Positions 1 through 64,000 of a DNA stretch of 64,000 bases are shown here, one piece after another. Below the pieces are notes generated by a model. It was given only the letters and a program-made list of their open reading frames with translations, had not been told where the DNA came from and ran no database searches. This DNA is from an uncultured Pseudomonadota bacterium. GTDB taxonomy: Bacteria > Babelota > Babeliae > Babelales > JAUPTZ01. The stretch is taken from NCBI GenBank assembly GCA_964429275.1, contig CAYSBJ010000002.1:282459-346458 (forward strand), in the 5' to 3' direction. The translations under genes were made by a program, and so were the position numbers. How positions within the stretch are numbered: position 1 is the stretch's first letter; every line of letters starts with the position of its first letter.

Positions 1-1746
1 TGACTTGGATGCCCAGGCAAGGATTGGTTCAGTAATCATCTGACACACAATGCGCTGTCTATCAAAGAACAGCTCAATAATAAGCTCATTTAAGAATTTG
101 GTTAAAATGTCATGCCACTCTTGAGGGCTGACTGCCGCCTTGATTTTGGTAATACGTGCCGCCATTTGCTGCTGTGCCATAAAGTTAACCGACATCTGTC
201 GTAAAAGGTCATAAAGCCCTATACCGTGCATCGCATTTAAATACGCAAGAAAAGCCGGCTCACGCTTGAGCACTACCCCAACCTTTTGTTTGGTAATCAC
301 CTGCCGCACCGCGCGAACAAAGGCTCCCGGAAACACTGAGGCTGGATACACCAAGACTTCTTCAAGCGGTTGCCCCTCATCTAAAATCTGCGCGGCGACG
401 CATTGCTTATGCAGCATGCGCCGCGAGGATTCAACCGGATTTTCGCCGCAGAAACCAAGTTTTTCCAGCAACCAACCACATTTATTCCCAATCCAGCCTG
501 CTCCCTGAATAGCACCGTTGCGACTTGCCGCCGAAATAATTTTAATCAAAACATGCAAATACACGTGACGCACCGCATATTTTCCAGCTTTGCGCCCAAA
601 ATAAGGAATAGGCTCTATCGCAGGATTATCGTACACGTAACGCTTATTTACATATGAACTGGTCCACAACGCCATGTCCAAAAATAAACGCTCACGAATC
701 AAGCCACCACTGCGATCAAACCATTTCCGCTGCGTCGTACGTGGCACTCGACTCTCAAATTTTTGCTGCACTGCAAATCCTGCTTCTTGTGCGAGAGTGT
801 GACTGAAGCCTGCCATGGCACTGCGAAACACTGGATTTTGAAATGGTGCACCGGGTGAGGTTTTTGAAAAGAGGCCTGCCCACGTAAATGGTAATGCAAG
901 ACCCAACACTACCTTCTTAACCAACGACATATGCATGCCATAGTAAGTATGGTACTTGAACATAGAGTGAGCGCGAATCAAATGATTCTTAAACAAGCGT
1001 AAAAAGCCATCAGGGTCAGCAAAGAATTGGCCTTGCTTAAAGAGTTGTACCCAACTGGAAAGATCCATATACAAGCGCATAGTACAAAATGAGAGCCGCA
1101 ACGCATAATCAGTGTACGATAAGGCACGCGAATTAAAACCAAGCATGCCAAGCATCGTCTCAGTATAGGTGAACTCAACTCCCTTTTTCTTAAGGGGGCT
1201 ATTTTCAAGCTCCTCTTTTATGTATTGTTGATACAGCCACGAAAGCTGGCGGTATACAATAAACGCCACCATCGCCACTGTTTCTATCCGCTTACCGCGA
1301 ACTTTAGTATCAAGAAAGTTGGTAAGTTTTGTTATTGCTTCCTCAAAGCCACCTTTCGGCTGCGGAATCGATTCAGACTTAGGGGAAGAATAGAGTGTCA
1401 AATAATGCCGCACAAACTCATCATCCACCACTGTTTTTGCCTGTTCTTGGGCAATAAGGCTCGTAAGCGTCACTGGAGCCTCTTGCGTCAGTGGCACCGT
1501 TGCTGCCGAAACAGCCTGTGCCGGCATGCGAGTTGGCATTCCCTCTACCATTCCTTCGCGCAGCGCTTCAGAGATTTCTGCACCGTCTACGCCGTCGGCG
1601 GCAAGCAATGCCTCAATTTCTTCATCAGACATCTGCTCTAGCTTGTCCCACAAAGCATGGTCCGGCGCTTCATCTACCGAAACACCGGCCAAAGTAGCTC
1701 CAAATACGATGGTACTTATAAAGAAAAAAGAAAGTATTTTGCTCAC
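1..1746 (-). CDS. hypothetical secreted protein; starts at 1746 and runs off the left window edge (at least 582 codons)
   Basis: Absent from the ORF track because it has no stop inside the window. I read every plus-strand triplet in register with 1744-1746 from position 1 to 1746. None is TTA, CTA or TCA, so the minus frame is open. Upstream in-frame stop at 1759-1761. GTG start at 1746-1744 with GGGGA about 8 nt upstream. N-terminus MSKILSFFFISTIVFGATLAGVSVDEA is signal-peptide-like. No family recognised. Confidence 0.6.
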   Translation of the reverse strand, partial: MSKILSFFFISTIVFGATLAGVSVDEAPDHALWDKLEQMSDEEIEALLAADGVDGAEISEALREGMVEGMPTRMPAQAVSAATVPLTQEAPVTLTSLIAQEQAKTVVDDEFVRHYLTLYSSPKSESIPQPKGGFEEAITKLTNFLDTKVRGKRIETVAMVAFIVYRQLSWLYQQYIKEELENSPLKKKGVEFTYTETMLGMLGFNSRALSYTDYALRLSFCTMRLYMDLSSWVQLFKQGQFFADPDGFLRLFKNHLIRAHSMFKYHTYYGMHMSLVKKVVLGLALPFTWAGLFSKTSPGAPFQNPVFRSAMAGFSHTLAQEAGFAVQQKFESRVPRTTQRKWFDRSGGLIRERLFLDMALWTSSYVNKRYVYDNPAIEPIPYFGRKAGKYAVRHVYLHVLIKIISAASRNGAIQGAGWIGNKCGWLLEKLGFCGENPVESSRRMLHKQCVAAQILDEGQPLEEVLVYPASVFPGAFVRAVRQVITKQKVGVVLKREPAFLAYLNAMHGIGLYDLLRQMSVNFMAQQQMAARITKIKAAVSPQEWHDILTKFLNELIIELFFDRQRIVCQMITEPILAWASKS

Positions 1747-1829
1747 TGCGATCCCCGTTCATTGCCCTCTCCTCAGAGGCTATAAAAAACGGCATCACTA
1801 TAGCAAATTGGCCGCAAAAAACCAGGCAC

Positions 1830-1858
1830 AAAGCCGGCCATCTAGAAAGGCCGGCTTT
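1830..1858 (-). terminator. candidate hairpin terminator between the 2012..2449 gene and the 1..1746 gene
   Basis: Perfect 10-bp stem AAAGCCGGCC / GGCCGGCTTT with a 9-nt loop. On the minus strand a T6 run follows only after an 8-nt spacer, so the geometry is not ideal. Confidence 0.3.
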
Positions 1859-2011
1859 CACGCTTATTTCCCTATAGATACGGTAGAAACAAATTGGGGT
1901 GCCGAAATACGCGCAAGCCACACACGCATTTCTGGCGTTGGTCCGCTCACTACGGTCAGCTCAACACCTGCGTGCCGAGTTGGCACAGAGCCCGAACTGA
2001 CGGAAAAAAAG

Positions 2012-2449
2012 CTACGCCAAGCGCAAGGGAAGACTCTGCAGGGTTGGCCGAACATCTGGGACATCATGAATTCCAATAATAAGCTGCCCTAATATCTGAC
2101 TTGCCATAACCCGTACTACCGGATGTACTAGCCCGGCAAGGTCAAGCTCAAGCGCTGAGCCTCCGTTAGGCGTTGCCGTAACCAAACAGCGGATCAGCAT
2201 GGGCGATGAATGCGGCCCCTGCTGCAAACATACCGTTTGCAATTCCATCATACTGAGCCCAGAAAAAGTAATGGTAACAGAGGTGCCTCGCGTAACCACC
2301 GCATAAGTTACATCCTGAGCCGGCAGCGAAACCACAAAATGAAGTGAGCAATCATTGTACTGCTTTTGTGACAAGCCGACATCAGCATGCACCCCTGATT
2401 CCATTGAAAAAAAAGCTATGCACAGCATAGTAATGATAAAAATTCTCAC
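2012..2449 (-). CDS. small hypothetical secreted protein (145 aa)
   Basis: ORF track. N-terminus MRIFIITMLCIAFFSMESGVHADV is signal-peptide-like. No family recognised. Confidence 0.45.
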   Translation of the reverse strand: MRIFIITMLCIAFFSMESGVHADVGLSQKQYNDCSLHFVVSLPAQDVTYAVVTRGTSVTITFSGLSMMELQTVCLQQGPHSSPMLIRCLVTATPNGGSALELDLAGLVHPVVRVMASQILGQLIIGIHDVPDVRPTLQSLPLRLA

Positions 2450-2521
2450 AATTCCTCGCCCCCGAGCTGCTAGATAATCTCAGGAACAAGCGTAGCAATT
2501 TGCAGTACAAATAGTAAACAA

Positions 2522-2562
2522 AGTGCCGGCTTCCGTCAAAATAAGAGCGAAAAACCGGCACT
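2522..2562 (-). terminator. candidate terminator downstream of the LRR gene
   Basis: 8-bp stem AGTGCCGG / CCGGCACT with a long 25-nt loop. On the minus strand it is followed by TTGTTTAC. It starts 15 nt after the stop at 2577. Confidence 0.35.
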
Positions 2563-2576
2563 CAACTGCTACCAGC

Positions 2577-5183
2577 TTACCGCACTATTTTCTCTAAACA
2601 TGCTTTATGTTTTGCAAAAATCTCCAACGCAATATTGCACTCATTCACCACCGATCCGAGGCGTTTCAGCTCTTCATGCCATACCAAGTCGGTTTCACCG
2701 GCAGTCTCCATACCGGTACGCAACGGCGTAATAACTTCGGTCATTATCAGGCTCAGTCCTTCGCGTAGCTCTGCTGCGTCACACATTAAACGGCAAACTC
2801 TCGCGTGGTCATAGGTTCCCATATAGCGATTTACCAAGGCCGCACGAACGGTTCGCGCTGCCGCCGAAAAACGTATAATCACTGCGCGCACCATAGACAA
2901 CTTGTCTTGACCGATCCAACGAAAATCGGCCCCTGCAGATAAATTAACATTCTCAAGCGATTCCCCCGGAAAAAGATCTGCGGGCGTATGTTTGCGAATT
3001 TCATCCATCGGAGTCTCGCACGTTAACTCATGAAGCATGGCTAAGGTGGTCGGCTCATCAACGCGTGCAAGTAGTTTCTTCGTTGCTACCCACATCTTAA
3101 TCTCCAGATCCCTCATAAGCAGATCAACCCGATGCCCAAGTCTTAAAAACTGGTCATAATGGGAAAGCCATAAAAGCGAAACACTCAGAGCAATCAAATA
3201 CTGTTTCAATAGGGAAAGTAAGGCAATAATCCGGTACGTACCAACATAGAGCCTCTTCAAATCTGAAGTCATATGCACACTACTACCACCAGTATCCATA
3301 TACATGTGTCCTCCTTGTGACACCAATGTACATCCCAGCGCGGAAGCCGCTGCGCCAAAAACCGCCCCTATCGCTCCACCCACTGCTGCCCGCTTAGCAA
3401 GAGTTTTGCCCGCTTGCCGCACAAACAACCCAACAATTGCCCCGATACCACCAGTTATAAGTGTTACACCAGCCATAATCCACCATTGATTATCCTGGAC
3501 CCACTTTACCCTATCTGCCTTTGTTGTCTCAAGGCAGCTCGTTGGCCGCTGCCGCTTAATTTCATTCCAAACCACAGAAGCAATAATGGGATCTTTTCGC
3601 CCTAGATAGCGGCACACAGTGTCACGTATATCGTTAAAAATATAATCACTCACTTCGGTGGCTAAAAGGCCCCCTTTTTTTCTGCTTTCATCATCGATAG
3701 CGTCAAATCCAACCTCCTTCAGCCCGTCAAGGACCCCTTGCGTGTTTGCACTATCCCACATTGGATTATTATGCAGAGTAAGCAAGAAACCTTTTTGTGG
3801 CATGGTGCTATAAAAAGTGGTTGGTAATACCGTTATCAAGTTATCATTCAACTGCAAGGTAGACAGCGTCAGTTGACCATCTTTATCTCGTGGAAGGCGA
3901 GCAATATCAAACATGGCAATTTTATTATCCATCGCATTCAATACACGTATGTCTGGCAGAAACGATATATTTGGCAGCTCGATAAATTGGTTGCCGGAAA
4001 TATCAAGTGTTTTAAGCTTGGGTACCCAGCGCAATGAAGGACAAGACACAAGCCCACAGCGCGGCAAAAACAACAAAGTAAGCCGTGGCACCGGCTTTAA
4101 AAACTCTGCTGGCAACTCAAGGGCGGCAACATCGGCCATAAAAAGTTTCTCTAACTTTTCTAGCCCTTGCAACGCACGGACTGAAATGCTACGTAATGGA
4201 TTATTGTTCAACATCAATGACTGAAGCGCAGGAAAACAGGAAAAAGCCCCTACCGGCAACTCGGCCAGGGCATTATTTGCCAGGTTAAGCTCGGTCACTT
4301 TAAGCAACTCTTCAGCTGAAAAAAAATTCGTAAAAACCTGACAAAAATCATCAAGCGTATTCAGCTCTTGACCGGAAAGATCAAGAAGCTTATCTCCTTT
4401 AAAAAAAGAGCTCATAAACTCATCTTTTCCATATTCAAGCGCCAACCCTGCAACGCCCTTAGTACTCGATAAATAGCCAATACTAAAAGTGGAGTCAAGA
4501 TCAGAAGAACGATCAGAAGAAGTAGAAGAGCAAGAGGAATTAGAGGTGCTTGATGAGCTTCGCGTACTGACCGAAGAACCATCAGAGCTCCCACAATCTT
4601 CTTGCCGCAGCATAACCCGCTCAACCCAGGCAGGCAACGGATCAAAACCCCACAATACCCGCTTAATTGAGCGTGGATTACACCGGTCAGTAATCGGAGA
4701 ATTATACAAATAACGAGCAAGTAATCGCTCATCCTCTGTTTCACGACCGGTAAAAGAAGTGCGCAATTTCTCCATCATATGCATAAACTCACGCATGCTG
4801 CGCCGATCAACACCAAGTCGTTGTACTGGTTTTCCTTCTGGCAAACCCAACGCAGTTAAAAAAGTAGTGGGGAGCAGGCAGACTGTTTTGTCCCCCAAAC
4901 AGATCTGCACTAACGGATATGAAATCGCGCTCCCCACTGCCTTTGCCACCTCCGTGACGGTGGACAGAGAGGTAAATTGTTGCACCATTGATTTCTCTCG
5001 CTTGAGAGAAATCAATAATTTCCCCCCAGCGGCGATATAATCAGTATATACCGATTGCGGCAAATACAGTCGCGCCCCCTCTGTACCGCATACAACCCCC
5101 GCAATAGTAATTGGGGAAGAACCACTCAGCGCGGACGCGTAATGCGCCGAGCCATATGCCGTGCTAGTCGATACACAGATCAA
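2577..5183 (-). CDS. leucine-rich-repeat protein with central glycine-rich double membrane segment (868 aa)
   Basis: About 8 LRR units, for example LNLANNALAELPVGAFSCFPALQSLMLNNNPLRSI, LDISGNQFIELPNISFLPDIRVLNAMDNKI and LQLNDNLITVLP (about nt 3746-4376). Ser-rich low-complexity tract at about 4490-4590. Two hydrophobic Gly-rich segments separated by RQAGKTLAKRA (about 3310-3490). The C-terminal ~240 aa are unassigned. Start codon uncertain. Confidence 0.7.
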   Translation of the reverse strand: MICVSTSTAYGSAHYASALSGSSPITIAGVVCGTEGARLYLPQSVYTDYIAAGGKLLISLKREKSMVQQFTSLSTVTEVAKAVGSAISYPLVQICLGDKTVCLLPTTFLTALGLPEGKPVQRLGVDRRSMREFMHMMEKLRTSFTGRETEDERLLARYLYNSPITDRCNPRSIKRVLWGFDPLPAWVERVMLRQEDCGSSDGSSVSTRSSSSTSNSSCSSTSSDRSSDLDSTFSIGYLSSTKGVAGLALEYGKDEFMSSFFKGDKLLDLSGQELNTLDDFCQVFTNFFSAEELLKVTELNLANNALAELPVGAFSCFPALQSLMLNNNPLRSISVRALQGLEKLEKLFMADVAALELPAEFLKPVPRLTLLFLPRCGLVSCPSLRWVPKLKTLDISGNQFIELPNISFLPDIRVLNAMDNKIAMFDIARLPRDKDGQLTLSTLQLNDNLITVLPTTFYSTMPQKGFLLTLHNNPMWDSANTQGVLDGLKEVGFDAIDDESRKKGGLLATEVSDYIFNDIRDTVCRYLGRKDPIIASVVWNEIKRQRPTSCLETTKADRVKWVQDNQWWIMAGVTLITGGIGAIVGLFVRQAGKTLAKRAAVGGAIGAVFGAAASALGCTLVSQGGHMYMDTGGSSVHMTSDLKRLYVGTYRIIALLSLLKQYLIALSVSLLWLSHYDQFLRLGHRVDLLMRDLEIKMWVATKKLLARVDEPTTLAMLHELTCETPMDEIRKHTPADLFPGESLENVNLSAGADFRWIGQDKLSMVRAVIIRFSAAARTVRAALVNRYMGTYDHARVCRLMCDAAELREGLSLIMTEVITPLRTGMETAGETDLVWHEELKRLGSVVNECNIALEIFAKHKACLEKIVR

Positions 5184-5357
5184 AAAAAAAGATATTTCGT
5201 CCTATATTATTTATCATAACTACATCCTTCTTTACGGGTTGGCCAGCGATCCCTCCGCGACTACAGGATCACACATCGATCATCGATCTTCCGTGACAGC
5301 ATATCGCTCCCGCTGCATGCATCGAGCAGTGCAGAAGAACCACTGGCCAAACTTTTG

Positions 5358-6890
5358 TTACTTCTTTTCGTTGTTACTCAATAGTGTTTCCGTCGTTTTA
5401 GAGAGCAACGCTTCATCATTTGTCAGCTTTACATCCGCCGGCGGTCGGTCATTAGAAGGAGGCGCCCCACCAGCATCATCATTAGTGCTATCAGATGCAA
5501 GACTCATCCTTTTATGCCATTTTCGTAACATTTTTCGGTATTTTTTGCGGGGCCACAGTGTGCCAATTAATGCACGATGCGCTGCTGCTTCATCAATACC
5601 CTGCTGCTCCATAAGCATAGCGGCAAGAGATTTAATAATAATGTATGCACACCGATGTTGCTGCGCCTTATCAGCTCGCATCAAATGTAATACTGCATTA
5701 AGTGGCGTTTTGTTGCCCTTAATAAAGGTTGCAACCGCCAGTACATGAGAGTCCCGTGACCGCTTGCCCATAAATCCGGCAACTGGTGCATGCTCCTGGC
5801 GACGATCAGTCATGAACGACTGCATCGAGGTACCGCAAAACGCCACTAATTCCTCAACAAAAATGGTTCTCACATCATCAACTTTATCATCCATAAGTGA
5901 TCGCAATAGCACCGCCGCACTATCAGGGCCTCTTCCACCAATCACGTGACTAACCAACGGTGCAAGTATTTCTTCACGCGTAAGCAATGTAACCACTTCC
6001 GCTTCTTCCAACGGCTTAGCCGTTGCCGCAGCTCGTACGGCCTGTTCTCCTTTGCGTACATGAAGCGCATCGTCTGCACTTAAATGGGCACAGGATGCCT
6101 CACGCATCAATTTATCGCGGAGTTCCGGGCTTGGTTTTTCAATAACCATTCCTCCTGTGCCAGTGTTTAGGTCATGGACCACTAAGCCATCTTCTTGTTG
6201 GAGTCGCGCAAGTGCATCTGAAGGCAAGAGCGTAAATGCTTGATGACACTCGTCCCGGACACAACTAGCATCTCCCCCCGGAGAAACAGCAGAATATGTT
6301 CCACTAAAATGTGTCATCGTCGTTAGTCGTTCATTTTTTTGCGAATGCCTTGAACGGTAGGCAATCCAAAGACAGGCACCACCAACAACACACGCAATAA
6401 CTGCACCACCCACATACAGAACAGTATGTTTAATAGATTCCTTGCGATTCGTATCACGAACACTGCCAAGCACTTGGCGATCCGATGCATCATCAACACA
6501 CAAGGCCGCAACCAGAGATCGTCCCCACTCTCCAATGACTTGAAGCTTAACATACGTACCCTGATCAAGAAGGGCCGCGCTCAAGGCAAGGTCAGCTTGT
6601 CTTCGTAATTCAGCCACGGCAAGACACAGCTGCGTAAGTGCATTACCGTCAGTACCAGCCAAACAGTCAACGCACGCAGTCCAGGCAGGCAAAAGCGCTG
6701 ACAAAACCTCATCGGTTGTATCGTGCATGAAAGAATCAACAACCTGTGTTGATGCAAGAAAGTTTGTTTTTTGCTGCAGAGAAAGCAGCGGATGTTCATA
6801 AAGGGACCGCCATAAGGCAGTCGCTTCAAGAATTGGCTGGCCATATAAATTTGGCGCACCGCATAAGAAGAGAAATAGTATAAACCACAT
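5358..6890 (-). CDS. hypothetical single-pass membrane protein (510 aa)
   Basis: ORF track. Signal-peptide-like MWFILFLFLCGAPNLYGQP. Internal TM VLYVGGAVIACVVGGACLWIAY. No family recognised. Confidence 0.6.
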   Translation of the reverse strand: MWFILFLFLCGAPNLYGQPILEATALWRSLYEHPLLSLQQKTNFLASTQVVDSFMHDTTDEVLSALLPAWTACVDCLAGTDGNALTQLCLAVAELRRQADLALSAALLDQGTYVKLQVIGEWGRSLVAALCVDDASDRQVLGSVRDTNRKESIKHTVLYVGGAVIACVVGGACLWIAYRSRHSQKNERLTTMTHFSGTYSAVSPGGDASCVRDECHQAFTLLPSDALARLQQEDGLVVHDLNTGTGGMVIEKPSPELRDKLMREASCAHLSADDALHVRKGEQAVRAAATAKPLEEAEVVTLLTREEILAPLVSHVIGGRGPDSAAVLLRSLMDDKVDDVRTIFVEELVAFCGTSMQSFMTDRRQEHAPVAGFMGKRSRDSHVLAVATFIKGNKTPLNAVLHLMRADKAQQHRCAYIIIKSLAAMLMEQQGIDEAAAHRALIGTLWPRKKYRKMLRKWHKRMSLASDSTNDDAGGAPPSNDRPPADVKLTNDEALLSKTTETLLSNNEKK

Positions 6891-7217
6891 TGTATAAAGC
6901 CTTTTATATCGCTACCATTCCAGGCAGCGGACATACAAAGCAACGGGTTTTTATAGCGTATATGCAATCACAGGATTGTATGGTAGCGAAATACGAGCAC
7001 AAATGCAATGGTGCAAAAAAGGTTTTTTGCGATGCAGCGCTGCAATTGTCCCAATACGAGGCACGTTCGCTATTCCTGCGGAGCTGTTTTTTCGAGTACC
7101 CCTTGAGGGATCAGACTCTCTAGCCGACGCCAAAGCTATGGCTGAAGAAGTTGCGTCCCGAGCAGTGAGCCCAAAGAAAAATACTCCAAGCAGGGACAAA
7201 ACAGTCAATAACAAAAC

Positions 7218-8267
7218 CTAAGACACAACCCGTACGCGTCCACGTACCGCTTCCAACGCTGGGTCAGCATTAATCTTTGCATTAATTTCATCAAAATTTA
7301 CCGACAGCCCGAGCTCCACCGCACGTTTTTTATTAATAACAAGCTCTCTCGTTGAGCCAAGAGAAATTACCGGCAGTGTTGCAGGATTTTTATGATGGAA
7401 AAGAATTTGGACAACCTGATCAAAACCAGCCTCTGCGATATAGCGAAGCTCACTGGCGTAAACAATCAATACATTTTCTTTTAAGGCTGACATAGCTCCA
7501 CTAAAGTACCCAGTATTATATCGCTCTGCCAACTTAGCAAGACCAGCAAATTGCATATCATTCAACGCATCTCCTTCAACGGTCATTACAATATCATGTC
7601 CCAACAACAGGCCTTCAACTAGCGCTAGAGATTCGAATAGAGATCCAACCGGTAAAAGCGTTACGCTTACACCTTTTGACTCTAAATAATCTTTAGTTTT
7701 TTCAGCCTTATTTACAATTTCTTTGGCAGCATCATACGGAAAATAAAAAGGTAATAAAACTGATTTGGTATGAGGAAATGTTGTATACAGCAATCGCGCA
7801 GGTACGGAATCTTCAAAGGATACGGTTATGACCCCCGTTACAGCGCCTCCCGGCTGCTCAAGTGATTCTATCAACTCAAGTTCCACTGGATTTTGTACAC
7901 CAACAAATACAATCGGCACAAGGCTCTTCCGTTTACGTGCAAGATTAATAAGAGTTTGAGAAAGCATTCGCCCAACAACAACAATACAATCAGCAGGGAG
8001 AGAAAGTACTTCATCACATGTTATAGTAACAGCTGATGTATCAGATAAATTGGGAATAGTCATCGCGTTAACTTCCACCTTTCCGCCTAACCACGATTTC
8101 GCCGTCTTTAAAAAGGCATCCTGCACTGCCTCATGAAAAGCAGTGTGGGACGCACTCACGAACAACACTTTCCGTGGCGACACATGCCCCGCATGCCAAT
8201 AATACGCAATAAGGGCTACAGCCCCCAGTACAATAATTGCGCTAAAAACATAGCCCTTCTTGCTCAT
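7218..8267 (-). CDS. membrane-anchored ABC-type substrate-binding-like protein (COG2984 / PF04392-like), copy A
   Basis: Motif IVFVGVQNPVELELIESLEQPGGAVTGV matches the V-x-DP-V...PGGN-V-TGV core of the family as I remember it. N-terminal anchor MSKKGYVFSAIIVLGAVALIAYYW. Start set at 8267 by analogy with the paralogue at 9292..10353. It shares one base with the upstream stop (TAATG). Confidence 0.75.
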   Translation of the reverse strand: MSKKGYVFSAIIVLGAVALIAYYWHAGHVSPRKVLFVSASHTAFHEAVQDAFLKTAKSWLGGKVEVNAMTIPNLSDTSAVTITCDEVLSLPADCIVVVGRMLSQTLINLARKRKSLVPIVFVGVQNPVELELIESLEQPGGAVTGVITVSFEDSVPARLLYTTFPHTKSVLLPFYFPYDAAKEIVNKAEKTKDYLESKGVSVTLLPVGSLFESLALVEGLLLGHDIVMTVEGDALNDMQFAGLAKLAERYNTGYFSGAMSALKENVLIVYASELRYIAEAGFDQVVQILFHHKNPATLPVISLGSTRELVINKKRAVELGLSVNFDEINAKINADPALEAVRGRVRVVS

Positions 8268-9257
8268 TAAACACCTCTGTCTATAGGACAATTAACCCAT
8301 TTTTTAATTGCAATAACATCTTCTGCTTTTTCAAAAAGCGCGATTGCTTCTTCAGGAAAGCCAATCATACGTAATATTGTGATATTAGCAAAAAAGACGC
8401 GTTCATCAGGAATAACTTTTACCGGAATATCACCAAGTGGCACCCCATCTACCCAATGCGTAATGAGCGTATCACGCAACGCCATTGCTGCTAAGTGCAG
8501 CTCGCAACCGAAAGCAAAAGCGGCGCCGGTATACATAGAGGAAAGAGTATCCGCACATAGCATCGCATCACGCTCAAAGGCAAAATACGCAGTTTCAGCA
8601 TACGCATCTGGAATGGCACTCTCCATAATGAGAATAACATCATGCTTTCTAAGCCGATCCTTCAAGGCTTTTTCCAACTCGATCTTAGTCATGCGTCCCT
8701 GACTGAAAATTAGAATTGGTTCGACTTCAATACCATAGGGCCTAAAAAATTCTGCTATCTCAGCCGCTTGTTCATGAAGCGGGTCATAGTCACCCATTGC
8801 AATGTAGGGAACAATGATTCGCTTAATATACTGCGCAGCAATTGCAAGTTTTTCTGCTACTGCTGTATTTGACGCTACTTCAGGAATAACTGCCGTCATA
8901 TCGGGACCAGGTGATTCTAAAGAATCAATCAATTTGTGAACCAATGGATCACGTACTGCCGTAAAAATAATCTTACCTCGCCCAATCTCCTGACATACTT
9001 GCTTTGAAAAAACGCTACACCGTAGGCCAATGGGTACCAAGACATCATACGGGTCCGCCATGTTAATTGATTCCGTTATTTTTTTTACGCATCGCTTCTT
9101 GCGTCAACTCAACGTTAACGTACGTAATATTGAAATAAAAATCATGCCCCATAACACGTCGCACTGTATCGGCATACGATCTATGAAGTTCGTTACCGAG
9201 GCCGAGCAGCAAAGCTACTCGGCACGGTCGTTTAGGTTTTGTTAACATGGTTTTCAT
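8267..9257 (-). pseudogene. PF04392-like cytoplasmic-type paralogue, split by a stop plus frameshift at about 9059-9065
   Basis: The track ORFs 9063..9257 (64 aa) and 8267..9061 (264 aa) together align end to end with the intact 330-aa paralogue 10353..11345. Compare MKTMLTKPKRPCRVALLLGL... with MTMLTKPKRPCRVALLLGL..., and ADPYDVLVPIGLRCSV with SDPYDVFVPVGLRCSV. At the junction the intact copy reads ATC AAT TTG TCT GAT CCA, whereas this copy reads ATC AAT TAA C ATG GCG GAC CCG. That is a 4-nt length difference that creates a TAA and a frame change. Confidence 0.65.
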
Positions 9258-9291
9258 AGGAGATTCCTAACACATAGCATTATCAACATTT

Positions 9292-10353
9292 TCACACAAC
9301 CCGTACGCGTCCCCGTACCGACTCCAGCGTTGGGTCGGCGTTAATCTTTGCGTTAATTTCATCAAGATCGACTGGGAGTCCAATTTCTGCAGCACGTTTT
9401 TTGTTGATGATAAACTCACGGGTTGAGCTAAGAAATATTACCGGCATTGTGCTTGGATGTTTATGTTCGTATAAAATTTGTCGCACTTGTTCAAAGGCGG
9501 CCTCTGCCACATAGCGAAATGAAGTTGCATAGACACACAAGGCATTTTCATTCAACGCAGCGGCAGCGCCGGCAAAATAGCCTATCCCATGGCGCTCAGC
9601 GAGGTGGGCAAGAGCCGGCGCATAGACGTCATTGCAGGCATCAGTCTCAACGGTCACAAGCATATCATGACCATTGAGCACACCTTCAACTCGCTTAATA
9701 ATATCCGTCAAGGCATCTATTTCAACAATTGCTACAAAAATGCCCCGCCCCTCTAGGCCTTTTTTAATGCCTTGCATTCTACGCGCAACATCATCAACGT
9801 TATCGCTTAGCATATACATTGGCAGAAGTACCGACTTTATCTGAGGAAAAGCAGAATGGAGCAATCCTGGATATTGGCATAAATCTGATACCAACGACGT
9901 TGCTCCCGTTACCATGCCTCCCGGTCGGTGAACAGATTCAACCAAACCCAGCTCTACTGGGGCCGCAACACCAATAAATACAATAGGTTTCATACTTTTT
10001 CTTTTGATCGCAAGGGATATCAAACTACGCGATATCGCAGTACCTACAACCACTATACAATCAGTCGGTAATGATAAAGCAGACTCGCAAATGGCCGTTG
10101 TCTTTATGGCATCACCGGGGTCCGCCACAAAAATATCTTGTACATCAGACCTGCATCCACGGTTCTGGGCAACAGCATTCAGAAAAAACTTTCGTATATC
10201 CTGATGAGTGGGTATAGCACTGCTACTTACCAGTAAGATTCTATATGGACGCCCATATTGAAAGTTTACATAGCCGGTATAGCGAGACCCAAAAGCTATC
10301 AACCCCAACGCAAAAACAACACTAGCAATATAAAGATAGCCTTTCTTACTCAT
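9292..10353 (-). CDS. membrane-anchored ABC-type substrate-binding-like protein (PF04392-like), copy B
   Basis: Paralogue of 7218..8267 along its full length. The C-termini match closely: INAKINADPTLESVRGRVRVV versus INAKINADPALEAVRGRVRVVS. Core motif IVFIGVAAPVELGLVESVHRPGGMVTGA. TAATG overlap with the upstream gene at 10353. Confidence 0.75.
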   Translation of the reverse strand: MSKKGYLYIASVVFALGLIAFGSRYTGYVNFQYGRPYRILLVSSSAIPTHQDIRKFFLNAVAQNRGCRSDVQDIFVADPGDAIKTTAICESALSLPTDCIVVVGTAISRSLISLAIKRKSMKPIVFIGVAAPVELGLVESVHRPGGMVTGATSLVSDLCQYPGLLHSAFPQIKSVLLPMYMLSDNVDDVARRMQGIKKGLEGRGIFVAIVEIDALTDIIKRVEGVLNGHDMLVTVETDACNDVYAPALAHLAERHGIGYFAGAAAALNENALCVYATSFRYVAEAAFEQVRQILYEHKHPSTMPVIFLSSTREFIINKKRAAEIGLPVDLDEINAKINADPTLESVRGRVRVV

Positions 10354-11339
10354 TAAACACCTCTTTTAATAGGACAGTCGATCCATTTTTTAATAACAAC
10401 AATGCCCTCCGCCTTCTGTAAAAGAGCAATTGCTTCCTCAGGAAATCCGATCATGCGCAACATTGCAACATTCACAAAAAAGACTCGTTCATTCGGAACA
10501 GTCTTAACCGGAATGTCTCCTAACGGTATACCATCTACCCAGTGGCTAAGCAATGTCTCCCTTAGTGCCGTAACAGCCGTGTGTAGCTCGCATCCAAATG
10601 CAAACGCAGCGCCTACGTACATAGAAGGAATAGTATCAGCGCAAAATGCCGCGTCTTTTTCAAAACATAAGTAGGATATTTCATGGCAAATATCAACCGT
10701 TCCACCCTCCACTAGAAGAACAATGTCATGCTTCTTTACACGGGACTTAAGCTCTCTTACTACCGCCGCCCGAGCAAGGGCTTCATCTCCAGTAACCGAA
10801 ATTGCCTCAACATCAATGTTGTATGATTTGAAAAAATTGACTACGTCGACTATTTGTTGATTCAGAGGATCATCAGCGTTTAAGGCAGAATAAGGAATAA
10901 TTATTCGCTTAATGTATTGCGCAATGATTGCCAATTTCTCAGCCACTGCCGTATTTGAAGGCATTTCAGGAACAACCGCGGTTATATCATGGCCTGGCGA
11001 TTCAAAAGAATCAACAAGCTTAAGAGCCAACGGATCGCGTACTGCCGTGATAACAATTTTCCCTCGCCCAATTTCCTGACAAACTTGCTTCAAATAAACA
11101 CTACACCGAAGCCCTACCGGCACAAAGACATCGTATGGATCAGACAAATTGATTAATTCCATTACTTTTTTACGTATAGCCTCTGGCCTCAACTCAACGT
11201 TAATATACGTAATTGAAAAATGAAAATCGCCTCCCATAATTCGACGCACAGTATCGGCATACATTCGATGAAATTCATAGTCAAGGCCGAGTAGCAGAGC
11301 TACTCGGCACGGTCGTTTAGGCTTTGTTAACATAGTCAT
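10353..11339 (-). CDS. PF04392-like protein without signal peptide or anchor (cytoplasmic type)
   Basis: Motif ITAVRDPLALKLVDSFESPGHDITAVV. The track ORF starts at a TTG at 11345 that directly abuts AGGAA. The ATG at 11339 has 6-nt spacing from AGGAA and matches the start of the split paralogue. Confidence 0.7.
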   Translation of the reverse strand: MTMLTKPKRPCRVALLLGLDYEFHRMYADTVRRIMGGDFHFSITYINVELRPEAIRKKVMELINLSDPYDVFVPVGLRCSVYLKQVCQEIGRGKIVITAVRDPLALKLVDSFESPGHDITAVVPEMPSNTAVAEKLAIIAQYIKRIIIPYSALNADDPLNQQIVDVVNFFKSYNIDVEAISVTGDEALARAAVVRELKSRVKKHDIVLLVEGGTVDICHEISYLCFEKDAAFCADTIPSMYVGAAFAFGCELHTAVTALRETLLSHWVDGIPLGDIPVKTVPNERVFFVNVAMLRMIGFPEEAIALLQKAEGIVVIKKWIDCPIKRGV

Positions 11340-11348
11340 ACACAATTC

Positions 11349-12419
11349 CTAATATTTGGTGTCATCGGAACCTTCGATAGTCCGCGCTCGCAACATGGCA
11401 TATTGCTCATCAGTGAGCTCTAAGCCTTGTTCGCGCATATTGCGATAGCTATACCGCATCCCTGGTTGTTGAGGAATGCAGATGGGCGGCGAAAGCCGAT
11501 TCCGTCTACACAAGACCACATCCAAGATCAGACTCATTAACGGCGCGCTAAATGCAGCACCAGATACACCCGCTCCAATCGCAGCACCATTTAGCACTGC
11601 ATCAAGATCAGAGGCAGCAATCAGCACCTGATATTCTCGCGCAATTCCTCTGAGCACGGGCATATTGATAGTGCTTGCTGGCTCGGAAAAGAGAATGAAC
11701 ACGTCAGCCTGGTCGGCTTTTTTTTGTAATTCCACCGTCCGGGGGTCACTTTCGCTCCAGTAATGAAACAGCACTTTCGAGCCGGCTCGCCTAAAGCAGT
11801 TGGCAACCGCCGCCTGTTCTTCGGTGTATTTCTCCCCGTTTTGCCCATATTCGTCTCGCTCACCAATTAAAAGGCAAACGGTTTCGGTATACGGCAATGC
11901 TCCGCGAATCAGGTGCAAAAACTCTTTAGGATCTGTAGGCCTAGTAAAAACACCACTCAAAGAATTATTTGTTCTTCGAGTGGCGATTGGCGTCTATACC
12001 GACTTAGGCACATTTTGCATACAAAAAAGTTGTGGTACTTTGATTCCGGAGACTTCCCGGACAGTATTGACCATGTCAGATTCCCATTCACCAGTCGTAA
12101 CGATAAAAGGGTAGTGTGCAGCATCAAGATGGTAATCAAGGTCCAAATGATTCAACAGTTGTTCTTCAACCTCTGCAAAATTACCGGAGATCTCTACCCT
12201 GGCGCAGGAATACCGCACGCCATCAAGAACGTGGGGCAAAGACTGGTCCAGGTCCATTTCAATACGCCTTGCCCAACTCTCGTTAGACTCGGCGTGAACT
12301 ATCAGAATACGCAGCTCAGGAGAGAGACGTAGACTGATTTCTTCAGTGACTGCTTCCTCGAGGTTTTCGCGAAAAGCGAACTTTTTGAGGTCGGCGGCCA
12401 TATTTAGTATCGATTTCAT
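11349..12419 (-). pseudogene. third PF04392-like paralogue: a 357-codon frame interrupted by one in-frame TAG (11994-11996)
   Basis: Track ORFs 11994..12419 and 11349..11960 are in the same frame (11996-11960 = 36). Reading through gives ...FCMQNVPKSV*TPIATRRTNNSLSGVFTRPTDPKEF..., which aligns across the stop with the VFVGVQNPVE...VTGVITVS region of the paralogues. The total length equals that of intact family members. Confidence 0.6.
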
Positions 12420-12454
12420 ACAAGCCTCGGGCTGTATTGTGGAGTTAATAAAAT

Positions 12455-12483
12455 ACTAAAAACCAGCCACTGTTACAGGCTGG
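12455..12483 (-). terminator. intrinsic-terminator-like hairpin in the leader of the PF04392-like operon (attenuator, or end of a small RNA)
   Basis: Minus strand reads CCAGCC-UGUAACAGU-GGCUGG followed by UUUUUAGUAUUUUAUU. It lies 36-64 nt upstream of the start codon at 12419. Confidence 0.45.
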
Positions 12484-12827
12484 CATTGGCTATTCAATCA
12501 CAAAAAGAGCTCGAGTGCAAATTTGAAACGAGCAAAAACCATTATTTCACCGAAAGTTTTTAGCAAGTTGGCTCAACGTGAAACAACCTTGCCAACGAAT
12601 AACACGTGCCGCAGCCAAAATCGATAAAAAAGACTGGCCGTCATAAGCCCTCCTTCATAACACCGTCGCACCAGCGGCGCCAAGGCTGACTGCACAGGGG
12701 AAGTTATTCTCCCTCGCACTGCGGACCCCCATCTAACCTGCGAAAAGCCACTCATACACGCATTCTCTATACAAATGCTATGCAAGGTAACTAGGGTAGT
12801 TTTAGTACTTTAGCCAAAAGGAATTGT

Positions 12828-14738
12828 ATGTGTAACCACCCTTCCATCCACGTCACCAGCATTTTGCTGGCCCTCTGTGCCCTTGTACACTGTGGTGCCG
12901 CAACCAAAAATGTCTTAGTACAAAACAGCAGCCCGCATGAGATGTTTGGCGCTATTTATCAAACTACCAAATCGTATGGGTTGCGCATGGGAGAGATAAC
13001 TCTCCTCAAGCCAAATGCCGAAACCACCCTCAAGATGCCAAACGCCAATTTTTTCAAGAAACGCATGCTCTACATCGACTCACGCAAAGAAAATTTGCCC
13101 CAGAAGCTCGACTTTGAAAACCCCACTGTTTTTTTTGCTACCGCCCCGGCCAATCTCAACTTTGGCCGTCCAACCAAACTTATATACCTTGAAAGCGCAC
13201 GTGGACCTGAAATTATCCCAGCCAACAGCAAAGCGGAAGAGGAAATCCGGGAAGAATTACGCAAAAGCATCGCCGAAGAATCGGAGCATTATGGCACCGT
13301 TGCCAGAGTCACCAGCACTAAAGAGACGCTTTGTCCGGATGAGGCAACCTACCTCAACGAGCGCCGCAAAATAACGAGAGCCACCATAAACACACTACTC
13401 AAAAAAGAAATTAATGTCGCATATGTGCCCAATATCACTCTCTGTATAAGCGGTGGTGGGTTTCGCGCAATGCTTGCATCACTTGGTGCCCTTCGTGGTC
13501 TTGAAGAAATTGGGGTATGGGGAACGATCGATTATGTTGCTAGCCTTTCCGGCGGTTCCTGGGCGCTCATTCCGTGGATACAAAGTAAAAAATCACTGAC
13601 CGATTACAGTGATTTTGTTGCCAACCACATTGCGCAGCAAACTGAAGAAAAGCTTATTAAAAATTCGCTCTATGATTTTAATACGCTCCGCCACGTCAAA
13701 GGCTTGTTTGGCAATAGCGCCGGACTTACTGATCTGTATAGCCTCGTCCTTTCCAAGCGCCTACTTCAGCCACTCAAAGACAAACATCTTTCAATCCATT
13801 TTTCTGAACTTGCTAAAAAGATCCACCCGTCCCAGCATCCCTACCCACTGTGTAGCGCTGCAATGCCATATCAAAAAAAGCTGAAGAGTAAATACGACTG
13901 GGTTACCATGTCGCCCTGGAACATTGAGCTTGCAAAAACCGGCCTGAGCATCCCTACATGGGCATTTATGCGCCACTTCATGAATGGCAACTCTATTGAC
14001 GCTACTCCTGAGCCGTGGCTTGGCTACTTGATGGGTATTTGGGGATCAGCATTTAGCATAAGTATGCAAGAAATTTTGCTCCACACCCACAACAATAATC
14101 CAGAATTTGCCACGATCGTGCCACGTTCTTGGATAAAATCACAACTCGTGCGCAAGTGGCTTGGCACTAAACATTGCACCGCGCTTGTACCAAACTTTGT
14201 GTATGGCATGCCAGGAATTCCTCATAATTATAAGAGCTCCATGCCACTTGTTGATGCCGGCCACTACTGCAATCTGCCAGTACCACCGTTCCTTCACCCA
14301 CAACGTAATCCAGAACTCATCATCATGCTTCACAGTAGCATCAACGATATCGACGCCGAAAAAACATTGCGCAAAACATTTAAACTTCTTCGCAAAAAAT
14401 ACCCAGCCATCGCTATCGATGCTAAGGAAGCATTTAGCAAACCGGTCGTCTATTGGCCATCATCGGACGCAAAAACGCCAAGTGTTATCCACATTGGCCT
14501 GTATAAGAATGAAAATTTCAGCACAACGTACGACCCACGCACAACAGCAGAAACAAAGACGTTCAACTTCTGGTACACCACAGCACAAGCACAACAGCTC
14601 ATTGGGCTGCTGAAGCAAACGATTATCGACCACAAAGAGTTGTTTCTGATGGCAATTGAAAATGCAGTAGAAAAAAAACAAAAGGAGACAGGTACATTGG
14701 AATGGTTGAGTAGTAACGCGAAAGCGTTGTTCAGTTAA
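12828..14738 (+). CDS. secreted cytosolic-phospholipase-A2-like lipase (PLA2_B / cPLA2 catalytic domain-like)
   Basis: CISGGGFRAMLASLGALRGL (GGGxR oxyanion motif). ASLSGGSWA (GxSGxS nucleophile). MPLVDAGHYCNLPVPPFLHPQRNPELIIMLHSS resembles the cPLA2-alpha Asp region DSGLTFNLPYPLILRPQRGVDLIISFDFS as I recall it. N-terminal signal-peptide-like SILLALCALVHCGAA. Confidence 0.75.
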   Translation: MCNHPSIHVTSILLALCALVHCGAATKNVLVQNSSPHEMFGAIYQTTKSYGLRMGEITLLKPNAETTLKMPNANFFKKRMLYIDSRKENLPQKLDFENPTVFFATAPANLNFGRPTKLIYLESARGPEIIPANSKAEEEIREELRKSIAEESEHYGTVARVTSTKETLCPDEATYLNERRKITRATINTLLKKEINVAYVPNITLCISGGGFRAMLASLGALRGLEEIGVWGTIDYVASLSGGSWALIPWIQSKKSLTDYSDFVANHIAQQTEEKLIKNSLYDFNTLRHVKGLFGNSAGLTDLYSLVLSKRLLQPLKDKHLSIHFSELAKKIHPSQHPYPLCSAAMPYQKKLKSKYDWVTMSPWNIELAKTGLSIPTWAFMRHFMNGNSIDATPEPWLGYLMGIWGSAFSISMQEILLHTHNNNPEFATIVPRSWIKSQLVRKWLGTKHCTALVPNFVYGMPGIPHNYKSSMPLVDAGHYCNLPVPPFLHPQRNPELIIMLHSSINDIDAEKTLRKTFKLLRKKYPAIAIDAKEAFSKPVVYWPSSDAKTPSVIHIGLYKNENFSTTYDPRTTAETKTFNFWYTTAQAQQLIGLLKQTIIDHKELFLMAIENAVEKKQKETGTLEWLSSNAKALFS

Positions 14739-15862
14739 ATAAGCCCCGCCAATATCCCCACGCGATACCGCTCCATCAACCGCTTCATAAACGATAAATT
14801 ATGAATACTAGCCAACGTATAATAGGTCAACTCATGAGCCTTAAATAAATGATGCACATACGCTACTGAATAATTAGTACAGGTATAGCACGGACATCCC
14901 GGCTCAATCGGGCCCAGTGTCTGCGCGTAGGAAACTTTTCCTATCTTCACCGTACCATGCGTCGTAAAGAGTAATCCATGGCGAGCGCATTTGGTCGGGT
15001 GCGAACTGTCAAACGTATCAATGCCAAGCGGAACTGCCAATTCAATCGATGGTATGTCACCAATGCCAAGCAAATGAATCGGCTTATTTTCCGGCAGCTG
15101 ATGAGCCGTATGGCGCAGCATCTCCTCCATTTCTACGCGATCTTTGCCAACACTTCCCCCAATACCATAGCCATCAAATGGCAAGCTGCCCAAATACTGT
15201 GCACTCTGACTACGCATATCTTTATCAACCCCGCCATGCACCACCGCATACAATGCCTGGCTTTGTGGGTTCGCCTGATGCGCCTCAAGTGATCGCTTTT
15301 CCCAGCGATGCGTTCGCTCCAAACTTTTTTTAAGACGACGCAGGTCAGTGTGATAGGGCGGTAGTTCATCAAAAGAAACAATAATATCGGCCCCCAATTG
15401 CTTCTGGGCTCCAATAGAACTTTCCGGTGTTAACAGAAGCGGACTCCCGTCACGGTAGGAACGAAACATCACCCCTTCTTCGGTAATCTTTGCCACGCTA
15501 TTGCGCTGCTGCTTGACCCCCTTACTCTTCAATTCTTCAGTGTACCCGCCGTAGGCCAAGCTAAAGACTTGAAAGCCACCCGAGTCGGTAATAATTGGTT
15601 GGGTACGCTGCATAAACGAATGCAAACCACCAGCATGCGCTACAACATCGGCCCCAGGTTGTACCATGAGGTGGTAGGTATTACAAAACAATAATTGAAT
15701 ATCAAGCTCCGCTACCTGCTGGGCCGTTAGCCCTTTCATGCAGCCATTGGTTCCCACTGGCACAAAGCCGGGCGTATCAATAACACCATGTGGTGTATGA
15801 ATACGGCCAACACGCGCCCGCGACTTAGTCGAGGTATATAAAACTTCAAATTTAAAACTCAT
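14735..15862 (-). CDS. tgt: tRNA-guanine transglycosylase (queuine/preQ1 tRNA-ribosyltransferase)
   Basis: N-terminus SRARVGRIHTPHGVIDTPGFVPVGTNG...NTYHL, DSGGFQV, and the zinc motif CPCYTCTNYSVAYVHHL. The track start at 15874 is TTG. The ATG at 15862 is preceded by GGGGGGA and matches the canonical N-terminus. Confidence 0.9.
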   Translation of the reverse strand: MSFKFEVLYTSTKSRARVGRIHTPHGVIDTPGFVPVGTNGCMKGLTAQQVAELDIQLLFCNTYHLMVQPGADVVAHAGGLHSFMQRTQPIITDSGGFQVFSLAYGGYTEELKSKGVKQQRNSVAKITEEGVMFRSYRDGSPLLLTPESSIGAQKQLGADIIVSFDELPPYHTDLRRLKKSLERTHRWEKRSLEAHQANPQSQALYAVVHGGVDKDMRSQSAQYLGSLPFDGYGIGGSVGKDRVEMEEMLRHTAHQLPENKPIHLLGIGDIPSIELAVPLGIDTFDSSHPTKCARHGLLFTTHGTVKIGKVSYAQTLGPIEPGCPCYTCTNYSVAYVHHLFKAHELTYYTLASIHNLSFMKRLMERYRVGILAGLI

Positions 15863-16514
15863 TTTTCCCCCCAATCACAAACCGCTTGGTTCCTGCCACC
15901 AATGGTGCAAGAAGCAGAATAATGACCCCTTTAATAAGCAACGTAAACAGAATGATCTGCCGTACGTCATCCACCACCCCATATAAACCGGCAAAAGCAA
16001 ATACCACCGTATCCACCAATTGACCACCGATCACAGCCCCAACACTCGCTACAGCAGATGCTACACCCCCCAGCAACCGGGTCAGTACCAAATGCACCCG
16101 CTCAGAGACTAAGTACGCCAAAAAGCTGGCGAGCAACATACGCAACCCAGTACTACAGAGCTGCGCAATCATAAGCGACATATCGGCATCTATGCCATCA
16201 TAGGCACAATGAAACTGTGTTAAACAGACAAAAAATAGTAAAAAACCAAACATTTCCCAAATAGCACGCCGCGCCCGCGCGTCATTATAGTAATAGCGGA
16301 TAAGGCTAATACCGTACATACCACTGACAATAAAGACTTCACTGCAGGTTGTTTCTATACCAAATAACATGATTTGCTTCGTTACAAACAGGTTGGCAAA
16401 AATCAATTGGAGGCCAAGAGTAGAGATGAGCGCCCCGTACGAAAACCAAAGCCCCCACAGTACAGCCCCACTTACTGCCACAATGTGGGCAAGAAATAGC
16501 AACTCATTGTACAT
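15852..16514 (-). CDS. yhhQ: queuosine-precursor transporter family protein (YhhQ / Vut_1-like), copy 2
   Basis: Polytopic membrane protein. Motifs FANLFVTKQI and GQLVDTVVFAFAGLYG. Paralogue of the upstream gene. Start moved to MYNELLFLAH (16514) by analogy with MNELIFVTHA. Confidence 0.65.
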   Translation of the reverse strand: MYNELLFLAHIVAVSGAVLWGLWFSYGALISTLGLQLIFANLFVTKQIMLFGIETTCSEVFIVSGMYGISLIRYYYNDARARRAIWEMFGFLLFFVCLTQFHCAYDGIDADMSLMIAQLCSTGLRMLLASFLAYLVSERVHLVLTRLLGGVASAVASVGAVIGGQLVDTVVFAFAGLYGVVDDVRQIILFTLLIKGVIILLLAPLVAGTKRFVIGGKNEF

Positions 16515-17181
16515 AGCCACGCTCCTTACACCAGACTGCAAAAGTCACCAGAACCGAACTCGAAAGAATCAATACTAACTTAATACCGGTGCTCACGCCG
16601 GTCATTTGCAACAAAATGCCGGCCGAAAGGTCTCGCCCAAATACCCCAAAAAAGAAAATCAACGCATCGACCAACTGCCCCAAAGCCATTGCCGCAAAAG
16701 TAGTATAAAACAGCCCGCGGCCATGAAACACCCGGGACAGGAGCCCCGCTAGCGCAACGGTTACGAGCTGTGCCACGTAGTGAGCAACAATACTGAAAAA
16801 AGTAATAGCTGGCATCCGACCAAGCACCCCCGCAAAAACAGGCTGCATGGTATCAACTGATGATGGCGCATAGGCAACCTGAAACCAGCATAAAAGAAAG
16901 GCTATGCTAGACAGTCCAACCGATAGTAGAGCTGATCGCCGGGCAAACGACTCGCCCCAAATGGCACGCCCCATCAAAATGGCACAAATACTGCCAATAA
17001 TGTACACATCGCCACCGCTGGAAACAAAGCCGCATAAATACATTTTTTTGATAACAAAAAGGTTGGCAAAGACAACGTAGAGACAGGCCAGCGCCTGCAG
17101 CATATGCTGACCAGTAAGAAAGGCGCCGATCGCAGCGCCAAAAACAACTAATGCATGGGTAACAAAAATAAGCTCATTCAT
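16504..17181 (-). CDS. yhhQ: queuosine-precursor transporter family protein (YhhQ / Vut_1-like), copy 1
   Basis: Polytopic membrane protein. Motifs FANLFVIKKMY and GQLVDALIFFFGVFG. Located immediately upstream of copy 2 and tgt. Confidence 0.65.
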   Translation of the reverse strand: MNELIFVTHALVVFGAAIGAFLTGQHMLQALACLYVVFANLFVIKKMYLCGFVSSGGDVYIIGSICAILMGRAIWGESFARRSALLSVGLSSIAFLLCWFQVAYAPSSVDTMQPVFAGVLGRMPAITFFSIVAHYVAQLVTVALAGLLSRVFHGRGLFYTTFAAMALGQLVDALIFFFGVFGRDLSAGILLQMTGVSTGIKLVLILSSSVLVTFAVWCKERGYVQ

Positions 17182-17277
17182 GCCCTCAGGATACCAGATC
17201 TCTTAATTATTGCCACTGGGCCGCCGACCCGCATCTAAACGCATTGAGACACATCTAATAGAGCTTTACAGTCTACA

Positions 17278-17493
17278 TGGATTGCTTCCAACTACGCCTT
17301 GCTCGTTGTCGCAATGACGCGCTTTTAGGCGCGTCTGTAGGCAAAGCTACTTCTGGTACTCTTTTTCTATTGACGGCGCTTAGCCGTCTTTGCGAGGAAC
17401 GGAGTGACGCGGCAATCCATCTTGATGTGCTTGTCTTTATCCTGGATTGCTCCGCCGTCGCACCTTCTCACAATGACGCGTAATCATGCGTCT
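17278..17493. repeat. three copies of a short REP/MITE-like element in +,-,+ orientation
   Basis: Each copy starts TGGATTGC and ends TC(G/A)CAA(T/A)GACG(C/G) followed by a small hairpin: GACGCGC/GCGCGTC at 17316-17335, GACGGC/GCCGTC at 17372-17388, and GACGC/GCGTC at 17476-17493. Copies lie at about 17278-17335 (+), 17372-17419 (-) and 17443-17493 (+). Confidence 0.6.
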
Positions 17494-17640
17494 ATAATCA
17501 CTGCATCCTACAAAGGCCGCTCTGCACAACTCTTTTTACCAATTACTGAGCCGTCCATAGACTAGTTAAACCAATATCTCATATTATAAGATATTCTTAT
17601 TCATGCATTACAACTCTTTATTAGCAAGGAAAGGCACGCG

Positions 17641-19275
17641 GTGTCACATTTGCATTCATTCTTTATTGGCCTCTTGCTCGTTGCAAACCCCGTAGTGGGT
17701 ATGGATGAGACAACACATCCTGTCGATGCCGATGCGATCGCAACCGCGATCAACCAAACACTCGACAACGCAGGCGCGCCAGGCCGAATTAATGCGGACA
17801 GCGCACTCGAAAAACTTTTGAATAACGACCGACTTGATACTCAATCCCGCCAAAAAATACGCAATGCCATAGGCGCATACCCCCTTCCTATTTCACGGCC
17901 GGCAACCCAAAAACTTTTATTCGATCTCGTTATCTTTGGCAAAAAACCACTCGACTCAACCGGGACAATTCAGCAGGCTGTTGCGAATGCTGCCGCGCAG
18001 AACTTTGACTTTGGCATCTACCGCACTTCAAATATACCAGTCTATTTGAGTACAATCGTAGACGCACAACTACAAAAAGAGTCTTTGATGGGAGGAAAAA
18101 AGAACGAAGAAAATAGCATGCAGCTGTATAGTATGAAAAGAAAACTCGAGGAGGATGAAAACCTTCTCGAGCCGCTCGATTTGAGCCAACCTGACGGAGT
18201 CATACAGGAAAATACCCAAAAACAATTGCTCGATCTCGCCTATGACTGCGTCCTCTATACAGATAAGCAGGTGAACAGTGAACTTCTGAGAGACTTCAAC
18301 CAGGCCTTAAACGCTGAACGCGAAAAAAGTAGACTTCAAGCCAACGTACAAGGACGGCTTGGGCAAAAGGTAGCTTCAATTAAAGACTTAACTGAAAAGC
18401 GGCTAAAAAGAATCATAGAACAAGAGATGCTCTCCGCCACAGAACGGGGCTCAGCCCTCATTTTGTATAAAATGTCGCAACTACTAGATGAAAAGAGTGA
18501 CCAGAAAGTAAATTTTGAGGAGGTATTCCATAGAATGCCGCCACTCACAATAAACGAATATATAAGTACCGTCGCCCCTCCTGGGTATATAGAAAAAATG
18601 CAATCGCTCAAACGTGCTCAGACCAGTGCCAAGAAAGCGAAGGAGGTCACTCCACGAGAAGCGCCCCGCGCCAAAGCACCTCCACCGCTAAAATACGATT
18701 CGCCACGCATCAATGCAAGCCCGAACCCTAACGCCAAGCCAAAAATAACAACGCCCGATTCTCTCGACTTCAGTAGCGCTTCTGCCAGCAACGCCAGTAG
18801 CCCAAATAACACTGTCAGCCCTACAATACCAGTCGGCAATCTTCTCGGTAACGGCACAGACGACAGCCCGCAAGCAATTACCTCCTATTCTCCGGAAAAA
18901 CCAGCCAATAAGTCTGCCCTGCCACTCATTGGTTTTGGTGGAACCGCCGTTGCCTTCGCATCGGCAATCCTCTACCTCCAGCGCCAAGAACGCAAAATAA
19001 ACACACTCTTAAAAAGTATCATAGATACAAAAGGCCAATCCCTTTATGAACGCGTTATAAATACAAACGCACAACGGGGCGGTAGCATGCAACAAGAAAA
19101 TATGGCAACGATCGTAAGAGACTTTAATCTTTCGCAAGAGAAGATGTCAGAGGCGTTGAGACTTTTTAAAAAACACAGGAATAACCGTGTCTTACGCAAT
19201 CACATGATTATCCCCTTCGCCATTGGCCTTCTCGGGTCACTTGCAACAGGCCATGCCTTCTTTAAGCAAGATTAG
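17641..19275 (+). CDS. secreted/membrane protein, family A member 1 (544 aa) with conserved C-terminal two-helix module
   Basis: GTG start with AAGGAAAGG upstream. Signal-peptide-like LLLVANPVVGMDE. C-terminal module (18910..19275) is homologous to those of the next two genes. Confidence 0.75.
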   Translation: MSHLHSFFIGLLLVANPVVGMDETTHPVDADAIATAINQTLDNAGAPGRINADSALEKLLNNDRLDTQSRQKIRNAIGAYPLPISRPATQKLLFDLVIFGKKPLDSTGTIQQAVANAAAQNFDFGIYRTSNIPVYLSTIVDAQLQKESLMGGKKNEENSMQLYSMKRKLEEDENLLEPLDLSQPDGVIQENTQKQLLDLAYDCVLYTDKQVNSELLRDFNQALNAEREKSRLQANVQGRLGQKVASIKDLTEKRLKRIIEQEMLSATERGSALILYKMSQLLDEKSDQKVNFEEVFHRMPPLTINEYISTVAPPGYIEKMQSLKRAQTSAKKAKEVTPREAPRAKAPPPLKYDSPRINASPNPNAKPKITTPDSLDFSSASASNASSPNNTVSPTIPVGNLLGNGTDDSPQAITSYSPEKPANKSALPLIGFGGTAVAFASAILYLQRQERKINTLLKSIIDTKGQSLYERVINTNAQRGGSMQQENMATIVRDFNLSQEKMSEALRLFKKHRNNRVLRNHMIIPFAIGLLGSLATGHAFFKQD

Positions 19276-19426
19276 TACCCCCGCAACTGTTGAAATAAAA
19301 AAAGCCATTCTACCGGGCTCTGCCCCCCCGCGTTCGGCTCATCCATGGACTATTTAAACGTATCATCTATACTATAAGGCATTATTGCTCGCAATTTAAC
19401 TACTTAGTTACCCACGAAAGGCGCAG

Positions 19427-22400
19427 ATGTTGTATCTTCTTTCCCTTCTTTTTACTTTCTCTCTAATTGTCAGCCCGGTACTGGGTATGGATGAAGGGGC
19501 GTCGACTGTGAGCAGTGCAGAACTTCCTGCGACTACTGGCGATGTTGTAGAGCCGAATGAAAAGAACGAAGCTATCAAAACAACTGAAGAAATAGGCGCT
19601 CCCGAGGAAGAAGCTGCTGATCTTGCATCAGCTGCTACTTCCAACCCTACAGATGAACCTGCGGTACCAGCCCATAACACAGCAGCAACCGCCCCGATGA
19701 GAGATGCTGCCAATGCAGTTGAAAAAAAGCATGCAATCCCAGCGAAACAAAGAGACTTGGCAGCCTTGCATGCTCAGTACAACCGAAATGTCAACGCGTT
19801 TTTAGAAAAGCATGTTATTTCAAAACTCAATGGTGAGAAAAAACACATGCCCCTGATATTACCTCCCTACATAGATGAATTTAAGCATGAAGCCAATGAA
19901 ATTAATGCTAAAAATGCTAAAGATGCTAAAGATGCTGACAGAGTCTTTGAAATACACGGCGCTATCCGCAAAATCATGCGATTCTTTCACGCACAGGGGG
20001 ACAAGGATTTTACTCCTGAAGAACTCAGGACATACTACACAAAGAACAACGATGTCGCTAAGGAATGGACCAAAGAAGACGCGAATGCATTTCGTAAGAT
20101 TATTCAGATGCTATTGGACCACGAAAAAGTACTTCTGCCTAAGATGCTTGAGCTCTTTATCCAGAATAAATTTGAACGCTATAAAGTTGCACTGACTCCA
20201 AAGGAAATACTCGCGTCGGCTATAGCGAACTTAAGCGGCCAACAAAAATTTCTGGCTAGGTACTGCCAATTGTGGACAAAATTAGCCAACACCTCCGATT
20301 TCGTTCGCGCAATTGCGCCCTCAACAACAAGTGTACAAGAGGTCGCCAACATCCTCATACCGCCGCTGAAAGAAATCCTTGGATCTCCGTATCCAACTCT
20401 TGATGCCATACAAAAAACAGAGGCTGAAGTGAAGGCTTTCGTCACTCAGTTATCGAAGAGGAAAGAAGCAGCCGCTCAAGCTCAGCAACAGGCAATGTCA
20501 GCAATACGAAAAACTCTCGCAGAAGAAACAAAATCTATGGGAACTGTCACTCAGCAACAACTAAAAGGAATAATGGAACGCGCGATACTCGAGGCCGACA
20601 ACGAGACAGAACGGAAACTCCTGTATAAAATGTGGCAACCATTAGATGAAACCAGCAACGAAATCGCAGATTACAAAGCCAGTCTCAATACCCTCCACCT
20701 GCTCACGGTGTATGAATACGAAGGCCACCCTCCCCTCGCCGGCTATACAGAAAAAATACAATCTCTTACAGACGCTGCTGCACGCAGACAAGAAGATTTG
20801 CTTCGGGCCAGAGAAGAATCATTAAATAAAGCGGCTGATGAAATCATTGCCGAGTTTGCCGATGCACATCCTGACCTCTCAGCCCAAGAGCGATTAGAAG
20901 AAGGGCTGGTAAGCGTGACAACGAAAAGTAGCGACCCTAATTACCTCTTGCAAAAGAATGAACGCACTATGGCCGCCCGTAAGTATATCCACATGCTCCA
21001 AAATCAAATGGAAAAGCTTGCTACGACCCCATTCATTCCGCTCGGTAATTTGTATAATCAACTAACCAACAGCTTTTTTCTAACAAAAGAAGACCAAGTA
21101 TTCATCGATCAAGTGACTACACAAGTCACAAAACGACAAGAAGAAATGAAGAAGCTTGATGAATTTAACAGGCGTTCGAACGATAGGCTTTCCTCGTTTG
21201 TCGGAGAAAATGAAATAGACCCACAAAGCTACGGCGCGGCGGTGGAGTACTACATACAAAAGTATCTAGATGAAAACACGACCAATGCAGAAGATGTAGC
21301 CGTCATGTTTAAGCTTTTGGAGATTCAAGCAAAACTAAAACAAGATGATTACCAAGGATCAATGGATCCTAATGAAATAGCCGAGAGAATTTCTGGTGAT
21401 GCGCTAGCAATTATTATTTCTCCGGAGGAGGCAGGTGAATTCAGGCGTCGGTACCTGGCTAACTTTTCTACTAAATTCCGTGAATTCCTCACCAATAAAG
21501 CAACAGGGAAATTCTATTCCACAACGGACATAAATGAGAGCCACGACGAACAAATTCTCAAGGTGTTGAAAAAACAAGTAACTGCTCCAGCCTTACCAAT
21601 TGCCCCTAGAACAGCAACATCACTTGATGACACAGACGACAGTAAAGGCACTCCGCCAGTATCACACAAGTCGCCGTCGCCGAAACTCGCCGATAAACAA
21701 ATTTCCAGGACCCCTTCACCGAAAACAGCAGTTCAAAGGCCAACGTCACCGGAAAAAGGACCCCGTAGCCTTCTGAGTAACGCCTATCTCAGCACAGCAA
21801 CATCACTTGATGACACAGACGACAGTGAAGACAATGCGTCAGCATTACACAGGTCGCCGTCGCCAAAACCCGCCAATAAACAGATTTCCAGGACCCCTTC
21901 GCCGCTGATGCCACAGCAATCAAATCGGCATCAAAGCCCCCATCGACGATCGCCAACTCCACAACCAAATACGGCAGATATGTCTGATCAATCACCACTG
22001 ATTGATTCGGACATAGACGCACCAGCGCTAGATATACCAGCACCACTTAGAACAACAACTCCAAGGCCAGCATCGCCGGAAAAAACAATTAATACACCAA
22101 AGCATATCTCACCGCCATTGGCACAATCGCCTAAACCAACCGACGATGAAATGTTGCCAGACATAGATACTGATGCTGATATCAGCTCGACCGCGCCGCA
22201 AGCAAGCCTTCTGGGTAACAGCGGTCAGGGTAGCACGCCACCACTCGCAGGAGCTCCGGCAGCACCCGCAAAACCAAAGAATAAATCCGTCTTGCCGCTT
22301 GCTGCCTTTGGCGGAACTACCGCCGCATCAGCTATCGGATTCCTGCATTTACAACGCCAAGACCGCAAGATAACGGCGTTCTTGAATAGCATCGTCAATG

Positions 22401-22645
22401 CATCAGGTCAAACGCTCGGGCAACGTATTGCACAAGCTGAGGCGCAATCGAACGGCATACAAGAAAAAGAGATGCGTACGATCATGAATAGCTTTAATCT
22501 TTCACCAAAACAAACAATCGCCGTTACAGCGGCTCTGGAAAAGCAAAAAAGCATTCGAACCAAGCGGAGCGGCATGGTTATACCGCTGGTTGTTGGCCTT
22601 CTCGGCTCACTCGTGACCGGGCATGAGTATTTTAAGAAAGACTAA
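19427..22645 (+). CDS. secreted/membrane protein, family A member 2 (1072 aa) with S/T-P-rich repeat region
   Basis: Signal-peptide-like SLIVSPVLGMDE. Shares LLYKMWQPLDE...AGYTEKIQSL with member 1 (LILYKMSQLLDE...PGYIEKMQSL). C-terminal module at 22283..22645. Confidence 0.8.
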   Translation: MLYLLSLLFTFSLIVSPVLGMDEGASTVSSAELPATTGDVVEPNEKNEAIKTTEEIGAPEEEAADLASAATSNPTDEPAVPAHNTAATAPMRDAANAVEKKHAIPAKQRDLAALHAQYNRNVNAFLEKHVISKLNGEKKHMPLILPPYIDEFKHEANEINAKNAKDAKDADRVFEIHGAIRKIMRFFHAQGDKDFTPEELRTYYTKNNDVAKEWTKEDANAFRKIIQMLLDHEKVLLPKMLELFIQNKFERYKVALTPKEILASAIANLSGQQKFLARYCQLWTKLANTSDFVRAIAPSTTSVQEVANILIPPLKEILGSPYPTLDAIQKTEAEVKAFVTQLSKRKEAAAQAQQQAMSAIRKTLAEETKSMGTVTQQQLKGIMERAILEADNETERKLLYKMWQPLDETSNEIADYKASLNTLHLLTVYEYEGHPPLAGYTEKIQSLTDAAARRQEDLLRAREESLNKAADEIIAEFADAHPDLSAQERLEEGLVSVTTKSSDPNYLLQKNERTMAARKYIHMLQNQMEKLATTPFIPLGNLYNQLTNSFFLTKEDQVFIDQVTTQVTKRQEEMKKLDEFNRRSNDRLSSFVGENEIDPQSYGAAVEYYIQKYLDENTTNAEDVAVMFKLLEIQAKLKQDDYQGSMDPNEIAERISGDALAIIISPEEAGEFRRRYLANFSTKFREFLTNKATGKFYSTTDINESHDEQILKVLKKQVTAPALPIAPRTATSLDDTDDSKGTPPVSHKSPSPKLADKQISRTPSPKTAVQRPTSPEKGPRSLLSNAYLSTATSLDDTDDSEDNASALHRSPSPKPANKQISRTPSPLMPQQSNRHQSPHRRSPTPQPNTADMSDQSPLIDSDIDAPALDIPAPLRTTTPRPASPEKTINTPKHISPPLAQSPKPTDDEMLPDIDTDADISSTAPQASLLGNSGQGSTPPLAGAPAAPAKPKNKSVLPLAAFGGTTAASAIGFLHLQRQDRKITAFLNSIVNASGQTLGQRIAQAEAQSNGIQEKEMRTIMNSFNLSPKQTIAVTAALEKQKSIRTKRSGMVIPLVVGLLGSLVTGHEYFKKD
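21611..21904 (+). repeat. imperfect 183-nt (61-aa) tandem duplication inside the 1072-aa gene
   Basis: An identical 33-nt core ACAGCAACATCACTTGATGACACAGACGACAGT occurs at 21611 and 21794. ATTTCCAGGACCCCTTC occurs at 21701 and 21884. Both units encode TATSLDDTDDS...SPSPK..NKQISRTPSP. Confidence 0.85.
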
Positions 22646-22676
22646 ATAGTTTTTTATTGTTTAGAGAAGTTTTTAT

Positions 22677-24605
22677 ATGTTACATCCACGGCTACTTCTT
22701 TTATGCCTTCTTACCAGCCCGTTATCAATATTTTCAGCTACAAATCGGGATACTGTTAACACCCAACTAATCTTTTCATCCTCTGCTCCAAACATTTCCA
22801 AGACTGCAGCAGAGGAAGAAGGGGAAAAAAGGGCGCTGGCGATGGTAAAAGAAGTTGTTAAGCAGATTTGCACAGGCAAGCGGATGGAGCAAGCTGCCAT
22901 ATACAGAGAAGTAGTAAGCCAATTAGAGACCATACCGGACGCTTTTGGCACAGAATGTCGGAGGGTTGCAAAATTCTACCTTGAGCCAGAATCAGCCACA
23001 ATACCTAATCAAACAATATATACTTTGAATGATGCGATAGTTCTTGTACAAAGCAAAATAGCTTCCTCAAACAACCACTCAACGGCAATAGCCACAAAGA
23101 TACTAAAAAAAGCGTACGATCAGGAGTATCTATTATCTGCAGATGAGATCTACAAGAAAGTCAATGAGCAGCTACTCGGAAAAATTCTAAGCGGAAGCCA
23201 ACTCAGCACCATCAAGCATGAATGCTTCAATGCAATTAAGCACTGCTTTGAACCCAGAACAGTCTACGCATCAACTCTGTGCAGCAAAGACGATGTATTA
23301 GAGCTTCTGCCTGATACATCACCAGAAGAAAAAATACGGGACGCTATTCAATCGGTGGGTAGAAGAGGTGCGATACAACACGGTCGATTCTACCAGCTTG
23401 TTTATCGCCAAGTGCACCCAGATAAAATAAAGCCTACGCGATTTGCCAATGCATGCTCACAGCTCTTAGCGCGACTTAAAGCACCAACAGGTGAAGAGAG
23501 GGCGATATTGAGCACTAATCAAGCACTCGCACTTGTAAGCACAACAACTATAAGCGAAGAGGATGAACAGCTTAACAATCTCATTAATACTAGCTTTTTA
23601 GCAGTTGTTACTACGAGCCATACTGCAGGCGTAAGGGCAACGCTCAAAGAATGGCTCAGCATCTTAGCTCGAGAATTAGAAGAAGGGCAGCCGCTGGCAA
23701 GTGCAATGGAGAAACAAATTACAGACCTAGAAAGCAAAAAAAGCAGATCACCAGCGAACCTACACACTAGCTTTAACACAGCTATTAAGGAGGCAAAAAA
23801 AGCCCTTTTAGGCATGCGCATAAAGCTTAGAAAAATACTGCCACTGTACCCAGAAGAAGACACTGCAATACTCACTTCATGCGACGATGTGCACGAAGCC
23901 ATAAAGCCTCTTCTCTACGACGCGCGCAGCACTCTTTATACCAAAGATCTTGCTCAATCCGTCCAACCCTTATCTAGGGAAGAGAAGGCACAAATCTTCG
24001 CTTACTTAGTAAACAAAGAATTGCGAGATGTTACTAAAATGCTTAAAGAGCAACCAGCTTATGCAAGAAAAAAGTTCATGGAAAATGTATATCCAACCCT
24101 CAATGCTATAGCCAGAAAGGATCCGCAACAGGTAGAATATATAAACCTGGTCGTTGAGCGAATTAAAGCAGCAGAAAAATCAGGCGAATTGCAAGCACTA
24201 TTGAACGACTCACCAGCAACCACACTAAACGAGTCGACACGTTCAATAACCACTACGAATAAATTAAAATTTCCGTTTGGGGCAATCAACCTAATCTCTA
24301 CAGTATACTTGGGGCATTTAACACTTAAGGAGCGCAAACTTGCTTCATTTATTCAGGGCATTCCGCTCAATAAAAATGGCCAATCTATTTCAGAACGATT
24401 AACTACTTTAACCAAGCAAGATGGATCCATAGAAGCAAGTTCTATACGAAAGATTCGAGAAGAATTCGGTTTTTCATCAAAAGAAATGCACAACGTCAGG
24501 CGAGCTATCAAAACAAAAGAGACTATTGCCACCAGAAAAAAAGCGGCCCTCATTGCACTGACAATAGGACTTATTGGCGTTTTTGCGGTTAAAAGACGTC
24601 AATAA
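22677..24605 (+). CDS. secreted/membrane protein, family A member 3 (642 aa)
   Basis: Signal-peptide-like LLLLCLLTSPLSIFSA. The C-terminal module (24261..24605) aligns with members 1 and 2: hydrophobic helix, (K/Q)ER(K)(L/I), about 80 aa, then a terminal helix (I/L)GL(I/L)G. Confidence 0.75.
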   Translation: MLHPRLLLLCLLTSPLSIFSATNRDTVNTQLIFSSSAPNISKTAAEEEGEKRALAMVKEVVKQICTGKRMEQAAIYREVVSQLETIPDAFGTECRRVAKFYLEPESATIPNQTIYTLNDAIVLVQSKIASSNNHSTAIATKILKKAYDQEYLLSADEIYKKVNEQLLGKILSGSQLSTIKHECFNAIKHCFEPRTVYASTLCSKDDVLELLPDTSPEEKIRDAIQSVGRRGAIQHGRFYQLVYRQVHPDKIKPTRFANACSQLLARLKAPTGEERAILSTNQALALVSTTTISEEDEQLNNLINTSFLAVVTTSHTAGVRATLKEWLSILARELEEGQPLASAMEKQITDLESKKSRSPANLHTSFNTAIKEAKKALLGMRIKLRKILPLYPEEDTAILTSCDDVHEAIKPLLYDARSTLYTKDLAQSVQPLSREEKAQIFAYLVNKELRDVTKMLKEQPAYARKKFMENVYPTLNAIARKDPQQVEYINLVVERIKAAEKSGELQALLNDSPATTLNESTRSITTTNKLKFPFGAINLISTVYLGHLTLKERKLASFIQGIPLNKNGQSISERLTTLTKQDGSIEASSIRKIREEFGFSSKEMHNVRRAIKTKETIATRKKAALIALTIGLIGVFAVKRRQ

Positions 24606-24708
24606 AAGTTATAATCTTATCTTGCAATCACAAACACATGAGCATGTTTCATGACGCGGCCAAAACATTATGCATAAATTGTGAGGTAAAAAGCAAGGGC
24701 ACGAAGTA

Positions 24709-27429
24709 TCAACCTCGTTGCTCTACCGACACTATTGAGCCCGCAGCTCCCTTTTCCACAATAAAGTGTACGGGGAAATTTTCTTTGAAGGAGGGAAGAT
24801 GAGTCACCACAATGATCTTAGCGAAATCTTCCTGCACGGCATATAACGCCTGCATCAGCTGCGCCAACCCTTCTTCATCTTGAGAGCCAAAGCCTTCGTC
24901 GATAATAAGAATTTGAAGATGGGCACCAGCCCGCTTGGCAAGCAACTTAGAAATAGCAATGCGTAATGCAAAATCTATGCGAAACGCTTCACCACCGGAA
25001 AACATCTCGTACGGCCGCACTCCCATTACGTCAGCGATCTTAATATCAAGAGTTTCACGCGCACCGCCACGCTTGAGATCACGAAGAGACTCGATAAAGA
25101 CGTGGGCCTGATTGCTACTAAGCCGCGACAATAATTCATTGGCTTCAAATTCAATTTCAGGGATCGCTTGTTCAATAAGCAAAGCCTGAATACCATTTTT
25201 ACTCCAGGCTTGCGCCAGCGTAACACAGTCGTATTGACGAGCCTCCAGAGTCGCCACCTCTGCTACGCGCAACGCCATTTGCTTTTTCTGCTCGTCAAGT
25301 CGCACACGTTGTGCCGTTATGTGTCCTTGTTTTTTAACCGCATCCTCTTTTTGCTGCCGCAGCACTGCTCCATTCTTTTCGACATCGGCCAACGCCATTG
25401 TTAACCGTACGCGCTCTGCCTCGGCCGGCACCATAGCGCGAAGAGCTTCCTCTTTTTCTGCCAGCATGCGCGTTGATTCCTTCAGTTGGCGCCGCTGAGC
25501 GTCAATATCTGCCCGCTGCGCCGCCAACTGAACACGTCGCTCATCCAACCGCTCTATTTCTACTGCCTGCTTTTCAGCGGCGGCAATTTCCTGCTCCAGG
25601 AACACATGCTGCTGCTCGTCATACGCACTCGTTGACCGTTGCAACGCAATTTCTTTTTCCTTGTGCCGCAGTTGAACCAATTCAGGATCGTGCACCACGA
25701 GCTCGCGAGCATCGAATTCAAATTTACTTTTTTCCGTCCCCACTGAAGTCAACCGTTCTTGTAATGCTGTCGCCTCGCTGGCCGCTTTGGCAAGTGCCTC
25801 ATCAACCGACATCAGCCGCACCTGCAAATGCGCCTGGCGAGCCGCCCGCACTTCTTGCTGGCCACAGGCGGTTTGCAATGCACTTTGAAGGGCCTCTCCT
25901 TCCTTGACTCGGGCATGATCTTGGATCAACAATGCCTTGAGCGCCTCTAAAACTCGCTGTAATCGCGTCGCTTGATGAGCCACAATAGCGGCCTCTTTGT
26001 GAAGCTTTTCTTGCAGAAACTGCTTTCGTTTAGACGACAGCATTTGCTCACATAAGGGGCAGCTCGGACTTTCATCTCCCACCATTGCCGCTTTATGGCT
26101 CAGCTCTTGCTGCTGTCCCGACAACCACCGCATGCGAGGAACGTAAGTATTGTAAAAAGTCTTTCGCTTCTCGAAACGGTTCCGAACAACAGTATATGCA
26201 GCCATCTCTTCAGTTAGGCTGTCCACATCGCGCCCTCCTTCTTCTTGCTGGCGGTTGATAATTGCGATTTCAGCAAGAAGCTGCTCTCGCTGAGTACGCA
26301 GTTGTTTTTCAAAGCCACGTGCCTGCTGACAGGCAAGGTCGGCCACTTGTAATTTTTGCATCAGTTCATGCTGCGCAATGGCCAACTCTTGCTGCAGTTT
26401 TTGCTCCCGCATAAAAATACTTTTCTCTACCGCCATTGCCTGCTGCTGCAACACTAACATCTCACGCTGCTGTCCACGTGCCACCATCTCTTGGGCCCGT
26501 AGTTGTGAAAGCCGCTCTTGAATTTGCCCCCGGCTCAACAGCCCGCGGATCGCTGCCACATCGCGCCGGTAGGCAGCCACGATACCTCCCCATGCGCGCC
26601 GCTGCGCATTCAACGCCGCATACTCCTGCGCAAGACTTTCGGTGCGCAGCTGATAGTCTCGTTGTTTGGCAGTATAGTGTGCGTACGATTCCTGAAGAAT
26701 AGCCCGATCTTTTTCTTGAATGGCAATTTCATTCATGCATCGCACAACATCAGCCGTAACAATCTGCTCCTGCAATACGACTGCATCATAAGTGGCAAGT
26801 TCCTGTTCGTCACAAAGGATAAGCTCCTTTAAAACTGTTATTTGCGCACTATAGTCTCGGGCCCGCTCAAGCGCACGAGTTTGCAACGCATCGTATTTAT
26901 CAATGCCCAGAATAGCGGTCAGGATCTTTTTTCGGTCTTTGGGCGACTTTTGAGAAAATTCATTGGCATTGCCCTGACGTAAATAAGCAGAATTCACATA
27001 CGTATCATACTCAAGGCCTAGAATACGATTGATAACCTCTTGCGTCTGACGAAGGGTTTTGTCGGTCAGGCTGTGAAACAGCTCAGCCTGCGCATCATAA
27101 ACGCTAATATCAAGCGTTACATACGGCTTATTCCCCGGACGCATGGTTAACTCGCGCCGTACGCGGTAAAGTCGGGCATCCACATAAAATTCAAACATCA
27201 CCATCATCGAGCGGGCCCCCAAGCGCAACAAGCCCTCGTCAGGCTTTGCAGTTCCAGTGGTTTTACGAGCTTGCCCCCACAATGCCCAGGTCATGGCATC
27301 AAGCAGGGCCGATTTGCCATGGCCATTGCGACCGGAGAGGCAGATAAGGCTGTAGCCTTCAAATGAGATGAGTTGGGGAGTTGCCCCGTAGCTCAGAAAG
27401 TTGTAAAGCGTTATTTGATGCGGGATCAT
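24709..27429 (-). CDS. sbcC: SbcC/Rad50-family ATPase (906 aa)
   Basis: Walker A GRNGHGKSALLDA. Long coiled-coil with zinc-hook CPLC (SPSCPLCEQ). Signature and Walker B FSGGEAFRIDFAL...LQILIIDEGFGSQD. Confidence 0.85.
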   Translation of the reverse strand: MIPHQITLYNFLSYGATPQLISFEGYSLICLSGRNGHGKSALLDAMTWALWGQARKTTGTAKPDEGLLRLGARSMMVMFEFYVDARLYRVRRELTMRPGNKPYVTLDISVYDAQAELFHSLTDKTLRQTQEVINRILGLEYDTYVNSAYLRQGNANEFSQKSPKDRKKILTAILGIDKYDALQTRALERARDYSAQITVLKELILCDEQELATYDAVVLQEQIVTADVVRCMNEIAIQEKDRAILQESYAHYTAKQRDYQLRTESLAQEYAALNAQRRAWGGIVAAYRRDVAAIRGLLSRGQIQERLSQLRAQEMVARGQQREMLVLQQQAMAVEKSIFMREQKLQQELAIAQHELMQKLQVADLACQQARGFEKQLRTQREQLLAEIAIINRQQEEGGRDVDSLTEEMAAYTVVRNRFEKRKTFYNTYVPRMRWLSGQQQELSHKAAMVGDESPSCPLCEQMLSSKRKQFLQEKLHKEAAIVAHQATRLQRVLEALKALLIQDHARVKEGEALQSALQTACGQQEVRAARQAHLQVRLMSVDEALAKAASEATALQERLTSVGTEKSKFEFDARELVVHDPELVQLRHKEKEIALQRSTSAYDEQQHVFLEQEIAAAEKQAVEIERLDERRVQLAAQRADIDAQRRQLKESTRMLAEKEEALRAMVPAEAERVRLTMALADVEKNGAVLRQQKEDAVKKQGHITAQRVRLDEQKKQMALRVAEVATLEARQYDCVTLAQAWSKNGIQALLIEQAIPEIEFEANELLSRLSSNQAHVFIESLRDLKRGGARETLDIKIADVMGVRPYEMFSGGEAFRIDFALRIAISKLLAKRAGAHLQILIIDEGFGSQDEEGLAQLMQALYAVQEDFAKIIVVTHLPSFKENFPVHFIVEKGAAGSIVSVEQRG

Positions 27430-27642
27430 GCGGTCCTTTTTGGTTTATGGCGCCCAGTTTATAGGCAATACGGCAGAGAGCGCAAGTCTTACGAGGGCGA
27501 CACCGCGAACCCACATCATGAAAAGCGAAAAAACGTGCATTCTAGGCCTATTTTTAAAATACTATTTACAATGAGAATAGTTCGTCTGCATACTAAGAAC
27601 ATATCAAGCGTTGGGACTAACACATCCGGCTCTTGAGAAAAA

Positions 27643-28335
27643 ATGGAGAAACGTATAATGAAACGTAAAAAAGTGCAGTTGCCTGCGCCGGCCTACCTTT
27701 GTAGCGACGCGCTGGGGCAACAGCTGGTATATCGTCAGCATTCAATTCATGAAATTCATGAGGGCCCGCTGGGTAGCGCAACCGACTTGCAGAGCTCACC
27801 AAAAGTCCAAGCCGCGCTGTATTCAGCACAAAAAACGCTCGATGAAGCGCTTTTGAGCGCCGTTCAGAATAAATGTATCCCTCAAATGATAGCCCGCATT
27901 ATTGCGCAAGGTGCAAATACCAACGCTTTGTGTGGCGGGCTATCCCCTATCGTTGCAGCCATTCTGAACCGAGACATAGAAACGGTCACTTTTCTGCTCA
28001 CCCGTGGGGCTAACCCGGTCATACGAGATGAGTACGGCAACACCCCGCTACACGTAATCGCTACCCATTTGACCCCCAAAACATTAAAGATGGCTCATAT
28101 CCTCCTTATTGCAGGAGCACAGGTCGATGCCCAGAACGACCTTGGGCAGACCCCGCTTCACCTTCACGGCAAGGCAGGCTCTCTGTACATACAATTCGCC
28201 CATATACTCATTAAAGCCGGCGCCCGGCTTGATTTGATTGATATCAAAGGAAACGAGCCGTTTACCCGATTGCCGGAAAAGCAACGAGAAGAGTTGATGC
28301 GGTTTGCGCTTTTTGCGCTGTTTGATAGAGAATAA
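27643..28335 (+). CDS. ankyrin-repeat protein (230 aa)
   Basis: About 4 ANK units, for example LSPIVAAILNRDIETVTFLLTRGANPVIRDEYGNTPLHVIA and GQTPLHLHGKAGSLYIQFAHILIKAGARLD. Confidence 0.85.
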   Translation: MEKRIMKRKKVQLPAPAYLCSDALGQQLVYRQHSIHEIHEGPLGSATDLQSSPKVQAALYSAQKTLDEALLSAVQNKCIPQMIARIIAQGANTNALCGGLSPIVAAILNRDIETVTFLLTRGANPVIRDEYGNTPLHVIATHLTPKTLKMAHILLIAGAQVDAQNDLGQTPLHLHGKAGSLYIQFAHILIKAGARLDLIDIKGNEPFTRLPEKQREELMRFALFALFDRE

Positions 28336-28339
28336 TGGA

Positions 28340-28375
28340 TGGGGCAGCGCCCCCGCCCCACCTTTTTTCTTTTTG
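28340..28375 (+). terminator. rho-independent terminator of the ankyrin gene
   Basis: Stem TGGGGC / GCCCCA with a 9-nt loop, then CC-TTTTTTCTTTTTG. It starts 5 nt after the stop codon. Confidence 0.6.
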
Positions 28376-28438
28376 TCAGGCTTGCTACACTGATCCCCGA
28401 CGAATCAGTTATAAAACCCCTGCAAACTAAGGAATTTC

Positions 28439-29323
28439 ATGAAAAAACACATATTAATTGCCATGGCCCTTGTTGTTATTATGACACCTACGACAAACAT
28501 GGTAGCACTCTCCACAGATGCTAAAGCCGAGAAGCGGGAAGAAAGAGCAACTTATATCTTTGAAGATCTTCTGGTAATAGGACCAGATGGGAATGAAAGC
28601 TCTATTCTGAAAGAAAACAATCTTGGTGAAATAACCGAAACGATGGTCAAGGAAATTCCATCAAGTATCAAAGTATTCCTTACCTCATTAGATAAAACAG
28701 AGCCACCAACGCTCTCACTCTTAAAGGTAGCCAAAAAAGCCTATTATTTTGTTATGGTAAGGCCTTACTATTTCGCCTCTCCGATCAATTGGGAACCGAC
28801 TTACCATGTCTTTAATAGTGTCGGCTGCCGAATTGGCACCACAGATTTGATGGCAGCAATCGGAAAAGAAGGCCGCGTGGAATGTTTGGTAAGGCTCAGT
28901 GGCAGCAAACTCGATGGCTTCATACAACAGCGTCTTACATTTACACAAGACGAAATCGAATTGTGTGGCGTGCCTACAAGGATAAACCTGCTTAAAGGCA
29001 TTTCTTTGCCGCTAGCACATCGCGCAGAGGAAGTTTCCCTCGATAACGGCACCATAGCGTTCTATGAAAGTGCAAGCTGGTTCGTGCCAAACCCAATTAG
29101 ATTCTTTTGCTTACGAAGCGAGCCTGAGCGCTTAATAGAAATCCAATGGAAGAATAAGTGCCTCTATCTCATTGAAACTAAATCTCATTACTATGCATTT
29201 CAAGCCAATGGGATCCCCTTTTCACCATACGGCTTTTGCACTCTTTGCAAAAAGGGGAAGCCGCATGTGAAAACCGTCCTTAATGGTACCGAAGCCATCA
29301 AAAAAGTGCTTTCTCTAGATTGA
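28439..29323 (+). CDS. hypothetical secreted protein (294 aa)
   Basis: ORF track. Signal-peptide-like MKKHILIAMALVVIMTPTTNMVALS. No family recognised. Confidence 0.6.
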   Translation: MKKHILIAMALVVIMTPTTNMVALSTDAKAEKREERATYIFEDLLVIGPDGNESSILKENNLGEITETMVKEIPSSIKVFLTSLDKTEPPTLSLLKVAKKAYYFVMVRPYYFASPINWEPTYHVFNSVGCRIGTTDLMAAIGKEGRVECLVRLSGSKLDGFIQQRLTFTQDEIELCGVPTRINLLKGISLPLAHRAEEVSLDNGTIAFYESASWFVPNPIRFFCLRSEPERLIEIQWKNKCLYLIETKSHYYAFQANGIPFSPYGFCTLCKKGKPHVKTVLNGTEAIKKVLSLD

Positions 29324-29337
29324 GAAGGTAAGACCGC

Positions 29338-29427
29338 GAAGAAACCAAGCCACTGGCCCGATTACCAGAAAAGCAACGGGAAGAGTTGATGCGGTTTGCG
29401 CTTTTTGCCCTGTTCGATCGAGAGTAA
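29338..29427 (+). pseudogene. orphan 3'-end fragment of an ankyrin-gene paralogue
   Basis: 29357..29427 is 64/71 identical to 28265..28335, the last codons plus stop of the ankyrin gene. It encodes the identical peptide RLPEKQREELMRFALFALFDRE*. The frame is closed by TAA at 29329-29331 and has no ATG. Confidence 0.7.
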
Positions 29428-29508
29428 GAGCGGGCCGGTTGTCAAACGGTTCCCTGACTGCTAAGCTATACCCTGTATCCATAAAAGTTGGTTATTACAG
29501 GGATTTTC

Positions 29509-30006
29509 ATGCTTTTACTTCTCCAATTACTTCTCTTTTCACTTCTTCCGGTCATGGCATCGCCCATCATGGCATCGCCCGCCGAGCCCGTACCAGTGAC
29601 AGCGCTTGAGATCACCAAAGAAGAATCACTATCTATCAACAAAACACCTCCTGGACCCAAAAAGCGTGTTGTAGGATCCGCCTGGCGTCAAGCAGCCCAG
29701 TGGGTCTACCTGCCAAGCGTGGATGACTCAAAAACACCACAAAAACCCGCTTCTACCCCCGCGCCGGCGGTAGAAGAAAAGACAGCGCCAACACCACCAG
29801 CTCCAATTCATCAGCTAACTCCGGAAAATTCTCAGCAGTTTTTGGCCGATTTACAGGCGGTGCTTGATGAAGATTACGATGATGAATATTATGGCGACGA
29901 TGAGCTTGAAGCGTTTGAAAACCTTCCGCAAGTCCAGTTGTCTCCGCAAGAAGAAGCTGAATTTACCGCCTTTTTGATGAATGCGTTTCAAGGCGGCGCC
30001 AAATAA
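29509..30006 (+). CDS. hypothetical secreted Pro-rich / acidic protein
   Basis: The track ORF starts at TTG 29488. The ATG at 29509 (MLLLLQLLLFSLLPVMA) is preceded by AGGGA. Pro-rich middle and acidic C-terminal part (DEDYDDEYYGDDELE). Confidence 0.55.
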   Translation: MLLLLQLLLFSLLPVMASPIMASPAEPVPVTALEITKEESLSINKTPPGPKKRVVGSAWRQAAQWVYLPSVDDSKTPQKPASTPAPAVEEKTAPTPPAPIHQLTPENSQQFLADLQAVLDEDYDDEYYGDDELEAFENLPQVQLSPQEEAEFTAFLMNAFQGGAK

Positions 30007-30113
30007 CAGGGTTTGGAACTATTTTCACTAACTTAATGACTTTTCTGGTCATCTTGGTAAAGACTTAGCCGACAGGTTTATTTCGTCGTGCATCTTTTAC
30101 AAGGAGGACCACC

Positions 30114-30539
30114 ATGTCCACTCAATTGACGATATCCATAGAGCTCATTACATTTATGCAGTGGGTTTTAAAGTATAAAAGTGATGCATTTGCAGCCTTC
30201 ATCGCGCAAACAGTCGATTCAGATCTTCGCGAGAAACTCGTTGCGATTTCGCAAAACACGCAACCCACTGTTTCCTCTGACAAACTATACGAAACCCTCA
30301 GTAACTTTGTGCGCTTTATTGAGTACAACCTCGAACTTACCAATCCAGCGGACGACTCATTTATTGCTACCCGTCAACCCAAGAAAAAAACACGTACGCA
30401 TCGCCATCATGCCGCGAAATGCGCTGAACACACTACTGCACAAGTAAATGAGATTCAAAGCATTCAGTCACCAACGCAACGGATTCTCTATCAAGCGCTG
30501 TTCACGAATGAAAATAATTCAGAAAGTGGTGTGAGCTAA
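30114..30539 (+). CDS. hypothetical protein (141 aa)
   Basis: ORF with a strong Shine-Dalgarno sequence (AAGGAGGACCACC-ATG). No family recognised. Confidence 0.6.
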   Translation: MSTQLTISIELITFMQWVLKYKSDAFAAFIAQTVDSDLREKLVAISQNTQPTVSSDKLYETLSNFVRFIEYNLELTNPADDSFIATRQPKKKTRTHRHHAAKCAEHTTAQVNEIQSIQSPTQRILYQALFTNENNSESGVS

Positions 30540-31555
30540 TACGGAGTGAGGGGGTTTCCGTTCAGTACCGCAAGCTCTTTTTCTCGTCTTTGCAGCCTGT
30601 CATACGCTACAGCCTGAGCATCGCGCAACGCGCGCTCTTGAGCTCCAAGCACCGTGGCAACCCACTCTAATTTTTGCGTGAGAGCGGGATCCGTCATACA
30701 CACCAACTCTGTGTATGCACAGTCAACTTGGTTACTTTTGTTTCGTACTGCATACCCACGCACAAGAATCTCAACGGAAAGATTATATTTCTCTCGCATT
30801 AAGAGTAGTTTTCGAGCGGTAAGGTAAAGATCCTGCTGGCTTTTGGCACGAACTGTACCTTCTTTAAAAGCTCCAATGATAGTAGAAAGGAAACCATCGC
30901 AGAGTTCGCCCCGCCTGAGCGCAATCTCTATAGCCCTGCTGTTCAAAGATAAAGTATCGCAGTTTCCTCTTAAGGTACTGACGACTTGCTCTGTAGCCCA
31001 GTTATCAAAGCTAATAGTTCTTTGCTCAGCTTTTAAAGCTTCAAGGCTTTTTCCTTTTAAATGCAACTCTTGAGTAGAGGCTAATTCAAAAGCTGCGCAC
31101 GCGCTCTCACACTCTTTCTGAAGTACGTCATAGTTCCTTTCTGCGTCCCTGCATGCCATGGCCTTCCTATTATACTCATAGAGCACTTGCAACGTCTTAA
31201 TAATTAAAAAGGCAGAAAACACTACGCGCAATGCTCCTATCGTGGTCGCCTTATCTCGAAATATGCGCTTCCAAAAAGCGCATCCCTGCAGATCTTTACC
31301 AAAGAAAATCTTCCTGTAATCCCGCTTATCAGCAAGCATAGCGATCCCATTTCCCACGGCAAGCACGGAACCTATTAAGTAAAGCATTCCACCCTGTGCA
31401 TAATCAGCCCGACAAACGCTCCAGCGGTCAAGAGCCGCGTTCCGCTGTTCTCTCAAGGCATCGAGTGCCACAGCCCGCTCTTTAATGGAGACTTCGCTTA
31501 TAAGCTGAAAACTTGCGCACAAGATTGATAAACAACTTATGTAGACCCTACGCAT
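30536..31555 (-). CDS. membrane protein, family B member 3 (339 aa)
   Basis: Shares DYRKIFFGKDLQGCAFWKRIFRDKATTIGALRV plus flanking hydrophobic helices with the two upstream genes. Long helical C-terminal extension. Confidence 0.65.
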   Translation of the reverse strand: MRRVYISCLSILCASFQLISEVSIKERAVALDALREQRNAALDRWSVCRADYAQGGMLYLIGSVLAVGNGIAMLADKRDYRKIFFGKDLQGCAFWKRIFRDKATTIGALRVVFSAFLIIKTLQVLYEYNRKAMACRDAERNYDVLQKECESACAAFELASTQELHLKGKSLEALKAEQRTISFDNWATEQVVSTLRGNCDTLSLNSRAIEIALRRGELCDGFLSTIIGAFKEGTVRAKSQQDLYLTARKLLLMREKYNLSVEILVRGYAVRNKSNQVDCAYTELVCMTDPALTQKLEWVATVLGAQERALRDAQAVAYDRLQRREKELAVLNGNPLTPY

Positions 31556-31562
31556 TATTCTT

Positions 31563-32078
31563 TTATTCTGAAGCTTTTTTTCGCAACATATCCAATCGCA
31601 TACATTTTTCTTCTAATTTTGCTTCTAGCTTGCTCCTAAGATGTTTTATTTTTTCTTTATCATTAGCCCAATTCTCTTTCAATTCGCTCGGAACGTGGGG
31701 AGATTGTCTAGCTTTTCTACGCGCGTCTTCAACATTTTTCCAAGCTTTTCTCTCCGCATAGAACGCAAGGAGCGGAAATAACACAGAAGATGCCACACGA
31801 AGTGTCGCAATAACCGTTTCCTTATCATTTAACAAGCGCTTTAAAAACCCACGACCCCGCTCATCTTTGCCGAAAAAAGTCTTATTAAAATCAACATTAT
31901 CCTGAATTTTCATCTGCAAGACATTAATCACCGCCAAGAACGCTACATTAGTAGCAAGAAAGAACGCTTTCTGATGCTTATCTTCTGCAAGAGCAGCATC
32001 AAAAATAGCTTCACCCTGCATTCCACAGATGCTCACAAACAAAAAAAGTATTATTATAGATCTACTTTTCATGATCAC
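31563..32078 (-). CDS. membrane protein, family B member 2 (171 aa)
   Basis: Motif DFNKTFFGKDERGRGFLKRLLNDKETVIATLRV. 4-nt overlap with the upstream gene at 32075-32078. Confidence 0.65.
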   Translation of the reverse strand: MIMKSRSIIILFLFVSICGMQGEAIFDAALAEDKHQKAFFLATNVAFLAVINVLQMKIQDNVDFNKTFFGKDERGRGFLKRLLNDKETVIATLRVASSVLFPLLAFYAERKAWKNVEDARRKARQSPHVPSELKENWANDKEKIKHLRSKLEAKLEEKCMRLDMLRKKASE

Positions 32079-32683
32079 TCCCCCTCATACTTCTGTATTA
32101 AAGTAGCCAAGTATTGAGAATAGAATTTATCTTCATCCGCTACTTTTTTCAGCACAGATTGATACTGCTCTTCAGCTTCTTTAATAGCCGCGGCATCTGA
32201 CCAAGTCTGACGAAAAACGAAAAACCAAAGTAAAGCTGGCCCAAAAAGACGCAGTGCGGCTACGGTCGTATCTTTGTCACGGAATATGCGCTTAAAAAAA
32301 TTACGGCCATTCTCATCTGTTCCCAAAAAAATTTCTTTATAATCGATTGAATTAGCAAACATTTCCATCGCATTAAAAAGAGCCACCGTGTAAAAAACGT
32401 CCCGCAGCTGCTTGGTTTTCTTCTTAGATTTTTTACGAGCTGCATTCAACAATTCAATTTTCGCCGTATAAGGCCGCTCGAGAAGCGAGTCCTTGCGATA
32501 CTCCAAAGAATGCAATTTAACAATGTCACCCGTACGTTGCTTAACCTCTCTCTCCAAGGTCTCGCGCTCTGTTAAGGGCCCATATACTTGATTATTTTCT
32601 TTGCCGAACGGCTCTGTAACGCTCGCAGCAGAGAGCGCCCCTATCATACCAAGCATACACCACATACATAGAATATTGGCCAT
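32075..32683 (-). CDS. membrane protein, family B member 1 (202 aa)
   Basis: Motif DYKEIFLGTDENGRNFFKRIFRDKDTTVAALRL. Lies 14 nt downstream of the MFS gene. Confidence 0.65.
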   Translation of the reverse strand: MANILCMWCMLGMIGALSAASVTEPFGKENNQVYGPLTERETLEREVKQRTGDIVKLHSLEYRKDSLLERPYTAKIELLNAARKKSKKKTKQLRDVFYTVALFNAMEMFANSIDYKEIFLGTDENGRNFFKRIFRDKDTTVAALRLFGPALLWFFVFRQTWSDAAAIKEAEEQYQSVLKKVADEDKFYSQYLATLIQKYEGE

Positions 32684-32697
32684 TAACTGGTCTCCTT

Positions 32698-33912
32698 TTA
32701 TACTTTTATCGCTTTTGCAACGGAGTTTTTAAGCATATACAATGCCACCACCATACTACAACTGATAGAAAAGAAATACAACGGCATAACCAAAACGGAG
32801 CCATTATGCAGTAAGCCAATAATAAAGGTAAAAATGGAGGCAAGCATGTAGTACATGCAGCCAAAAACACTTGAGGCTGTACCACTGCACCACCGATAAT
32901 CCGCCAAACCCACAGAAAGTGAAGTGCTGGTAACCAAACAGCGACCCGCCATTGTAATCATCTGCGAACCAACAGTGATTACCAGCATAGCACTTGCTGG
33001 CACATACCCACTATAATGGCCCCAGGCTGCGAGTGAAAAAAGACCAGTAGAAAAAAGCATTGTTATCGTGCCACTCACAAGCACCTGGTACGACTCATAC
33101 CGATGATGAAGCCAACTAGCCAGGCGCCCCCCCGCTATCATTGCGATAGCCAGAAAAACAAAACTCATACCATACCACAAAGGCGACAACCCAAAAAGCT
33201 CTATAAGATAGAAGGAACCCTCAGAAAAGTAACTGAACATGAGGCCACTTGCACAGCCAACCAACCAGGTGTATGCCAAGACTCGCCCATCGCCAATAAG
33301 CCGTTTAAAAATATCCCAAAGACTAAAATGACGCCGCTCTTCATGAGAAAGCGTTTCAGGGAGCAATCCGGCCGTCAGCCCCATTACCGCCATTGCAACA
33401 ATCACAAGCAATAAGAAAACTGCAGACCAGCCAAACGTTTCGGCAACAAAACCACCAACAACGGGTCCAATTGCAGGAGGCACTCCCAGGGCACTCGACA
33501 TAGCAGCATACGCACGACTTAAAGCTTTACCGTGAAATACATCTCGCAACATTGCCTGGCCGACAACGCTCCCAGCACTTCCACCAAAAGCTTGCACAAA
33601 GCGACCAATCAAGAGCATATTTATAGAGGTTGAGTAATAGCAAGCAATGCACCCAATTAAGTATGTTGCAATCCCCACCAACATGCTTGGCTTTCTTCCG
33701 TAGAAATCAGAAATCTTCCCCCAAAACAACATGCCTAATGAAAAGGCGAACAAATAGATCGTCAACGTGTATTCAACCATCGAGACCGAGGTTGTAAGTG
33801 CATGTGCAATATCAGGCAAGGAAGGAGAATACACTGTTTCAGAAAATTGTGGCAATCCGACCAAGGTAAATACAAGCCATAACGGCAACGAAACTAAAAC
33901 AGACATATCCAT
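32698..33912 (-). CDS. MFS transporter, Bcr/CflA (DHA1)-like efflux family
   Basis: 12-TM-type sequence. Motifs GKISDFYGRKP and IGRFVQAFGGSAGSVVGQAMLRD, typical of Bcr/CflA-type MFS proteins. Confidence 0.8.
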   Translation of the reverse strand: MDMSVLVSLPLWLVFTLVGLPQFSETVYSPSLPDIAHALTTSVSMVEYTLTIYLFAFSLGMLFWGKISDFYGRKPSMLVGIATYLIGCIACYYSTSINMLLIGRFVQAFGGSAGSVVGQAMLRDVFHGKALSRAYAAMSSALGVPPAIGPVVGGFVAETFGWSAVFLLLVIVAMAVMGLTAGLLPETLSHEERRHFSLWDIFKRLIGDGRVLAYTWLVGCASGLMFSYFSEGSFYLIELFGLSPLWYGMSFVFLAIAMIAGGRLASWLHHRYESYQVLVSGTITMLFSTGLFSLAAWGHYSGYVPASAMLVITVGSQMITMAGRCLVTSTSLSVGLADYRWCSGTASSVFGCMYYMLASIFTFIIGLLHNGSVLVMPLYFFSISCSMVVALYMLKNSVAKAIKV

Positions 33913-34024
33913 ACTTTATACTTTCAACCAAAAAAAAGAGCGGCAATATATACCGCAAAAATAGCAAAAACGGTAGAAATATTTGGAATATTCAAGAAAA
34001 AAAGCATGTGACACTGAAGGTCTT

Positions 34025-35302
34025 ATGAAGTTGCTAAGGTTATTTATTATTTTTTACTGCGCTACCTGCCTCCCTCTATATGCGGCAGACACTCCTCAAA
34101 CAAAAGGATTTATCATCGCCACTGCGACAGCCAATGGAGTACATACGACATTTCTTACGCCCGCAACAGAACGAGCGCTGCCATCTCAAGATGAATGGCC
34201 CTCAGTGTGGGTATCTAGTAACCGACGTATCTGCATCCCAAGCAAATTCTTTATAACTGATACCACAACCTCAGCAGATAATAATGCGATGAAAATCGTA
34301 TTTCCTAAGATGGCCGCAGATGACGAGAACTACTCTCTGTATGAACAAGCGATGGAAGACGCAATCATCAGCCTCTTGGTGTGGTCACACGAGACAACGC
34401 TGTACTATAATAAAAAATGGATGGAGACAGCGCCGTCACAACACTACGTCCCTATCATCGAAGTTCTCCCGCTCGCAGGGCGTTTTCTGTACAAAAAAGA
34501 CGTAGTGGACGAGAGAAGCAGAATAGCTGAAAGACTCATCGCTGCATACGATAGCCACTTACCACAAGTTCTCCAGGCCGGGGACGACGGCCATTTTAGG
34601 CTCCTAGAAAAATTCATAAACCCTGAAGAACCCAACGACACCCCACGGTGCTTTTTATTACTATGCGCCGAACAGCTCAAGCAATCTCAACATGACCCAA
34701 CGCTACTGCCTCTAGCTTTACGCATGCTCTGGAATGGCGTTTGCCAGGACATTAGCGGCGCCCCTCACCTATTTATAAAATGGATATATAATCACTATTC
34801 AACACCATCTGACAGTACTGCTGAAGCCGCTGAAGAAACAAAAAATGAGACTAACGATGAACAAACACTACTCGTTCCAATTTTTGACCATGATTACTAT
34901 ATGGTGCTCTACCGAGCCCTCGAACATTGTGCCATCTCAATCCTTGACCTTCCTCGGCGAGGAATGACTACAAAACCTGATCAATCAGAGCCAACATGGA
35001 CCACAAGCTTAAGCTGTACCGCCCGGGAATTTTACAAGGAAAAAAAGTACGAGAAAGCTGCTGCGCTCTACGCCTTTATTGAAAGTTTCAGTCAAGACAA
35101 ATTTCTTTACAAGCACCTTGTTGCGTTTGCCAGTATTTTTCGCTATCAAGTCGGCAACCACGCTGAAGCTTCGCGGTGCTTTAAAGAGGCAATTAATCGC
35201 GGTTATCCATGCCATACCCCCCTCGCCCATTATCTTGCGAGACATGACATAAATATTAAGGCCGACGATGACTCTTGCTGCTCATCTTGCGCCATTTTAT
35301 GA
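34025..35302 (+). CDS. hypothetical secreted protein ending in a CaaX box (CAIL)
   Basis: The ATG at 34025 gives the signal-peptide-like MKLLRLFIIFYCATCLPLYAA (the track start at 33983 is TTG). TPR-like C-terminal part (YKEKKYEKAAALYAF...). The C-terminus ...DDDSCCSSCAIL* was read directly from codons 35264-35302. Confidence 0.65.
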   Translation: MKLLRLFIIFYCATCLPLYAADTPQTKGFIIATATANGVHTTFLTPATERALPSQDEWPSVWVSSNRRICIPSKFFITDTTTSADNNAMKIVFPKMAADDENYSLYEQAMEDAIISLLVWSHETTLYYNKKWMETAPSQHYVPIIEVLPLAGRFLYKKDVVDERSRIAERLIAAYDSHLPQVLQAGDDGHFRLLEKFINPEEPNDTPRCFLLLCAEQLKQSQHDPTLLPLALRMLWNGVCQDISGAPHLFIKWIYNHYSTPSDSTAEAAEETKNETNDEQTLLVPIFDHDYYMVLYRALEHCAISILDLPRRGMTTKPDQSEPTWTTSLSCTAREFYKEKKYEKAAALYAFIESFSQDKFLYKHLVAFASIFRYQVGNHAEASRCFKEAINRGYPCHTPLAHYLARHDINIKADDDSCCSSCAIL

Positions 35303-36066
35303 GGCTCCTTGTGCGCACGCTAAAATATTATCTCCTCTTCCCACTCGTATGTAATTTTTGTGCCGCGAGCAGTAATGATGACCAACTAAAACTCTCGAAT
35401 CGATTATACCAATCATTTGGACCAGGAAGTGATAACTTCTCAGGGCTTCTCGTTTCTGGCGTTGGTATGGCCGGGGGCATTGTCGGCACCGCGATCGCAG
35501 CCACGCAGGCTATTGCATTGTACAAACACATGAAAAAGCTAACATCGCAAGATCAGGCTGAATACAATCAATCAAAAATAAAATATATCGTATGCACAAT
35601 CACAGGCGGCGTTTTCTGCATACTTAGCATCGCAAGCGCTATCATTTTTGTAGACAAGTTTAAAAACAGTTATCAGGAATTCAAATCAACCAACAGACAA
35701 ACACTAGATACACAGCAGTCAGAGCCATTTGTGCTCATACCACCACTAATCAGCCCTCAATCAACCCACCACGCCGAACCAGACCCACTGGAAGAGAGTC
35801 CGTTGCCATCAGAACCAGTGCTTCTTCTTCCAATCACCACACCTGAAACAACAGCACTCTTAGCATCGCTAACTCAAGAAGCTGAAAGCCCCGGAAACAA
35901 TTCTTTGCCAAGTACACAGGAAGAAAACGAATCTGCTGCACAGCCTGCCGACATTATAAAAATACTTAATACGTTCTGGATATGTACACCCGAAAAACAA
36001 GAAGGTGACTCGCTCATACGCATTACACTCGCATACGCACTACGAACTAAAAACCTGAATCCTTAA
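35299..36066 (+). CDS. hypothetical membrane protein
   Basis: Start moved to the ATG at 35299, which overlaps the upstream TGA (ATGA). Signal-peptide-like MRLLVRTLKYYLLFPLVCNFCAAS. Two hydrophobic segments (GLLVSGVGMAGGIVGTAIAA and VCTITGGVFCILSIASAIIFV). Confidence 0.55.
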   Translation: MRLLVRTLKYYLLFPLVCNFCAASSNDDQLKLSNRLYQSFGPGSDNFSGLLVSGVGMAGGIVGTAIAATQAIALYKHMKKLTSQDQAEYNQSKIKYIVCTITGGVFCILSIASAIIFVDKFKNSYQEFKSTNRQTLDTQQSEPFVLIPPLISPQSTHHAEPDPLEESPLPSEPVLLLPITTPETTALLASLTQEAESPGNNSLPSTQEENESAAQPADIIKILNTFWICTPEKQEGDSLIRITLAYALRTKNLNP

Positions 36067-36685
36067 GTTTTTCGCGCAACCCGTACACATCAAGCCCAAG
36101 AACTCCGGTATACGAACCATTCATTGATTTAAAGTAAGAAATCCCTGGTCCTTCAACTGCCGTTGCTGCACAGGCCTTCATAGCTGCTGGGCAGGCAGCC
36201 AAATACTTCTCTATTTCATCTTCGCGAACATAAAACTCCGCGGTTGCATCGGCAACCCAGGTTTCAAATATTGGATTGTACCAGCCCTCTTCTTCTTCGT
36301 GGTATTTCCATACCGAAAAACACATCCCCGTAGCTACTACAATGTGCTGAGTAGAAAGTTTTTTAAGCATTTCCACTGCATGTTCTTTATCGCGTGGCTT
36401 GCCGTAGAGCTGACCATCGGTGCAGCCGGCGATGAGTGTATCAGCGGTCAACAAAAAAATAGGTTGTCTTGATTCTTCGTGCGCTGAAATCAATGCAGGC
36501 ACATCAATACCAATATGTTTGTACTGCGCCAACGCTTTTACTTGCTCCTGCACCGTTCCAGACACTTCCGCATCTTCCTCACACACAGACAGTTCAATCA
36601 CTTTAAATGGAATCTGCGCCTGGGTAAGTAATTCATAGCGCGCCTGCGATTGCGAGCCAAGATACAATATGTTTTTTTCTTTCAT
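36047..36685 (-). CDS. maf: Maf-like nucleoside triphosphate pyrophosphatase
   Basis: N-terminus ILYLGSQSQARYELL resembles the Maf LASxSPRRxELL motif. Size 212 aa. Confidence 0.65.
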   Translation of the reverse strand: MKEKNILYLGSQSQARYELLTQAQIPFKVIELSVCEEDAEVSGTVQEQVKALAQYKHIGIDVPALISAHEESRQPIFLLTADTLIAGCTDGQLYGKPRDKEHAVEMLKKLSTQHIVVATGMCFSVWKYHEEEEGWYNPIFETWVADATAEFYVREDEIEKYLAACPAAMKACAATAVEGPGISYFKSMNGSYTGVLGLDVYGLREKLKDSGF

Positions 36686-36696
36686 AAAATTCCTTT

Positions 36697-37797
36697 TTAA
36701 TCACAACGCATCCAGAGTCCGGCATGGTTCTGTGCTACTTTACCGGCCAACTGCAGAACAAACAATAGCTCCTGCAGCATTGCTGATGCGCCATTATATT
36801 CTTCTAATAATTCATCAAAACTTTTTGGGCGCGTAAGCAACCGCAAAAGCGCCATTTTGCCAGGATCTTCCACTCTAGAAAAGGCTTCATGCGTAATGCG
36901 TTCCGCCTTCTTGCCACACAATTCGACGGCAGTTGCACCATCAACAACTACATGCGCTCCTTGTCTGAGTAAGTCATTTGTCCCAGCAGCCAAACGATCA
37001 TCAATCGGACCTGGCACTGCGCCTACTTCACGATTTTCTTCAAGCGCGTGAGTCGCTGTTATAAGCGCTCCACTTTTGGCGGCTGCTTGCACGACAATGC
37101 AGGCATTTGAAAGCCCAGCGATAATGCGGTTGCGCACCGGGAAAAGGCCTGCAACCGGCGGTGTTTGCGGTGGAAACGGCGACAGCAACGCACCACCGCT
37201 TGCTACAATTCGCGCAAATAATTCGTAATGCTCTGCCGGATATGTGTGAGCCAAGCCGCACCCCATAACTGCGACGGTTTTCCCGCCAGCTTTGATTGTT
37301 TCTTCATGCACAAAAGTATCAATTCCACGAGCACCGCCACTAATCGTTGCAATATTTTGAGCTACTAAGGCAGGCACTAGCATGTGCACCGCACGCTTTC
37401 CATAATGGTTTGCATCACGCGAGCCGACAAGAGCACAGGAAGCATCAGTCGTCGGCAGTTTGCCTTTGACCCATATCACCACCGGTGGCGCGCCAATATG
37501 CGCCAAAAGTTCTGGATACTCAGGATCGCCCAAAAGAATGGCGCGGACGTTGTTGGCAGCACACCATGATTCGTGCGCGAGATAAGCTGTATCATCATTC
37601 AAAGCAGCATAGATAAAAGCCGCTTGACGCGGCGCAATTTTGTATTGATTTACAATTGTATCGCTCCCCATACCCCGTAGGATAGGCAGCTGCTCTCGCC
37701 CTGTTACATACAAGCGAGCGAGCGTTGTCATACCGATGCCTGGCTGAAGCGCAAGCTGTAGAATTGTTTTATAAATCATGTACCGTCCTTTGAGCAA
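36697..37797 (-). CDS. dprA: DNA-processing protein DprA/Smf
   Basis: GSRDANHYGKRAVHML...ISGGARGIDTFVHEE...VAVMGCGL...YPAEH...FPVRNRIIAGLS...VVQAAAKSGALITA. The start could instead be the ATG at 37779. Confidence 0.9.
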   Translation of the reverse strand: MLKGRYMIYKTILQLALQPGIGMTTLARLYVTGREQLPILRGMGSDTIVNQYKIAPRQAAFIYAALNDDTAYLAHESWCAANNVRAILLGDPEYPELLAHIGAPPVVIWVKGKLPTTDASCALVGSRDANHYGKRAVHMLVPALVAQNIATISGGARGIDTFVHEETIKAGGKTVAVMGCGLAHTYPAEHYELFARIVASGGALLSPFPPQTPPVAGLFPVRNRIIAGLSNACIVVQAAAKSGALITATHALEENREVGAVPGPIDDRLAAGTNDLLRQGAHVVVDGATAVELCGKKAERITHEAFSRVEDPGKMALLRLLTRPKSFDELLEEYNGASAMLQELLFVLQLAGKVAQNHAGLWMRCD

Positions 37798-37909
37798 CTA
37801 TGGTTTTTGCTGAGCAGCCCTGCTTTCGATACTACAACGTGGCTCGGCTTAGATCCCGTAGGAGCGGCGGCCCTAAACGGGTTGTCTAGGCGAGGCAAAA
37901 GAGTCGGAA

Positions 37910-37947
37910 GCAAAAGGGGGTCGCTTTTGCTCTGCAAGAGGACCCCC
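37910..37947 (-). terminator. terminator downstream of gyrA
   Basis: Minus strand reads GGGGGTC-(18 nt)-GACCCCC-TTTTGCTT. An overlapping alternative stem is AGCAAAAG / CTTTTGCT. Confidence 0.5.
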
Positions 37948-37961
37948 AAAACTCTACCTAT

Positions 37962-40604
37962 CTAAATATCAAGCTCATCATTCCCTGACATCTCTACTGC
38001 TTCGTCAGACAATTCTTCACTGCCAATAGCGTGCACTTCTGCAGCTTTTTCGGTACCACCAGTGCTACCAGTATCATCAGAGTCATCCTCATCCGGCACG
38101 TTGCCTTCTTCAACACCACCAAGCAATGGCTCATCGGAAAGTTTTGCTCCTTCATCATCTTGCTCTGTTTCGCTAAACGATACTAAGCCAGACAAAAATT
38201 GATCGCTATCAAGACGAATCAGTCGGACACCTTGCGCTTGTCGTCCCATTGTTCGAATTTCACCCGGCGCTAAACGAATAATTTTGCCATTCTTATCAAT
38301 CAAAAGAATGTTTGAATCTTCATACACTACAACCAAGCCAATAACGGTACCGTTACGTGTAGACGTTGGAATAGTACGCACTCCAAGACCGCCACGATGT
38401 GCAACACGGAAGTCAGACACTCGAACCTGCTTACCATAGCCACGTGAAGTAGCAAACAACAAGTTACTGTCGCTATTAATAACAACCACACCAACCACCG
38501 CATCACCTTGGCGCAAACGCACACCACGAACACCAGTTGCCTGACGTCCCATTGAACGAATTTCTTCTTCGCGGAAGCGAATACCTTGTCCAAGTTTTGT
38601 TGCAATAACCACGGTGTCATGGCCGGAACTCAAACCACAAAATACCAACTCATCTCCCTCATTAAGAGTGACGGCCCGAATACCTGTTGAGCGAATCTTT
38701 GAAAACAGAGTTGCGTCGGTCTTTTTGATCGTACCGTTCTTACTACACATCACAAGAAACTTACCTTCAAGTTCACGAGCTGACAAAAGTTTTACAACAC
38801 GCTCTCCTTCTGCCAATGAAAGCAGGTTCACGACAGCACGCCCTTTTGCAGTACGAGACCCTTCTGGTATTTCATATACCGCCAGAGTGTATACACGACC
38901 AACATTAGTAAAGAACAACAAGTCATCATGGTTCTTAGTTACGAATAAATCTTGCATAACATCATCGGAATCACCCAAATCAGCCATGCCTTTCTTACCT
39001 CTGCCACCACGATGTTGCAATGCATAGGTCTCAAGGATAACTCGTTTAATATAACCTTTATGGGTCAACGTTACGACCACTTCTTCGTCAGGAATAAGGT
39101 CAGCTTCGCTAATCGCATCAATTCCATGTGAAATGAGGGAACGACGTGGATCAGTATATTTCGTTTGAATCTCTTCAAGCTCGGTCAAAATAACCTGTGT
39201 GAGTACTTGGCGATCATTCAAAATTTGGCGTAAATCATGCATGAACTTTTGTAGCTCACTCATTTCTTCCAAAATCTTTCCACGCTCCAGCCCCGTCAAC
39301 CGTTGCAGACGCATATCCAAAATCGCCTTCGCCTGAAGCACACTCAATTGGAATGTAGTACACAATTCGCTTTGCGCAATTTCAGGGCTTTCTGCTGCTT
39401 TTACCAAAGTCACAATACGATCAATATTATCCAGCGCAATAATCAAGCCTTGCAAAATGTGAGCACGTGCCATGCTTTTGCGCAGATCAAACTGCGTACG
39501 ACGAATAACTACCTCACGGCGATGCGCCAAGAAATGTTCAATAATTTCGCGCAGCGTTAACAATAATGGACGATTATTGTGAATAGCAAGAAGGAGAATT
39601 GGAATATTGACTTGCAGCGGCGTGTGTTTAAATAATTGATTGATAACAACTTGCGGGATTTCACCACGCTTCAAGTCAATCACCACACGAATACCGCCAC
39701 GATTAGATGATTCATCACGAATGTTCGAGATACCATCAATCACTTTATCTTTTACCAGATCAGCAATACGTGTAATCAAATCTGACTTATTTACTTGGTA
39801 CGGAAGCTCAGTAACCACAAGCGCTGTCTTATTGGTTTCTTCGCCTTCAATCGAAATAACCCCGCGAACAACTGCCTTACCGTGGCCAGTACGGTACGCC
39901 TCAACAATGCCTGCACGACCGCAAATGACGCCACCTGTCGGAAAATCGGGAGCAGGAATCAGGCTAAACAATTCGCTCTCTGAAAGTTGTGGATTTTTAA
40001 GAATCGCAATACACGCAGCAATTACTTCATTCAAGTTGTGCGGTGGAATACTGGTGGCCATACCAACAGCAATACCATTAGAACCGTTAAGCAGTAAATG
40101 TGGAATACGACTTGGCAGCAGTGTTGGTTCAGTTGTCGATTCGTCAAAGTTTGGCACGAAAGGTACCGTATCTTTTTCGATATCAGCGAGCAATTCTTGG
40201 GCAATCTTTGCCATGCGAACTTCGGTATATCGCATCGACGCAGCGTTGTCACCATCAATCGAACCCCAGTTACCTTGACCATCAAGAACCGGATACCGTT
40301 TAGAGAAATCTTGCGCCAATACAACCATTGCTTGATAAATCGATTGGTCCCCGTGTGGATGGTAGTGACCAATAACGTCACCGACCACGGTAGCTGATTT
40401 ACGATACGACCGATCGTGATAATAACCAAGCTTATGCATAGCGTACAAAATACGACGATGCACCGGTTTTAATCCATCACGAACGTCAGGCAATGCGCGG
40501 CTTACAATAACCGACATAGCGTAATCGAGGAACGAGGATTTTAATTCTTTTTCAATAGATAAAGGTATGATCTGAGTCGCCGGAGTAATCTTCTCGTTCG
40601 CCAT
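37962..40604 (-). CDS. gyrA: DNA gyrase subunit A
   Basis: Canonical N-terminal region DYAMSVIVSRALPDVRDGLKPVHRRILYAM...HPHGD (QRDR region) with the catalytic Tyr context AASMRYTEVRM. Beta-pinwheel C-terminal domain and an acidic tail. Confidence 0.97.
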   Translation of the reverse strand: MANEKITPATQIIPLSIEKELKSSFLDYAMSVIVSRALPDVRDGLKPVHRRILYAMHKLGYYHDRSYRKSATVVGDVIGHYHPHGDQSIYQAMVVLAQDFSKRYPVLDGQGNWGSIDGDNAASMRYTEVRMAKIAQELLADIEKDTVPFVPNFDESTTEPTLLPSRIPHLLLNGSNGIAVGMATSIPPHNLNEVIAACIAILKNPQLSESELFSLIPAPDFPTGGVICGRAGIVEAYRTGHGKAVVRGVISIEGEETNKTALVVTELPYQVNKSDLITRIADLVKDKVIDGISNIRDESSNRGGIRVVIDLKRGEIPQVVINQLFKHTPLQVNIPILLLAIHNNRPLLLTLREIIEHFLAHRREVVIRRTQFDLRKSMARAHILQGLIIALDNIDRIVTLVKAAESPEIAQSELCTTFQLSVLQAKAILDMRLQRLTGLERGKILEEMSELQKFMHDLRQILNDRQVLTQVILTELEEIQTKYTDPRRSLISHGIDAISEADLIPDEEVVVTLTHKGYIKRVILETYALQHRGGRGKKGMADLGDSDDVMQDLFVTKNHDDLLFFTNVGRVYTLAVYEIPEGSRTAKGRAVVNLLSLAEGERVVKLLSARELEGKFLVMCSKNGTIKKTDATLFSKIRSTGIRAVTLNEGDELVFCGLSSGHDTVVIATKLGQGIRFREEEIRSMGRQATGVRGVRLRQGDAVVGVVVINSDSNLLFATSRGYGKQVRVSDFRVAHRGGLGVRTIPTSTRNGTVIGLVVVYEDSNILLIDKNGKIIRLAPGEIRTMGRQAQGVRLIRLDSDQFLSGLVSFSETEQDDEGAKLSDEPLLGGVEEGNVPDEDDSDDTGSTGGTEKAAEVHAIGSEELSDEAVEMSGNDELDI

Positions 40605-40664
40605 GGATTGCGCATCCTTTCATTCACAAAATAGCACTAGAAATCGTGGTTTTATCGTTAAGGG

Positions 40665-41117
40665 CTACAGAATAGCCGGTATTGCGCAACAAGACAAGAA
40701 TATTACCGTTAAAAATGCTGCCACAAAGTCATCTAAGAAGATACCCCACGCCCCGGGAGCACCCTCTGCAAGGCTCACCGGCCAAATTTTTGCAATATCC
40801 AAAATACGAAAAACAAAACATCCTAAAAGATAGCACCACTCAACATACGGCACTGCACAGCATATAAACCACACCGCACACCACTCATCTATAACGATCC
40901 ACGAAGGATCTTCTGTCGGCGAAGCAATACTTTTGCGCACCGAGCAAAAACCAAGAATCGTCATGCAGACACCGAGGAATACCAAAACATTCAGTGGCAA
41001 GAACATACGCAATACATAGTGTGCGATCATTGCAGCAACACTGCCCACCGTTCCCGGCATGTAATGACTATGCCCAAGCCCTCCACAAGAAGCAATAAAA
41101 ATAGCAGTTTTGTTCAT
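40665..41117 (-). CDS. pgpA: phosphatidylglycerophosphatase A
   Basis: Motifs MPGTVGS, DPSWIVIDEW, FRILDIAKIWP and GIFLDDFVAA. Start moved to MNKTAIF (41117), 2 nt after the pgsA stop. Confidence 0.8.
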   Translation of the reverse strand: MNKTAIFIASCGGLGHSHYMPGTVGSVAAMIAHYVLRMFLPLNVLVFLGVCMTILGFCSVRKSIASPTEDPSWIVIDEWCAVWFICCAVPYVEWCYLLGCFVFRILDIAKIWPVSLAEGAPGAWGIFLDDFVAAFLTVIFLSCCAIPAIL

Positions 41118-41119
41118 AT

Positions 41120-41665
41120 TCACTTTGCTGTTCTTTTCTGTAGCACCATGCGCCCGACTGCGACCCAGTAACTCACCGATGATGCTACGGTAATAGCCGC
41201 TGTCGCAACACTCAGCCAATAAAAAAATGATCCATAGCGTCCCGCGCCAAGCACAAAGAGATACAACGCAAAAAATTGAAAGACAGTCTTGCTTTTAGCA
41301 AACCAAGAAGTTTTGAGTACTAGCCCACGGCGCACCATGAATGTCCGCAAAAAAGTAACAGCCACATCACGCCAGACCACCAGAAACACGACCCACCATG
41401 GCATCATCTGCTGCTGCCATAAGGCAACAAAGGCACAGAGAATAACAATTTTGTCAGCGAGTGGGTCGAGAAATGACCCGGCGCGTGAAGAAAGAAAGAA
41501 ACGCCGCGCAATATACCCATCACCAAAGTCGCTCACAATAGCAAACGTGATGAGAATGAGGGCTAAACCAACCGCGTGCGTGGAAATCGCATACCACAAG
41601 AAGGGAGCACTCAAAATACGCAAGACAGTCAAAGTGTTTGGAATGTGCTTGTAAAAGTAAACCAT
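41120..41665 (-). CDS. pgsA: CDP-diacylglycerol--glycerol-3-phosphate 3-phosphatidyltransferase
   Basis: CDP-alcohol phosphatidyltransferase motif DFGDGYIARRFFLSSRAGSFLDPLADK. N-terminus IPNTLTVLRI. Confidence 0.85.
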   Translation of the reverse strand: MVYFYKHIPNTLTVLRILSAPFLWYAISTHAVGLALILITFAIVSDFGDGYIARRFFLSSRAGSFLDPLADKIVILCAFVALWQQQMMPWWVVFLVVWRDVAVTFLRTFMVRRGLVLKTSWFAKSKTVFQFFALYLFVLGAGRYGSFFYWLSVATAAITVASSVSYWVAVGRMVLQKRTAK

Positions 41666-41707
41666 AATGGGATTAGGGTATGGTATTTACTCTTGAAACA
41701 CAAGAGA

Positions 41708-42925
41708 TTAGCTGGGGTTTGTCGAAAACGATTTACGCCGCTCCAGGAGCATCAACACTTCTGGCTTGAGGACTGCTGCTTCCCAGTGGGAGCCGTCTAC
41801 AAAAAAATAATGAACTAAACGACTAAGATCTCGAAAATCGTGCGGAAGCGCTGAAAAACTTACTTCGCCGGTCTGCGGGTCTTTCGACCACTTCACACCT
41901 ACAGCCTCATCACCCAGATCTACCACCGGATCAGCCCAATTACGGGCGCTCCTCGTCTGTGATCGATATATAGCATTAATATCTTTCAGCGCTGTTACAA
42001 GTTCATCACCTGTTTTCTGCGTCCGCGCCAGAGCCTCTCGTTTCTCAGCAACCTCTGCGCGTAGCCTATGAATCGCTGCTTCACTCGCTGCAAAGCACAC
42101 AGGACGCCGCTTCTTAAGCGCCGAACGCGCCTGACGCCACCACCTGTTAAATAAATAGGAGTGATAGCAACAATAATGGTCTGGCGGAACTTGCACCACA
42201 TCAAACAAAGTATTAAAAAAATCGGACCAGCAAGTCTCATTTCCCATTCGCCGTATTTCAGCTCGCTCAGCGTCCGATAGTTGATCATAATGGCGACTAC
42301 GAAGAAGCGCATACCTATCCCAGGTCTGCAACATGCCCAGTGCTTTCCTCTCATCAAAGGGTTTAGGCGCACTTGAAAATGCTACGAATCCATCCATCAG
42401 TGCTTCATCTCGCCCATAGCGTGCCACGTGTTCAAGCGACGGCTGCCTCAACTTACTTGTCAGCTCAAGAACCCTATCCACCGATGAAAACTCTTTCTCA
42501 GAGCCTCCTTGGAGCGCCTCCTTGGCCGGCACGGGGGGAGTTTGCTCAGGAATCACTGCAGACGATGGGCTGCTTTTGCTTGTCATCTGCATGCTGTCGA
42601 GCTGTACCGGCGATGATACTGCTACACTCACCGGATCGACAGGAAGCGCCCGTCTCTTCACAAAAAAGCTTCCAGCGGCAGCCCCACCCCCAACCATCGC
42701 CACCAAAAAGGCCACGTTTCGTGAACGCCTGAGGCGAGAAATGAGAGCTGTCTCACCCGATGCCGCTTCTAAGGCCAATGCTTTTTTATGCATACGCCAC
42801 GCAACTATCAACCCGGCTCCTGCAACCCCAGCACCTCCCCAGCGCACTGCAGATTTCGCATTTATCCCAGAAAAATCGACCCCCAAAGAAAAAATAACAA
42901 GAAGAATCGTAAGCGCCTGTTTCAC
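41708..42925 (-). CDS. membrane-anchored OTU-like cysteine protease paralogue 4 of 4 (405 aa)
   Basis: GTG start overlapping the upstream TGA (GTGA). Motifs AKSAVRWGGAGVAGAGLIVAW, VPPDHYCCYHSY and DGSHWEAAVLKPE. Confidence 0.6.
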   Translation of the reverse strand: MKQALTILLVIFSLGVDFSGINAKSAVRWGGAGVAGAGLIVAWRMHKKALALEAASGETALISRLRRSRNVAFLVAMVGGGAAAGSFFVKRRALPVDPVSVAVSSPVQLDSMQMTSKSSPSSAVIPEQTPPVPAKEALQGGSEKEFSSVDRVLELTSKLRQPSLEHVARYGRDEALMDGFVAFSSAPKPFDERKALGMLQTWDRYALLRSRHYDQLSDAERAEIRRMGNETCWSDFFNTLFDVVQVPPDHYCCYHSYLFNRWWRQARSALKKRRPVCFAASEAAIHRLRAEVAEKREALARTQKTGDELVTALKDINAIYRSQTRSARNWADPVVDLGDEAVGVKWSKDPQTGEVSFSALPHDFRDLSRLVHYFFVDGSHWEAAVLKPEVLMLLERRKSFSTNPS

Positions 42926-44130
42926 GCATTTCCCTCTTTATCTTTTTTTAAAAACGCCACTACCTCTGGCTTAAGAATAGCTGCATTCCAGTGATTGTCG
43001 TTCAAAAAAATATAATATCGCATATCCAATGAAATCTTCGTACGGCCGCACAGATATAAGATGCATCCCAAATTATTCTTCTTAAACAGGCCAGTACGAA
43101 CCGACCTATGCAATGAACTCGGCATATCCCAAACAGAACTGCTCGCAACTCTCGACCGGTATTTAGTAACGACAATGTCCAAATGCTTCTCAAGAGCCTC
43201 CCCTGAATATCTACGTCGGTATTCAGCCTCTAAACGGTCCGCAATTTGAGCCCGGAAAACGTGAATCATGCTTAAATCAGCCGCAAAAGCAACTGGACGC
43301 ATTGTATTCCGAGCAAGACCTGACCCATGCCACCATTTATAAAAAAAGTAAGCATGGTATGCACAATAATGATCGGAAGGAACTTCCACAACATCAAATA
43401 ATGTATCAAAAAAATCAGCCCAGTTCTTAGTCCGAAAAGCTTTAAATTCAGCTTCTTCAGCCTCAGTACGATCTCCCTGAGTCAAAAGCGAATGAAACCT
43501 ATTCCCAATCTCAACGGCTCTTCGAATTTTTTCATCATCACTAAAGCCACGTGGTATTTGTGAGAATGCAACGTATCCTTGCGCACCAGGTTGCGCCCGT
43601 GCCATACGAGCAACATCGTGCAAACGAGCTTCACGACCAGAAACCACTACCTCCGAAACATTGTTAACAACAAGAATTTCCTTCGTTGAAGCGTCTTCCA
43701 TAGATTCCTGTACAATAAAAGGCGTTGAGATCGATTGCTGGATCACGACTGGAAGATCACTTGGCGCACTCACGACTTCCTGGTGCTCTTGAATGGGAAC
43801 CAATGTTACCTGCTCTTCTGGCGCTCTCGGCGCTAGCGGTACCGACGCCTCATTCTGCATAAGCAGGCTCCCCACCGCAATTCCTGCCCCCAGAAGTGCT
43901 CCAGCAAGTGCCCGGTTACGCGAGCGCTTTGCACCCAAGACCGCTGCGTTTTCTGCTAATTTTTTCTCCAGTGCCGCCGCTTTTTTATGCATACGCAGCG
44001 CAACTATCAGCCCAGCTCCTGCAACCCCAGCACCTCCCCAGCGCATTGTAGATTTCGCCGTAACGGCCTCAAGTGATCCTGTCAAAACAACAAGCAACCA
44101 CGCCGCAAAAATCGCCATCTGTGACTTCAT
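42922..44130 (-). CDS. membrane-anchored OTU-like cysteine protease paralogue 3 of 4 (402 aa)
   Basis: Start moved from 44196 to the ATG at 44130 (MKSQMAIFAAWLLVVLTG), which overlaps the upstream stop (ATGA). Motifs VPSDHYCAYHAY and NDNHWNAAILKPE. Confidence 0.6.
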   Translation of the reverse strand: MKSQMAIFAAWLLVVLTGSLEAVTAKSTMRWGGAGVAGAGLIVALRMHKKAAALEKKLAENAAVLGAKRSRNRALAGALLGAGIAVGSLLMQNEASVPLAPRAPEEQVTLVPIQEHQEVVSAPSDLPVVIQQSISTPFIVQESMEDASTKEILVVNNVSEVVVSGREARLHDVARMARAQPGAQGYVAFSQIPRGFSDDEKIRRAVEIGNRFHSLLTQGDRTEAEEAEFKAFRTKNWADFFDTLFDVVEVPSDHYCAYHAYFFYKWWHGSGLARNTMRPVAFAADLSMIHVFRAQIADRLEAEYRRRYSGEALEKHLDIVVTKYRSRVASSSVWDMPSSLHRSVRTGLFKKNNLGCILYLCGRTKISLDMRYYIFLNDNHWNAAILKPEVVAFLKKDKEGNA

Positions 44131-45329
44131 GTGTTCCTCTCTGCGCCACCCCTTAAAAGAGCAATAACTTCTGGTTTCAAAATTGCCGGCACCCAATGAT
44201 CAACAAGATTAACGCCATGACATATTTTAGACAAATCGCCATCCCAGCCCTCAAAATTAATCTTTTCGGATATATCAAAGCCCCCAGTCTTGGCATTTTT
44301 TGCCCATACAAGGATCGGACACTTCATTTCTTTGGCAACCAAAGGTAGAAATGAGACATCAAGCCAATCAGTCGAACCCTTTTTACCAAAAACATCTTTG
44401 TAATTTGCAAGAGCGGCACGGATAAAAGGCTTTAAATCTTTATCAGGATCCAGATTAACCAGCTTATCCGCCAGAATTTGTCGTACCCAATAATACGGGC
44501 CAATGTCAATATCGTCCTTATTTTCTATTGCTACTGAAAAAAACAAGTCTTTCTCTATGATCGTATCTTTGTGCGAAATTTCATCATTGATATGACGCTC
44601 TACTTCATCCATAAGCCACGATCTCTGCCGTGCAACTTGATCCCGCGTTGCGCTAAAAAAAGTTGGTTTTTTGTCCAAAGCTTGGGGCCCATCACTTTGC
44701 CATTTATGCCAAAACTCGATCATATGAATACCACAAGAGTTATCGGCAGGCACATTAATTGGATGCAAAAGCGTCTTAAAAATCGACTGAACTTCGCGAG
44801 AAGCATAGTCCTTGCTCTCTATTTTTTCATGCAATTGCGCAAGAGCGCCCGAAATAACATCATCAGAGACAGGTACCGTCGGCGCACTCGAGATATCGGC
44901 CGGCAGTATGCCACTCGTTATTGTAAAATCCTGGCCACTAACTCGTTTTTCGGCATTCGTAGTATCATCATTTGTACTATCACTCTCTCGCATCAAAAAA
45001 CTGCCCCCCAGAGCCGATACACCGGCTCCCGCAGCAAGAAGCCCGAGTCGCCTATAATGAGTAGCAAGGATGATTTGCCTTTCAGCCAACAACAATGCAT
45101 TAAGCAGCTGAAAGCGTTCTTGAACACTCCGATCGCGCGCCTGCTCGCGCAGAAGCAGCAACGCCTTCCGCCGCAACGTTAATTTTCGCACGCGATTATG
45201 CATCGCCAGCGCAGTAAGCGCCCCTATGATTGCAGTGCCGGCTCCGCCCCAACGCACCATTGGCTTAAGGGGAATTGCTGATCCATCACAAGTTATCATA
45301 AGCAAAAGTAATAAAAGCGCTTTTTTCAT
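44127..45329 (-). CDS. membrane-anchored OTU-like cysteine protease paralogue 2 of 4 (400 aa)
   Basis: ATGA overlap at 45326-45329. Motifs VRWGGAGTAIIGAL, VPADNSCGIHMIEF, WLDVSFLPLVAKEMKCPILVW and LVDHWVPAILKPE. Confidence 0.65.
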   Translation of the reverse strand: MKKALLLLLLMITCDGSAIPLKPMVRWGGAGTAIIGALTALAMHNRVRKLTLRRKALLLLREQARDRSVQERFQLLNALLLAERQIILATHYRRLGLLAAGAGVSALGGSFLMRESDSTNDDTTNAEKRVSGQDFTITSGILPADISSAPTVPVSDDVISGALAQLHEKIESKDYASREVQSIFKTLLHPINVPADNSCGIHMIEFWHKWQSDGPQALDKKPTFFSATRDQVARQRSWLMDEVERHINDEISHKDTIIEKDLFFSVAIENKDDIDIGPYYWVRQILADKLVNLDPDKDLKPFIRAALANYKDVFGKKGSTDWLDVSFLPLVAKEMKCPILVWAKNAKTGGFDISEKINFEGWDGDLSKICHGVNLVDHWVPAILKPEVIALLRGGAERNT

Positions 45330-46858
45330 TGTTCTTCTTGCTCTTTTTTGGTTTCAACAGGAAGCGGGTTTGGTACCAAAACTGACCAATGCCCTCGCCC
45401 TCCAGTATCCAACTGACTACCAGTCTGACTGAACAAAATGTGACAACAGGAAGCCACGTCTTGCTTCAGGCCTTCCCAGCGCTTTTGAGATAGCCCTGCA
45501 CTATATGAAATGCGATACCCACCTTCATCAGCACCTGTCCAGATAAGAACGGGTTTATGCAGTATTTTAGCTATAAGCAGCACATCTTCCTGGCCCAGAT
45601 AATACTGACTATCCACCGGAGCTGGAAGACTCGTATTTATTTGTGAGCGCGGCATATCTGTTTCCCAAACCTGCGACGCACCCTTTTTCCAATGCCCCAT
45701 GCCAATAGATCTGCGTAGTCCCGGTGTAACATTTTTTCTTTCTCTTTTTGGCACTTGAGCCAATCGCTCCTGAAACAATCGCTTTCTTGCATCTGCAAGT
45801 GCATTAAAAGAAGCCCCAAAGTAGTATGGCTGCTTTGGAACGTCAGCAAGACCACTCTTAAAAAAAATATAACAATGTCCAGCACAGTGGCCGTCCCCTG
45901 GAATTTTCACGGTATGAAAAACCGAAAATAACTCGTCCCGCGACAGGCTAAAATCAAAATTTAAAAAATGCCCGGCTGGTGCCCCGTCATTGCTCACCAA
46001 AGTCGTTATCTCGCTGACCACGCGCGAAACCAACTGATTATCTGCATAGGTAACTGGAGCATTCGCTTCAAAAAAAGCTATTCCTTTTTTATCTTCCACC
46101 GAAAGGTCACCCAAAAATTTTCGGACAATAATATCGTCAGTAAGATTACCCGCAACCGACATACTCAGTGTCGCACCAACAACACCCGGAACAATATCTT
46201 GACTATCTTTGATAACTGTTAATGGTGGCTTTACAACTCTTTTCGGCTTGCCGGATGCTCTACTCTGGCGCCTCTCTCTGGAGATCGGAGAGGATGGCGT
46301 CAGAACTGAAGAAACTAGCGCCGAAGAGAGAGCCTCCACAGAAGATAAACCCACCGCCATAGACATTGGTGAAGATGCAGCCGCAACATCATCCTTGCTT
46401 AGAGCAATAGCAGGAGCAGATTCGCTCTCTGGCAGCGCAGGTAACACACGTGGCATGGTCGGCTCAAGTGGCACAGACCCAGAAAGCTCAGGCAACTTTA
46501 CAATAACTCCTTCTTTACCAGCAGGATCCGCGACTGCTGACGTAGCCCCAAATTGGTCCGCATTGCTCAGCAAGCTACCAGCGAACAGCGAACCTCCAAG
46601 TCCTAAAAAGCCAATCGCCCAATTACGCAGCACATACAATCGCTCAAGGTCTGCATCTGCCAAAGCAACAGCACCTCGCTTAACTGCTTGCTCCAGTGTC
46701 TTAATTTTTGCCTGCGCAGCAATAATCAAGAGGCTTGCCGCCGCTCCCACACCAAGGCCACCCCAACGAGCAGCCGAACGCCCAGCGCCGGCACTCACGA
46801 CATGCATTGCTGTCATAGAGCAAAACAGGAAAACCACTATTTTTTTTGACACGATCAC
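45326..46858 (-). CDS. membrane-anchored OTU-like cysteine protease paralogue 1 of 4 (510 aa)
   Basis: Motifs ARWGGLGVGAAASLLII, IPGDGHCAGHCYIFF, YLGQEDVLLIAKILHKPVLIW and GGRGHWSVLVP. GTG at 46858 abuts AGGGAG. GTG at 46852 has better spacing and may be the true start. Confidence 0.65.
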   Translation of the reverse strand: MIVSKKIVVFLFCSMTAMHVVSAGAGRSAARWGGLGVGAAASLLIIAAQAKIKTLEQAVKRGAVALADADLERLYVLRNWAIGFLGLGGSLFAGSLLSNADQFGATSAVADPAGKEGVIVKLPELSGSVPLEPTMPRVLPALPESESAPAIALSKDDVAAASSPMSMAVGLSSVEALSSALVSSVLTPSSPISRERRQSRASGKPKRVVKPPLTVIKDSQDIVPGVVGATLSMSVAGNLTDDIIVRKFLGDLSVEDKKGIAFFEANAPVTYADNQLVSRVVSEITTLVSNDGAPAGHFLNFDFSLSRDELFSVFHTVKIPGDGHCAGHCYIFFKSGLADVPKQPYYFGASFNALADARKRLFQERLAQVPKRERKNVTPGLRRSIGMGHWKKGASQVWETDMPRSQINTSLPAPVDSQYYLGQEDVLLIAKILHKPVLIWTGADEGGYRISYSAGLSQKRWEGLKQDVASCCHILFSQTGSQLDTGGRGHWSVLVPNPLPVETKKEQEEQ

Positions 46859-46863
46859 TCCCT

Positions 46864-46894
46864 ATAAAGATGCGCCCCACAAGAGGGCGCATCC
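46864..46894 (-). terminator. terminator-like hairpin after yicC, abutting the start of the OTU-like array
   Basis: Minus strand reads GATGCGCCC-TCTTGTG-GGGCGCATC followed by TTTATAGG. The stem is 9 bp. Confidence 0.5.
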
Positions 46895-46943
46895 TAAAAT
46901 TTATTTACCATTGATAGGCTTAGTCTACCTGAGCTGGTAAATC

Positions 46944-47834
46944 CTAGACAATGTTCTGCACTTGTTCGCGAATTTTCTCAATTTCCACCTTAATGTCTAC
47001 CGCACGCGCACTCATTTCATAGTTGGTGCATTTTGAAGTAACGGTATTTACCTCACGCATCAACTCTTGCAAGGTAAAGTCAAGTTTGCGGCCTTTTTCT
47101 ATTGCTGTATCAGCTAACAATCGCTCAATTGCCTGTACGTGCGAACCAAAACGGATAATTTCTTCATGTACATCCATTTTATCAAGTGCAGCAAGTCGTT
47201 CCGGCAATAAAGCGCGGGCCGTCTCATCACCAGCCTGAGCCTGCTGTTGGCAATGCGCAACTTCCTCTTTCTGCGCGGCAAGCAACTTTGCCGTAATACC
47301 CTCAATTTCACTCATCGTACGCACAATAGCATCAAGCCGATTACTTAAATCTACGAGTAATCGCTTTCCTTCATTTTTTCGCGCTTCGTGTACTTGCGCT
47401 ACCGCATCATCAACACCAGCTAAAAAGCGGGCAATGGCTTCATCGGACAAGGCCGCGCGTTCAGAAGAAAAAACCTGCGGTAAATTCATCATCTCTGCGA
47501 TAGTCAACTGACCAATAAGGCCAAATTGTTTTTGGATATACGCGCTCGCGTCAAGGTATTCTTGTACGCGGATAGGAGAAAATACTGTTTTTTCCAGCAA
47601 TGCCCCATGGCTGTTAATGCGGACCGTACAGTACACACGGCCACGGATTAAGCCACTTTTCATACGCGAAATCAGATCCATCTCACATGAGCTCAACGCG
47701 TTTGGCAGCTTACAGGTTGGCTCAAAAAAACGTGAGTTAAACGTTTTTATTTCAATATCAACACTGCATTGCTCACCGTCATGCTCCAGCATAACTACTG
47801 AAACGTTGGCAAAGCCAGTCATGCTGGTAATCAT
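46944..47834 (-). CDS. yicC: YicC-family protein
   Basis: Start set at MITSMTGF (47834), matching the canonical MIRSMTG(F/Y) N-terminus. The C-terminal L(Q/N)ELMREVNT...K motif is typical of YicC / DUF1732. Confidence 0.8.
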   Translation of the reverse strand: MITSMTGFANVSVVMLEHDGEQCSVDIEIKTFNSRFFEPTCKLPNALSSCEMDLISRMKSGLIRGRVYCTVRINSHGALLEKTVFSPIRVQEYLDASAYIQKQFGLIGQLTIAEMMNLPQVFSSERAALSDEAIARFLAGVDDAVAQVHEARKNEGKRLLVDLSNRLDAIVRTMSEIEGITAKLLAAQKEEVAHCQQQAQAGDETARALLPERLAALDKMDVHEEIIRFGSHVQAIERLLADTAIEKGRKLDFTLQELMREVNTVTSKCTNYEMSARAVDIKVEIEKIREQVQNIV

Positions 47835-47867
47835 GGAATTTTGTTGTAGCTTCATGCAAATATCACT

Positions 47868-48587
47868 TTACGCTATGTTGGCAAACACGTGTTGAACATC
47901 ATCAAGTTCATCCAGCGCATTTAAAAAATTATATACTTTTTCGGCATCAGCCTCATCAGGGACCGAAGCAAACGTCGTTGGTATCCATTCAAGTTGTACG
48001 GTATCCACTTTAAGACCGGCCTTATCCGCCGTCGCCTTAATAGCATACAGCTCGGATGGCTCACCAACAATACGAACCTGGGTTTCATCGGTGTCAATAC
48101 TATCAATATTGTGGTCAAGAAACAGCTCAAGAAGTTCGTCTTCTGTCTTAGCTGTCGCATGCAACGATACCACACCACGGCGCACAAACATCCACGAAAC
48201 ACTACCATCACCACCAAGGCTACCGCCGCCCTTGCCAAATGCATGGCGCACTTCAGATGCAGTACGATTCTTATTATCGGTTAGAGCTTCAACCATAATC
48301 GCCACTCCATGCGGCCCGTACCCTTCGTACGTAATACTTTCATATGCGTTCCCGGCTATTTCACCAGTCCCTTTTTTAATAGCACGCGTAATATTGTCGC
48401 TTGGCATGTTAGCCGCTTTGGCTTTATCCACAAACAACCGCAGGCGAATATTGGCAGCAGGGTCGCCGCCACCGTCACGGGCTGCTATCGTAATTTCACG
48501 CACCAGCTTAGTAAAAACCTTACCCTTCTTTATATCTTCTTTTTCTTTTTTATGCTTAATATTAGCCCATTTAGAATGTCCAGCCAT
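47868..48587 (-). CDS. yebC: YebC/PmpR-family transcriptional regulator / translation factor
   Basis: Canonical N-terminus MAGHSKWANIKHKKEKEDIKKGKVFTKL (start moved from 48686 to 48587). Confidence 0.9.
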   Translation of the reverse strand: MAGHSKWANIKHKKEKEDIKKGKVFTKLVREITIAARDGGGDPAANIRLRLFVDKAKAANMPSDNITRAIKKGTGEIAGNAYESITYEGYGPHGVAIMVEALTDNKNRTASEVRHAFGKGGGSLGGDGSVSWMFVRRGVVSLHATAKTEDELLELFLDHNIDSIDTDETQVRIVGEPSELYAIKATADKAGLKVDTVQLEWIPTTFASVPDEADAEKVYNFLNALDELDDVQHVFANIA

Positions 48588-48597
48588 CGCACATACC

Positions 48598-49962
48598 TCA
48601 ATCGTTAACCATAAGAGAAATGAGTAATCCAACCACATATGCAGCAGCCGATGCGACAAGTGCCACAAACGAACCAGGCAACGCAATCGTTACCACGCCA
48701 CTCCATATAAAGCTGTATACACAAAAACCTGTTATTACTGAGCACAACGCAGCAATGCGACTCAATCGTCCACCCACGATGCACACCAGAATGGGAATTA
48801 ACACACCACTCACTAAAAGTTCATAGCTTTGCGTCATAACACCCAAAATATTCGTAGCACAATACGAGCCAACAATTCCCGTAAGACCAACCACTAATGT
48901 TGCTATTTCAGCACACCACATACGAAAGAGACTCCCACGACTCTGCGGCACAAAATCTTGCACAATATTAGAACTCACCGCACACAACAGCGAATCAGCA
49001 GTCGATGCAATAGCTGCAACCAGCGCGCACATCACCAATGCCTGGCCAGCCGGCCCAACATGTTGTGCAACAAGCATCAATAAAGGACTTTGTCCTTCAG
49101 CAACCACGAGCCCTGATAACCGAGCCTGTACCCCGATAAGAGCTGGAATTGCCGCAAACAACAAAAGGCCACTCGCAGACGCCCATGATGCAGCAGTTGC
49201 TATAGCAGAAGAACGTGCAGCAAAAAAGCGTTGCGCCAAGTCTTGTTCGGCAAAAGAAAACAAAACGGGTATACCAAGATAAGAAAACCAATACGAAAAG
49301 CCACCGTCAGGCATAGATGTTGAACAGCACAACGCCGAAACTGTGGCCCCATTCAATACCCCAGCCCAGACCAAATACCCGAACAACCCCAGAAAGACTG
49401 CCAAAATAAGACTAATCTGCAGCAAATCAGTGGCTATAACTGCTGGCAATCCACCGTACATCGTATATCCAACAAGCACTGCCCAAAAACCAAGAAATAG
49501 CAAATCACTTTCAATTCCTAAACCGACAAGCAATTTGCGCGAGGCAATAACCTGGCAAATAAAAATGCCGGTCAATGATAAAATAGAAAGAAATGACGCA
49601 CATTTTTTAAGCCCGGGCGAGTGAAAATACTTCTCAAAAATCTCTGCAGTCGTTCCAACATTGAGCGAGCGCAATGCGGCGGCAATTCCTAAACCCAACA
49701 GAACAAACCCTGCCGCGAGCCCCATGCCATAAAAAAGACCGGGCATGCCGTATAAATACGCATGGTCAGCGCCGCCAACAATCAAACCAGCACCAATGTG
49801 TGTAGCAAGCAAAGTACCAGTAAGTGGCCAAAAGCCAAGATTGCGACCTGCTAAAAAGTAATCGTTTTCGGTATGTGTTTGCTTACCTGCATGCATACCG
49901 GCAAAGTAGTACAGCACTGCAAACAAAACAAAAAAAGTAGAAAACCAAAAAACAATACTCAT
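48598..49962 (-). CDS. sodium:solute symporter (SSS) family transporter
   Basis: Polytopic. DYFLAGRNLGFW...LLATHIGAGLIVG is typical of the SSF N-terminal region. Start moved to MSIVFWF (49962) with AAGGAA upstream. Substrate unknown. Confidence 0.75.
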   Translation of the reverse strand: MSIVFWFSTFFVLFAVLYYFAGMHAGKQTHTENDYFLAGRNLGFWPLTGTLLATHIGAGLIVGGADHAYLYGMPGLFYGMGLAAGFVLLGLGIAAALRSLNVGTTAEIFEKYFHSPGLKKCASFLSILSLTGIFICQVIASRKLLVGLGIESDLLFLGFWAVLVGYTMYGGLPAVIATDLLQISLILAVFLGLFGYLVWAGVLNGATVSALCCSTSMPDGGFSYWFSYLGIPVLFSFAEQDLAQRFFAARSSAIATAASWASASGLLLFAAIPALIGVQARLSGLVVAEGQSPLLMLVAQHVGPAGQALVMCALVAAIASTADSLLCAVSSNIVQDFVPQSRGSLFRMWCAEIATLVVGLTGIVGSYCATNILGVMTQSYELLVSGVLIPILVCIVGGRLSRIAALCSVITGFCVYSFIWSGVVTIALPGSFVALVASAAAYVVGLLISLMVND

Positions 49963-49972
49963 GCCGAGTTCC

Positions 49973-51013
49973 TTAAAAGAGTGTTTCCTGCTCTTGCGTA
50001 TCTTCTCCCAGAAGTATACGCCGAAGGGCAAGGCGTCGGTGCACTGGGATCTGTCGGCCACGCGGCGTTTTTTGCAATAATCCTTGCCGCATCAAATACG
50101 GTTCGCAAAAATCTTCCAGCGTTTCCTTGTCTTCTCCAGTCATAGCGGCAAGCGTCTCAAGCCCAACCGGACCGCCCGAAAAGTCCCTTAGTATATGCAA
50201 TAGTACCATTCGGTCAAGCTTATTCAGCCCATGAGCATCGATTCCCAAAAAGGTCAGCGCCTGCTCAACAACAACATCATCAATCACTTTTTGCTGCTTA
50301 ACTTGGGCGAAATCGCGCACGCGACGGAGGAGGCGCTTCACAATCCGGGGTGTACCGCGAGCCCGAGCGCCAATAAGTTTTGCCGCTGACGGAGTAAGTG
50401 AAACATCAAGAAAGTCTGCATTCTGAAGAACGATTTGCGCAAGTTCATCAGGCTCATAGAAATCAAGACGCTCCACGATGCCAAATCGTGTCTGCAGCGG
50501 CGCAGAGACCATCCCTGTCTTCGTGGTAGCACCAATGAGGGTAAATGGATTAAGCGGCAATCGAATCGACTTGGCACCAGCTCCTTGCCCCACGATCATA
50601 TCAACGCAGAAGTTTTCCATAGCGCTATAAAGAATTTCTTCTACTGCTTTAGATAAGCGATGGATTTCATCAATAAAAAAAACATCATGCGGCTGAAGGC
50701 CAGTCAACAACGCAACCAAATCGCCGGGACGCTCCAGCACCGGCGCACTCGTAACTTTGATAGTTACCCCCAGTTCTTTGGCAATAATGGTTGCGAGCGT
50801 CGTCTTTCCCAGCCCCGGTGGCCCGAAGAGCAGCACATGATCGAGCGCCTCCCCCCGCTGCGATGCGGCAGCGGTATACACCTGTAATTTCTCTTTAATT
50901 GCCGACTGCCCAAGGTACTGGGCAAATGACTGCGGCGCAAACCCAAGCTGCCGATCTTCGACAACAGGGGTTGGGGCAACAAGTTCTAATTCTGGTAATG
51001 CCGTATTGTGCAT
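49973..51013 (-). CDS. ruvB: Holliday junction branch migration helicase RuvB
   Basis: Motifs LLFGPPGLGKTTLA, VFFIDEIHRL, TLIGATT, FGIVERLDFY and RGTPRI. No ruvA is adjacent. Confidence 0.95.
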   Translation of the reverse strand: MHNTALPELELVAPTPVVEDRQLGFAPQSFAQYLGQSAIKEKLQVYTAAASQRGEALDHVLLFGPPGLGKTTLATIIAKELGVTIKVTSAPVLERPGDLVALLTGLQPHDVFFIDEIHRLSKAVEEILYSAMENFCVDMIVGQGAGAKSIRLPLNPFTLIGATTKTGMVSAPLQTRFGIVERLDFYEPDELAQIVLQNADFLDVSLTPSAAKLIGARARGTPRIVKRLLRRVRDFAQVKQQKVIDDVVVEQALTFLGIDAHGLNKLDRMVLLHILRDFSGGPVGLETLAAMTGEDKETLEDFCEPYLMRQGLLQKTPRGRQIPVHRRLALRRILLGEDTQEQETLF

Positions 51014-51348
51014 CGGTCCTCATCTCATTTCCAGGCCTTTCATAGGCACTGACTCGCCGCGAACTCTAGCATGGAGTTACGGACAGGCTCAAGAGAAATG
51101 CGGCTAACCATCAAAATAAAATAGATCAATCACTGTGGTTTTTCTAAAAAATGTGATAGTTTTCTTTGGAAAACTGAGCATCAGAAGTGGCCGTTATGAC
51201 AAGAAAAATGCACCAGCCAGGATAGAAGAGGCTTTAAAGCTCCAAGAGAAACTTTTTTCTCTTTCGCCTAGCGGACGAATTAGATAAAGAAAACGCAAAA
51301 AACTTACTCCCACACGACCTCGCGGGAATAAAATACATAAGGAAAACC

Positions 51349-51876
51349 ATGTTTACTAAAAAAATTCTTTTATTAGCCATCGGACTCACGACCGCAGGGA
51401 GCCATCTCATCGCATCAGATGCGGAACCCGCAGCTGCCGCAAAACACGAATCAACTCCCTACCAAGCCCTTGCAAATCACTGCGAGAAAGTTCAACAGGA
51501 AATAACTTTCCTGAAGGAAAATTGGTTCACTGAAGATCTCGATAGGCATATTAACCAAATTCAAAAGGAGCTCGCAAAACTAGAAACCATGCCCATCCCT
51601 GCAGAGTTGCCAGCTGATGTAAAAAAAGCCATAACAGAGATCCATTCCTATGGCAAAAGTCTCACTTATTTCAAGAGTTTCCCCAGAATAATAGTAAATG
51701 CTCTTGAATGCATAGAAACGACCATCACGCAGATAGCATCTACGCTTAGAACCCACCAAAGAAAGGCTCTACTAGAAGCCATAATACTGAATGGATCACT
51801 ACCAGACTGCGATAAAACAAAACTATCCGAGAGTATCATTTCGGGATGGGACAGGCAAACGCCCAAGATAGATTAA
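51349..51876 (+). CDS. hypothetical secreted protein (175 aa)
   Basis: ORF track. Signal-peptide-like MFTKKILLLAIGLTTAGSHLIAS. AAGGAAAACC precedes the ATG. Confidence 0.55.
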   Translation: MFTKKILLLAIGLTTAGSHLIASDAEPAAAAKHESTPYQALANHCEKVQQEITFLKENWFTEDLDRHINQIQKELAKLETMPIPAELPADVKKAITEIHSYGKSLTYFKSFPRIIVNALECIETTITQIASTLRTHQRKALLEAIILNGSLPDCDKTKLSESIISGWDRQTPKID

Positions 51877-52088
51877 AGTCAAGCAAAGCTGCCGCATCTT
51901 CTGGGCTCGAAGCAGCTTCATCAAATGCCATCATAGCACCTCACATCGTTACAAAAAAAATCCGCCCTCGGCACGTCGGCACAATTATACATGCCATTCT
52001 AGCCGTCAAGCGGTAATTAATAGTAACAAAGAAGGGGGAGAAGTCCGTCGACGCTTTCGCAATCCATCAGTCAGGCCTTTAATAAGGC

Positions 52089-52175
52089 TGGTGCAAGGAG
52101 GGGGACTTGAACCCCCAAGGTGTTGCCACCGCTGGCTCCTAAGGCCAGTGCGTCTACCAATTTCGCCATCCTTGC
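52089..52175 (-). tRNA. tRNA-Leu (anticodon TAG), type II with long variable arm, CCA encoded
   Basis: Minus strand folds by hand: GCAAGGA-TG-GCG-AAATTGGTAGA-CGC-A-CTGGC-CTTAGGA-GCCAG-CGGTGGCAACACCTT-GGGGG-TTCAAGT-CCCCC-TCCTTGC-A-CCA. All four stems and the variable arm pair. Confidence 0.9.
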
Positions 52176-52282
52176 GTAGATTTATTTTTCTACGTCTAAC
52201 TCCATTAGTCAGGCCTTTAAAAAGGATGGCCTGCCAGCTGGAGCTTCTTTGCAACATACTTTGTAGTTACAAAGGCGTAGTT

Positions 52283-52357
52283 TGGTGGGTCGCCACGGAC
52301 TCGAACCGTGAACCTGCAGATTAAGAGTCTGTTGCTCTACCATTGAGCTAGCAACCC
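52283..52357 (-). tRNA. tRNA-Lys (anticodon CTT), CCA encoded
   Basis: Minus strand folds by hand: GGGTTGC-TA-GCTC-AATGGTA-GAGC-A-ACAGA-CTCTTAA-TCTGC-AGGTT-CACGG-TTCGAGT-CCGTG-GCGACCC-A-CCA. Confidence 0.85.
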
Positions 52358-52497
52358 CTACCAAGGTCGGCAAGGATAGCAGAGCAGAAAATAATGTAAA
52401 TACACGACTGACACTCAACCTGCTTGACAAATGAAAAACAGCTTCGTATATCTGGCCCTCGTCAGTTTATGGTCCCCCAACATACTAGGAGGTTAGC

Positions 52498-53814
52498 TTG
52501 AGCAAAAAAACCTTTGTTCCCGCGTTTACCCCACGCTCCCTTAAATACAGCATCGACAAAAAATCGTCGCACTTGTGGTATCTTACTGTGGAAATCCCTG
52601 GTGCCATGACGGCCCACATTAAAGATCACATAACGCGACTCTATCGCCAGTACACACTTATGCCGGGCATTTCCTGCAACAGCCTTCCAATAACCTATAC
52701 GCAACACTATTTTGCCCAAGAAATTGAAAAAGAATCACGACAATTCCTGTACGAACACTTTATCGAAGGCAGCATTCAAAGTTTTTTGCAAGACAATAAA
52801 ATAACGACCGTAAACTGGCCACGCATCAAAGATGTTGGCGGTAGCGCACAAAATGGTTATACCATAACCATCGCCCTCTCACTGGCCCCGCAGCTTCAAC
52901 TTCACAATTGGCAGACACAAACTTTTGTTGCGCCTAAACGAAAAAACTACACCGACCTCGACATCCAGGTTGAATCCTTTATTGCCACCCTAGAGGCAGA
53001 ATCATCCTCGACGCGCACCGCGACTGTTGAACTTGGCGACTGGGTTCGCTTTTCAGCGCAATTTCGCTCACCTCTAGTGCAAACACCCGTCCACAGTCAC
53101 ACACAATATTGGCTCCGTATCACCAATCCGATACTTACTTCGCCGGCAATGCAGCAATTTTTAACTGCGAAAGTAGGAAGTTCATTTACCATACCAGCAA
53201 GCGCACTCTCTATACACCAAGAAAATCCTTTTTCTACCGACTATTATTTCGATGTTACCGTTGAACATATTGTCAAAACACAAAAACTTTCGGTACAGCA
53301 GGTACAAGACTGCCTACACGTAAGCGACCATCAAATGCTGCACAACAAGTTAATAGAGATTTTTTCCTATCGCAACGATGTTTCATTACGTAAGGCGATC
53401 ATTGAAGAATTGTTCTATGCACTCTTCAATGCCTTCCGCTTTGAGATTGCGCCACACGCGATCACACGACGAAAAGAACTACTGCTTTTTTTGATGCATC
53501 AAACACCTGACAACTCCGTCTATACAAAACAAAAGCACTTTGCAACGCACATAACACTGCTCGCAGAAACAAAATTAAAAGAAGAAGCGCTCATAGACGC
53601 GATTGCACAGCTCGAAAACATTACGGTCACGCCAGAAGACATCACTCACTATCTCTCTCTGGCGTCAAACGAACGGCTAAAAGAATTCTTATACTTCTCT
53701 CCGTTGACCGAAGACGCTATCTCTTCTGACCAACCCTGTGGTGAATATATTCTAAACCAGACAGTTCGTCGGGAGAAAACACTGAATGCGATTATCCAGC
53801 AAATTGCCATCTAA
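52498..53814 (+). CDS. trigger-factor-like protein, divergent paralogue 1 (438 aa)
   Basis: TTG start with AGGAGG 5 nt upstream. Collinear with the trigger-factor architecture: N-domain with the signature position reading MPGISCNSLP instead of GFRKGKVP; APQLQL / PKRKNYTDLDIQVESFI linker; a PPIase-sized middle region; helical C-domain. Confidence 0.6.
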   Translation: MSKKTFVPAFTPRSLKYSIDKKSSHLWYLTVEIPGAMTAHIKDHITRLYRQYTLMPGISCNSLPITYTQHYFAQEIEKESRQFLYEHFIEGSIQSFLQDNKITTVNWPRIKDVGGSAQNGYTITIALSLAPQLQLHNWQTQTFVAPKRKNYTDLDIQVESFIATLEAESSSTRTATVELGDWVRFSAQFRSPLVQTPVHSHTQYWLRITNPILTSPAMQQFLTAKVGSSFTIPASALSIHQENPFSTDYYFDVTVEHIVKTQKLSVQQVQDCLHVSDHQMLHNKLIEIFSYRNDVSLRKAIIEELFYALFNAFRFEIAPHAITRRKELLLFLMHQTPDNSVYTKQKHFATHITLLAETKLKEEALIDAIAQLENITVTPEDITHYLSLASNERLKEFLYFSPLTEDAISSDQPCGEYILNQTVRREKTLNAIIQQIAI

Positions 53815-53853
53815 AATTCAATGAGGGTCCAGAGACAAGGATAGAATAAACCC

Positions 53854-55248
53854 TTGACTTTTTTTCCATACAACTCCATATACTTTTCAACACGTAATAA
53901 ACCGGCAATGACGACGCGCATTGTCTTTAAACACCCTGGTACTAGGACGGATGAAAATAATATGGTGACTCCTCATATGCGTTTCTCGTGGGAACATTCG
54001 TCAAGCTGCTTCATTTATGGCGATGTCACCGTTGATCGAGCAATTGTACAACCAATGACCACCCAAATGGCACAGCTTTACCAACACTACGCTGCATTGC
54101 CAGGTTATGAAAAAAAACATCTCCCCATCGAATATGCAAAAGCGTATTTTGCTGCGGAGATCAAGCAAGACACACAAGAATTTTTATACAAACATTTTGT
54201 ACTCCAATTTTTGCTCGACGAAATTACACGAAATCATCTAGTGACTGCTAATTGGCCACGCCTCTCAGAAGTAAAATCTATTGATGAGGGCCTTACGTAT
54301 CGCTTTATTCTTACTATTGCACCAAACCTAGCGCTCAAAGAATGGAAACATTTTGTCTTTAAACAACCTGAACGTAAAAACTATAAAGATTTGGATAACC
54401 AGGTTATTAATTTCATCAAACAAGCTACCGACACCGCTCGATCGCACGATAAACACACTACGGCAGCGGGGGACTGGGTTTCTTTTTCAGCACAGCTCCT
54501 CAATCCAAATACCGAAGAAGCGCTTTTTGAACAACAGCATCGCTACTGGATTCGCATCTCAGGCGACATCATCATAAGCAAATTACAGCAAAGTTTTGTA
54601 GAGAAAAAAGTAGGCGATGCCTTTATCGTTAACGCACTTCCATTTATTGATGCACCACAAAGCAGCATCGAAGAACCATGCCATTACAAAATAACCATTG
54701 AATCAATTACCAAAGGCGGGCACATGTCGCTTGAATTTTTCAAACAAACGTTCAAGCTAAAAACCCGCGCAGACGTCCACAAGAAGTTAATAGAGGTATT
54801 CTCATATCGTAATGATATCTCGCAGCGCCGCTCAACAATAGAAGAATTATTTCACCTGCTCTTCACGAAACATCGTTTTGAAATGCCAAAGCATATCATC
54901 ACACGAAAAAAGGAAAATCTCCTCAATATTATCAAGCGACAAAGTGACTATAACATTTATAAGAACAACAAGAACTTTGACACCCACCTCACTCTCCTTG
55001 CTGAAAAGATGCTCAAAGAAGAACTCATCATAGACCACATCGCCTACGCTGAAGAAATTAAAGTAAGCTGCGCCGATATCGCGCACTACCTCCATCTTTT
55101 TAATAACGAGCGGCTCAAAGAATTCATCTACTTTAAGCCATTAATCGATAGCGTTGAAGATTCAAATACACCAATTCACGAAGCAATTCTGGCACAAGCC
55201 GTTGCTCGTGAGAAAACACTCAATTACATACTATATACTCTCTCGTAA
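53854..55248 (+). CDS. trigger-factor-like protein, divergent paralogue 2 (464 aa or shorter)
   Basis: Clear paralogue of 52498..53814. Compare EVFSYRNDISQRRSTIEELFHLLF with EIFSYRNDVSLRKAIIEELFYALF, and LTLLAEKMLKEE with ITLLAETKLKEE. Signature position reads LPGYEKKHLP. Start uncertain: TTG 53854, ATG 53905 or ATG 53959. Confidence 0.6.
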   Translation: MTFFPYNSIYFSTRNKPAMTTRIVFKHPGTRTDENNMVTPHMRFSWEHSSSCFIYGDVTVDRAIVQPMTTQMAQLYQHYAALPGYEKKHLPIEYAKAYFAAEIKQDTQEFLYKHFVLQFLLDEITRNHLVTANWPRLSEVKSIDEGLTYRFILTIAPNLALKEWKHFVFKQPERKNYKDLDNQVINFIKQATDTARSHDKHTTAAGDWVSFSAQLLNPNTEEALFEQQHRYWIRISGDIIISKLQQSFVEKKVGDAFIVNALPFIDAPQSSIEEPCHYKITIESITKGGHMSLEFFKQTFKLKTRADVHKKLIEVFSYRNDISQRRSTIEELFHLLFTKHRFEMPKHIITRKKENLLNIIKRQSDYNIYKNNKNFDTHLTLLAEKMLKEELIIDHIAYAEEIKVSCADIAHYLHLFNNERLKEFIYFKPLIDSVEDSNTPIHEAILAQAVAREKTLNYILYTLS

Positions 55249-55256
55249 GGTTACTT

Positions 55257-55274
55257 TGCGCAATGTATTGCGCA
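55257..55274. promoter_or_regulatory. perfect 8-2-8 inverted repeat TGCGCAAT-GT-ATTGCGCA upstream of the giant-protein genes
   Basis: Read directly from the sequence. It lies 9 nt after the stop of the second TF-like gene and 64 nt before the ATG at 55338. No T-run follows, so it looks more like an operator than a terminator. Confidence 0.3.
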
Positions 55275-55337
55275 TGAAGCAATACTCCTGCCACACTGCG
55301 GCCGATTGAAAGCAATTTTTAACCATGTCGCAGTGAG

Positions 55338-58300
55338 ATGATGTACATAGTAGTAGTATTACTTGGATTACTTGCCTGGAACGCGCCGCTCATCGCCAAA
55401 CAACGCGATCCTGTCGTATTAGCAGCACAGGAAAACTCGCTCCCCGCTAACTCTGTCAAAGCGGATCATCAGCCGGAACATCAAAATTCCGTTCCGGCTA
55501 CCGCTGCGCCAAAGCCATCTCAAACAGAAAATGACGATACTGACATCACCACACTTCTGGATGATAATGACTCTACAGCATCAAATGATGATGATAACAA
55601 TGATGAACTAAAAAGTTTACTTGGCGATACTTCTGCCACCGGTGAAGATTTTGATGACTTGAAAAATCTTCTCGACGACACTCCATCAGATGCTAACAAT
55701 GGTAGCGAGAAAGAGGATGTAAGCGCTGACGATACTGATTATAGTGACAGTAGCGAGGAAGAGGATGAAGATGATAATCCTGGCCCGGGTACTTTCAGTG
55801 CTATTGATGGTGCCGATGTTAATCTTCCCATAATTGGCGGCTTTTCCTTCAATCCCTCACCAGAAGCTATTGCTGACAAGACTGTTTCCCCTGCTGGACA
55901 GACACGCAAAGATGCAATTGATAAGGCAGACAAAAAAAGCTTCAACGTTGGGCTCATTTCCTTCACTAAAGTAACTGGGCACGTAGATAAAAACGGCCGC
56001 CTTGCAATGGAAGGTACTTGTACTCTCAATAACCAAGAAGGCAGTATCTCCGTCATCAAATTTGATGAGAAAACAACGGAACTCCACCTCAAGCTAAGCT
56101 ATTCAAAACCATTTACTTTCGACATTTTGCCGAACACTTCAGTTTCTATTTCGGAGTTTAAACTTGAGCTCACTAACAACGGGCCAACACTCACCGCGAA
56201 TTCTTCTGTCTTTACTCCAAACAATAAAAAAGGGACTCTTCTTACCTTTGGTACAGAAGTCACCGGCAATAGCGGTGCTACAGGCACTATCAAGAATGAA
56301 GTTCCACTTACCACTCTTGTCCCTCAAGCAAAAGGGAACAAAGATGCAGAAACAATCACACTCTCCAACGTCACTATTTCCTTCCTTAACCCACTGGCGC
56401 TTCAACAACAGCTCATGGAATCTGGCGGCATGCCATCCACCACTATTACAGCCAGTGCGGTGCTCTCTCGCATAAAACTTTTTGGTAAAGCACATCTAAG
56501 TGATTCCGATGTTACCATAACAATCAGCGGCCCAAGCATCAGTCTTGACAGCCAAGGAACATCACCTATTCAATTAGACACCAACGTTGCACTAAATAAC
56601 CCAAACATACAGATGAACCTTTCGCAAGGAATGCCGCCTGAAGTCGGTATCGGCGGCACGCTGGCCTGCGATCTTCCGGTAGTCGGAACTATTAATACCC
56701 CGGTGCATGGAAGAAAAGGCATGGGTGAATTCGAATTAACCGGCGCTCTTAATAACAGCTTTGGATGGGGGCCAGTAAAATTTGAAAACCCAAACATAAA
56801 TCTTTCTTCTGCCCCAATGATGGGGATGGGACAGCTGGACCAGGACACAACAGACCACAATTTACTTAACATTTGGCTGAGTTGTCACTTTAAAATGTTT
56901 GGCCTCGATATTATGCCGATTTTACGCTTCTTAAAACCAAGCGGCGGCAATCCAATGGGAGGAGCAATTCCAACTAAATCCGGCAGGATAGTTAGTTTTT
57001 CCGGACAGATCAACGGTGGAAAACCAATTAAACCCCTCTCATACATTCCCGGCCTTAACGAAATCCCTGGGATAAAAGACTTCTTGCTAGAGCAAGCAGA
57101 ACTGGGCGGCGACTCAGCAGCAAAAATGTTCATCGGCGGCACAACAACGCTCTTCGGAATTGCCACAAAAGCGAAAATTTTAATGGGGAGTGCCAAAAGC
57201 ATTCTCGCATCAAGCACAAAAGCGTGGAAAATATCGCACTCAATCCCATCGCTAAAAGGGAGTGTTTTAGACTCTCTCGAATTTGAAACCATTACTTTTG
57301 GCTACACTAAAGCACAGTATTTAGATGCAGAATCTGGCATGATTATGCAGCCAGGTCTAAATATTTTTGGATCAGTAGATACATCTCAAGGGATATTTAA
57401 AGATTTACGGAAGTTCCTTAAAATAATCCCAAAGAAACTCATTGGCGGGGTAACGCTGCACCCAAATCCTCAGCACTGCAAAATACAAGTCGCCATACCA
57501 CTCGACGTAAAAATTTCGAGCCGTGTAAGCCTACACAACATCATGTTCGAAATAAATGGCTCACCAGGCATTGCGCTCATGCTCTCACTAGCCTTCATAA
57601 CAAATAAGAACGAACCACCACTTATTTTTACTGCGCGGGTTGAGTTTAACCCTGGTTTCTTTATAGTCTCAGGCAGTCTCCAGGGAGTATGGAAAAAACC
57701 TTTCGGCATTCCAGGACTTATCCTCAGCGACATGGCCGTAGAACTCTCACTTCCCTATAACTTAATCCCACCGGTAGGTTTTGGCGTGACAGGAGCTATC
57801 CAGATTGGAAGCTTCATAGCACGAGCAGCCGTCAAAATCGGTCCAAAAGATATGTTACTTCTCGCCGAAATAAGCAAGTGGCCGCTCTTCTGCTTGCCTG
57901 ACCTAATGAACATGGTCGGCCTTAAAATTCCAGGCCTAGAATTCATCAATGCAATCGACATCTGCTTACGCGATGTCAAATTTAAATTTGCGCCGAATGG
58001 TGGTCAAATTGGTATGATTTATTTCGACCCTGGCATCAGCGCCTCCGCAAAACTTATTTTAAACATTCCATACATCATAAAAACAAAACTTGAAGCTGCC
58101 TTCAATTTGGACTGGATCGGTGGCTTCAAGATGTACGCAAAAATGTCCGGATTCAACCTCGGCCCCTTAAAAATTACGGGAAAAGGCGAGGATAAAAAAT
58201 TCAATACCAGCGATGACGGAGCTATATTTTGGGCCGAGCTCTCTCTCTCTCACCAAAAAATATACATCTCCGCACTTGTGGAACTTTTTGGTTCATCAGC

Positions 58301-58622
58301 AGAACTTGAAATTGATGTTGGCCTCTTGCATATACGCTTTAAAATGATGATGAAACTTCTTGGATTTCTTAATACACACATTGTCGGAGAAACGTATCAT
58401 AAAGGCTGGCGAGTAGGCTTTCGCGTCATGGGTACCGCAAAAATTGGAAATAAGGCAGAGGCAACTATTTTTGGCGACATCAATACACTAGGATGCTCTT
58501 TTGCAGGAAAATATGATGCGCTAACCCTCCATGATATCGCCGATCTTTGCCATATACCAAGCGATATCATTCCTCAATTCGGAATGACCGACATAGAATT
58601 TTACGTTCGAGCACAAGGATAG
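55338..58622 (+). CDS. giant secreted protein 1 (1094 aa): signal peptide, acidic disordered region, beta-rich body
   Basis: Signal-peptide-like MMYIVVVLLGLLAWNAPLIA. Acidic tract at about 55521-55790. The C-terminal module (about 58098-58400) is homologous to a module in the next gene. Confidence 0.8.
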   Translation: MMYIVVVLLGLLAWNAPLIAKQRDPVVLAAQENSLPANSVKADHQPEHQNSVPATAAPKPSQTENDDTDITTLLDDNDSTASNDDDNNDELKSLLGDTSATGEDFDDLKNLLDDTPSDANNGSEKEDVSADDTDYSDSSEEEDEDDNPGPGTFSAIDGADVNLPIIGGFSFNPSPEAIADKTVSPAGQTRKDAIDKADKKSFNVGLISFTKVTGHVDKNGRLAMEGTCTLNNQEGSISVIKFDEKTTELHLKLSYSKPFTFDILPNTSVSISEFKLELTNNGPTLTANSSVFTPNNKKGTLLTFGTEVTGNSGATGTIKNEVPLTTLVPQAKGNKDAETITLSNVTISFLNPLALQQQLMESGGMPSTTITASAVLSRIKLFGKAHLSDSDVTITISGPSISLDSQGTSPIQLDTNVALNNPNIQMNLSQGMPPEVGIGGTLACDLPVVGTINTPVHGRKGMGEFELTGALNNSFGWGPVKFENPNINLSSAPMMGMGQLDQDTTDHNLLNIWLSCHFKMFGLDIMPILRFLKPSGGNPMGGAIPTKSGRIVSFSGQINGGKPIKPLSYIPGLNEIPGIKDFLLEQAELGGDSAAKMFIGGTTTLFGIATKAKILMGSAKSILASSTKAWKISHSIPSLKGSVLDSLEFETITFGYTKAQYLDAESGMIMQPGLNIFGSVDTSQGIFKDLRKFLKIIPKKLIGGVTLHPNPQHCKIQVAIPLDVKISSRVSLHNIMFEINGSPGIALMLSLAFITNKNEPPLIFTARVEFNPGFFIVSGSLQGVWKKPFGIPGLILSDMAVELSLPYNLIPPVGFGVTGAIQIGSFIARAAVKIGPKDMLLLAEISKWPLFCLPDLMNMVGLKIPGLEFINAIDICLRDVKFKFAPNGGQIGMIYFDPGISASAKLILNIPYIIKTKLEAAFNLDWIGGFKMYAKMSGFNLGPLKITGKGEDKKFNTSDDGAIFWAELSLSHQKIYISALVELFGSSAELEIDVGLLHIRFKMMMKLLGFLNTHIVGETYHKGWRVGFRVMGTAKIGNKAEATIFGDINTLGCSFAGKYDALTLHDIADLCHIPSDIIPQFGMTDIEFYVRAQG

Positions 58623-58626
58623 CCAC

Positions 58627-61600
58627 ATGTACATAATAACTGGGTACTTTGCATGCCTTCTGGCCTCACTCATTATCAACCCCCTCGTCGCGGCCACAAA
58701 CATATCATCAATAACAAGTACTGTGCGCCCAGAAGGATCTGTTCCAAAGGCTGCGCCCCTTCCACCCACAGACCCAACTCCAATTACTATAATTACCGCA
58801 AATGCCCCAACTGATACGACACCACCGCCACAAAAAGCTCCGATTCCAGCAACGGACGTAGATGCTATCGACCCAGATCAGGATGACAGCACGCCACCAG
58901 CTGGAGAAACAGCAGACATGGTAGTTGCTGACGATACAAAGTCTGAGGAAAAATCGGTCTCACTTCTCGCAACTGCAAGCGCCGATAACGCCGCCGGCCT
59001 GGACGTTGTTGATCCTAATGATGCCATTGTTGCTGCTACGCCATTAGCAATTCCCGCACCAGACACAAGCACAGCTTTTATAACACCTGAAGCAAGCGCC
59101 GCTGCTATTGCTGCTGGAAAAAAAAATAAAGCCGCCATTATTGCCGCAGAAGAAAAAAAAGAAGCAGATAAAACAACCAGCGTAAGCAAGGCAAATGACC
59201 TTTTTGCCTACAACTTAACAGGAATGAAAGAAGCTGGTGTTGATATTTCAAAAAATGGCTTTGGCATGACTGCACGCTTCGACCTTGGATGGGGAGCGTA
59301 CATGCGTGCAACCTTCGCAGTAAATACCGACGGACTTCTCCTGCAGGCGTACATAAAGGAAATCAATCTTGCAAACATATTAAAAGTGACCGGCACTGGC
59401 CCTGACGGTAAATATGGCACTCCGGACGACGGAGTGTTAGTAGAAATACGCCTGGACAAAAAAATACAACGCGTTGCCCTCAGCGGATTAATTGATCTTT
59501 TTGGCGCAATGAGTGAAACCGAAATTATTATTGCTTCTGACAAAATAAAATTCATGGCGTACACCAATCTCTTTGGTATGTTTTCTACTACCCTCCTCGC
59601 TCAATTCACTTTTTCAGATTTTGAATTTTTTATAGAAGGGGCTGTAGAAACAAGACTTATTGCAGAAATAGAAAAAAGAGCAAAAGAAGCTATTACCAAA
59701 GTAGGCGACGCAGTCGTAGCAGTATCAAAAAAAGCTGCACAATCAGTGCAAAAAGCACGAAAAAACCTTGAATATCTCAAAAAAGTCGTAAGGGCTGCCA
59801 ATGCCAAGCTACGTAAAGCACAAGCAACCTATTTCTCAAAATTAAACGCCCCACAAAAAGATATAAATGACGCCGTAAAAGCAGTTGAGGCTGCAGATAG
59901 AGAGGTTGGCAGCCAAGTAGGAAAAATACTAGAAGCACGTAGAAAAATGCTCGCCGGAAGAAAAGCAATTGCTGGGGCTATAACCAAAGTTAACTCGTTA
60001 AATGGGCAAGTAAGCCGCGCCATCAAAAAATTAAAGAGTATCGCTCGTGGTATGAAATGGTATGAATTCTGGAAAGTCGCCGAGCTGGCTTATTGGAGTG
60101 CCGCAGTAGCAGCGCTTGAAACAGCACGGGGTATCGCTATTGGCGCCCTGGAAATCGCAAAGGCCTCTATCACCCCGCTGGCTGGACTCCTTACCGCAAC
60201 ATATGCAGTATCATATGCTGCAAGCAAAGCTGCACTTGAAATAGCCTACCTTAACTTAGAGGCAGCACTCATCGCCGCAAACCCATTAACCATGAAAGAA
60301 TTAGGCGAAGTATTAGCCGCCAGCCTAGAAATTAGCGGCGCCTCCATGGCATACTACGCTGCCCAAGGGGTATTGATTACAACCTGGGCAGCCTTTAAAG
60401 GAATAGAAGAAGTTACCAAAGGAATAACAATTGCCATGAGAGAGGTCGTTTCCGCGGCTTTTGAAATATTTAGAATTGATGGCGCAGCATTTAAAGCCTC
60501 CGTTAAAAACGTAGTGCAAGGATCACTTGATCTCTATCTCCTCGTCTACATTTTCACGGTAAAGAAAAACCTCAAGCTTACCCTTGATATGAGCAAGCCA
60601 GATAAAACATTTGCAAGTATTGGCAACATGATCGCTGATATTTTTAACCCATTATCACATGGCTCAAGTGATGACATTTTTGCTAAAGTCCAACAAGACC
60701 GTAAAAACTTCATGGCTGGCATCACCGCAGCAGGGCCTAGTCTACAAGACCGAATCCAGCAAAATCGCGCAAGTTTCGCTGGTGACCTCACAAGCTTGGA
60801 TGAAAAAAGCAAAGCTGCAGCAATCGAACAAGAAAAAGTCAAAAAACAACAAGAAGCCCGCGAAGCCGCCTTAAAAAAGATACAAGATGATAACGCACAA
60901 CGTCTTGCTACTATGCGCCAAAAATACCCATTTACTGAATCTGACATCAAAAATATGGGCTCACTTGATTTCCTTTCCTCTACAGAATCTGCAACCATCG
61001 TTGACGAAAAAAATCCAGTTTCCTGCTCCACAGCACGCATGCAAGGGCTATTCCGATGGTTTGAAGCATGGAAGCTCCCAACACCTAATAGCGGTTGCGT
61101 ATTATTCGACGTAAGCGGCGATCGTGATATTTACATTGGCTTCCATCATGAAATAGATGAAAAAAAGCAAAAACGAAACAAAGACTTCGATATTGTACTC
61201 GGCGCAAAAGAAAATACCGTAAATATTATCCGCGACGCAGAAAGCAGTGTCATTTTTTCTTGTGGTGACCCTGACTCATTAATTATTACCACAAAAGAAG
61301 GAGGATTTCAGCGCTACTGGATCAGCTTTGATAACGGGTATCTTGCAATTGGGCGCGGCGGAAATCCTGGCAAAGAAATGCTTTTTGATTGGCAATTCTC
61401 TGATCTGTCAGACCCTATTAAGTATTTCTCGCTCTCTTCAGGAAGTAACGAGCTTTCATTTGTAAACATCCACACTGCACCTGCATTTAAAGGCACCTTT
61501 GGCTCCCAATACTCTACGTTTGGCGCCTATAATCAATTTAACTGGCCGCTTAAGCTTAGCGCCGAAAACAACAGCACAATAACATTCAAAGCAAAAGCTG

Positions 61601-64000
61601 CTCAAAACATTGCCCTTGGCTTATGTGATAATCCCAGCGTAAAATTTTCCCGCTACCTTGCCGTATTTGGGGCAGAAGGAAATACAACCACAACTATGGC
61701 AACCGGCGCTGCTGATGGAAAAACATATAATTACCTTGCAATAACGGAAGACGCCTCCGCCTTACTCCCAACAGATAACCAAACAACCTACTATCCCTAT
61801 TGGGCAACATTCAACAATGGCCACTTCGTCATCGGTTCTGGATCAATCCCATCACAAAACATTATTAGCGAAATAAATATCAATCCAGCAACATTATCAG
61901 CATCAGCCATCGTACCATTAACGGCACCACCAGCAGATGTAGCAACCGCGGCTCCGGTGACCACGCCGGCAACACCTACTTCTCCCGCCACCTCGCCAAC
62001 ACCGGCTGTATCCGCAATTACACCACCAGAACCAACCACTTCTCCATCAAGCAGCACAACAAGTAGTCAAGCCTCAGCCCCTGCAGCCGCAACAAGCGGT
62101 GGCGGATCTGGCATGAAGTATTTTTCCTTCAGTAGCTGGGACGATTCAGTAGAAATCAGAGATATTGTCGTACAACCAGCAGTGCCGTGCCCAATAGGAA
62201 CCCTTTATAGCGCAGTAAATCGAAAATTTTCCTGCACTTGGAATGATGCATGGAAATTCAAAACACCGGGCAAAGGAATTATCACATGGGAAGGAAAAGG
62301 CTCCTGCGACATGGGCTTAGCACTGCACACAAATGGAACTTCAACCGACAATTCTTATACCTACCTTTGCACCATCGGCGCACAAAAAAACACTCATACC
62401 ACCCTTTCTGACAGTACAAAAAAAGCACTTGCAGATAACACCGACATAGATTCCACCATAGCCGCTAAAGATAGCTATACTCCATACTGGTTTTCTTACG
62501 ATGACGATGGCTACTGCATGCTCGGTACGGGAAAAGTTCCTGGACAAAACGTGATTCTTGAAACAGCCACACCAAAGCAACCAATCACCCATTTCTGCTT
62601 TACCAATGGCACCGATCACGTCGAATTCAACAAAATTGCAACGCAAGATATCACGACACCACTACGACGTGGAACCCAATACACCGCCGCACCACAAACA
62701 CCCCTCAACTGGAATGAGGCGTGGAAGATAGCAAATGCAAACACATCTCTCATTCTTCTAGCAGCAAAAGCACAAAGCGGCCTAAGTATCGGGCTCAAAG
62801 ATGATAAGGGCACCGTTTATACCGTCACCATCGATGGCGCAACCAGCAGCATTACAGACGCAAAAAACACCCCGCTCTCTACTACTACAGCAGAAAAAAG
62901 TTATATAAATGATCCTTATAATTTCTACGCATACTGGGTACTGTATTCTCGTGCAACCGGCACGCTTTCGTATGGCTGTGGCGAGGTAACGCCCAAGAAC
63001 AGTATTGCGAAAGTCATATTATCTGAAAAACCGACATTTACTTCCTTTGGTATTGGAAACCCAACCAAAGATCCTGTATATTGCAAAAAAATAGCCTCAC
63101 TTGAGCAAGAAGATCCGAGTGTGAAATCAAACTATGGATCAATACTGCTCAATGAGTCATACGCAGCCACAAACACGCAAAAAACACCGGCCTACCTCTG
63201 GCAAGACGCATGGAAATTAGTAACTACAGAGGCCGGCGCCATCACCTACCGAGCACGAACCACAGGATCCATTGCATTCGGCCTAGGCAACTCAAAAGAT
63301 GGTGCGCTCTATGACATCTACATCAATGGCAAAGAAGTCAGCATTCGCAAAGGAAAAACGATTGTTGCGCGAAGCATTGATAAAAAAATAGTTCTTCCAG
63401 ATGCACATAACTTCTATGGCTATTGGATAAGCTACTACAAGGGCCACATTCGGATCGGCAGCGGCACTGATCCGCGAGAAAATACAATGGTCGAATGGGT
63501 TGATAGTAGTCCAGCAGCTAACATTACGCACTTCTCTCCTTCAAGCATTGACGGCTTTGTTAGTTACAAAGCCATAACTTCCCTTCCCGCCGCCGCAACA
63601 CCGATGTATCAAGTGTACAGCGCCTGCCAAGAAAAAACCGCTTTTAATTGGTACGCACCATGGGAGCTCACTAAACCAGAACAAGGACTCATAACCTTTG
63701 AACTAAAGACCGACAGTGAAGCAGTAATTGGTCTCACCGGGACAAAATCGGACCCTACGTATACTATACGCCTTGGTAAAAACTGCGTAGTCACTAAAGG
63801 CGGCGCAACGCTCGCTACCAGCGCACAAAAAACACCAGTCGTAACCGGCAATACATTTCAACCATTCTGGATTCTTTTTGATAAAAGTTACCTTGCCATC
63901 GGTACAGGTCTAACGCAAAACAACGAATCCCTAATTATTGATTACCAAGACGTGCCAACAGTCGACATCATACAACGATTCTCATTAAGCAGCAGCAGCG
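58627..64000 (+). CDS. giant secreted repeat protein 2, runs off the right window edge (at least 1791 codons)
   Basis: Absent from the ORF track because there is no stop in the window. I checked all in-frame triplets from 58627 to 64000 and found no stop. ATG at 58627 is the first start after in-frame stops at 58585 and 58594, and lies 4 nt after the upstream stop. Signal-peptide-like MYIITGYFACLLASLIINPLVAA. Confidence 0.85.
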   Translation, partial: MYIITGYFACLLASLIINPLVAATNISSITSTVRPEGSVPKAAPLPPTDPTPITIITANAPTDTTPPPQKAPIPATDVDAIDPDQDDSTPPAGETADMVVADDTKSEEKSVSLLATASADNAAGLDVVDPNDAIVAATPLAIPAPDTSTAFITPEASAAAIAAGKKNKAAIIAAEEKKEADKTTSVSKANDLFAYNLTGMKEAGVDISKNGFGMTARFDLGWGAYMRATFAVNTDGLLLQAYIKEINLANILKVTGTGPDGKYGTPDDGVLVEIRLDKKIQRVALSGLIDLFGAMSETEIIIASDKIKFMAYTNLFGMFSTTLLAQFTFSDFEFFIEGAVETRLIAEIEKRAKEAITKVGDAVVAVSKKAAQSVQKARKNLEYLKKVVRAANAKLRKAQATYFSKLNAPQKDINDAVKAVEAADREVGSQVGKILEARRKMLAGRKAIAGAITKVNSLNGQVSRAIKKLKSIARGMKWYEFWKVAELAYWSAAVAALETARGIAIGALEIAKASITPLAGLLTATYAVSYAASKAALEIAYLNLEAALIAANPLTMKELGEVLAASLEISGASMAYYAAQGVLITTWAAFKGIEEVTKGITIAMREVVSAAFEIFRIDGAAFKASVKNVVQGSLDLYLLVYIFTVKKNLKLTLDMSKPDKTFASIGNMIADIFNPLSHGSSDDIFAKVQQDRKNFMAGITAAGPSLQDRIQQNRASFAGDLTSLDEKSKAAAIEQEKVKKQQEAREAALKKIQDDNAQRLATMRQKYPFTESDIKNMGSLDFLSSTESATIVDEKNPVSCSTARMQGLFRWFEAWKLPTPNSGCVLFDVSGDRDIYIGFHHEIDEKKQKRNKDFDIVLGAKENTVNIIRDAESSVIFSCGDPDSLIITTKEGGFQRYWISFDNGYLAIGRGGNPGKEMLFDWQFSDLSDPIKYFSLSSGSNELSFVNIHTAPAFKGTFGSQYSTFGAYNQFNWPLKLSAENNSTITFKAKAAQNIALGLCDNPSVKFSRYLAVFGAEGNTTTTMATGAADGKTYNYLAITEDASALLPTDNQTTYYPYWATFNNGHFVIGSGSIPSQNIISEININPATLSASAIVPLTAPPADVATAAPVTTPATPTSPATSPTPAVSAITPPEPTTSPSSSTTSSQASAPAAATSGGGSGMKYFSFSSWDDSVEIRDIVVQPAVPCPIGTLYSAVNRKFSCTWNDAWKFKTPGKGIITWEGKGSCDMGLALHTNGTSTDNSYTYLCTIGAQKNTHTTLSDSTKKALADNTDIDSTIAAKDSYTPYWFSYDDDGYCMLGTGKVPGQNVILETATPKQPITHFCFTNGTDHVEFNKIATQDITTPLRRGTQYTAAPQTPLNWNEAWKIANANTSLILLAAKAQSGLSIGLKDDKGTVYTVTIDGATSSITDAKNTPLSTTTAEKSYINDPYNFYAYWVLYSRATGTLSYGCGEVTPKNSIAKVILSEKPTFTSFGIGNPTKDPVYCKKIASLEQEDPSVKSNYGSILLNESYAATNTQKTPAYLWQDAWKLVTTEAGAITYRARTTGSIAFGLGNSKDGALYDIYINGKEVSIRKGKTIVARSIDKKIVLPDAHNFYGYWISYYKGHIRIGSGTDPRENTMVEWVDSSPAANITHFSPSSIDGFVSYKAITSLPAAATPMYQVYSACQEKTAFNWYAPWELTKPEQGLITFELKTDSEAVIGLTGTKSDPTYTIRLGKNCVVTKGGATLATSAQKTPVVTGNTFQPFWILFDKSYLAIGTGLTQNNESLIIDYQDVPTVDIIQRFSLSSSS
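61015..64000 (+). repeat. at least 6 tandem ~150-165-aa protein repeats (FAMeT / Methyltransf_FA-like) within the giant ORF
   Basis: Recurrent landmarks: F/L-x-W-x-x-x-W-(K/E) at 61057, 61543, 62239, 62710, 63199 and 63649. (Y/F)W-x-x-(F/Y)-x-x-G-x-(L/I/F)-x-(I/L)G-x-G at 61315, 61798, 62485, 62932, 63421 and 63865. (F)S-(L/F/P)-SS near each unit end. Confidence 0.8.

Follow-up and report, generated by a model that had tools for sequence, protein, structure and literature searches.

Trigger factor (TF) is encoded by a single gene in 97.4% of the bacteria that carry it (PMC11559001). Where further copies are retained, they usually lack the ribosome-binding motif or the N-domain, as a second TF that binds the ribosome is argued to be harmful; among multi-copy genomes, only 23 of 390 retain the motif in two copies (PMC11559001). 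A dedicated TF-like chaperone, PceT/RdhT, serves the reductive dehalogenase PceA; it is documented to bind its client's Tat signal peptide and belongs to a conserved client operon (PMC8905343). Our literature search returned nothing on trigger factor in Dependentiae and nothing on an F44L mutant.

Here we describe a tandem TF pair, TF1 and TF2, in a 64,000-nt stretch of DNA (hereafter the window) from a protist-dependent bacterium of the phylum Dependentiae; its host-dependent, reduced genome spans 1.2 Mb (Table 1). An earlier note on the window had read the two adjacent plus-strand genes as paralogous TFs and proposed that one or both are dedicated chaperones for the very large proteins encoded downstream, G1 and G2, instead of the general ribosome-associated TF. 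The paralogy was borne out at 40% identity over 420 aa (E 2e-104) with only 2 gaps, and the giant same-strand genes are as described, with G2 continuing 2039 nt beyond the window.

Table 1. Features of the TF locus, in window coordinates.
Feature	Position	Strand	Description
ruvB	49973..51013	-	divergent neighbour upstream of tig, conserved across Babeliales
tRNA-Leu(TAG) + tRNA-Lys(CTT)	52089..52357	-	between ruvB and TF1
Promoter-like TTGACA-17 nt-TATATC, 5' of TF1	52424..52452	+	sequence reading
TF1	52498..53814	+	diverged trigger-factor paralogue, 438 aa
TF1-TF2 intergenic promoter-like block	53845..53900	+	alignment, six genomes
TF2	53962..55248	+	conservative copy, 428 aa; longest ORF from TTG 53854
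TF2-G1 spacer block, conserved	55257..55299	+	palindrome plus CTCCTGCCACACTGC
G1	55338..58622	+	1094-aa protein, signal-like N-terminus
G2	58627..64000, past window end	+	giant protein, 2470 aa total

The assignment to trigger factor proved right, with the evidence spread over several methods. The NCBIfam equivalog profile for tig, TIGR00115, scored 54.1 bits against TF1 (profile positions 44-369) and 78.2 bits against TF2 (positions 7-375), both below its cut-off of 180.2 bits. The expected domains were recovered in part: TF2 exceeds the Pfam gathering scores (Trigger_N 28.1, Trigger_C 24.2), TF1 falls just under them (Trigger_N 20.6, Trigger_C 18.8), and Pfam FKBP_C matched neither protein. 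Searches of PDB sequences with TF1 or TF2 singly gave no match; a family profile of 37 sequences alone reached solved TFs (1T11 at 2.3e-11, 1W26 at 3e-10). The AlphaFold2 model of TF1 (pLDDT 85.5, pTM 0.86) has the full-length TFs 3GTY, 2VRH, 1W26 and 1T11 as its best Foldseek matches (E 1e-13 to 1e-9), along with partial matches to SlyD/FKBP domains. Its N-domain is confidently modeled, with strands and helices at residues 2-115, and its match to E. coli 1OMS has a target TM-score of 0.71. The model thus predicts that TF1 has the complete three-domain TF fold of N-domain, FKBP-like head and helical, arm-bearing C-domain. From the near-gapless alignment with TF1, the same fold is expected for TF2.

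The earlier note called the pair highly divergent. TIGR00115 matched in 150 of 151 Dependentiae genomes and exceeded its cut-off in none of the 151 (best 129 bits), so the divergence is a phylum trait and no mark of specialization. Of 230 Dependentiae genomes, 226 encode the tig family. A second full-length copy is confined to family f1, where the pair is in tandem, and to one further genome of the 230, in which the copies are unlinked and the assembly carries 6% contamination; tig is single-copy in all other families. Around tig, the conserved backbone reads ruvB / tig-rpmH-rnpA-yidD, and by sequence and position TF2 is the orthologue of this single-copy housekeeping gene. A canonical tig elsewhere was sought by genome search, which returned TF1 and TF2 as the sole tig homologues. 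The tig-clpP-clpX neighborhood is absent, as the note had said, because neither clpP nor clpX is detectable anywhere in the genome; secB was likewise not found. The proposal that one or both copies replace the general TF is consequently wrong for at least one copy, TF2 being the tig of the phylum. What the note itself had named as counting against it, namely sole homologues conserved as single-copy genes without linkage to giant genes, is largely what we find for TF2 from its orthology and its backbone.

Phylogenetic analysis placed TF1 and TF2 in one group inside the Dependentiae family with support of 100/100. The stem of the TF1 clade, which again has support of 100/100, measures 1.08 substitutions per site, the inner branches of TF2 measure 0.11-0.25, and an AU test did not reject TF2 monophyly (p 0.36). 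This topology shows a single tandem duplication at the base of family f1. Horizontal transfer and ancient paralogy were considered as origins of TF1 and rejected, since it groups with TF2 of the same family at 100/100. An assembly artefact was also rejected, as the pair recurs on independent contigs from several sources.

Change after the duplication was asymmetric. At 94 sites with ≥85% conservation in single-copy orthologues, TF1 is altered at 21 and TF2 at 3, the signature Phe being among the changed sites, and the TF1 changes at phylum-conserved positions are concentrated in the client-binding C-domain. TF1 has also lost about 15 Lys/Arg: its combined count is 36-39, full-length TF2 copies carry 52-54, and single-copy genes 51-72. 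Synonymous sites are saturated in most pairs, and we accordingly report pN against saturated pS in place of dN/dS: between two f1 genomes (G000 and G003), pN is 0.10-0.11 and pS 0.76-0.79, while ω is approximately 0.08-0.12 for pairs where it is computable. The two copies are 85% and 83% identical between these genomes, and their present rates are alike. Branch lengths and substitution patterns together document a rapid early burst in TF1 after the duplication, with purifying selection since.

The family profile aligns leGfekkklP to dGFRKGKVP of E. coli, which confirms the earlier placement of PGISCNSLP (TF1) and PGYEKKHLP (TF2) at the docking-signature position. The TF2 loop, LPGYEKKHLP, keeps the Gly, aromatic and Pro of GFRxGxxP and has lost the Arg and second Gly; the TF1 loop, MPGISCNSLP, has lost the aromatic residue as well. 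Many single-copy Dependentiae TFs read GFxxGxxP or GFxxxxxP. Among 37 aligned sequences, the residue equivalent to E. coli Phe44 is Phe in 93% of single-copy genes, every TF2 has Tyr or Phe there, and loss of the aromatic residue is nearly restricted to the TF1 clade. TF1-type proteins form 24 distinct clusters at 45-100% identity, followed by a gap down to 40% or less. The pattern PG[IMLVF]..xxLP occurs in 24 of 24 clusters, with Ser/Thr-Cys in nearly all. On this alignment, the TF1 loop is re-specified from G-F/Y to PG[IMLV]SCxxLP. Docking might survive the exchange of Phe for an aliphatic residue, and since the loop is conserved, not decaying, modified ribosome binding by TF1 may persist.

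Control elements bear on where TF2 begins and on whether G1-G2 are transcribed with the pair. TF1 starts at a TTG placed 5 nt 3' of an AGGAGG Shine-Dalgarno sequence (52487-52492). For TF2, the TTG that opens the longest ORF sits within a conserved promoter-like TTGACT, and gene calls on related contigs begin at the ATG equivalent to 53962; judging from this conservation, the true start is most likely this ATG (MVTPHM...). The intergenic block is invariant in six genomes as AAACCxTTGAC...(19 nt)...TATACTTTTCAxCACGTAATAA, with promoter-like hexamers TTGACT at 53854-53859 and TATACT at 53879-53884. A σ70 and terminator scan found no terminator among TF1, TF2, G1 and G2 and listed none of the promoter-like sites read by eye: the element 5' of TF2 was missed because of its 19-nt spacer, and that 5' of TF1 because its second hexamer ends in C. 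The promoter calls thus depend on conservation. Downstream of TF2, the spacer holds an 8-2-8 palindrome (55257-55274), partly retained in relatives, and the conserved CTCCTGCCACACTGC at 55285-55299; one f1 relative (G005) has a strong, long hairpin 3' of TF2. This spacer block probably regulates G1-G2 and, with the hairpin, suggests transcription of G1-G2 apart from the tig pair. An Rfam search of 51000-56000 found nothing besides the two tRNAs.

G1 has a hydrophobic, signal-like N-terminal segment, is acidic and disordered over residues 1-148, has an all-β body, and is single-copy in the genome. Its structure model is of moderate confidence (pLDDT 63.9, pTM 0.37), and a Foldseek search gave no match at E ≤1e-3, its hits being limited to generic long β-sheet proteins (the ApoB100 belt, LptD and teneurin shells among them); the G1 fold is therefore uninformative on any need for a chaperone. 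G2 starts 4 nt past the G1 stop, shares an approximately 100-aa module with it, and carries repeated Methyltransf_FA (PF12248) modules. A second Methyltransf_FA-repeat protein is encoded elsewhere in the genome. No twin-arginine is visible in the N-terminal segments of G1 or G2.

The earlier note asked whether the arrangement of TF-like and giant genes recurs in relatives. The order TF1-TF2-G1-G2 is intact in all five f1 members seen (G003, G005, ELA303, L043 and L045), across which G1 identity drops to 34-49%. Elsewhere, G1-like genes occupy the tig-rpmH slot beside a single tig (L020, L025 and G008) or lie away from tig altogether (G019, G009 and G025). The content of the slot varies among families and includes a thioredoxin-reductase-like gene, a tectonin-like gene and ORFs of no known type. 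G1-G2 are lineage-specific cargo of a variable slot, probably with their own control region. The link between the TF pair and the giant genes is positional, adjacency being its sole support.

On balance, we consider it fairly probable that TF2 is the general ribosome chaperone and TF1 a tandem copy with changed docking and clients. Ancestral in character and still aromatic where E. coli has Phe44, TF2 most likely remains ribosome-associated. TF1 would have evaded the dosage limit on two ribosome-binding TFs through alteration of the docking loop with the N-domain retained, and may now act, with weaker or altered docking, as a putative chaperone or holdase; its client set, we infer, is narrower or different. 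Counting against this reading, GFRxGxxP is degenerate even in TF2 and many single-copy TFs, docking might persist with the aliphatic residue and the conserved loop of TF1, and TF1 has its N-domain whole where most described TF duplicates do not (PMC11559001). Under subfunctionalization, the two copies would both dock at uL23 and share the nascent-chain load, or form an off-ribosome heterodimer, and the TF1 loop change would be neutral or compensated. In favor of it, the N-domains of both copies are complete, single-copy Dependentiae TFs depart from GFRxGxxP, the TF1 loop is as strongly conserved over its 24 clusters as a working interface would be, and current rates are alike. Sharing would not, however, require change at so many conserved sites, and the published dosage constraint, the rarity of genomes retaining the motif twice, and the near-restriction of aromatic loss to the TF1 clade make us regard it as unlikely. 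That TF1 is a duplicate decaying toward a pseudogene is hardly credible. It has the lowest TF profile scores, under the Pfam gathering scores, and a long stem branch, but the gene remains uninterrupted in at least 24 sequence clusters from at least 2 genera, pN is 0.10 against saturated pS, a strong Shine-Dalgarno is present, the fold is confidently predicted, and branch lengths inside its clade do not exceed those of TF2. The conservation data effectively refute decay.

A role closer to the original proposal would have TF1 keep G1 and/or G2 export-competent in the manner of PceT or SecB while TF2 serves the ribosome. The intact gene order in family f1 despite divergent G1 sequences, the absence of SecB, the changed docking loop and C-domain surface, and the precedent of PceT, a TF homologue encoded beside its client (PMC8905343), all speak for it. 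Against this, G1-like genes beside a single tig or unlinked to one indicate that G1-type proteins need no second TF, the slot also houses unrelated cargo, and the other Methyltransf_FA-repeat protein lies elsewhere in the genome. Within the locus, TF1 is the more distant copy, separated from G1 by TF2 and its promoter-like block, and the spacer block and the G005 hairpin suggest separate transcription. Because the duplication occurred once, co-occurrence of TF1 with G1-G2 is statistically untestable either way and carries no weight, and without a twin-arginine in G1 or G2 the Tat-signal mechanism of PceT is not transferable. We judge such dedication improbable. Its most specific form, TF1 as an off-ribosome, SecB-like export holdase for both G1 and G2, re-tooled by its new, conserved PG[IMLV]SC loop in a phylum that lacks SecB and ClpXP, is a long shot; if true, it would represent a dedicated-chaperone route unlike both PceT and the N-domain-deleted TF paralogues.

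Compared with canonical Tig (TIGR00115; 1W26, 2VRH, 3GTY and 1T11), the Dependentiae pair has the same domain order and fold. Canonical Tig has a single orthologue per genome, as across Dependentiae, whereas two copies occur here. The pair scores 54 and 78 bits against 180.2, a shortfall found in all Dependentiae searched, has lost the GFRxGxxP signature, and lacks a Pfam FKBP_C match. The canonical context is tig-clpP-clpX; in Dependentiae, it is ruvB / tig-rpmH-rnpA-yidD instead. As the TIGR00115 equivalog cut-off misses tig in 151 of 151 Dependentiae genomes, surveys that use it may score the phylum as TF-less. The likeness to PceT/RdhT lies in a TF homologue encoded beside a candidate exported client. 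The client of PceT bears a Tat signal, in contrast to what is visible in G1 and G2, and PceT resides in the client operon, whereas here the adjacent genes fill a slot of variable cargo, and elsewhere this client type is found with a single tig.

A further parallel is with the duplicates surveyed by Wan et al. (2024, mBio; PMC11559001), such as the TF homologues of Myxococcus xanthus, which likewise pair a conservative copy with a strongly diverged one. Those duplicates share with TF1/TF2 an altered ribosome-binding signature and asymmetric evolution after duplication, for which subfunctionalization or neofunctionalization is the expected outcome. By the motif test of that study, TF1 lacks GxRxG, and its residue matching Phe44 is non-aromatic; TF2 also fails GxRxG. 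The pair agrees with the dosage-constraint model published for TF duplicates. It differs in that the extra copies described there are mostly short with the N-domain gone, whereas TF1 has 438 aa, a predicted intact N-domain and a loop motif that is conserved and newly fixed, and in that the present pair is tandem in a genome of such small size. With the N-domain whole and the docking loop rewritten into a new conserved motif, TF1 and TF2 offer a natural test of the model. If TF1 no longer binds ribosomes, a loop change alone suffices for dosage escape; if it still does, the pair would be a rare case of two ribosome-binding TFs.

The two tandem genes, TF1 and TF2, are trigger factors (TF, gene tig) by fold and homology, yet they lie far from the canonical profile. 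They share 40% identity across 420 residues (E 2e-104) and score 54 bits (TF1) and 78 bits (TF2) against TIGR00115, the NCBIfam tig equivalog profile with a cut-off of 180.2 bits. TF2 exceeds the Pfam gathering scores for Trigger_N and Trigger_C and TF1 falls slightly under them; FKBP_C gave no Pfam match in either protein, and PDB searches with the single sequences returned no match. A profile built from 37 family members matches the N-domain and prolyl-isomerase domain of two solved trigger factors, those of Vibrio cholerae (1T11, 2.3e-11) and E. coli (1W26, 3e-10), and aligns the family consensus leGfekkklP with dGFRKGKVP of the latter. The AlphaFold2 model of TF1 is confident (pLDDT 85.5, pTM 0.86), and its top Foldseek matches are full-length trigger factors (3GTY, 3GU0, 2VRH, 1W26, 1T11) as well as chloroplast TIG1, with partial matches of the head domain to SlyD/FKBP. 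Owing to these profile, structure-model, and Foldseek matches, the tandem paralogues described in the earlier note are confirmed, including the position of the docking motif.

The pair is indeed highly divergent, as that note held, but the divergence is common to the whole phylum and not peculiar to these genes. TIGR00115 matched in 150 of 151 Dependentiae genomes, none at the cut-off (top score 129 bits), and the family profile found the gene in 226 of 230 genomes. In the source genome (1.21 Mb, 98% complete), no tig homologue other than TF1 and TF2 was found, and clpX, clpP, and secB were not detected; dnaK is present (C2:269049-270839). A canonical tig elsewhere beside clpP/clpX was not found. 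Because no genome reaches the cut-off, the pair are the sole tig homologues, and the gene is nearly universal, strong sequence divergence is a trait of the phylum, in which tig behaves as the lineage's single-copy gene. Annotation pipelines and surveys that apply the TIGR00115 cut-off will under-call trigger factor in Dependentiae. Among the 230 genomes searched, two full-length copies are restricted to f1, the family holding the source genome, and to G219; the copies are tandem in f1 members G000 (the source), G001, G002, G003, and G005. The G219 copies (C4:10123-11394 and C2:801673-802944) are unlinked and score almost equally; that assembly, 82% complete, has 6% contamination, so they may come from a mixture of strains. 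The remaining genomes with two matches, whose best E-values are much weaker, look like cases of genes split at contig ends, as directly observed in G013.

In a maximum-likelihood tree with 28 single-copy orthologues, every TF1 and TF2 sequence falls into a single group (support 100/100). Both copies occur in both f1 genera, so a single duplication predates the genus split. TF1 forms a clade (100/100) whose stem measures 1.08 substitutions per site, vs 0.11-0.25 for the inner TF2 branches; TF2 is paraphyletic in the free tree, and its monophyly is not rejected by the AU test (p 0.36). Change after the duplication was asymmetric: of 94 alignment columns with at least 85% conservation among the single-copy genes, 21 are altered in the TF1 clade and 3 in TF2. 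The altered TF1 sites include the signature Phe (to Ile, Met, or Leu), several conserved Lys, and 13 C-domain positions, and TF1 carries 36-39 Lys and Arg residues, compared with 52-54 in full-length TF2 and 51-72 in single-copy genes. Since that burst, TF1 has been constrained as strongly as TF2, with amino-acid identities between the source genome and G003 of 85% and 83%, pN of 0.10 and 0.11, and saturated pS of 0.76 and 0.79, respectively. In a large protein database, TF1-type sequences make up 24 clusters at 45-100% identity, below which identity drops straight to 40% or less. Their loop, PG[IMLV]SCxxLP, is conserved save for one cluster with F and one with L-H-G, while TF2-type loops read PGYExKxLP or PGFADxxP. 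Nearly all TF1-type proteins have a conserved Cys two residues past the former Phe position (PGISC), which neither TF2 nor the single-copy trigger factors possess. TF2 is the presumptive housekeeping orthologue and TF1 a putative neofunctionalised or subfunctionalised duplicate.

Features of the TF1-G2 region, in window coordinates (window = C2 282459-346458)
Feature	Position	Strand	Description
TF1	52498-53814	+	438 aa ORF
TF1-TF2 spacer block	53845-53900 (~55 nt)		Between TF1 and TF2; invariant in six genomes, two genera
TF2, longest ORF	53854-55248	+	464 aa
TF2-G1 spacer block	55257-55299		AATATATTGCAC ... CCTGxCACACTGC; conserved in 5/6 family members
G1	55338-58622	+	1094 aa, exported-looking
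G2	Start 4 nt past G1, beyond window end	+	2470 aa total, exported-looking

The TF1-TF2 spacer block does not vary among the six genomes, although synonymous sites are saturated between them. Its TTGACT-19 nt-TATACT is promoter-like and is followed by the conserved TTTCAxCACGTAATAA; the block probably provides TF2 with a promoter and leader of its own. TF1 starts with TTG, 5 nt downstream of AGGAGG. For TF2, the ATG at 53962 (MVTPHM..., 428 aa) is a more likely start than the TTG at 53854: the equivalent ATG is used by gene calls on related contigs, the TTG falls within the conserved TTGACT hexamer, and in the sister species a stop codon interrupts the stretch upstream of the ATG. Past TF2, an 18-bp palindrome (8-2-8) in the TF2-G1 spacer is partially conserved in relatives, and G005 carries a long perfect hairpin directly past the TF2 stop (L049, about 7490-7610). 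A consensus scan of the TF1-G1 region called neither promoters nor terminators. The conserved blocks and the hairpin hint at separate transcription of TF1, of TF2, and of G1-G2.

The earlier note proposed that one or both copies serve as dedicated chaperones for G1 and G2, the giant genes 3′ of TF2. Its interpretation is supported in part. For TF2, this reading gives way to that of a housekeeping orthologue; for TF1, a diverged duplicate, a functional link to the giant proteins is a less likely reading, its support being adjacency and a single evolutionary event. The adjacency is positional, in a variable slot. The Babeliales backbone consists of minus-strand yicC-yebC-(symporter)-ruvB, followed by tRNAs and by plus-strand tig-rpmH-rnpA-yidD. 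Where tig is single-copy, many genomes have rpmH just ~100-200 bp past it (L011, L012/L024, L026, L027, L029), or about 400 bp in L021. Across Babeliales (loci including L020, L022, L023, L025, L028, L030, L047, and L048), this gap holds lineage-specific cargo: G1-like genes (L020, L025, G008), a thioredoxin-reductase-like gene (family f4), a tectonin-like protein (L022), or unknown ORFs (L023, L028, L030). Within f1, the order TF1-TF2-G1-G2-rpmH is invariant even at G1 identities of 34-49%, so the arrangement does recur in relatives. Outside f1, G1-like genes stand beside a single tig (L020, L025, G008) or lie away from tig altogether (G019, G009, and G025), which weighs against the link, and a G1 homologue was undetected in 15 of 21 families sampled. 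On the other side of the pair, relatives (G003, L043, L045) carry a minus-strand ADP-ribosylglycohydrolase gene between ruvB and TF1, of which no trace was found anywhere in the source genome. In its place are ~1.07 kb (51014-52088) with a 175-aa ORF (51349-51876) that has no homologue in the compared loci or the rest of the genome.

The giant proteins' homologues, modules, and model say nothing on chaperone need. G1 is single-copy in the source genome, with about ten close homologues in a large database, none of them named or assigned a Pfam domain; beyond Dependentiae, its sole match is a distant one, to Candidatus Electrothrix laxa (hypothetical protein P0014, 1435 aa, 24% identity, E 9e-11). 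In the G1 model (pLDDT 63.9), the acidic N-terminal region is disordered and the long body of about 950 aa is all-beta, with no significant structural match in the PDB. G2 bears repeated Methyltransf_FA modules (Pfam), of which another locus in the genome encodes a distant paralogue, and a module of ~100 aa is common to G1 and G2.

The pair belongs with a known class of retained, asymmetrically diverged trigger-factor duplicates. Trigger factor is single-copy in 97.4% of the bacteria that bear it, and a surplus of the ribosome-binding form is harmful; of 390 multi-copy genomes, 367 have the ribosome-binding motif in just one copy, the others usually being N-terminally truncated (Wan et al., mBio 2024, PMC11559001). 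TF2 and TF1 fit that model as a conservative copy and one with an altered docking motif, but unlike those duplicates, TF1 retains its entire N-domain, in which a new loop motif has become fixed. PceT, a documented dedicated TF-like chaperone, is encoded within the pceABCT operon and binds PceA at its Tat signal (PMC8905343), whereas G1 and G2 are without a twin-arginine motif in their N-terminal segments and their linkage to the trigger-factor genes is positional.

Follow-up and report, generated by a model that had tools for sequence, protein, structure and literature searches.

The farnesoic acid O-methyltransferase (FAMeT) proteins of arthropods contain one to four copies of the PF12248 domain, which are usually followed by DM9/DUF3421, the crustacean type consisting of two PF12248 domains in a protein of about 280 amino acids (PMC10015273). 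Their enzyme status has been doubted, as activity was never reliably shown and hormone levels were normal in a Drosophila mutant (PMC10015273). The same domain has been noted in the sea-star footprint proteins Sfp1, Sfp3, Sfp4a, Sfp5, Sfp7 and Sfp8 (PMC9382459), in mollusc shell-matrix proteins (PMC8194122) and in CPAMD8 thioester proteins (PMC9363628). According to PMC6561590, Dependentiae are pathogens that live obligately inside protist cells and encode a very large number of proteins with signal peptides. In our literature searches, neither bacterial arrays of PF12248 nor lectins or adhesins of Dependentiae were the subject of any paper. To our knowledge, the way in which Dependentiae (TM6) recognize and enter their protist hosts is still largely obscure.

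The stretch of DNA analyzed here (the window, 64,000 nt) stems from a freshwater Candidatus Dependentiae/Babeliales bacterium and ends within a giant open reading frame on the plus strand (58627..64000), which starts with an ATG at 58627, stays open for 1,791 codons and continues past the window end. The ORF listing contains no long competing reading frame in this range. With the 93%-identical orthologue P0001 (2,468 aa) as a guide, a full length of about 2,450 aa is predicted. A contig that is 100% identical to the window copy (L010) adds 133 aa to the reading frame, so that the gene could be followed beyond the window through the completed sixth and most of the seventh unit of the repeat array described below. 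Because this contig ends inside unit 7, we infer units 8 and 9 of the source genome, which lie past the contig end, from the orthologues. The protein begins with a hydrophobic, signal-peptide-like segment (MYIITGYFACLLASLIINPLVAA, 58627..58695, plus strand, identified by hydropathy), the sole stretch with a Kyte-Doolittle hydropathy above 1.6 over 19 aa, and is thus probably exported via the Sec pathway. This segment is the only export or anchor signal that we recognized: LPXTG, PEP-CTERM and RTX (GGxGxD) motifs are absent from the giant protein, an autotransporter barrel was not found in it, and a search of full-length P0001 against NCBIfam yielded no model above cutoff and nothing beyond noise.

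The giant gene is preceded by a partner gene in the same direction (55338..58622, plus strand; 1,094 aa, or 1,093 aa from a second ATG at 55341), the stop codon of which lies 4 nt before the ATG of the giant reading frame; the sequence AAGGA is present upstream of that ATG. The encoded protein has a signal-peptide-like N-terminus and an acidic low-complexity region, is rich in beta structure and matches no known family. Both genes are adjacent and in conserved order in L001, L002, L008 and L010, and the upstream paralogue comprises about 1,050-1,094 aa across the family. Elsewhere, the window also encodes signal-peptide LRR and cPLA2-like proteins.

When the whole giant protein is compared with Pfam, PF12248 (Methyltransf_FA) is found with 99.7 bits (E 1.5e-28; model positions 7-136 of 140), the gathering threshold being 24.2 bits. 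No other family appears at E <= 1, neither an Ig-like, cadherin-like, Big or FN3 family nor DM9/DUF3421 (PF11901). The original prediction, made from the sequence of the window alone, had proposed a resemblance to PF12248, named Ig-like or cadherin-like adhesin repeats as the alternative and suggested DUF3421 as a second family to compare; the first proposal is borne out, whereas the other two found no counterpart at this cutoff. A reading as an Ig, cadherin, RTX or autotransporter adhesin was rejected for lack of matches.

The array starts at aa 797, corresponding to nt 61015, exactly where at least six tandem units had been predicted to begin; six reside in the window and a seventh on contig L010. 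Units follow each other at 444-489 nt, close to the proposed 450-490 nt. Only the step from unit 2 to unit 3 is longer (687 nt), owing to a Pro/Thr/Ser-rich insertion inside unit 2. This insertion comprises about 70 aa in the window copy (about nt 61888-62106), separates the G-x-G strand from the FSFSS strand and is found at the identical position in all orthologues. The predicted (Y/F)W-x-x-(F/Y)...G-x-G landmark is present in all six units (nt 61315, 61798, 62485, 62932, 63421 and 63865), and the middle segments quoted earlier (DIVLGAKENTVNIIRD and others) were located in the units. Two further landmarks hold in part: W-x-x-x-W-K is found in units 1, 3, 4, 5 and 6 but is degenerate in unit 2, and the proposed FSLSS ending closes units 1 and 6, while units 2-5 read FSFSS, FCFTN, FGIGN and FSPSS, respectively.

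All units are encoded on the plus strand and differ considerably in how well they fit the family. Unit 1 (61015..61491) is canonical, carries an LGAKENT motif and scores 41.7 bits against PF12248 on its own; unit 3 (62197..62661) is likewise canonical with 31.4 bits alone. Unit 2 (61492..62196) attains 15.6 bits alone; a unit profile from which it had been left out scores it at 54.5 + 7.7 bits. Units 4-6 are degenerate, lack the G-x-x-x-NT motif that is a hallmark of PF12248 and stay below the Pfam threshold. In unit 4 (62662..63126) this motif has been lost, and its HMM matches units 3, 5 and 6 at 37-49 bits. Unit 5 (63127..63606) remains just below the cutoff with 22.8 bits; reciprocal HMM matches link it to most units at 38-62 bits and with lower scores to units 2 and 9. 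Unit 6 (63607..63999), which is cut by the window end just past FSLSS, has an HMM that finds units 1 and 5 with 57-60 bits. Taken alone, units 4 and 6 gave no Pfam match. Singly, units 1 and 3 of the window and units 7-9 of P0001 (35-48 bits) exceed the PF12248 cutoff. The units below it are joined to the passing ones via reciprocal unit HMMs (36-62 bits) and would belong to the family only through this homology to other units.

That the repetition goes far beyond chance is apparent from HMMs built from the orthologues of each unit, which match the other eight units with domain i-E-values that nearly all range from 1e-4 to 1e-29 and are weaker for a few pairs that include unit 2, 4 or 9. None of these HMMs finds a match in the N-terminal 795 aa or in the C-terminal tail, and in a six-frame scan of the window with a profile of 32 units the giant reading frame was the only match. 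The segments I-x-x-G-x-x-x-N-T...I and YW...G-x-G are present in units 1-3 and 7-9. TRF detected no repeat at the DNA level, which was to be expected given the 15-27% identity between units. Two Trp, two Gly and one Ile are conserved across units, without any acidic or basic residue; judged from the alignment, these positions look like the core of the fold, and no shared binding site is evident.

The approximately 795 aa that precede the array are of a different nature. A low-complexity linker rich in Ala, Pro, Thr and Asp (aa ~30-189; 58714..59193, plus strand; assigned by composition) is poorly conserved, with 32-51% identity to orthologues. It is followed by a lineage-specific domain (59257..60588, plus strand), for which the AF2 model is poor (pLDDT 55, pTM 0.28), so that the layout of secondary structure alone was taken from it, itself at low confidence: a beta module (aa 211-340) comes first, then a run of long helices rich in Ala (aa 342-614, about 270 aa), and lastly three further strands (aa 615-654). 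This domain is kept in all orthologues, and an N-terminal HMM matches P0001-5 and P0007-10; in Pfam no family was found for it, NCBIfam models stayed at noise level and PDB sequences gave no match. Its beta module (59266..59604, plus strand), characterized by a TG-x-G-x-D-x-K-x-x-T-x-DDG motif, is shared with the protein encoded upstream: BLASTP aligned aa 214-326 of the giant protein with aa 918-1018 of the upstream protein, a module of about 110 aa, at 30% identity (E 1e-11). Long AF2 helices and a charged heptad-like sequence predict a coiled-coil stalk (aa 658-785; 60598..60981, plus strand) immediately before the array. An anchoring role for the N-terminal domain is a guess, since no usable model was obtained. 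The best explanation of the whole sequence is a domain order of signal peptide, disordered acidic/Pro-Thr linker, beta-plus-helical domain, coiled-coil stalk, nine PF12248 modules and disordered tail.

A scan of genome contigs with the family alignment retrieved five Dependentiae loci, and the last 300 aa alone retrieved no relative; the related loci belong to Dependentiae/Babeliales MAGs. Full-length orthologues range from 93% to about 30% identity, and nine units are present in P0001-P0005 and P0007-P0009; the window protein aligns end to end with P0001-P0004. The family is marked by N-terminal MKWYEFWK and GPDGKYGT motifs, by nine positional units and by the adjoining upstream paralogue. 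Unit n of one species is 40-80% identical to unit n of another, while paralogous units reach at most 31%, and all units are about equally conserved. With nine positionally orthologous units in all full-length orthologues, the array is ancient and fixed in length. Recent repeat expansion was rejected on the grounds of the positional orthology and the identity of at most 31% between units.

Beyond this family, an exhaustive HMMER profile search detected the domain in 2,115 protein clusters, of which many come from bacteria and carry several copies, so that the original description of such an array as unusual in bacteria was overstated. Among the carriers are further proteins of Dependentiae, MAGs of other bacteria and, with up to 17 copies, invertebrate animals. 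Among the matches listed, proteins with three copies account for 82 of about 160 proteins counted, one being labelled Candidatus Dependentiae, and the invertebrate carriers include Lingula, Branchiostoma and Anneissia. In a gammaproteobacterial MAG, four copies are fused to a galactose-oxidase-like module. Ours is best regarded as an observation on domain architecture, and the domain is common in metagenomic sequence space.

The AF2 model of unit 1 (pLDDT 92.2, pTM 0.89) is an all-beta jelly roll with 11 strands. Foldseek retrieved 222 PDB matches for this model at E <= 1e-3, with a probability of 1.00 and TM scores of 0.45-0.63, the top ones (E 3e-5 to 2e-4) being VIP36, ERGIC-53, galectins-3, -8 and -10, CBM66, PL7 lyases and the galectin-like 1oq1. 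In the viral library, the same model found phage tail-fibre and receptor-binding proteins, a viral galectin and concanavalin-A (ConA)-like proteins. For unit 1, the predicted structure thus shows a ConA/galectin-like jelly-roll beta-sandwich, and the beta-sandwich of the original prediction is recovered. The similarity to lectins (~10% identity, TM about 0.5-0.63) places the unit in this superfamily and does not by itself establish sugar binding. The galectin signature (H-x-N-P-R ... W-G-x-E-x-R) is absent from the window protein and from P0001 in a regular-expression search. A search of PDB sequences with the unit profile gave nothing significant; hence, no solved structure of a PF12248-type domain was found. 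Taken together, we are nearly certain that the giant protein carries a tandem PF12248 array with a ConA-like fold.

As this fold resembles that of sugar-binding lectins, a host-binding protein appears most likely, rather than an enzyme, and the ligand-binding role suggested at the outset would fit the modelled lectin-like fold of unit 1. The protist-infecting lifestyle of Dependentiae, the other signal-peptide proteins encoded in the window and the use of the domain in adhesive and matrix proteins of animals speak for such a role; the lack of galectin motifs, of an evident shared binding site and of further anchor or secretion signals speaks against it. We propose that the lectin-like modules form a long, multivalent string, with the protein either exposed on infectious cells or released into the vacuole of the host. 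The modules may bind to glycoconjugates or to other ligands on the surface of the protist host and in this way promote attachment, uptake or interactions with the vacuole, while the N-terminal domain and the presumably co-transcribed upstream paralogue with its beta module could serve anchoring or assembly. Export, localization, nature of the ligand and host-binding role are what we infer here. The role as a host-binding adhesin or lectin is put forward tentatively, at a little under an even chance, whereas the overall explanation, an exported nine-module ConA-fold PF12248 protein serving as a multivalent host-binding surface or secreted protein, may equally well prove right or wrong.

The fixed number of units and their even conservation could also be reconciled with a structural coat or fibre, in which the nine modules act chiefly as rigid spacers, recognize no specific ligand and, together with the upstream paralogue, build up a surface layer or fibril. 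The lack of a binding-site constellation common to the units, the coiled-coil stalk and the conserved gene pair with its common beta module agree with this idea, as does Chromulinavorax, which has no genes for LPS biosynthesis and codes for surface antigens without an assigned function (PMC6561590). Pure spacers, however, usually tolerate changes in copy number and homogenize, whereas here each unit position kept its own identity across deep divergence, which suggests position-specific roles, and the fold of the module is typical of binding modules. We therefore consider a mere coat or fibre unlikely.

Somewhat less probable still is a secreted effector or toxin that would insert its Ala-rich amphipathic N-terminal helices into a host membrane targeted by the array, in the manner of toxins combining a lectin with a pore former. 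About 270 aa of long Ala-rich helices indeed sit inside a beta module, two of ten aligned N-terminal regions weakly match Bacillus HBL (E 0.02), and Dependentiae are known to remodel host organelles (PMC6561590). No helical segment, however, attains transmembrane hydrophobicity, the matches to HBL and ApoLp-III do not stand out from the noise of many coiled-coil families, the N-terminal model is unreliable and no solved toxin was matched.

That the array was gained recently by horizontal transfer, with a host or prey eukaryote as donor, is very unlikely, even though the domain is abundant in invertebrate animals and Dependentiae live inside eukaryotes. The divergence of the nine units predates the split of the clade, in which orthologues are as distant as about 30% identity, the domain is present in several bacterial lineages, and the composition of the giant reading frame is not anomalous relative to the remaining window. 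Beyond the family, each unit finds its best matches among unnamed proteins from metagenomes, ENA or bacterial MAGs (26-37% identity), none of them a named animal protein. The eukaryotic origin initially considered is thus unsupported either way, the units being no closer to animal than to other bacterial domains; ancient transfer, in either direction, is possible. Finally, that the units are enzymes, either farnesoic acid methyltransferases or ConA-fold glycan cleavers (glucanases, PL7-like lyases), is highly improbable despite the Pfam family name and the PL7 alginate lyases and an endo-levanase among the Foldseek matches, given that FAMeT activity itself was never reliably shown (PMC10015273), that no acidic or basic residue is conserved across units, that catalytic domains do not typically occur as nine divergent copies in tandem and that the beta-sandwich fold and the absence of a SAM-binding motif (motif I) from the giant protein led us to reject a methyltransferase.

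Returning to the host-binding protein, a conserved, giant, exported protein with nine lectin-fold modules and a partner gene would constitute a concrete candidate for host recognition or entry in Dependentiae. Our observations add evidence that the misnamed 'farnesoic acid methyltransferase' domain is a ConA-like binding module, and they are relevant to the puzzling occurrence of the domain in adhesives of sea stars, in the shell matrix of molluscs and in immune proteins of the CPAMD8 type. One may speculate further, with a low probability of being right, that the FAMeT-type domain is a lectin-like host-recognition module expanded by Dependentiae in three-copy and nine-copy families, and that the nine-module protein, in which every module has retained an identity of its own throughout the clade, acts as a combinatorial reader of host glycans that sets host range or entry. 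If true, the domain known from animals would have to be re-read as a ConA-like binding module common to bacteria and to metazoan adhesive and immune proteins.

Like the arthropod FAMeT proteins, the giant protein contains the PF12248 domain in tandem; it differs from them in its nine copies, its signal peptide, its novel N-terminal part of about 800 aa, its bacterial genome and the absence of DM9. The secreted FAMeT proteins of invertebrates use the same domain, without an assigned function, as a module of large proteins that serve adhesion, matrix formation or immunity outside the cell. In them, one or two FAMeT domains are accompanied by EGF, vWF, hyalin, Kazal or macroglobulin domains and Cys is abundant, whereas the giant protein presents a homogeneous array of nine units with none of these partners. 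Many members of the ConA-like lectin/glucanase superfamily bind carbohydrate. With this superfamily (galectins, VIP36/ERGIC-53, CBM66) unit 1 shares the jelly roll, but at ~10% identity and without galectin motifs. Another protein of Dependentiae, MBD3231427.1 (1,501 aa), also carries PF12248 in tandem, but in three copies and, unlike the giant protein, together with a DnaJ-like_C11_C/DUF3395 region; three-copy PF12248 proteins of Dependentiae do not possess the N-terminal domain of the nine-unit family. With the repeat adhesins of Gram-negative bacteria (RTX/Bap-type, Big/cadherin, autotransporter) the giant protein has in common that it is very large, exported and built from tandem beta-sandwiches, plausibly for attachment. 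The repeats of classical adhesins of this kind are typically near-identical and variable in number, whereas those of the giant protein are ancient, non-identical and fixed in number.

The giant open reading frame begins with an ATG at 58627 on the + strand and stays open for 1,791 codons until the window ends; an ORF scan found no long rival ORF in other frames across this region. The repeat array starts at residue 797 (nt 61015), and six consecutive units of ~150 aa each lie within the window. All six carry a (Y/F)W-x-x-(F/Y)...G-x-G landmark (nt 61315, 61798, 62485, 62932, 63421 and 63865, + strand), a W-x-x-x-W-K/E landmark is present in units 1, 3, 4, 5 and 6 and in degenerate form in unit 2, and every unit closes with a strand of the type F-S/C/G-x-S/T/G-S/N. 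The period is 444-489 nt except for 687 nt after unit 2, because a disordered Pro/Thr/Ser-rich insertion (~61888-62106) sits inside the unit 2 domain, flanked by the G-x-G and FSFSS strands of the beta-sandwich. The window copy of this insertion comprises ~70 aa, and shorter ones occur in more remote orthologues (unit 2 = 193-235 aa). In all orthologues the insertion keeps its place but varies in sequence and length, and it may form a glycosylated or flexible loop. As the units share only 15-27% pairwise identity, no repeat is visible across the array at the DNA level. Profile HMMs built from the orthologues of each unit match the other eight units, nearly all at domain i-E-values of 1e-4 to 1e-29 (the few weaker pairs involve units 2, 4 and 9), and nothing elsewhere in the giant protein. 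When all six frames of the window were scanned with the profile from 32 aligned units, the giant ORF was the sole match. Landmarks and HMM cross-matches thus confirm the original prediction of at least six tandem units from 61015 onwards.

The assignment of these units to PF12248 (Methyltransf_FA) also proved correct. The giant protein matches this Pfam family with 99.7 bits (E 1.5e-28; gathering score 24.2) and no other; DM9/DUF3421, cadherin, Ig-like and further repeat families were not found with Pfam, and the alternative of common Ig-like or cadherin-like repeats without a PF12248 match falls away. Taken alone, units 1, 2, 3 and 5 score 41.7, 15.6, 31.4 and 22.8 bits, respectively, while unit 4 and unit 6, the latter cut by the window end, give no match. 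The weak scores of units 4-6 are due to loss of a G-x-x-x-N-T segment that is kept in units 1-3 and 7-9; unit-to-unit profile matches of 36-62 bits tie units 4-6 to the family.

Over 11,688 nt, contig L010 and the window are 100% identical; L010 lengthens the giant ORF by 133 aa, completing unit 6 and revealing most of unit 7. The word-indexed database yielded four relatives only (93%, 71%, 44% and 44% identity; 2,226-2,468 aa). Exhaustive searching added more, and in P0001-P0005 and P0007-P0009 the same N-terminal domain is followed by exactly nine units. Behind unit 9 lies a poorly conserved Pro/Thr/Ala-rich tail of ~200 aa. Between species, the best match of unit n is unit n (40-80% identity), paralogous units within one protein share at most 31%, and conservation is even along the array. 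As judged from these sequences, the array is therefore ancient and its number of units fixed, and a fast-evolving repeat is rejected. In a Dependentiae MAG with 58% identity (contig L008, 10482-17609), the giant gene is represented by two ORFs of 571 and 1,728 aa, ~225 nt apart, perhaps through a frameshift or misassembly, or because the gene is truly split.

The window is bacterial chromosome, with gyrA, sbcC and two tRNA genes. Across the whole of 1-64000, GC skew is negative (-0.07 to -0.22) and AT skew is positive for the most part, despite genes on both strands, pointing to strong replication-strand compositional asymmetry with a C- and A-rich + strand. The relatives' loci stem from MAGs labelled Candidatus Dependentiae or Candidatus Babeliales, with isolate names suggestive of sampling in surface water and lakes. 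Members of the Dependentiae live as obligate intracellular pathogens of protists; in C. destructans, 44% of CDS carry signal peptides (PMC6561590). Two trigger-factor-like genes (52498-53814 and 53854-55248, +) are directly followed by a gene without assigned family (~1,050-1,094 aa) and the giant gene, an order kept in contigs L001, L008 and L010 and partly in L002 and L003. The trigger-factor-like proteins, products of tandem paralogues, are 40% identical to each other and score 54 and 78 bits, far under the tig equivalog cutoff of 180. Their genes may be housekeeping tig copies that have diverged, or may encode chaperones dedicated to the giant proteins. The upstream gene opens with two adjacent ATGs (55338 and 55341), the second being the start in the public gene call. 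Its product begins with a signal-peptide-like segment, contains an acidic low-complexity region and has a 110-aa beta module in common with the giant protein (E 1e-11). Only 4 nt separate its stop codon from the giant ATG, which is preceded by AAGGA, so that the two genes are probably co-transcribed.

Further candidates for export or host interaction lie in the window. Three consecutive ORFs (17641-24605, +; 544, 1,072 and 642 aa), each starting with a signal-peptide-like segment, match no Pfam or NCBIfam family and share a C-terminal module of ~100-220 aa (BLASTP E 6e-7 to 9e-32), by sequence a second cluster of paralogous, predicted exported proteins. The product of 12828-14738 (+), with a hydrophobic N-terminus, a cPLA2-type lysophospholipase domain (PLA2_B, 71.6 bits) and a weak patatin match, is a candidate host-membrane-targeting effector. 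An 868-aa leucine-rich-repeat protein (2577-5183, -; LRR_8 51 bits, LRR_4 49 bits) weakly matches the Leptospira LIC_11051 fibronectin-binding family and is likely another host-interaction protein.

An exhaustive unit-profile search over 1.84 billion representatives returned 2,115 proteins at E <= 1e-3 and 180 at E <= 1e-30. Among the matches listed (the 150 best of the 2,115, together with a small number of cluster members and orthologues), copies range from 1 to 17, three being the commonest class (82 proteins). Lingula anatina has 13-17 copies, Branchiostoma five and Anneissia four, and the domain occurs in a EukProt protein, in a MAG labelled Campylobacterota, in three copies in MBD3231427.1 (Candidatus Dependentiae) and in four copies fused to Kelch/galactose-oxidase domains in a gammaproteobacterial MAG protein. 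It is also found in secreted sea-star adhesive proteins (PMC9382459), mollusc shell-matrix proteins (PMC8194122) and CPAMD8 (PMC9363628). Our literature search turned up no paper dealing with such arrays in bacteria; exported bacterial proteins with a tandem array are thus undescribed there, yet in sequence space they are not rare and hardly as unusual as originally supposed. Nor was the suggested eukaryotic origin borne out: an ancient transfer may have taken place in either direction, and a recent eukaryote-to-bacterium transfer of the array is unlikely because the units are deeply diverged.

An AlphaFold2 model of unit 1, computed from the 32-unit alignment, is an 11-strand all-beta domain (pLDDT 92.2, pTM 0.89). 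Foldseek against the PDB gave 222 matches at E <= 1e-3, led by the L-type lectins VIP36 and ERGIC-53, galectins-3/-8/-10, CBM66, PL7 alginate lyases and galectin-like 1oq1, with TM-scores of 0.45-0.63; in a viral structure library, the matches were tail-fibre and receptor-binding proteins of phages, a viral galectin and ConA-like proteins. By sequence, the unit profile matches no PDB chain. The model, the single-unit check proposed earlier, thus places the beta-sandwich in the concanavalin-A-like lectin/glucanase superfamily. Residues conserved across units (W19, W102, G113, G115 and I152 in unit 1) look like fold-core residues. In the N-terminal 795 aa, residues 1-19 are the only strongly hydrophobic segment of the giant protein, followed by an Ala/Pro/Thr/Asp-rich linker and a conserved region without match in Pfam, NCBIfam or PDB. 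An unreliable AlphaFold2 model (pLDDT 55), good for secondary-structure layout only, suggests a beta module (aa 211-340), long Ala-rich helices (~270 aa), three more strands and a coiled coil (aa 658-785).

With domain identity, unit number, fold, orthology, synteny and taxon in hand, the best-supported reading is that of a Sec-exported, extended, multivalent binding protein, whose export, localisation, ligand and role we infer. After Sec export, a coiled-coil stalk would carry nine distinct lectin-fold modules. Anchoring or assembly would fall to the N-terminal domain together with the upstream paralogue, and the array would bind glycoconjugates on the host surface, or other ligands, as the bacterium attaches, is taken up or lives in the vacuole. 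The adhesin or ligand-binding role first proposed therefore appears reasonable in light of the modelled lectin-like fold. Rival readings are a structural coat or fibre and an effector active on membranes, to which the array would target it; that the units are enzymes is the weakest, as a motif search found no SAM-binding motif in the giant protein. The upstream and giant genes together are a tangible candidate for a role in recognising the host among Dependentiae. The domain family is known and widespread; the architecture, a novel N-terminal domain with nine fixed units on a bacterial protein, is a new variant from a poorly known phylum. With its structural matches among established members of the concanavalin-A-like superfamily, unit 1 shares the modelled fold at an identity of only ~10%, and the motif search found no galectin motif in the giant protein.
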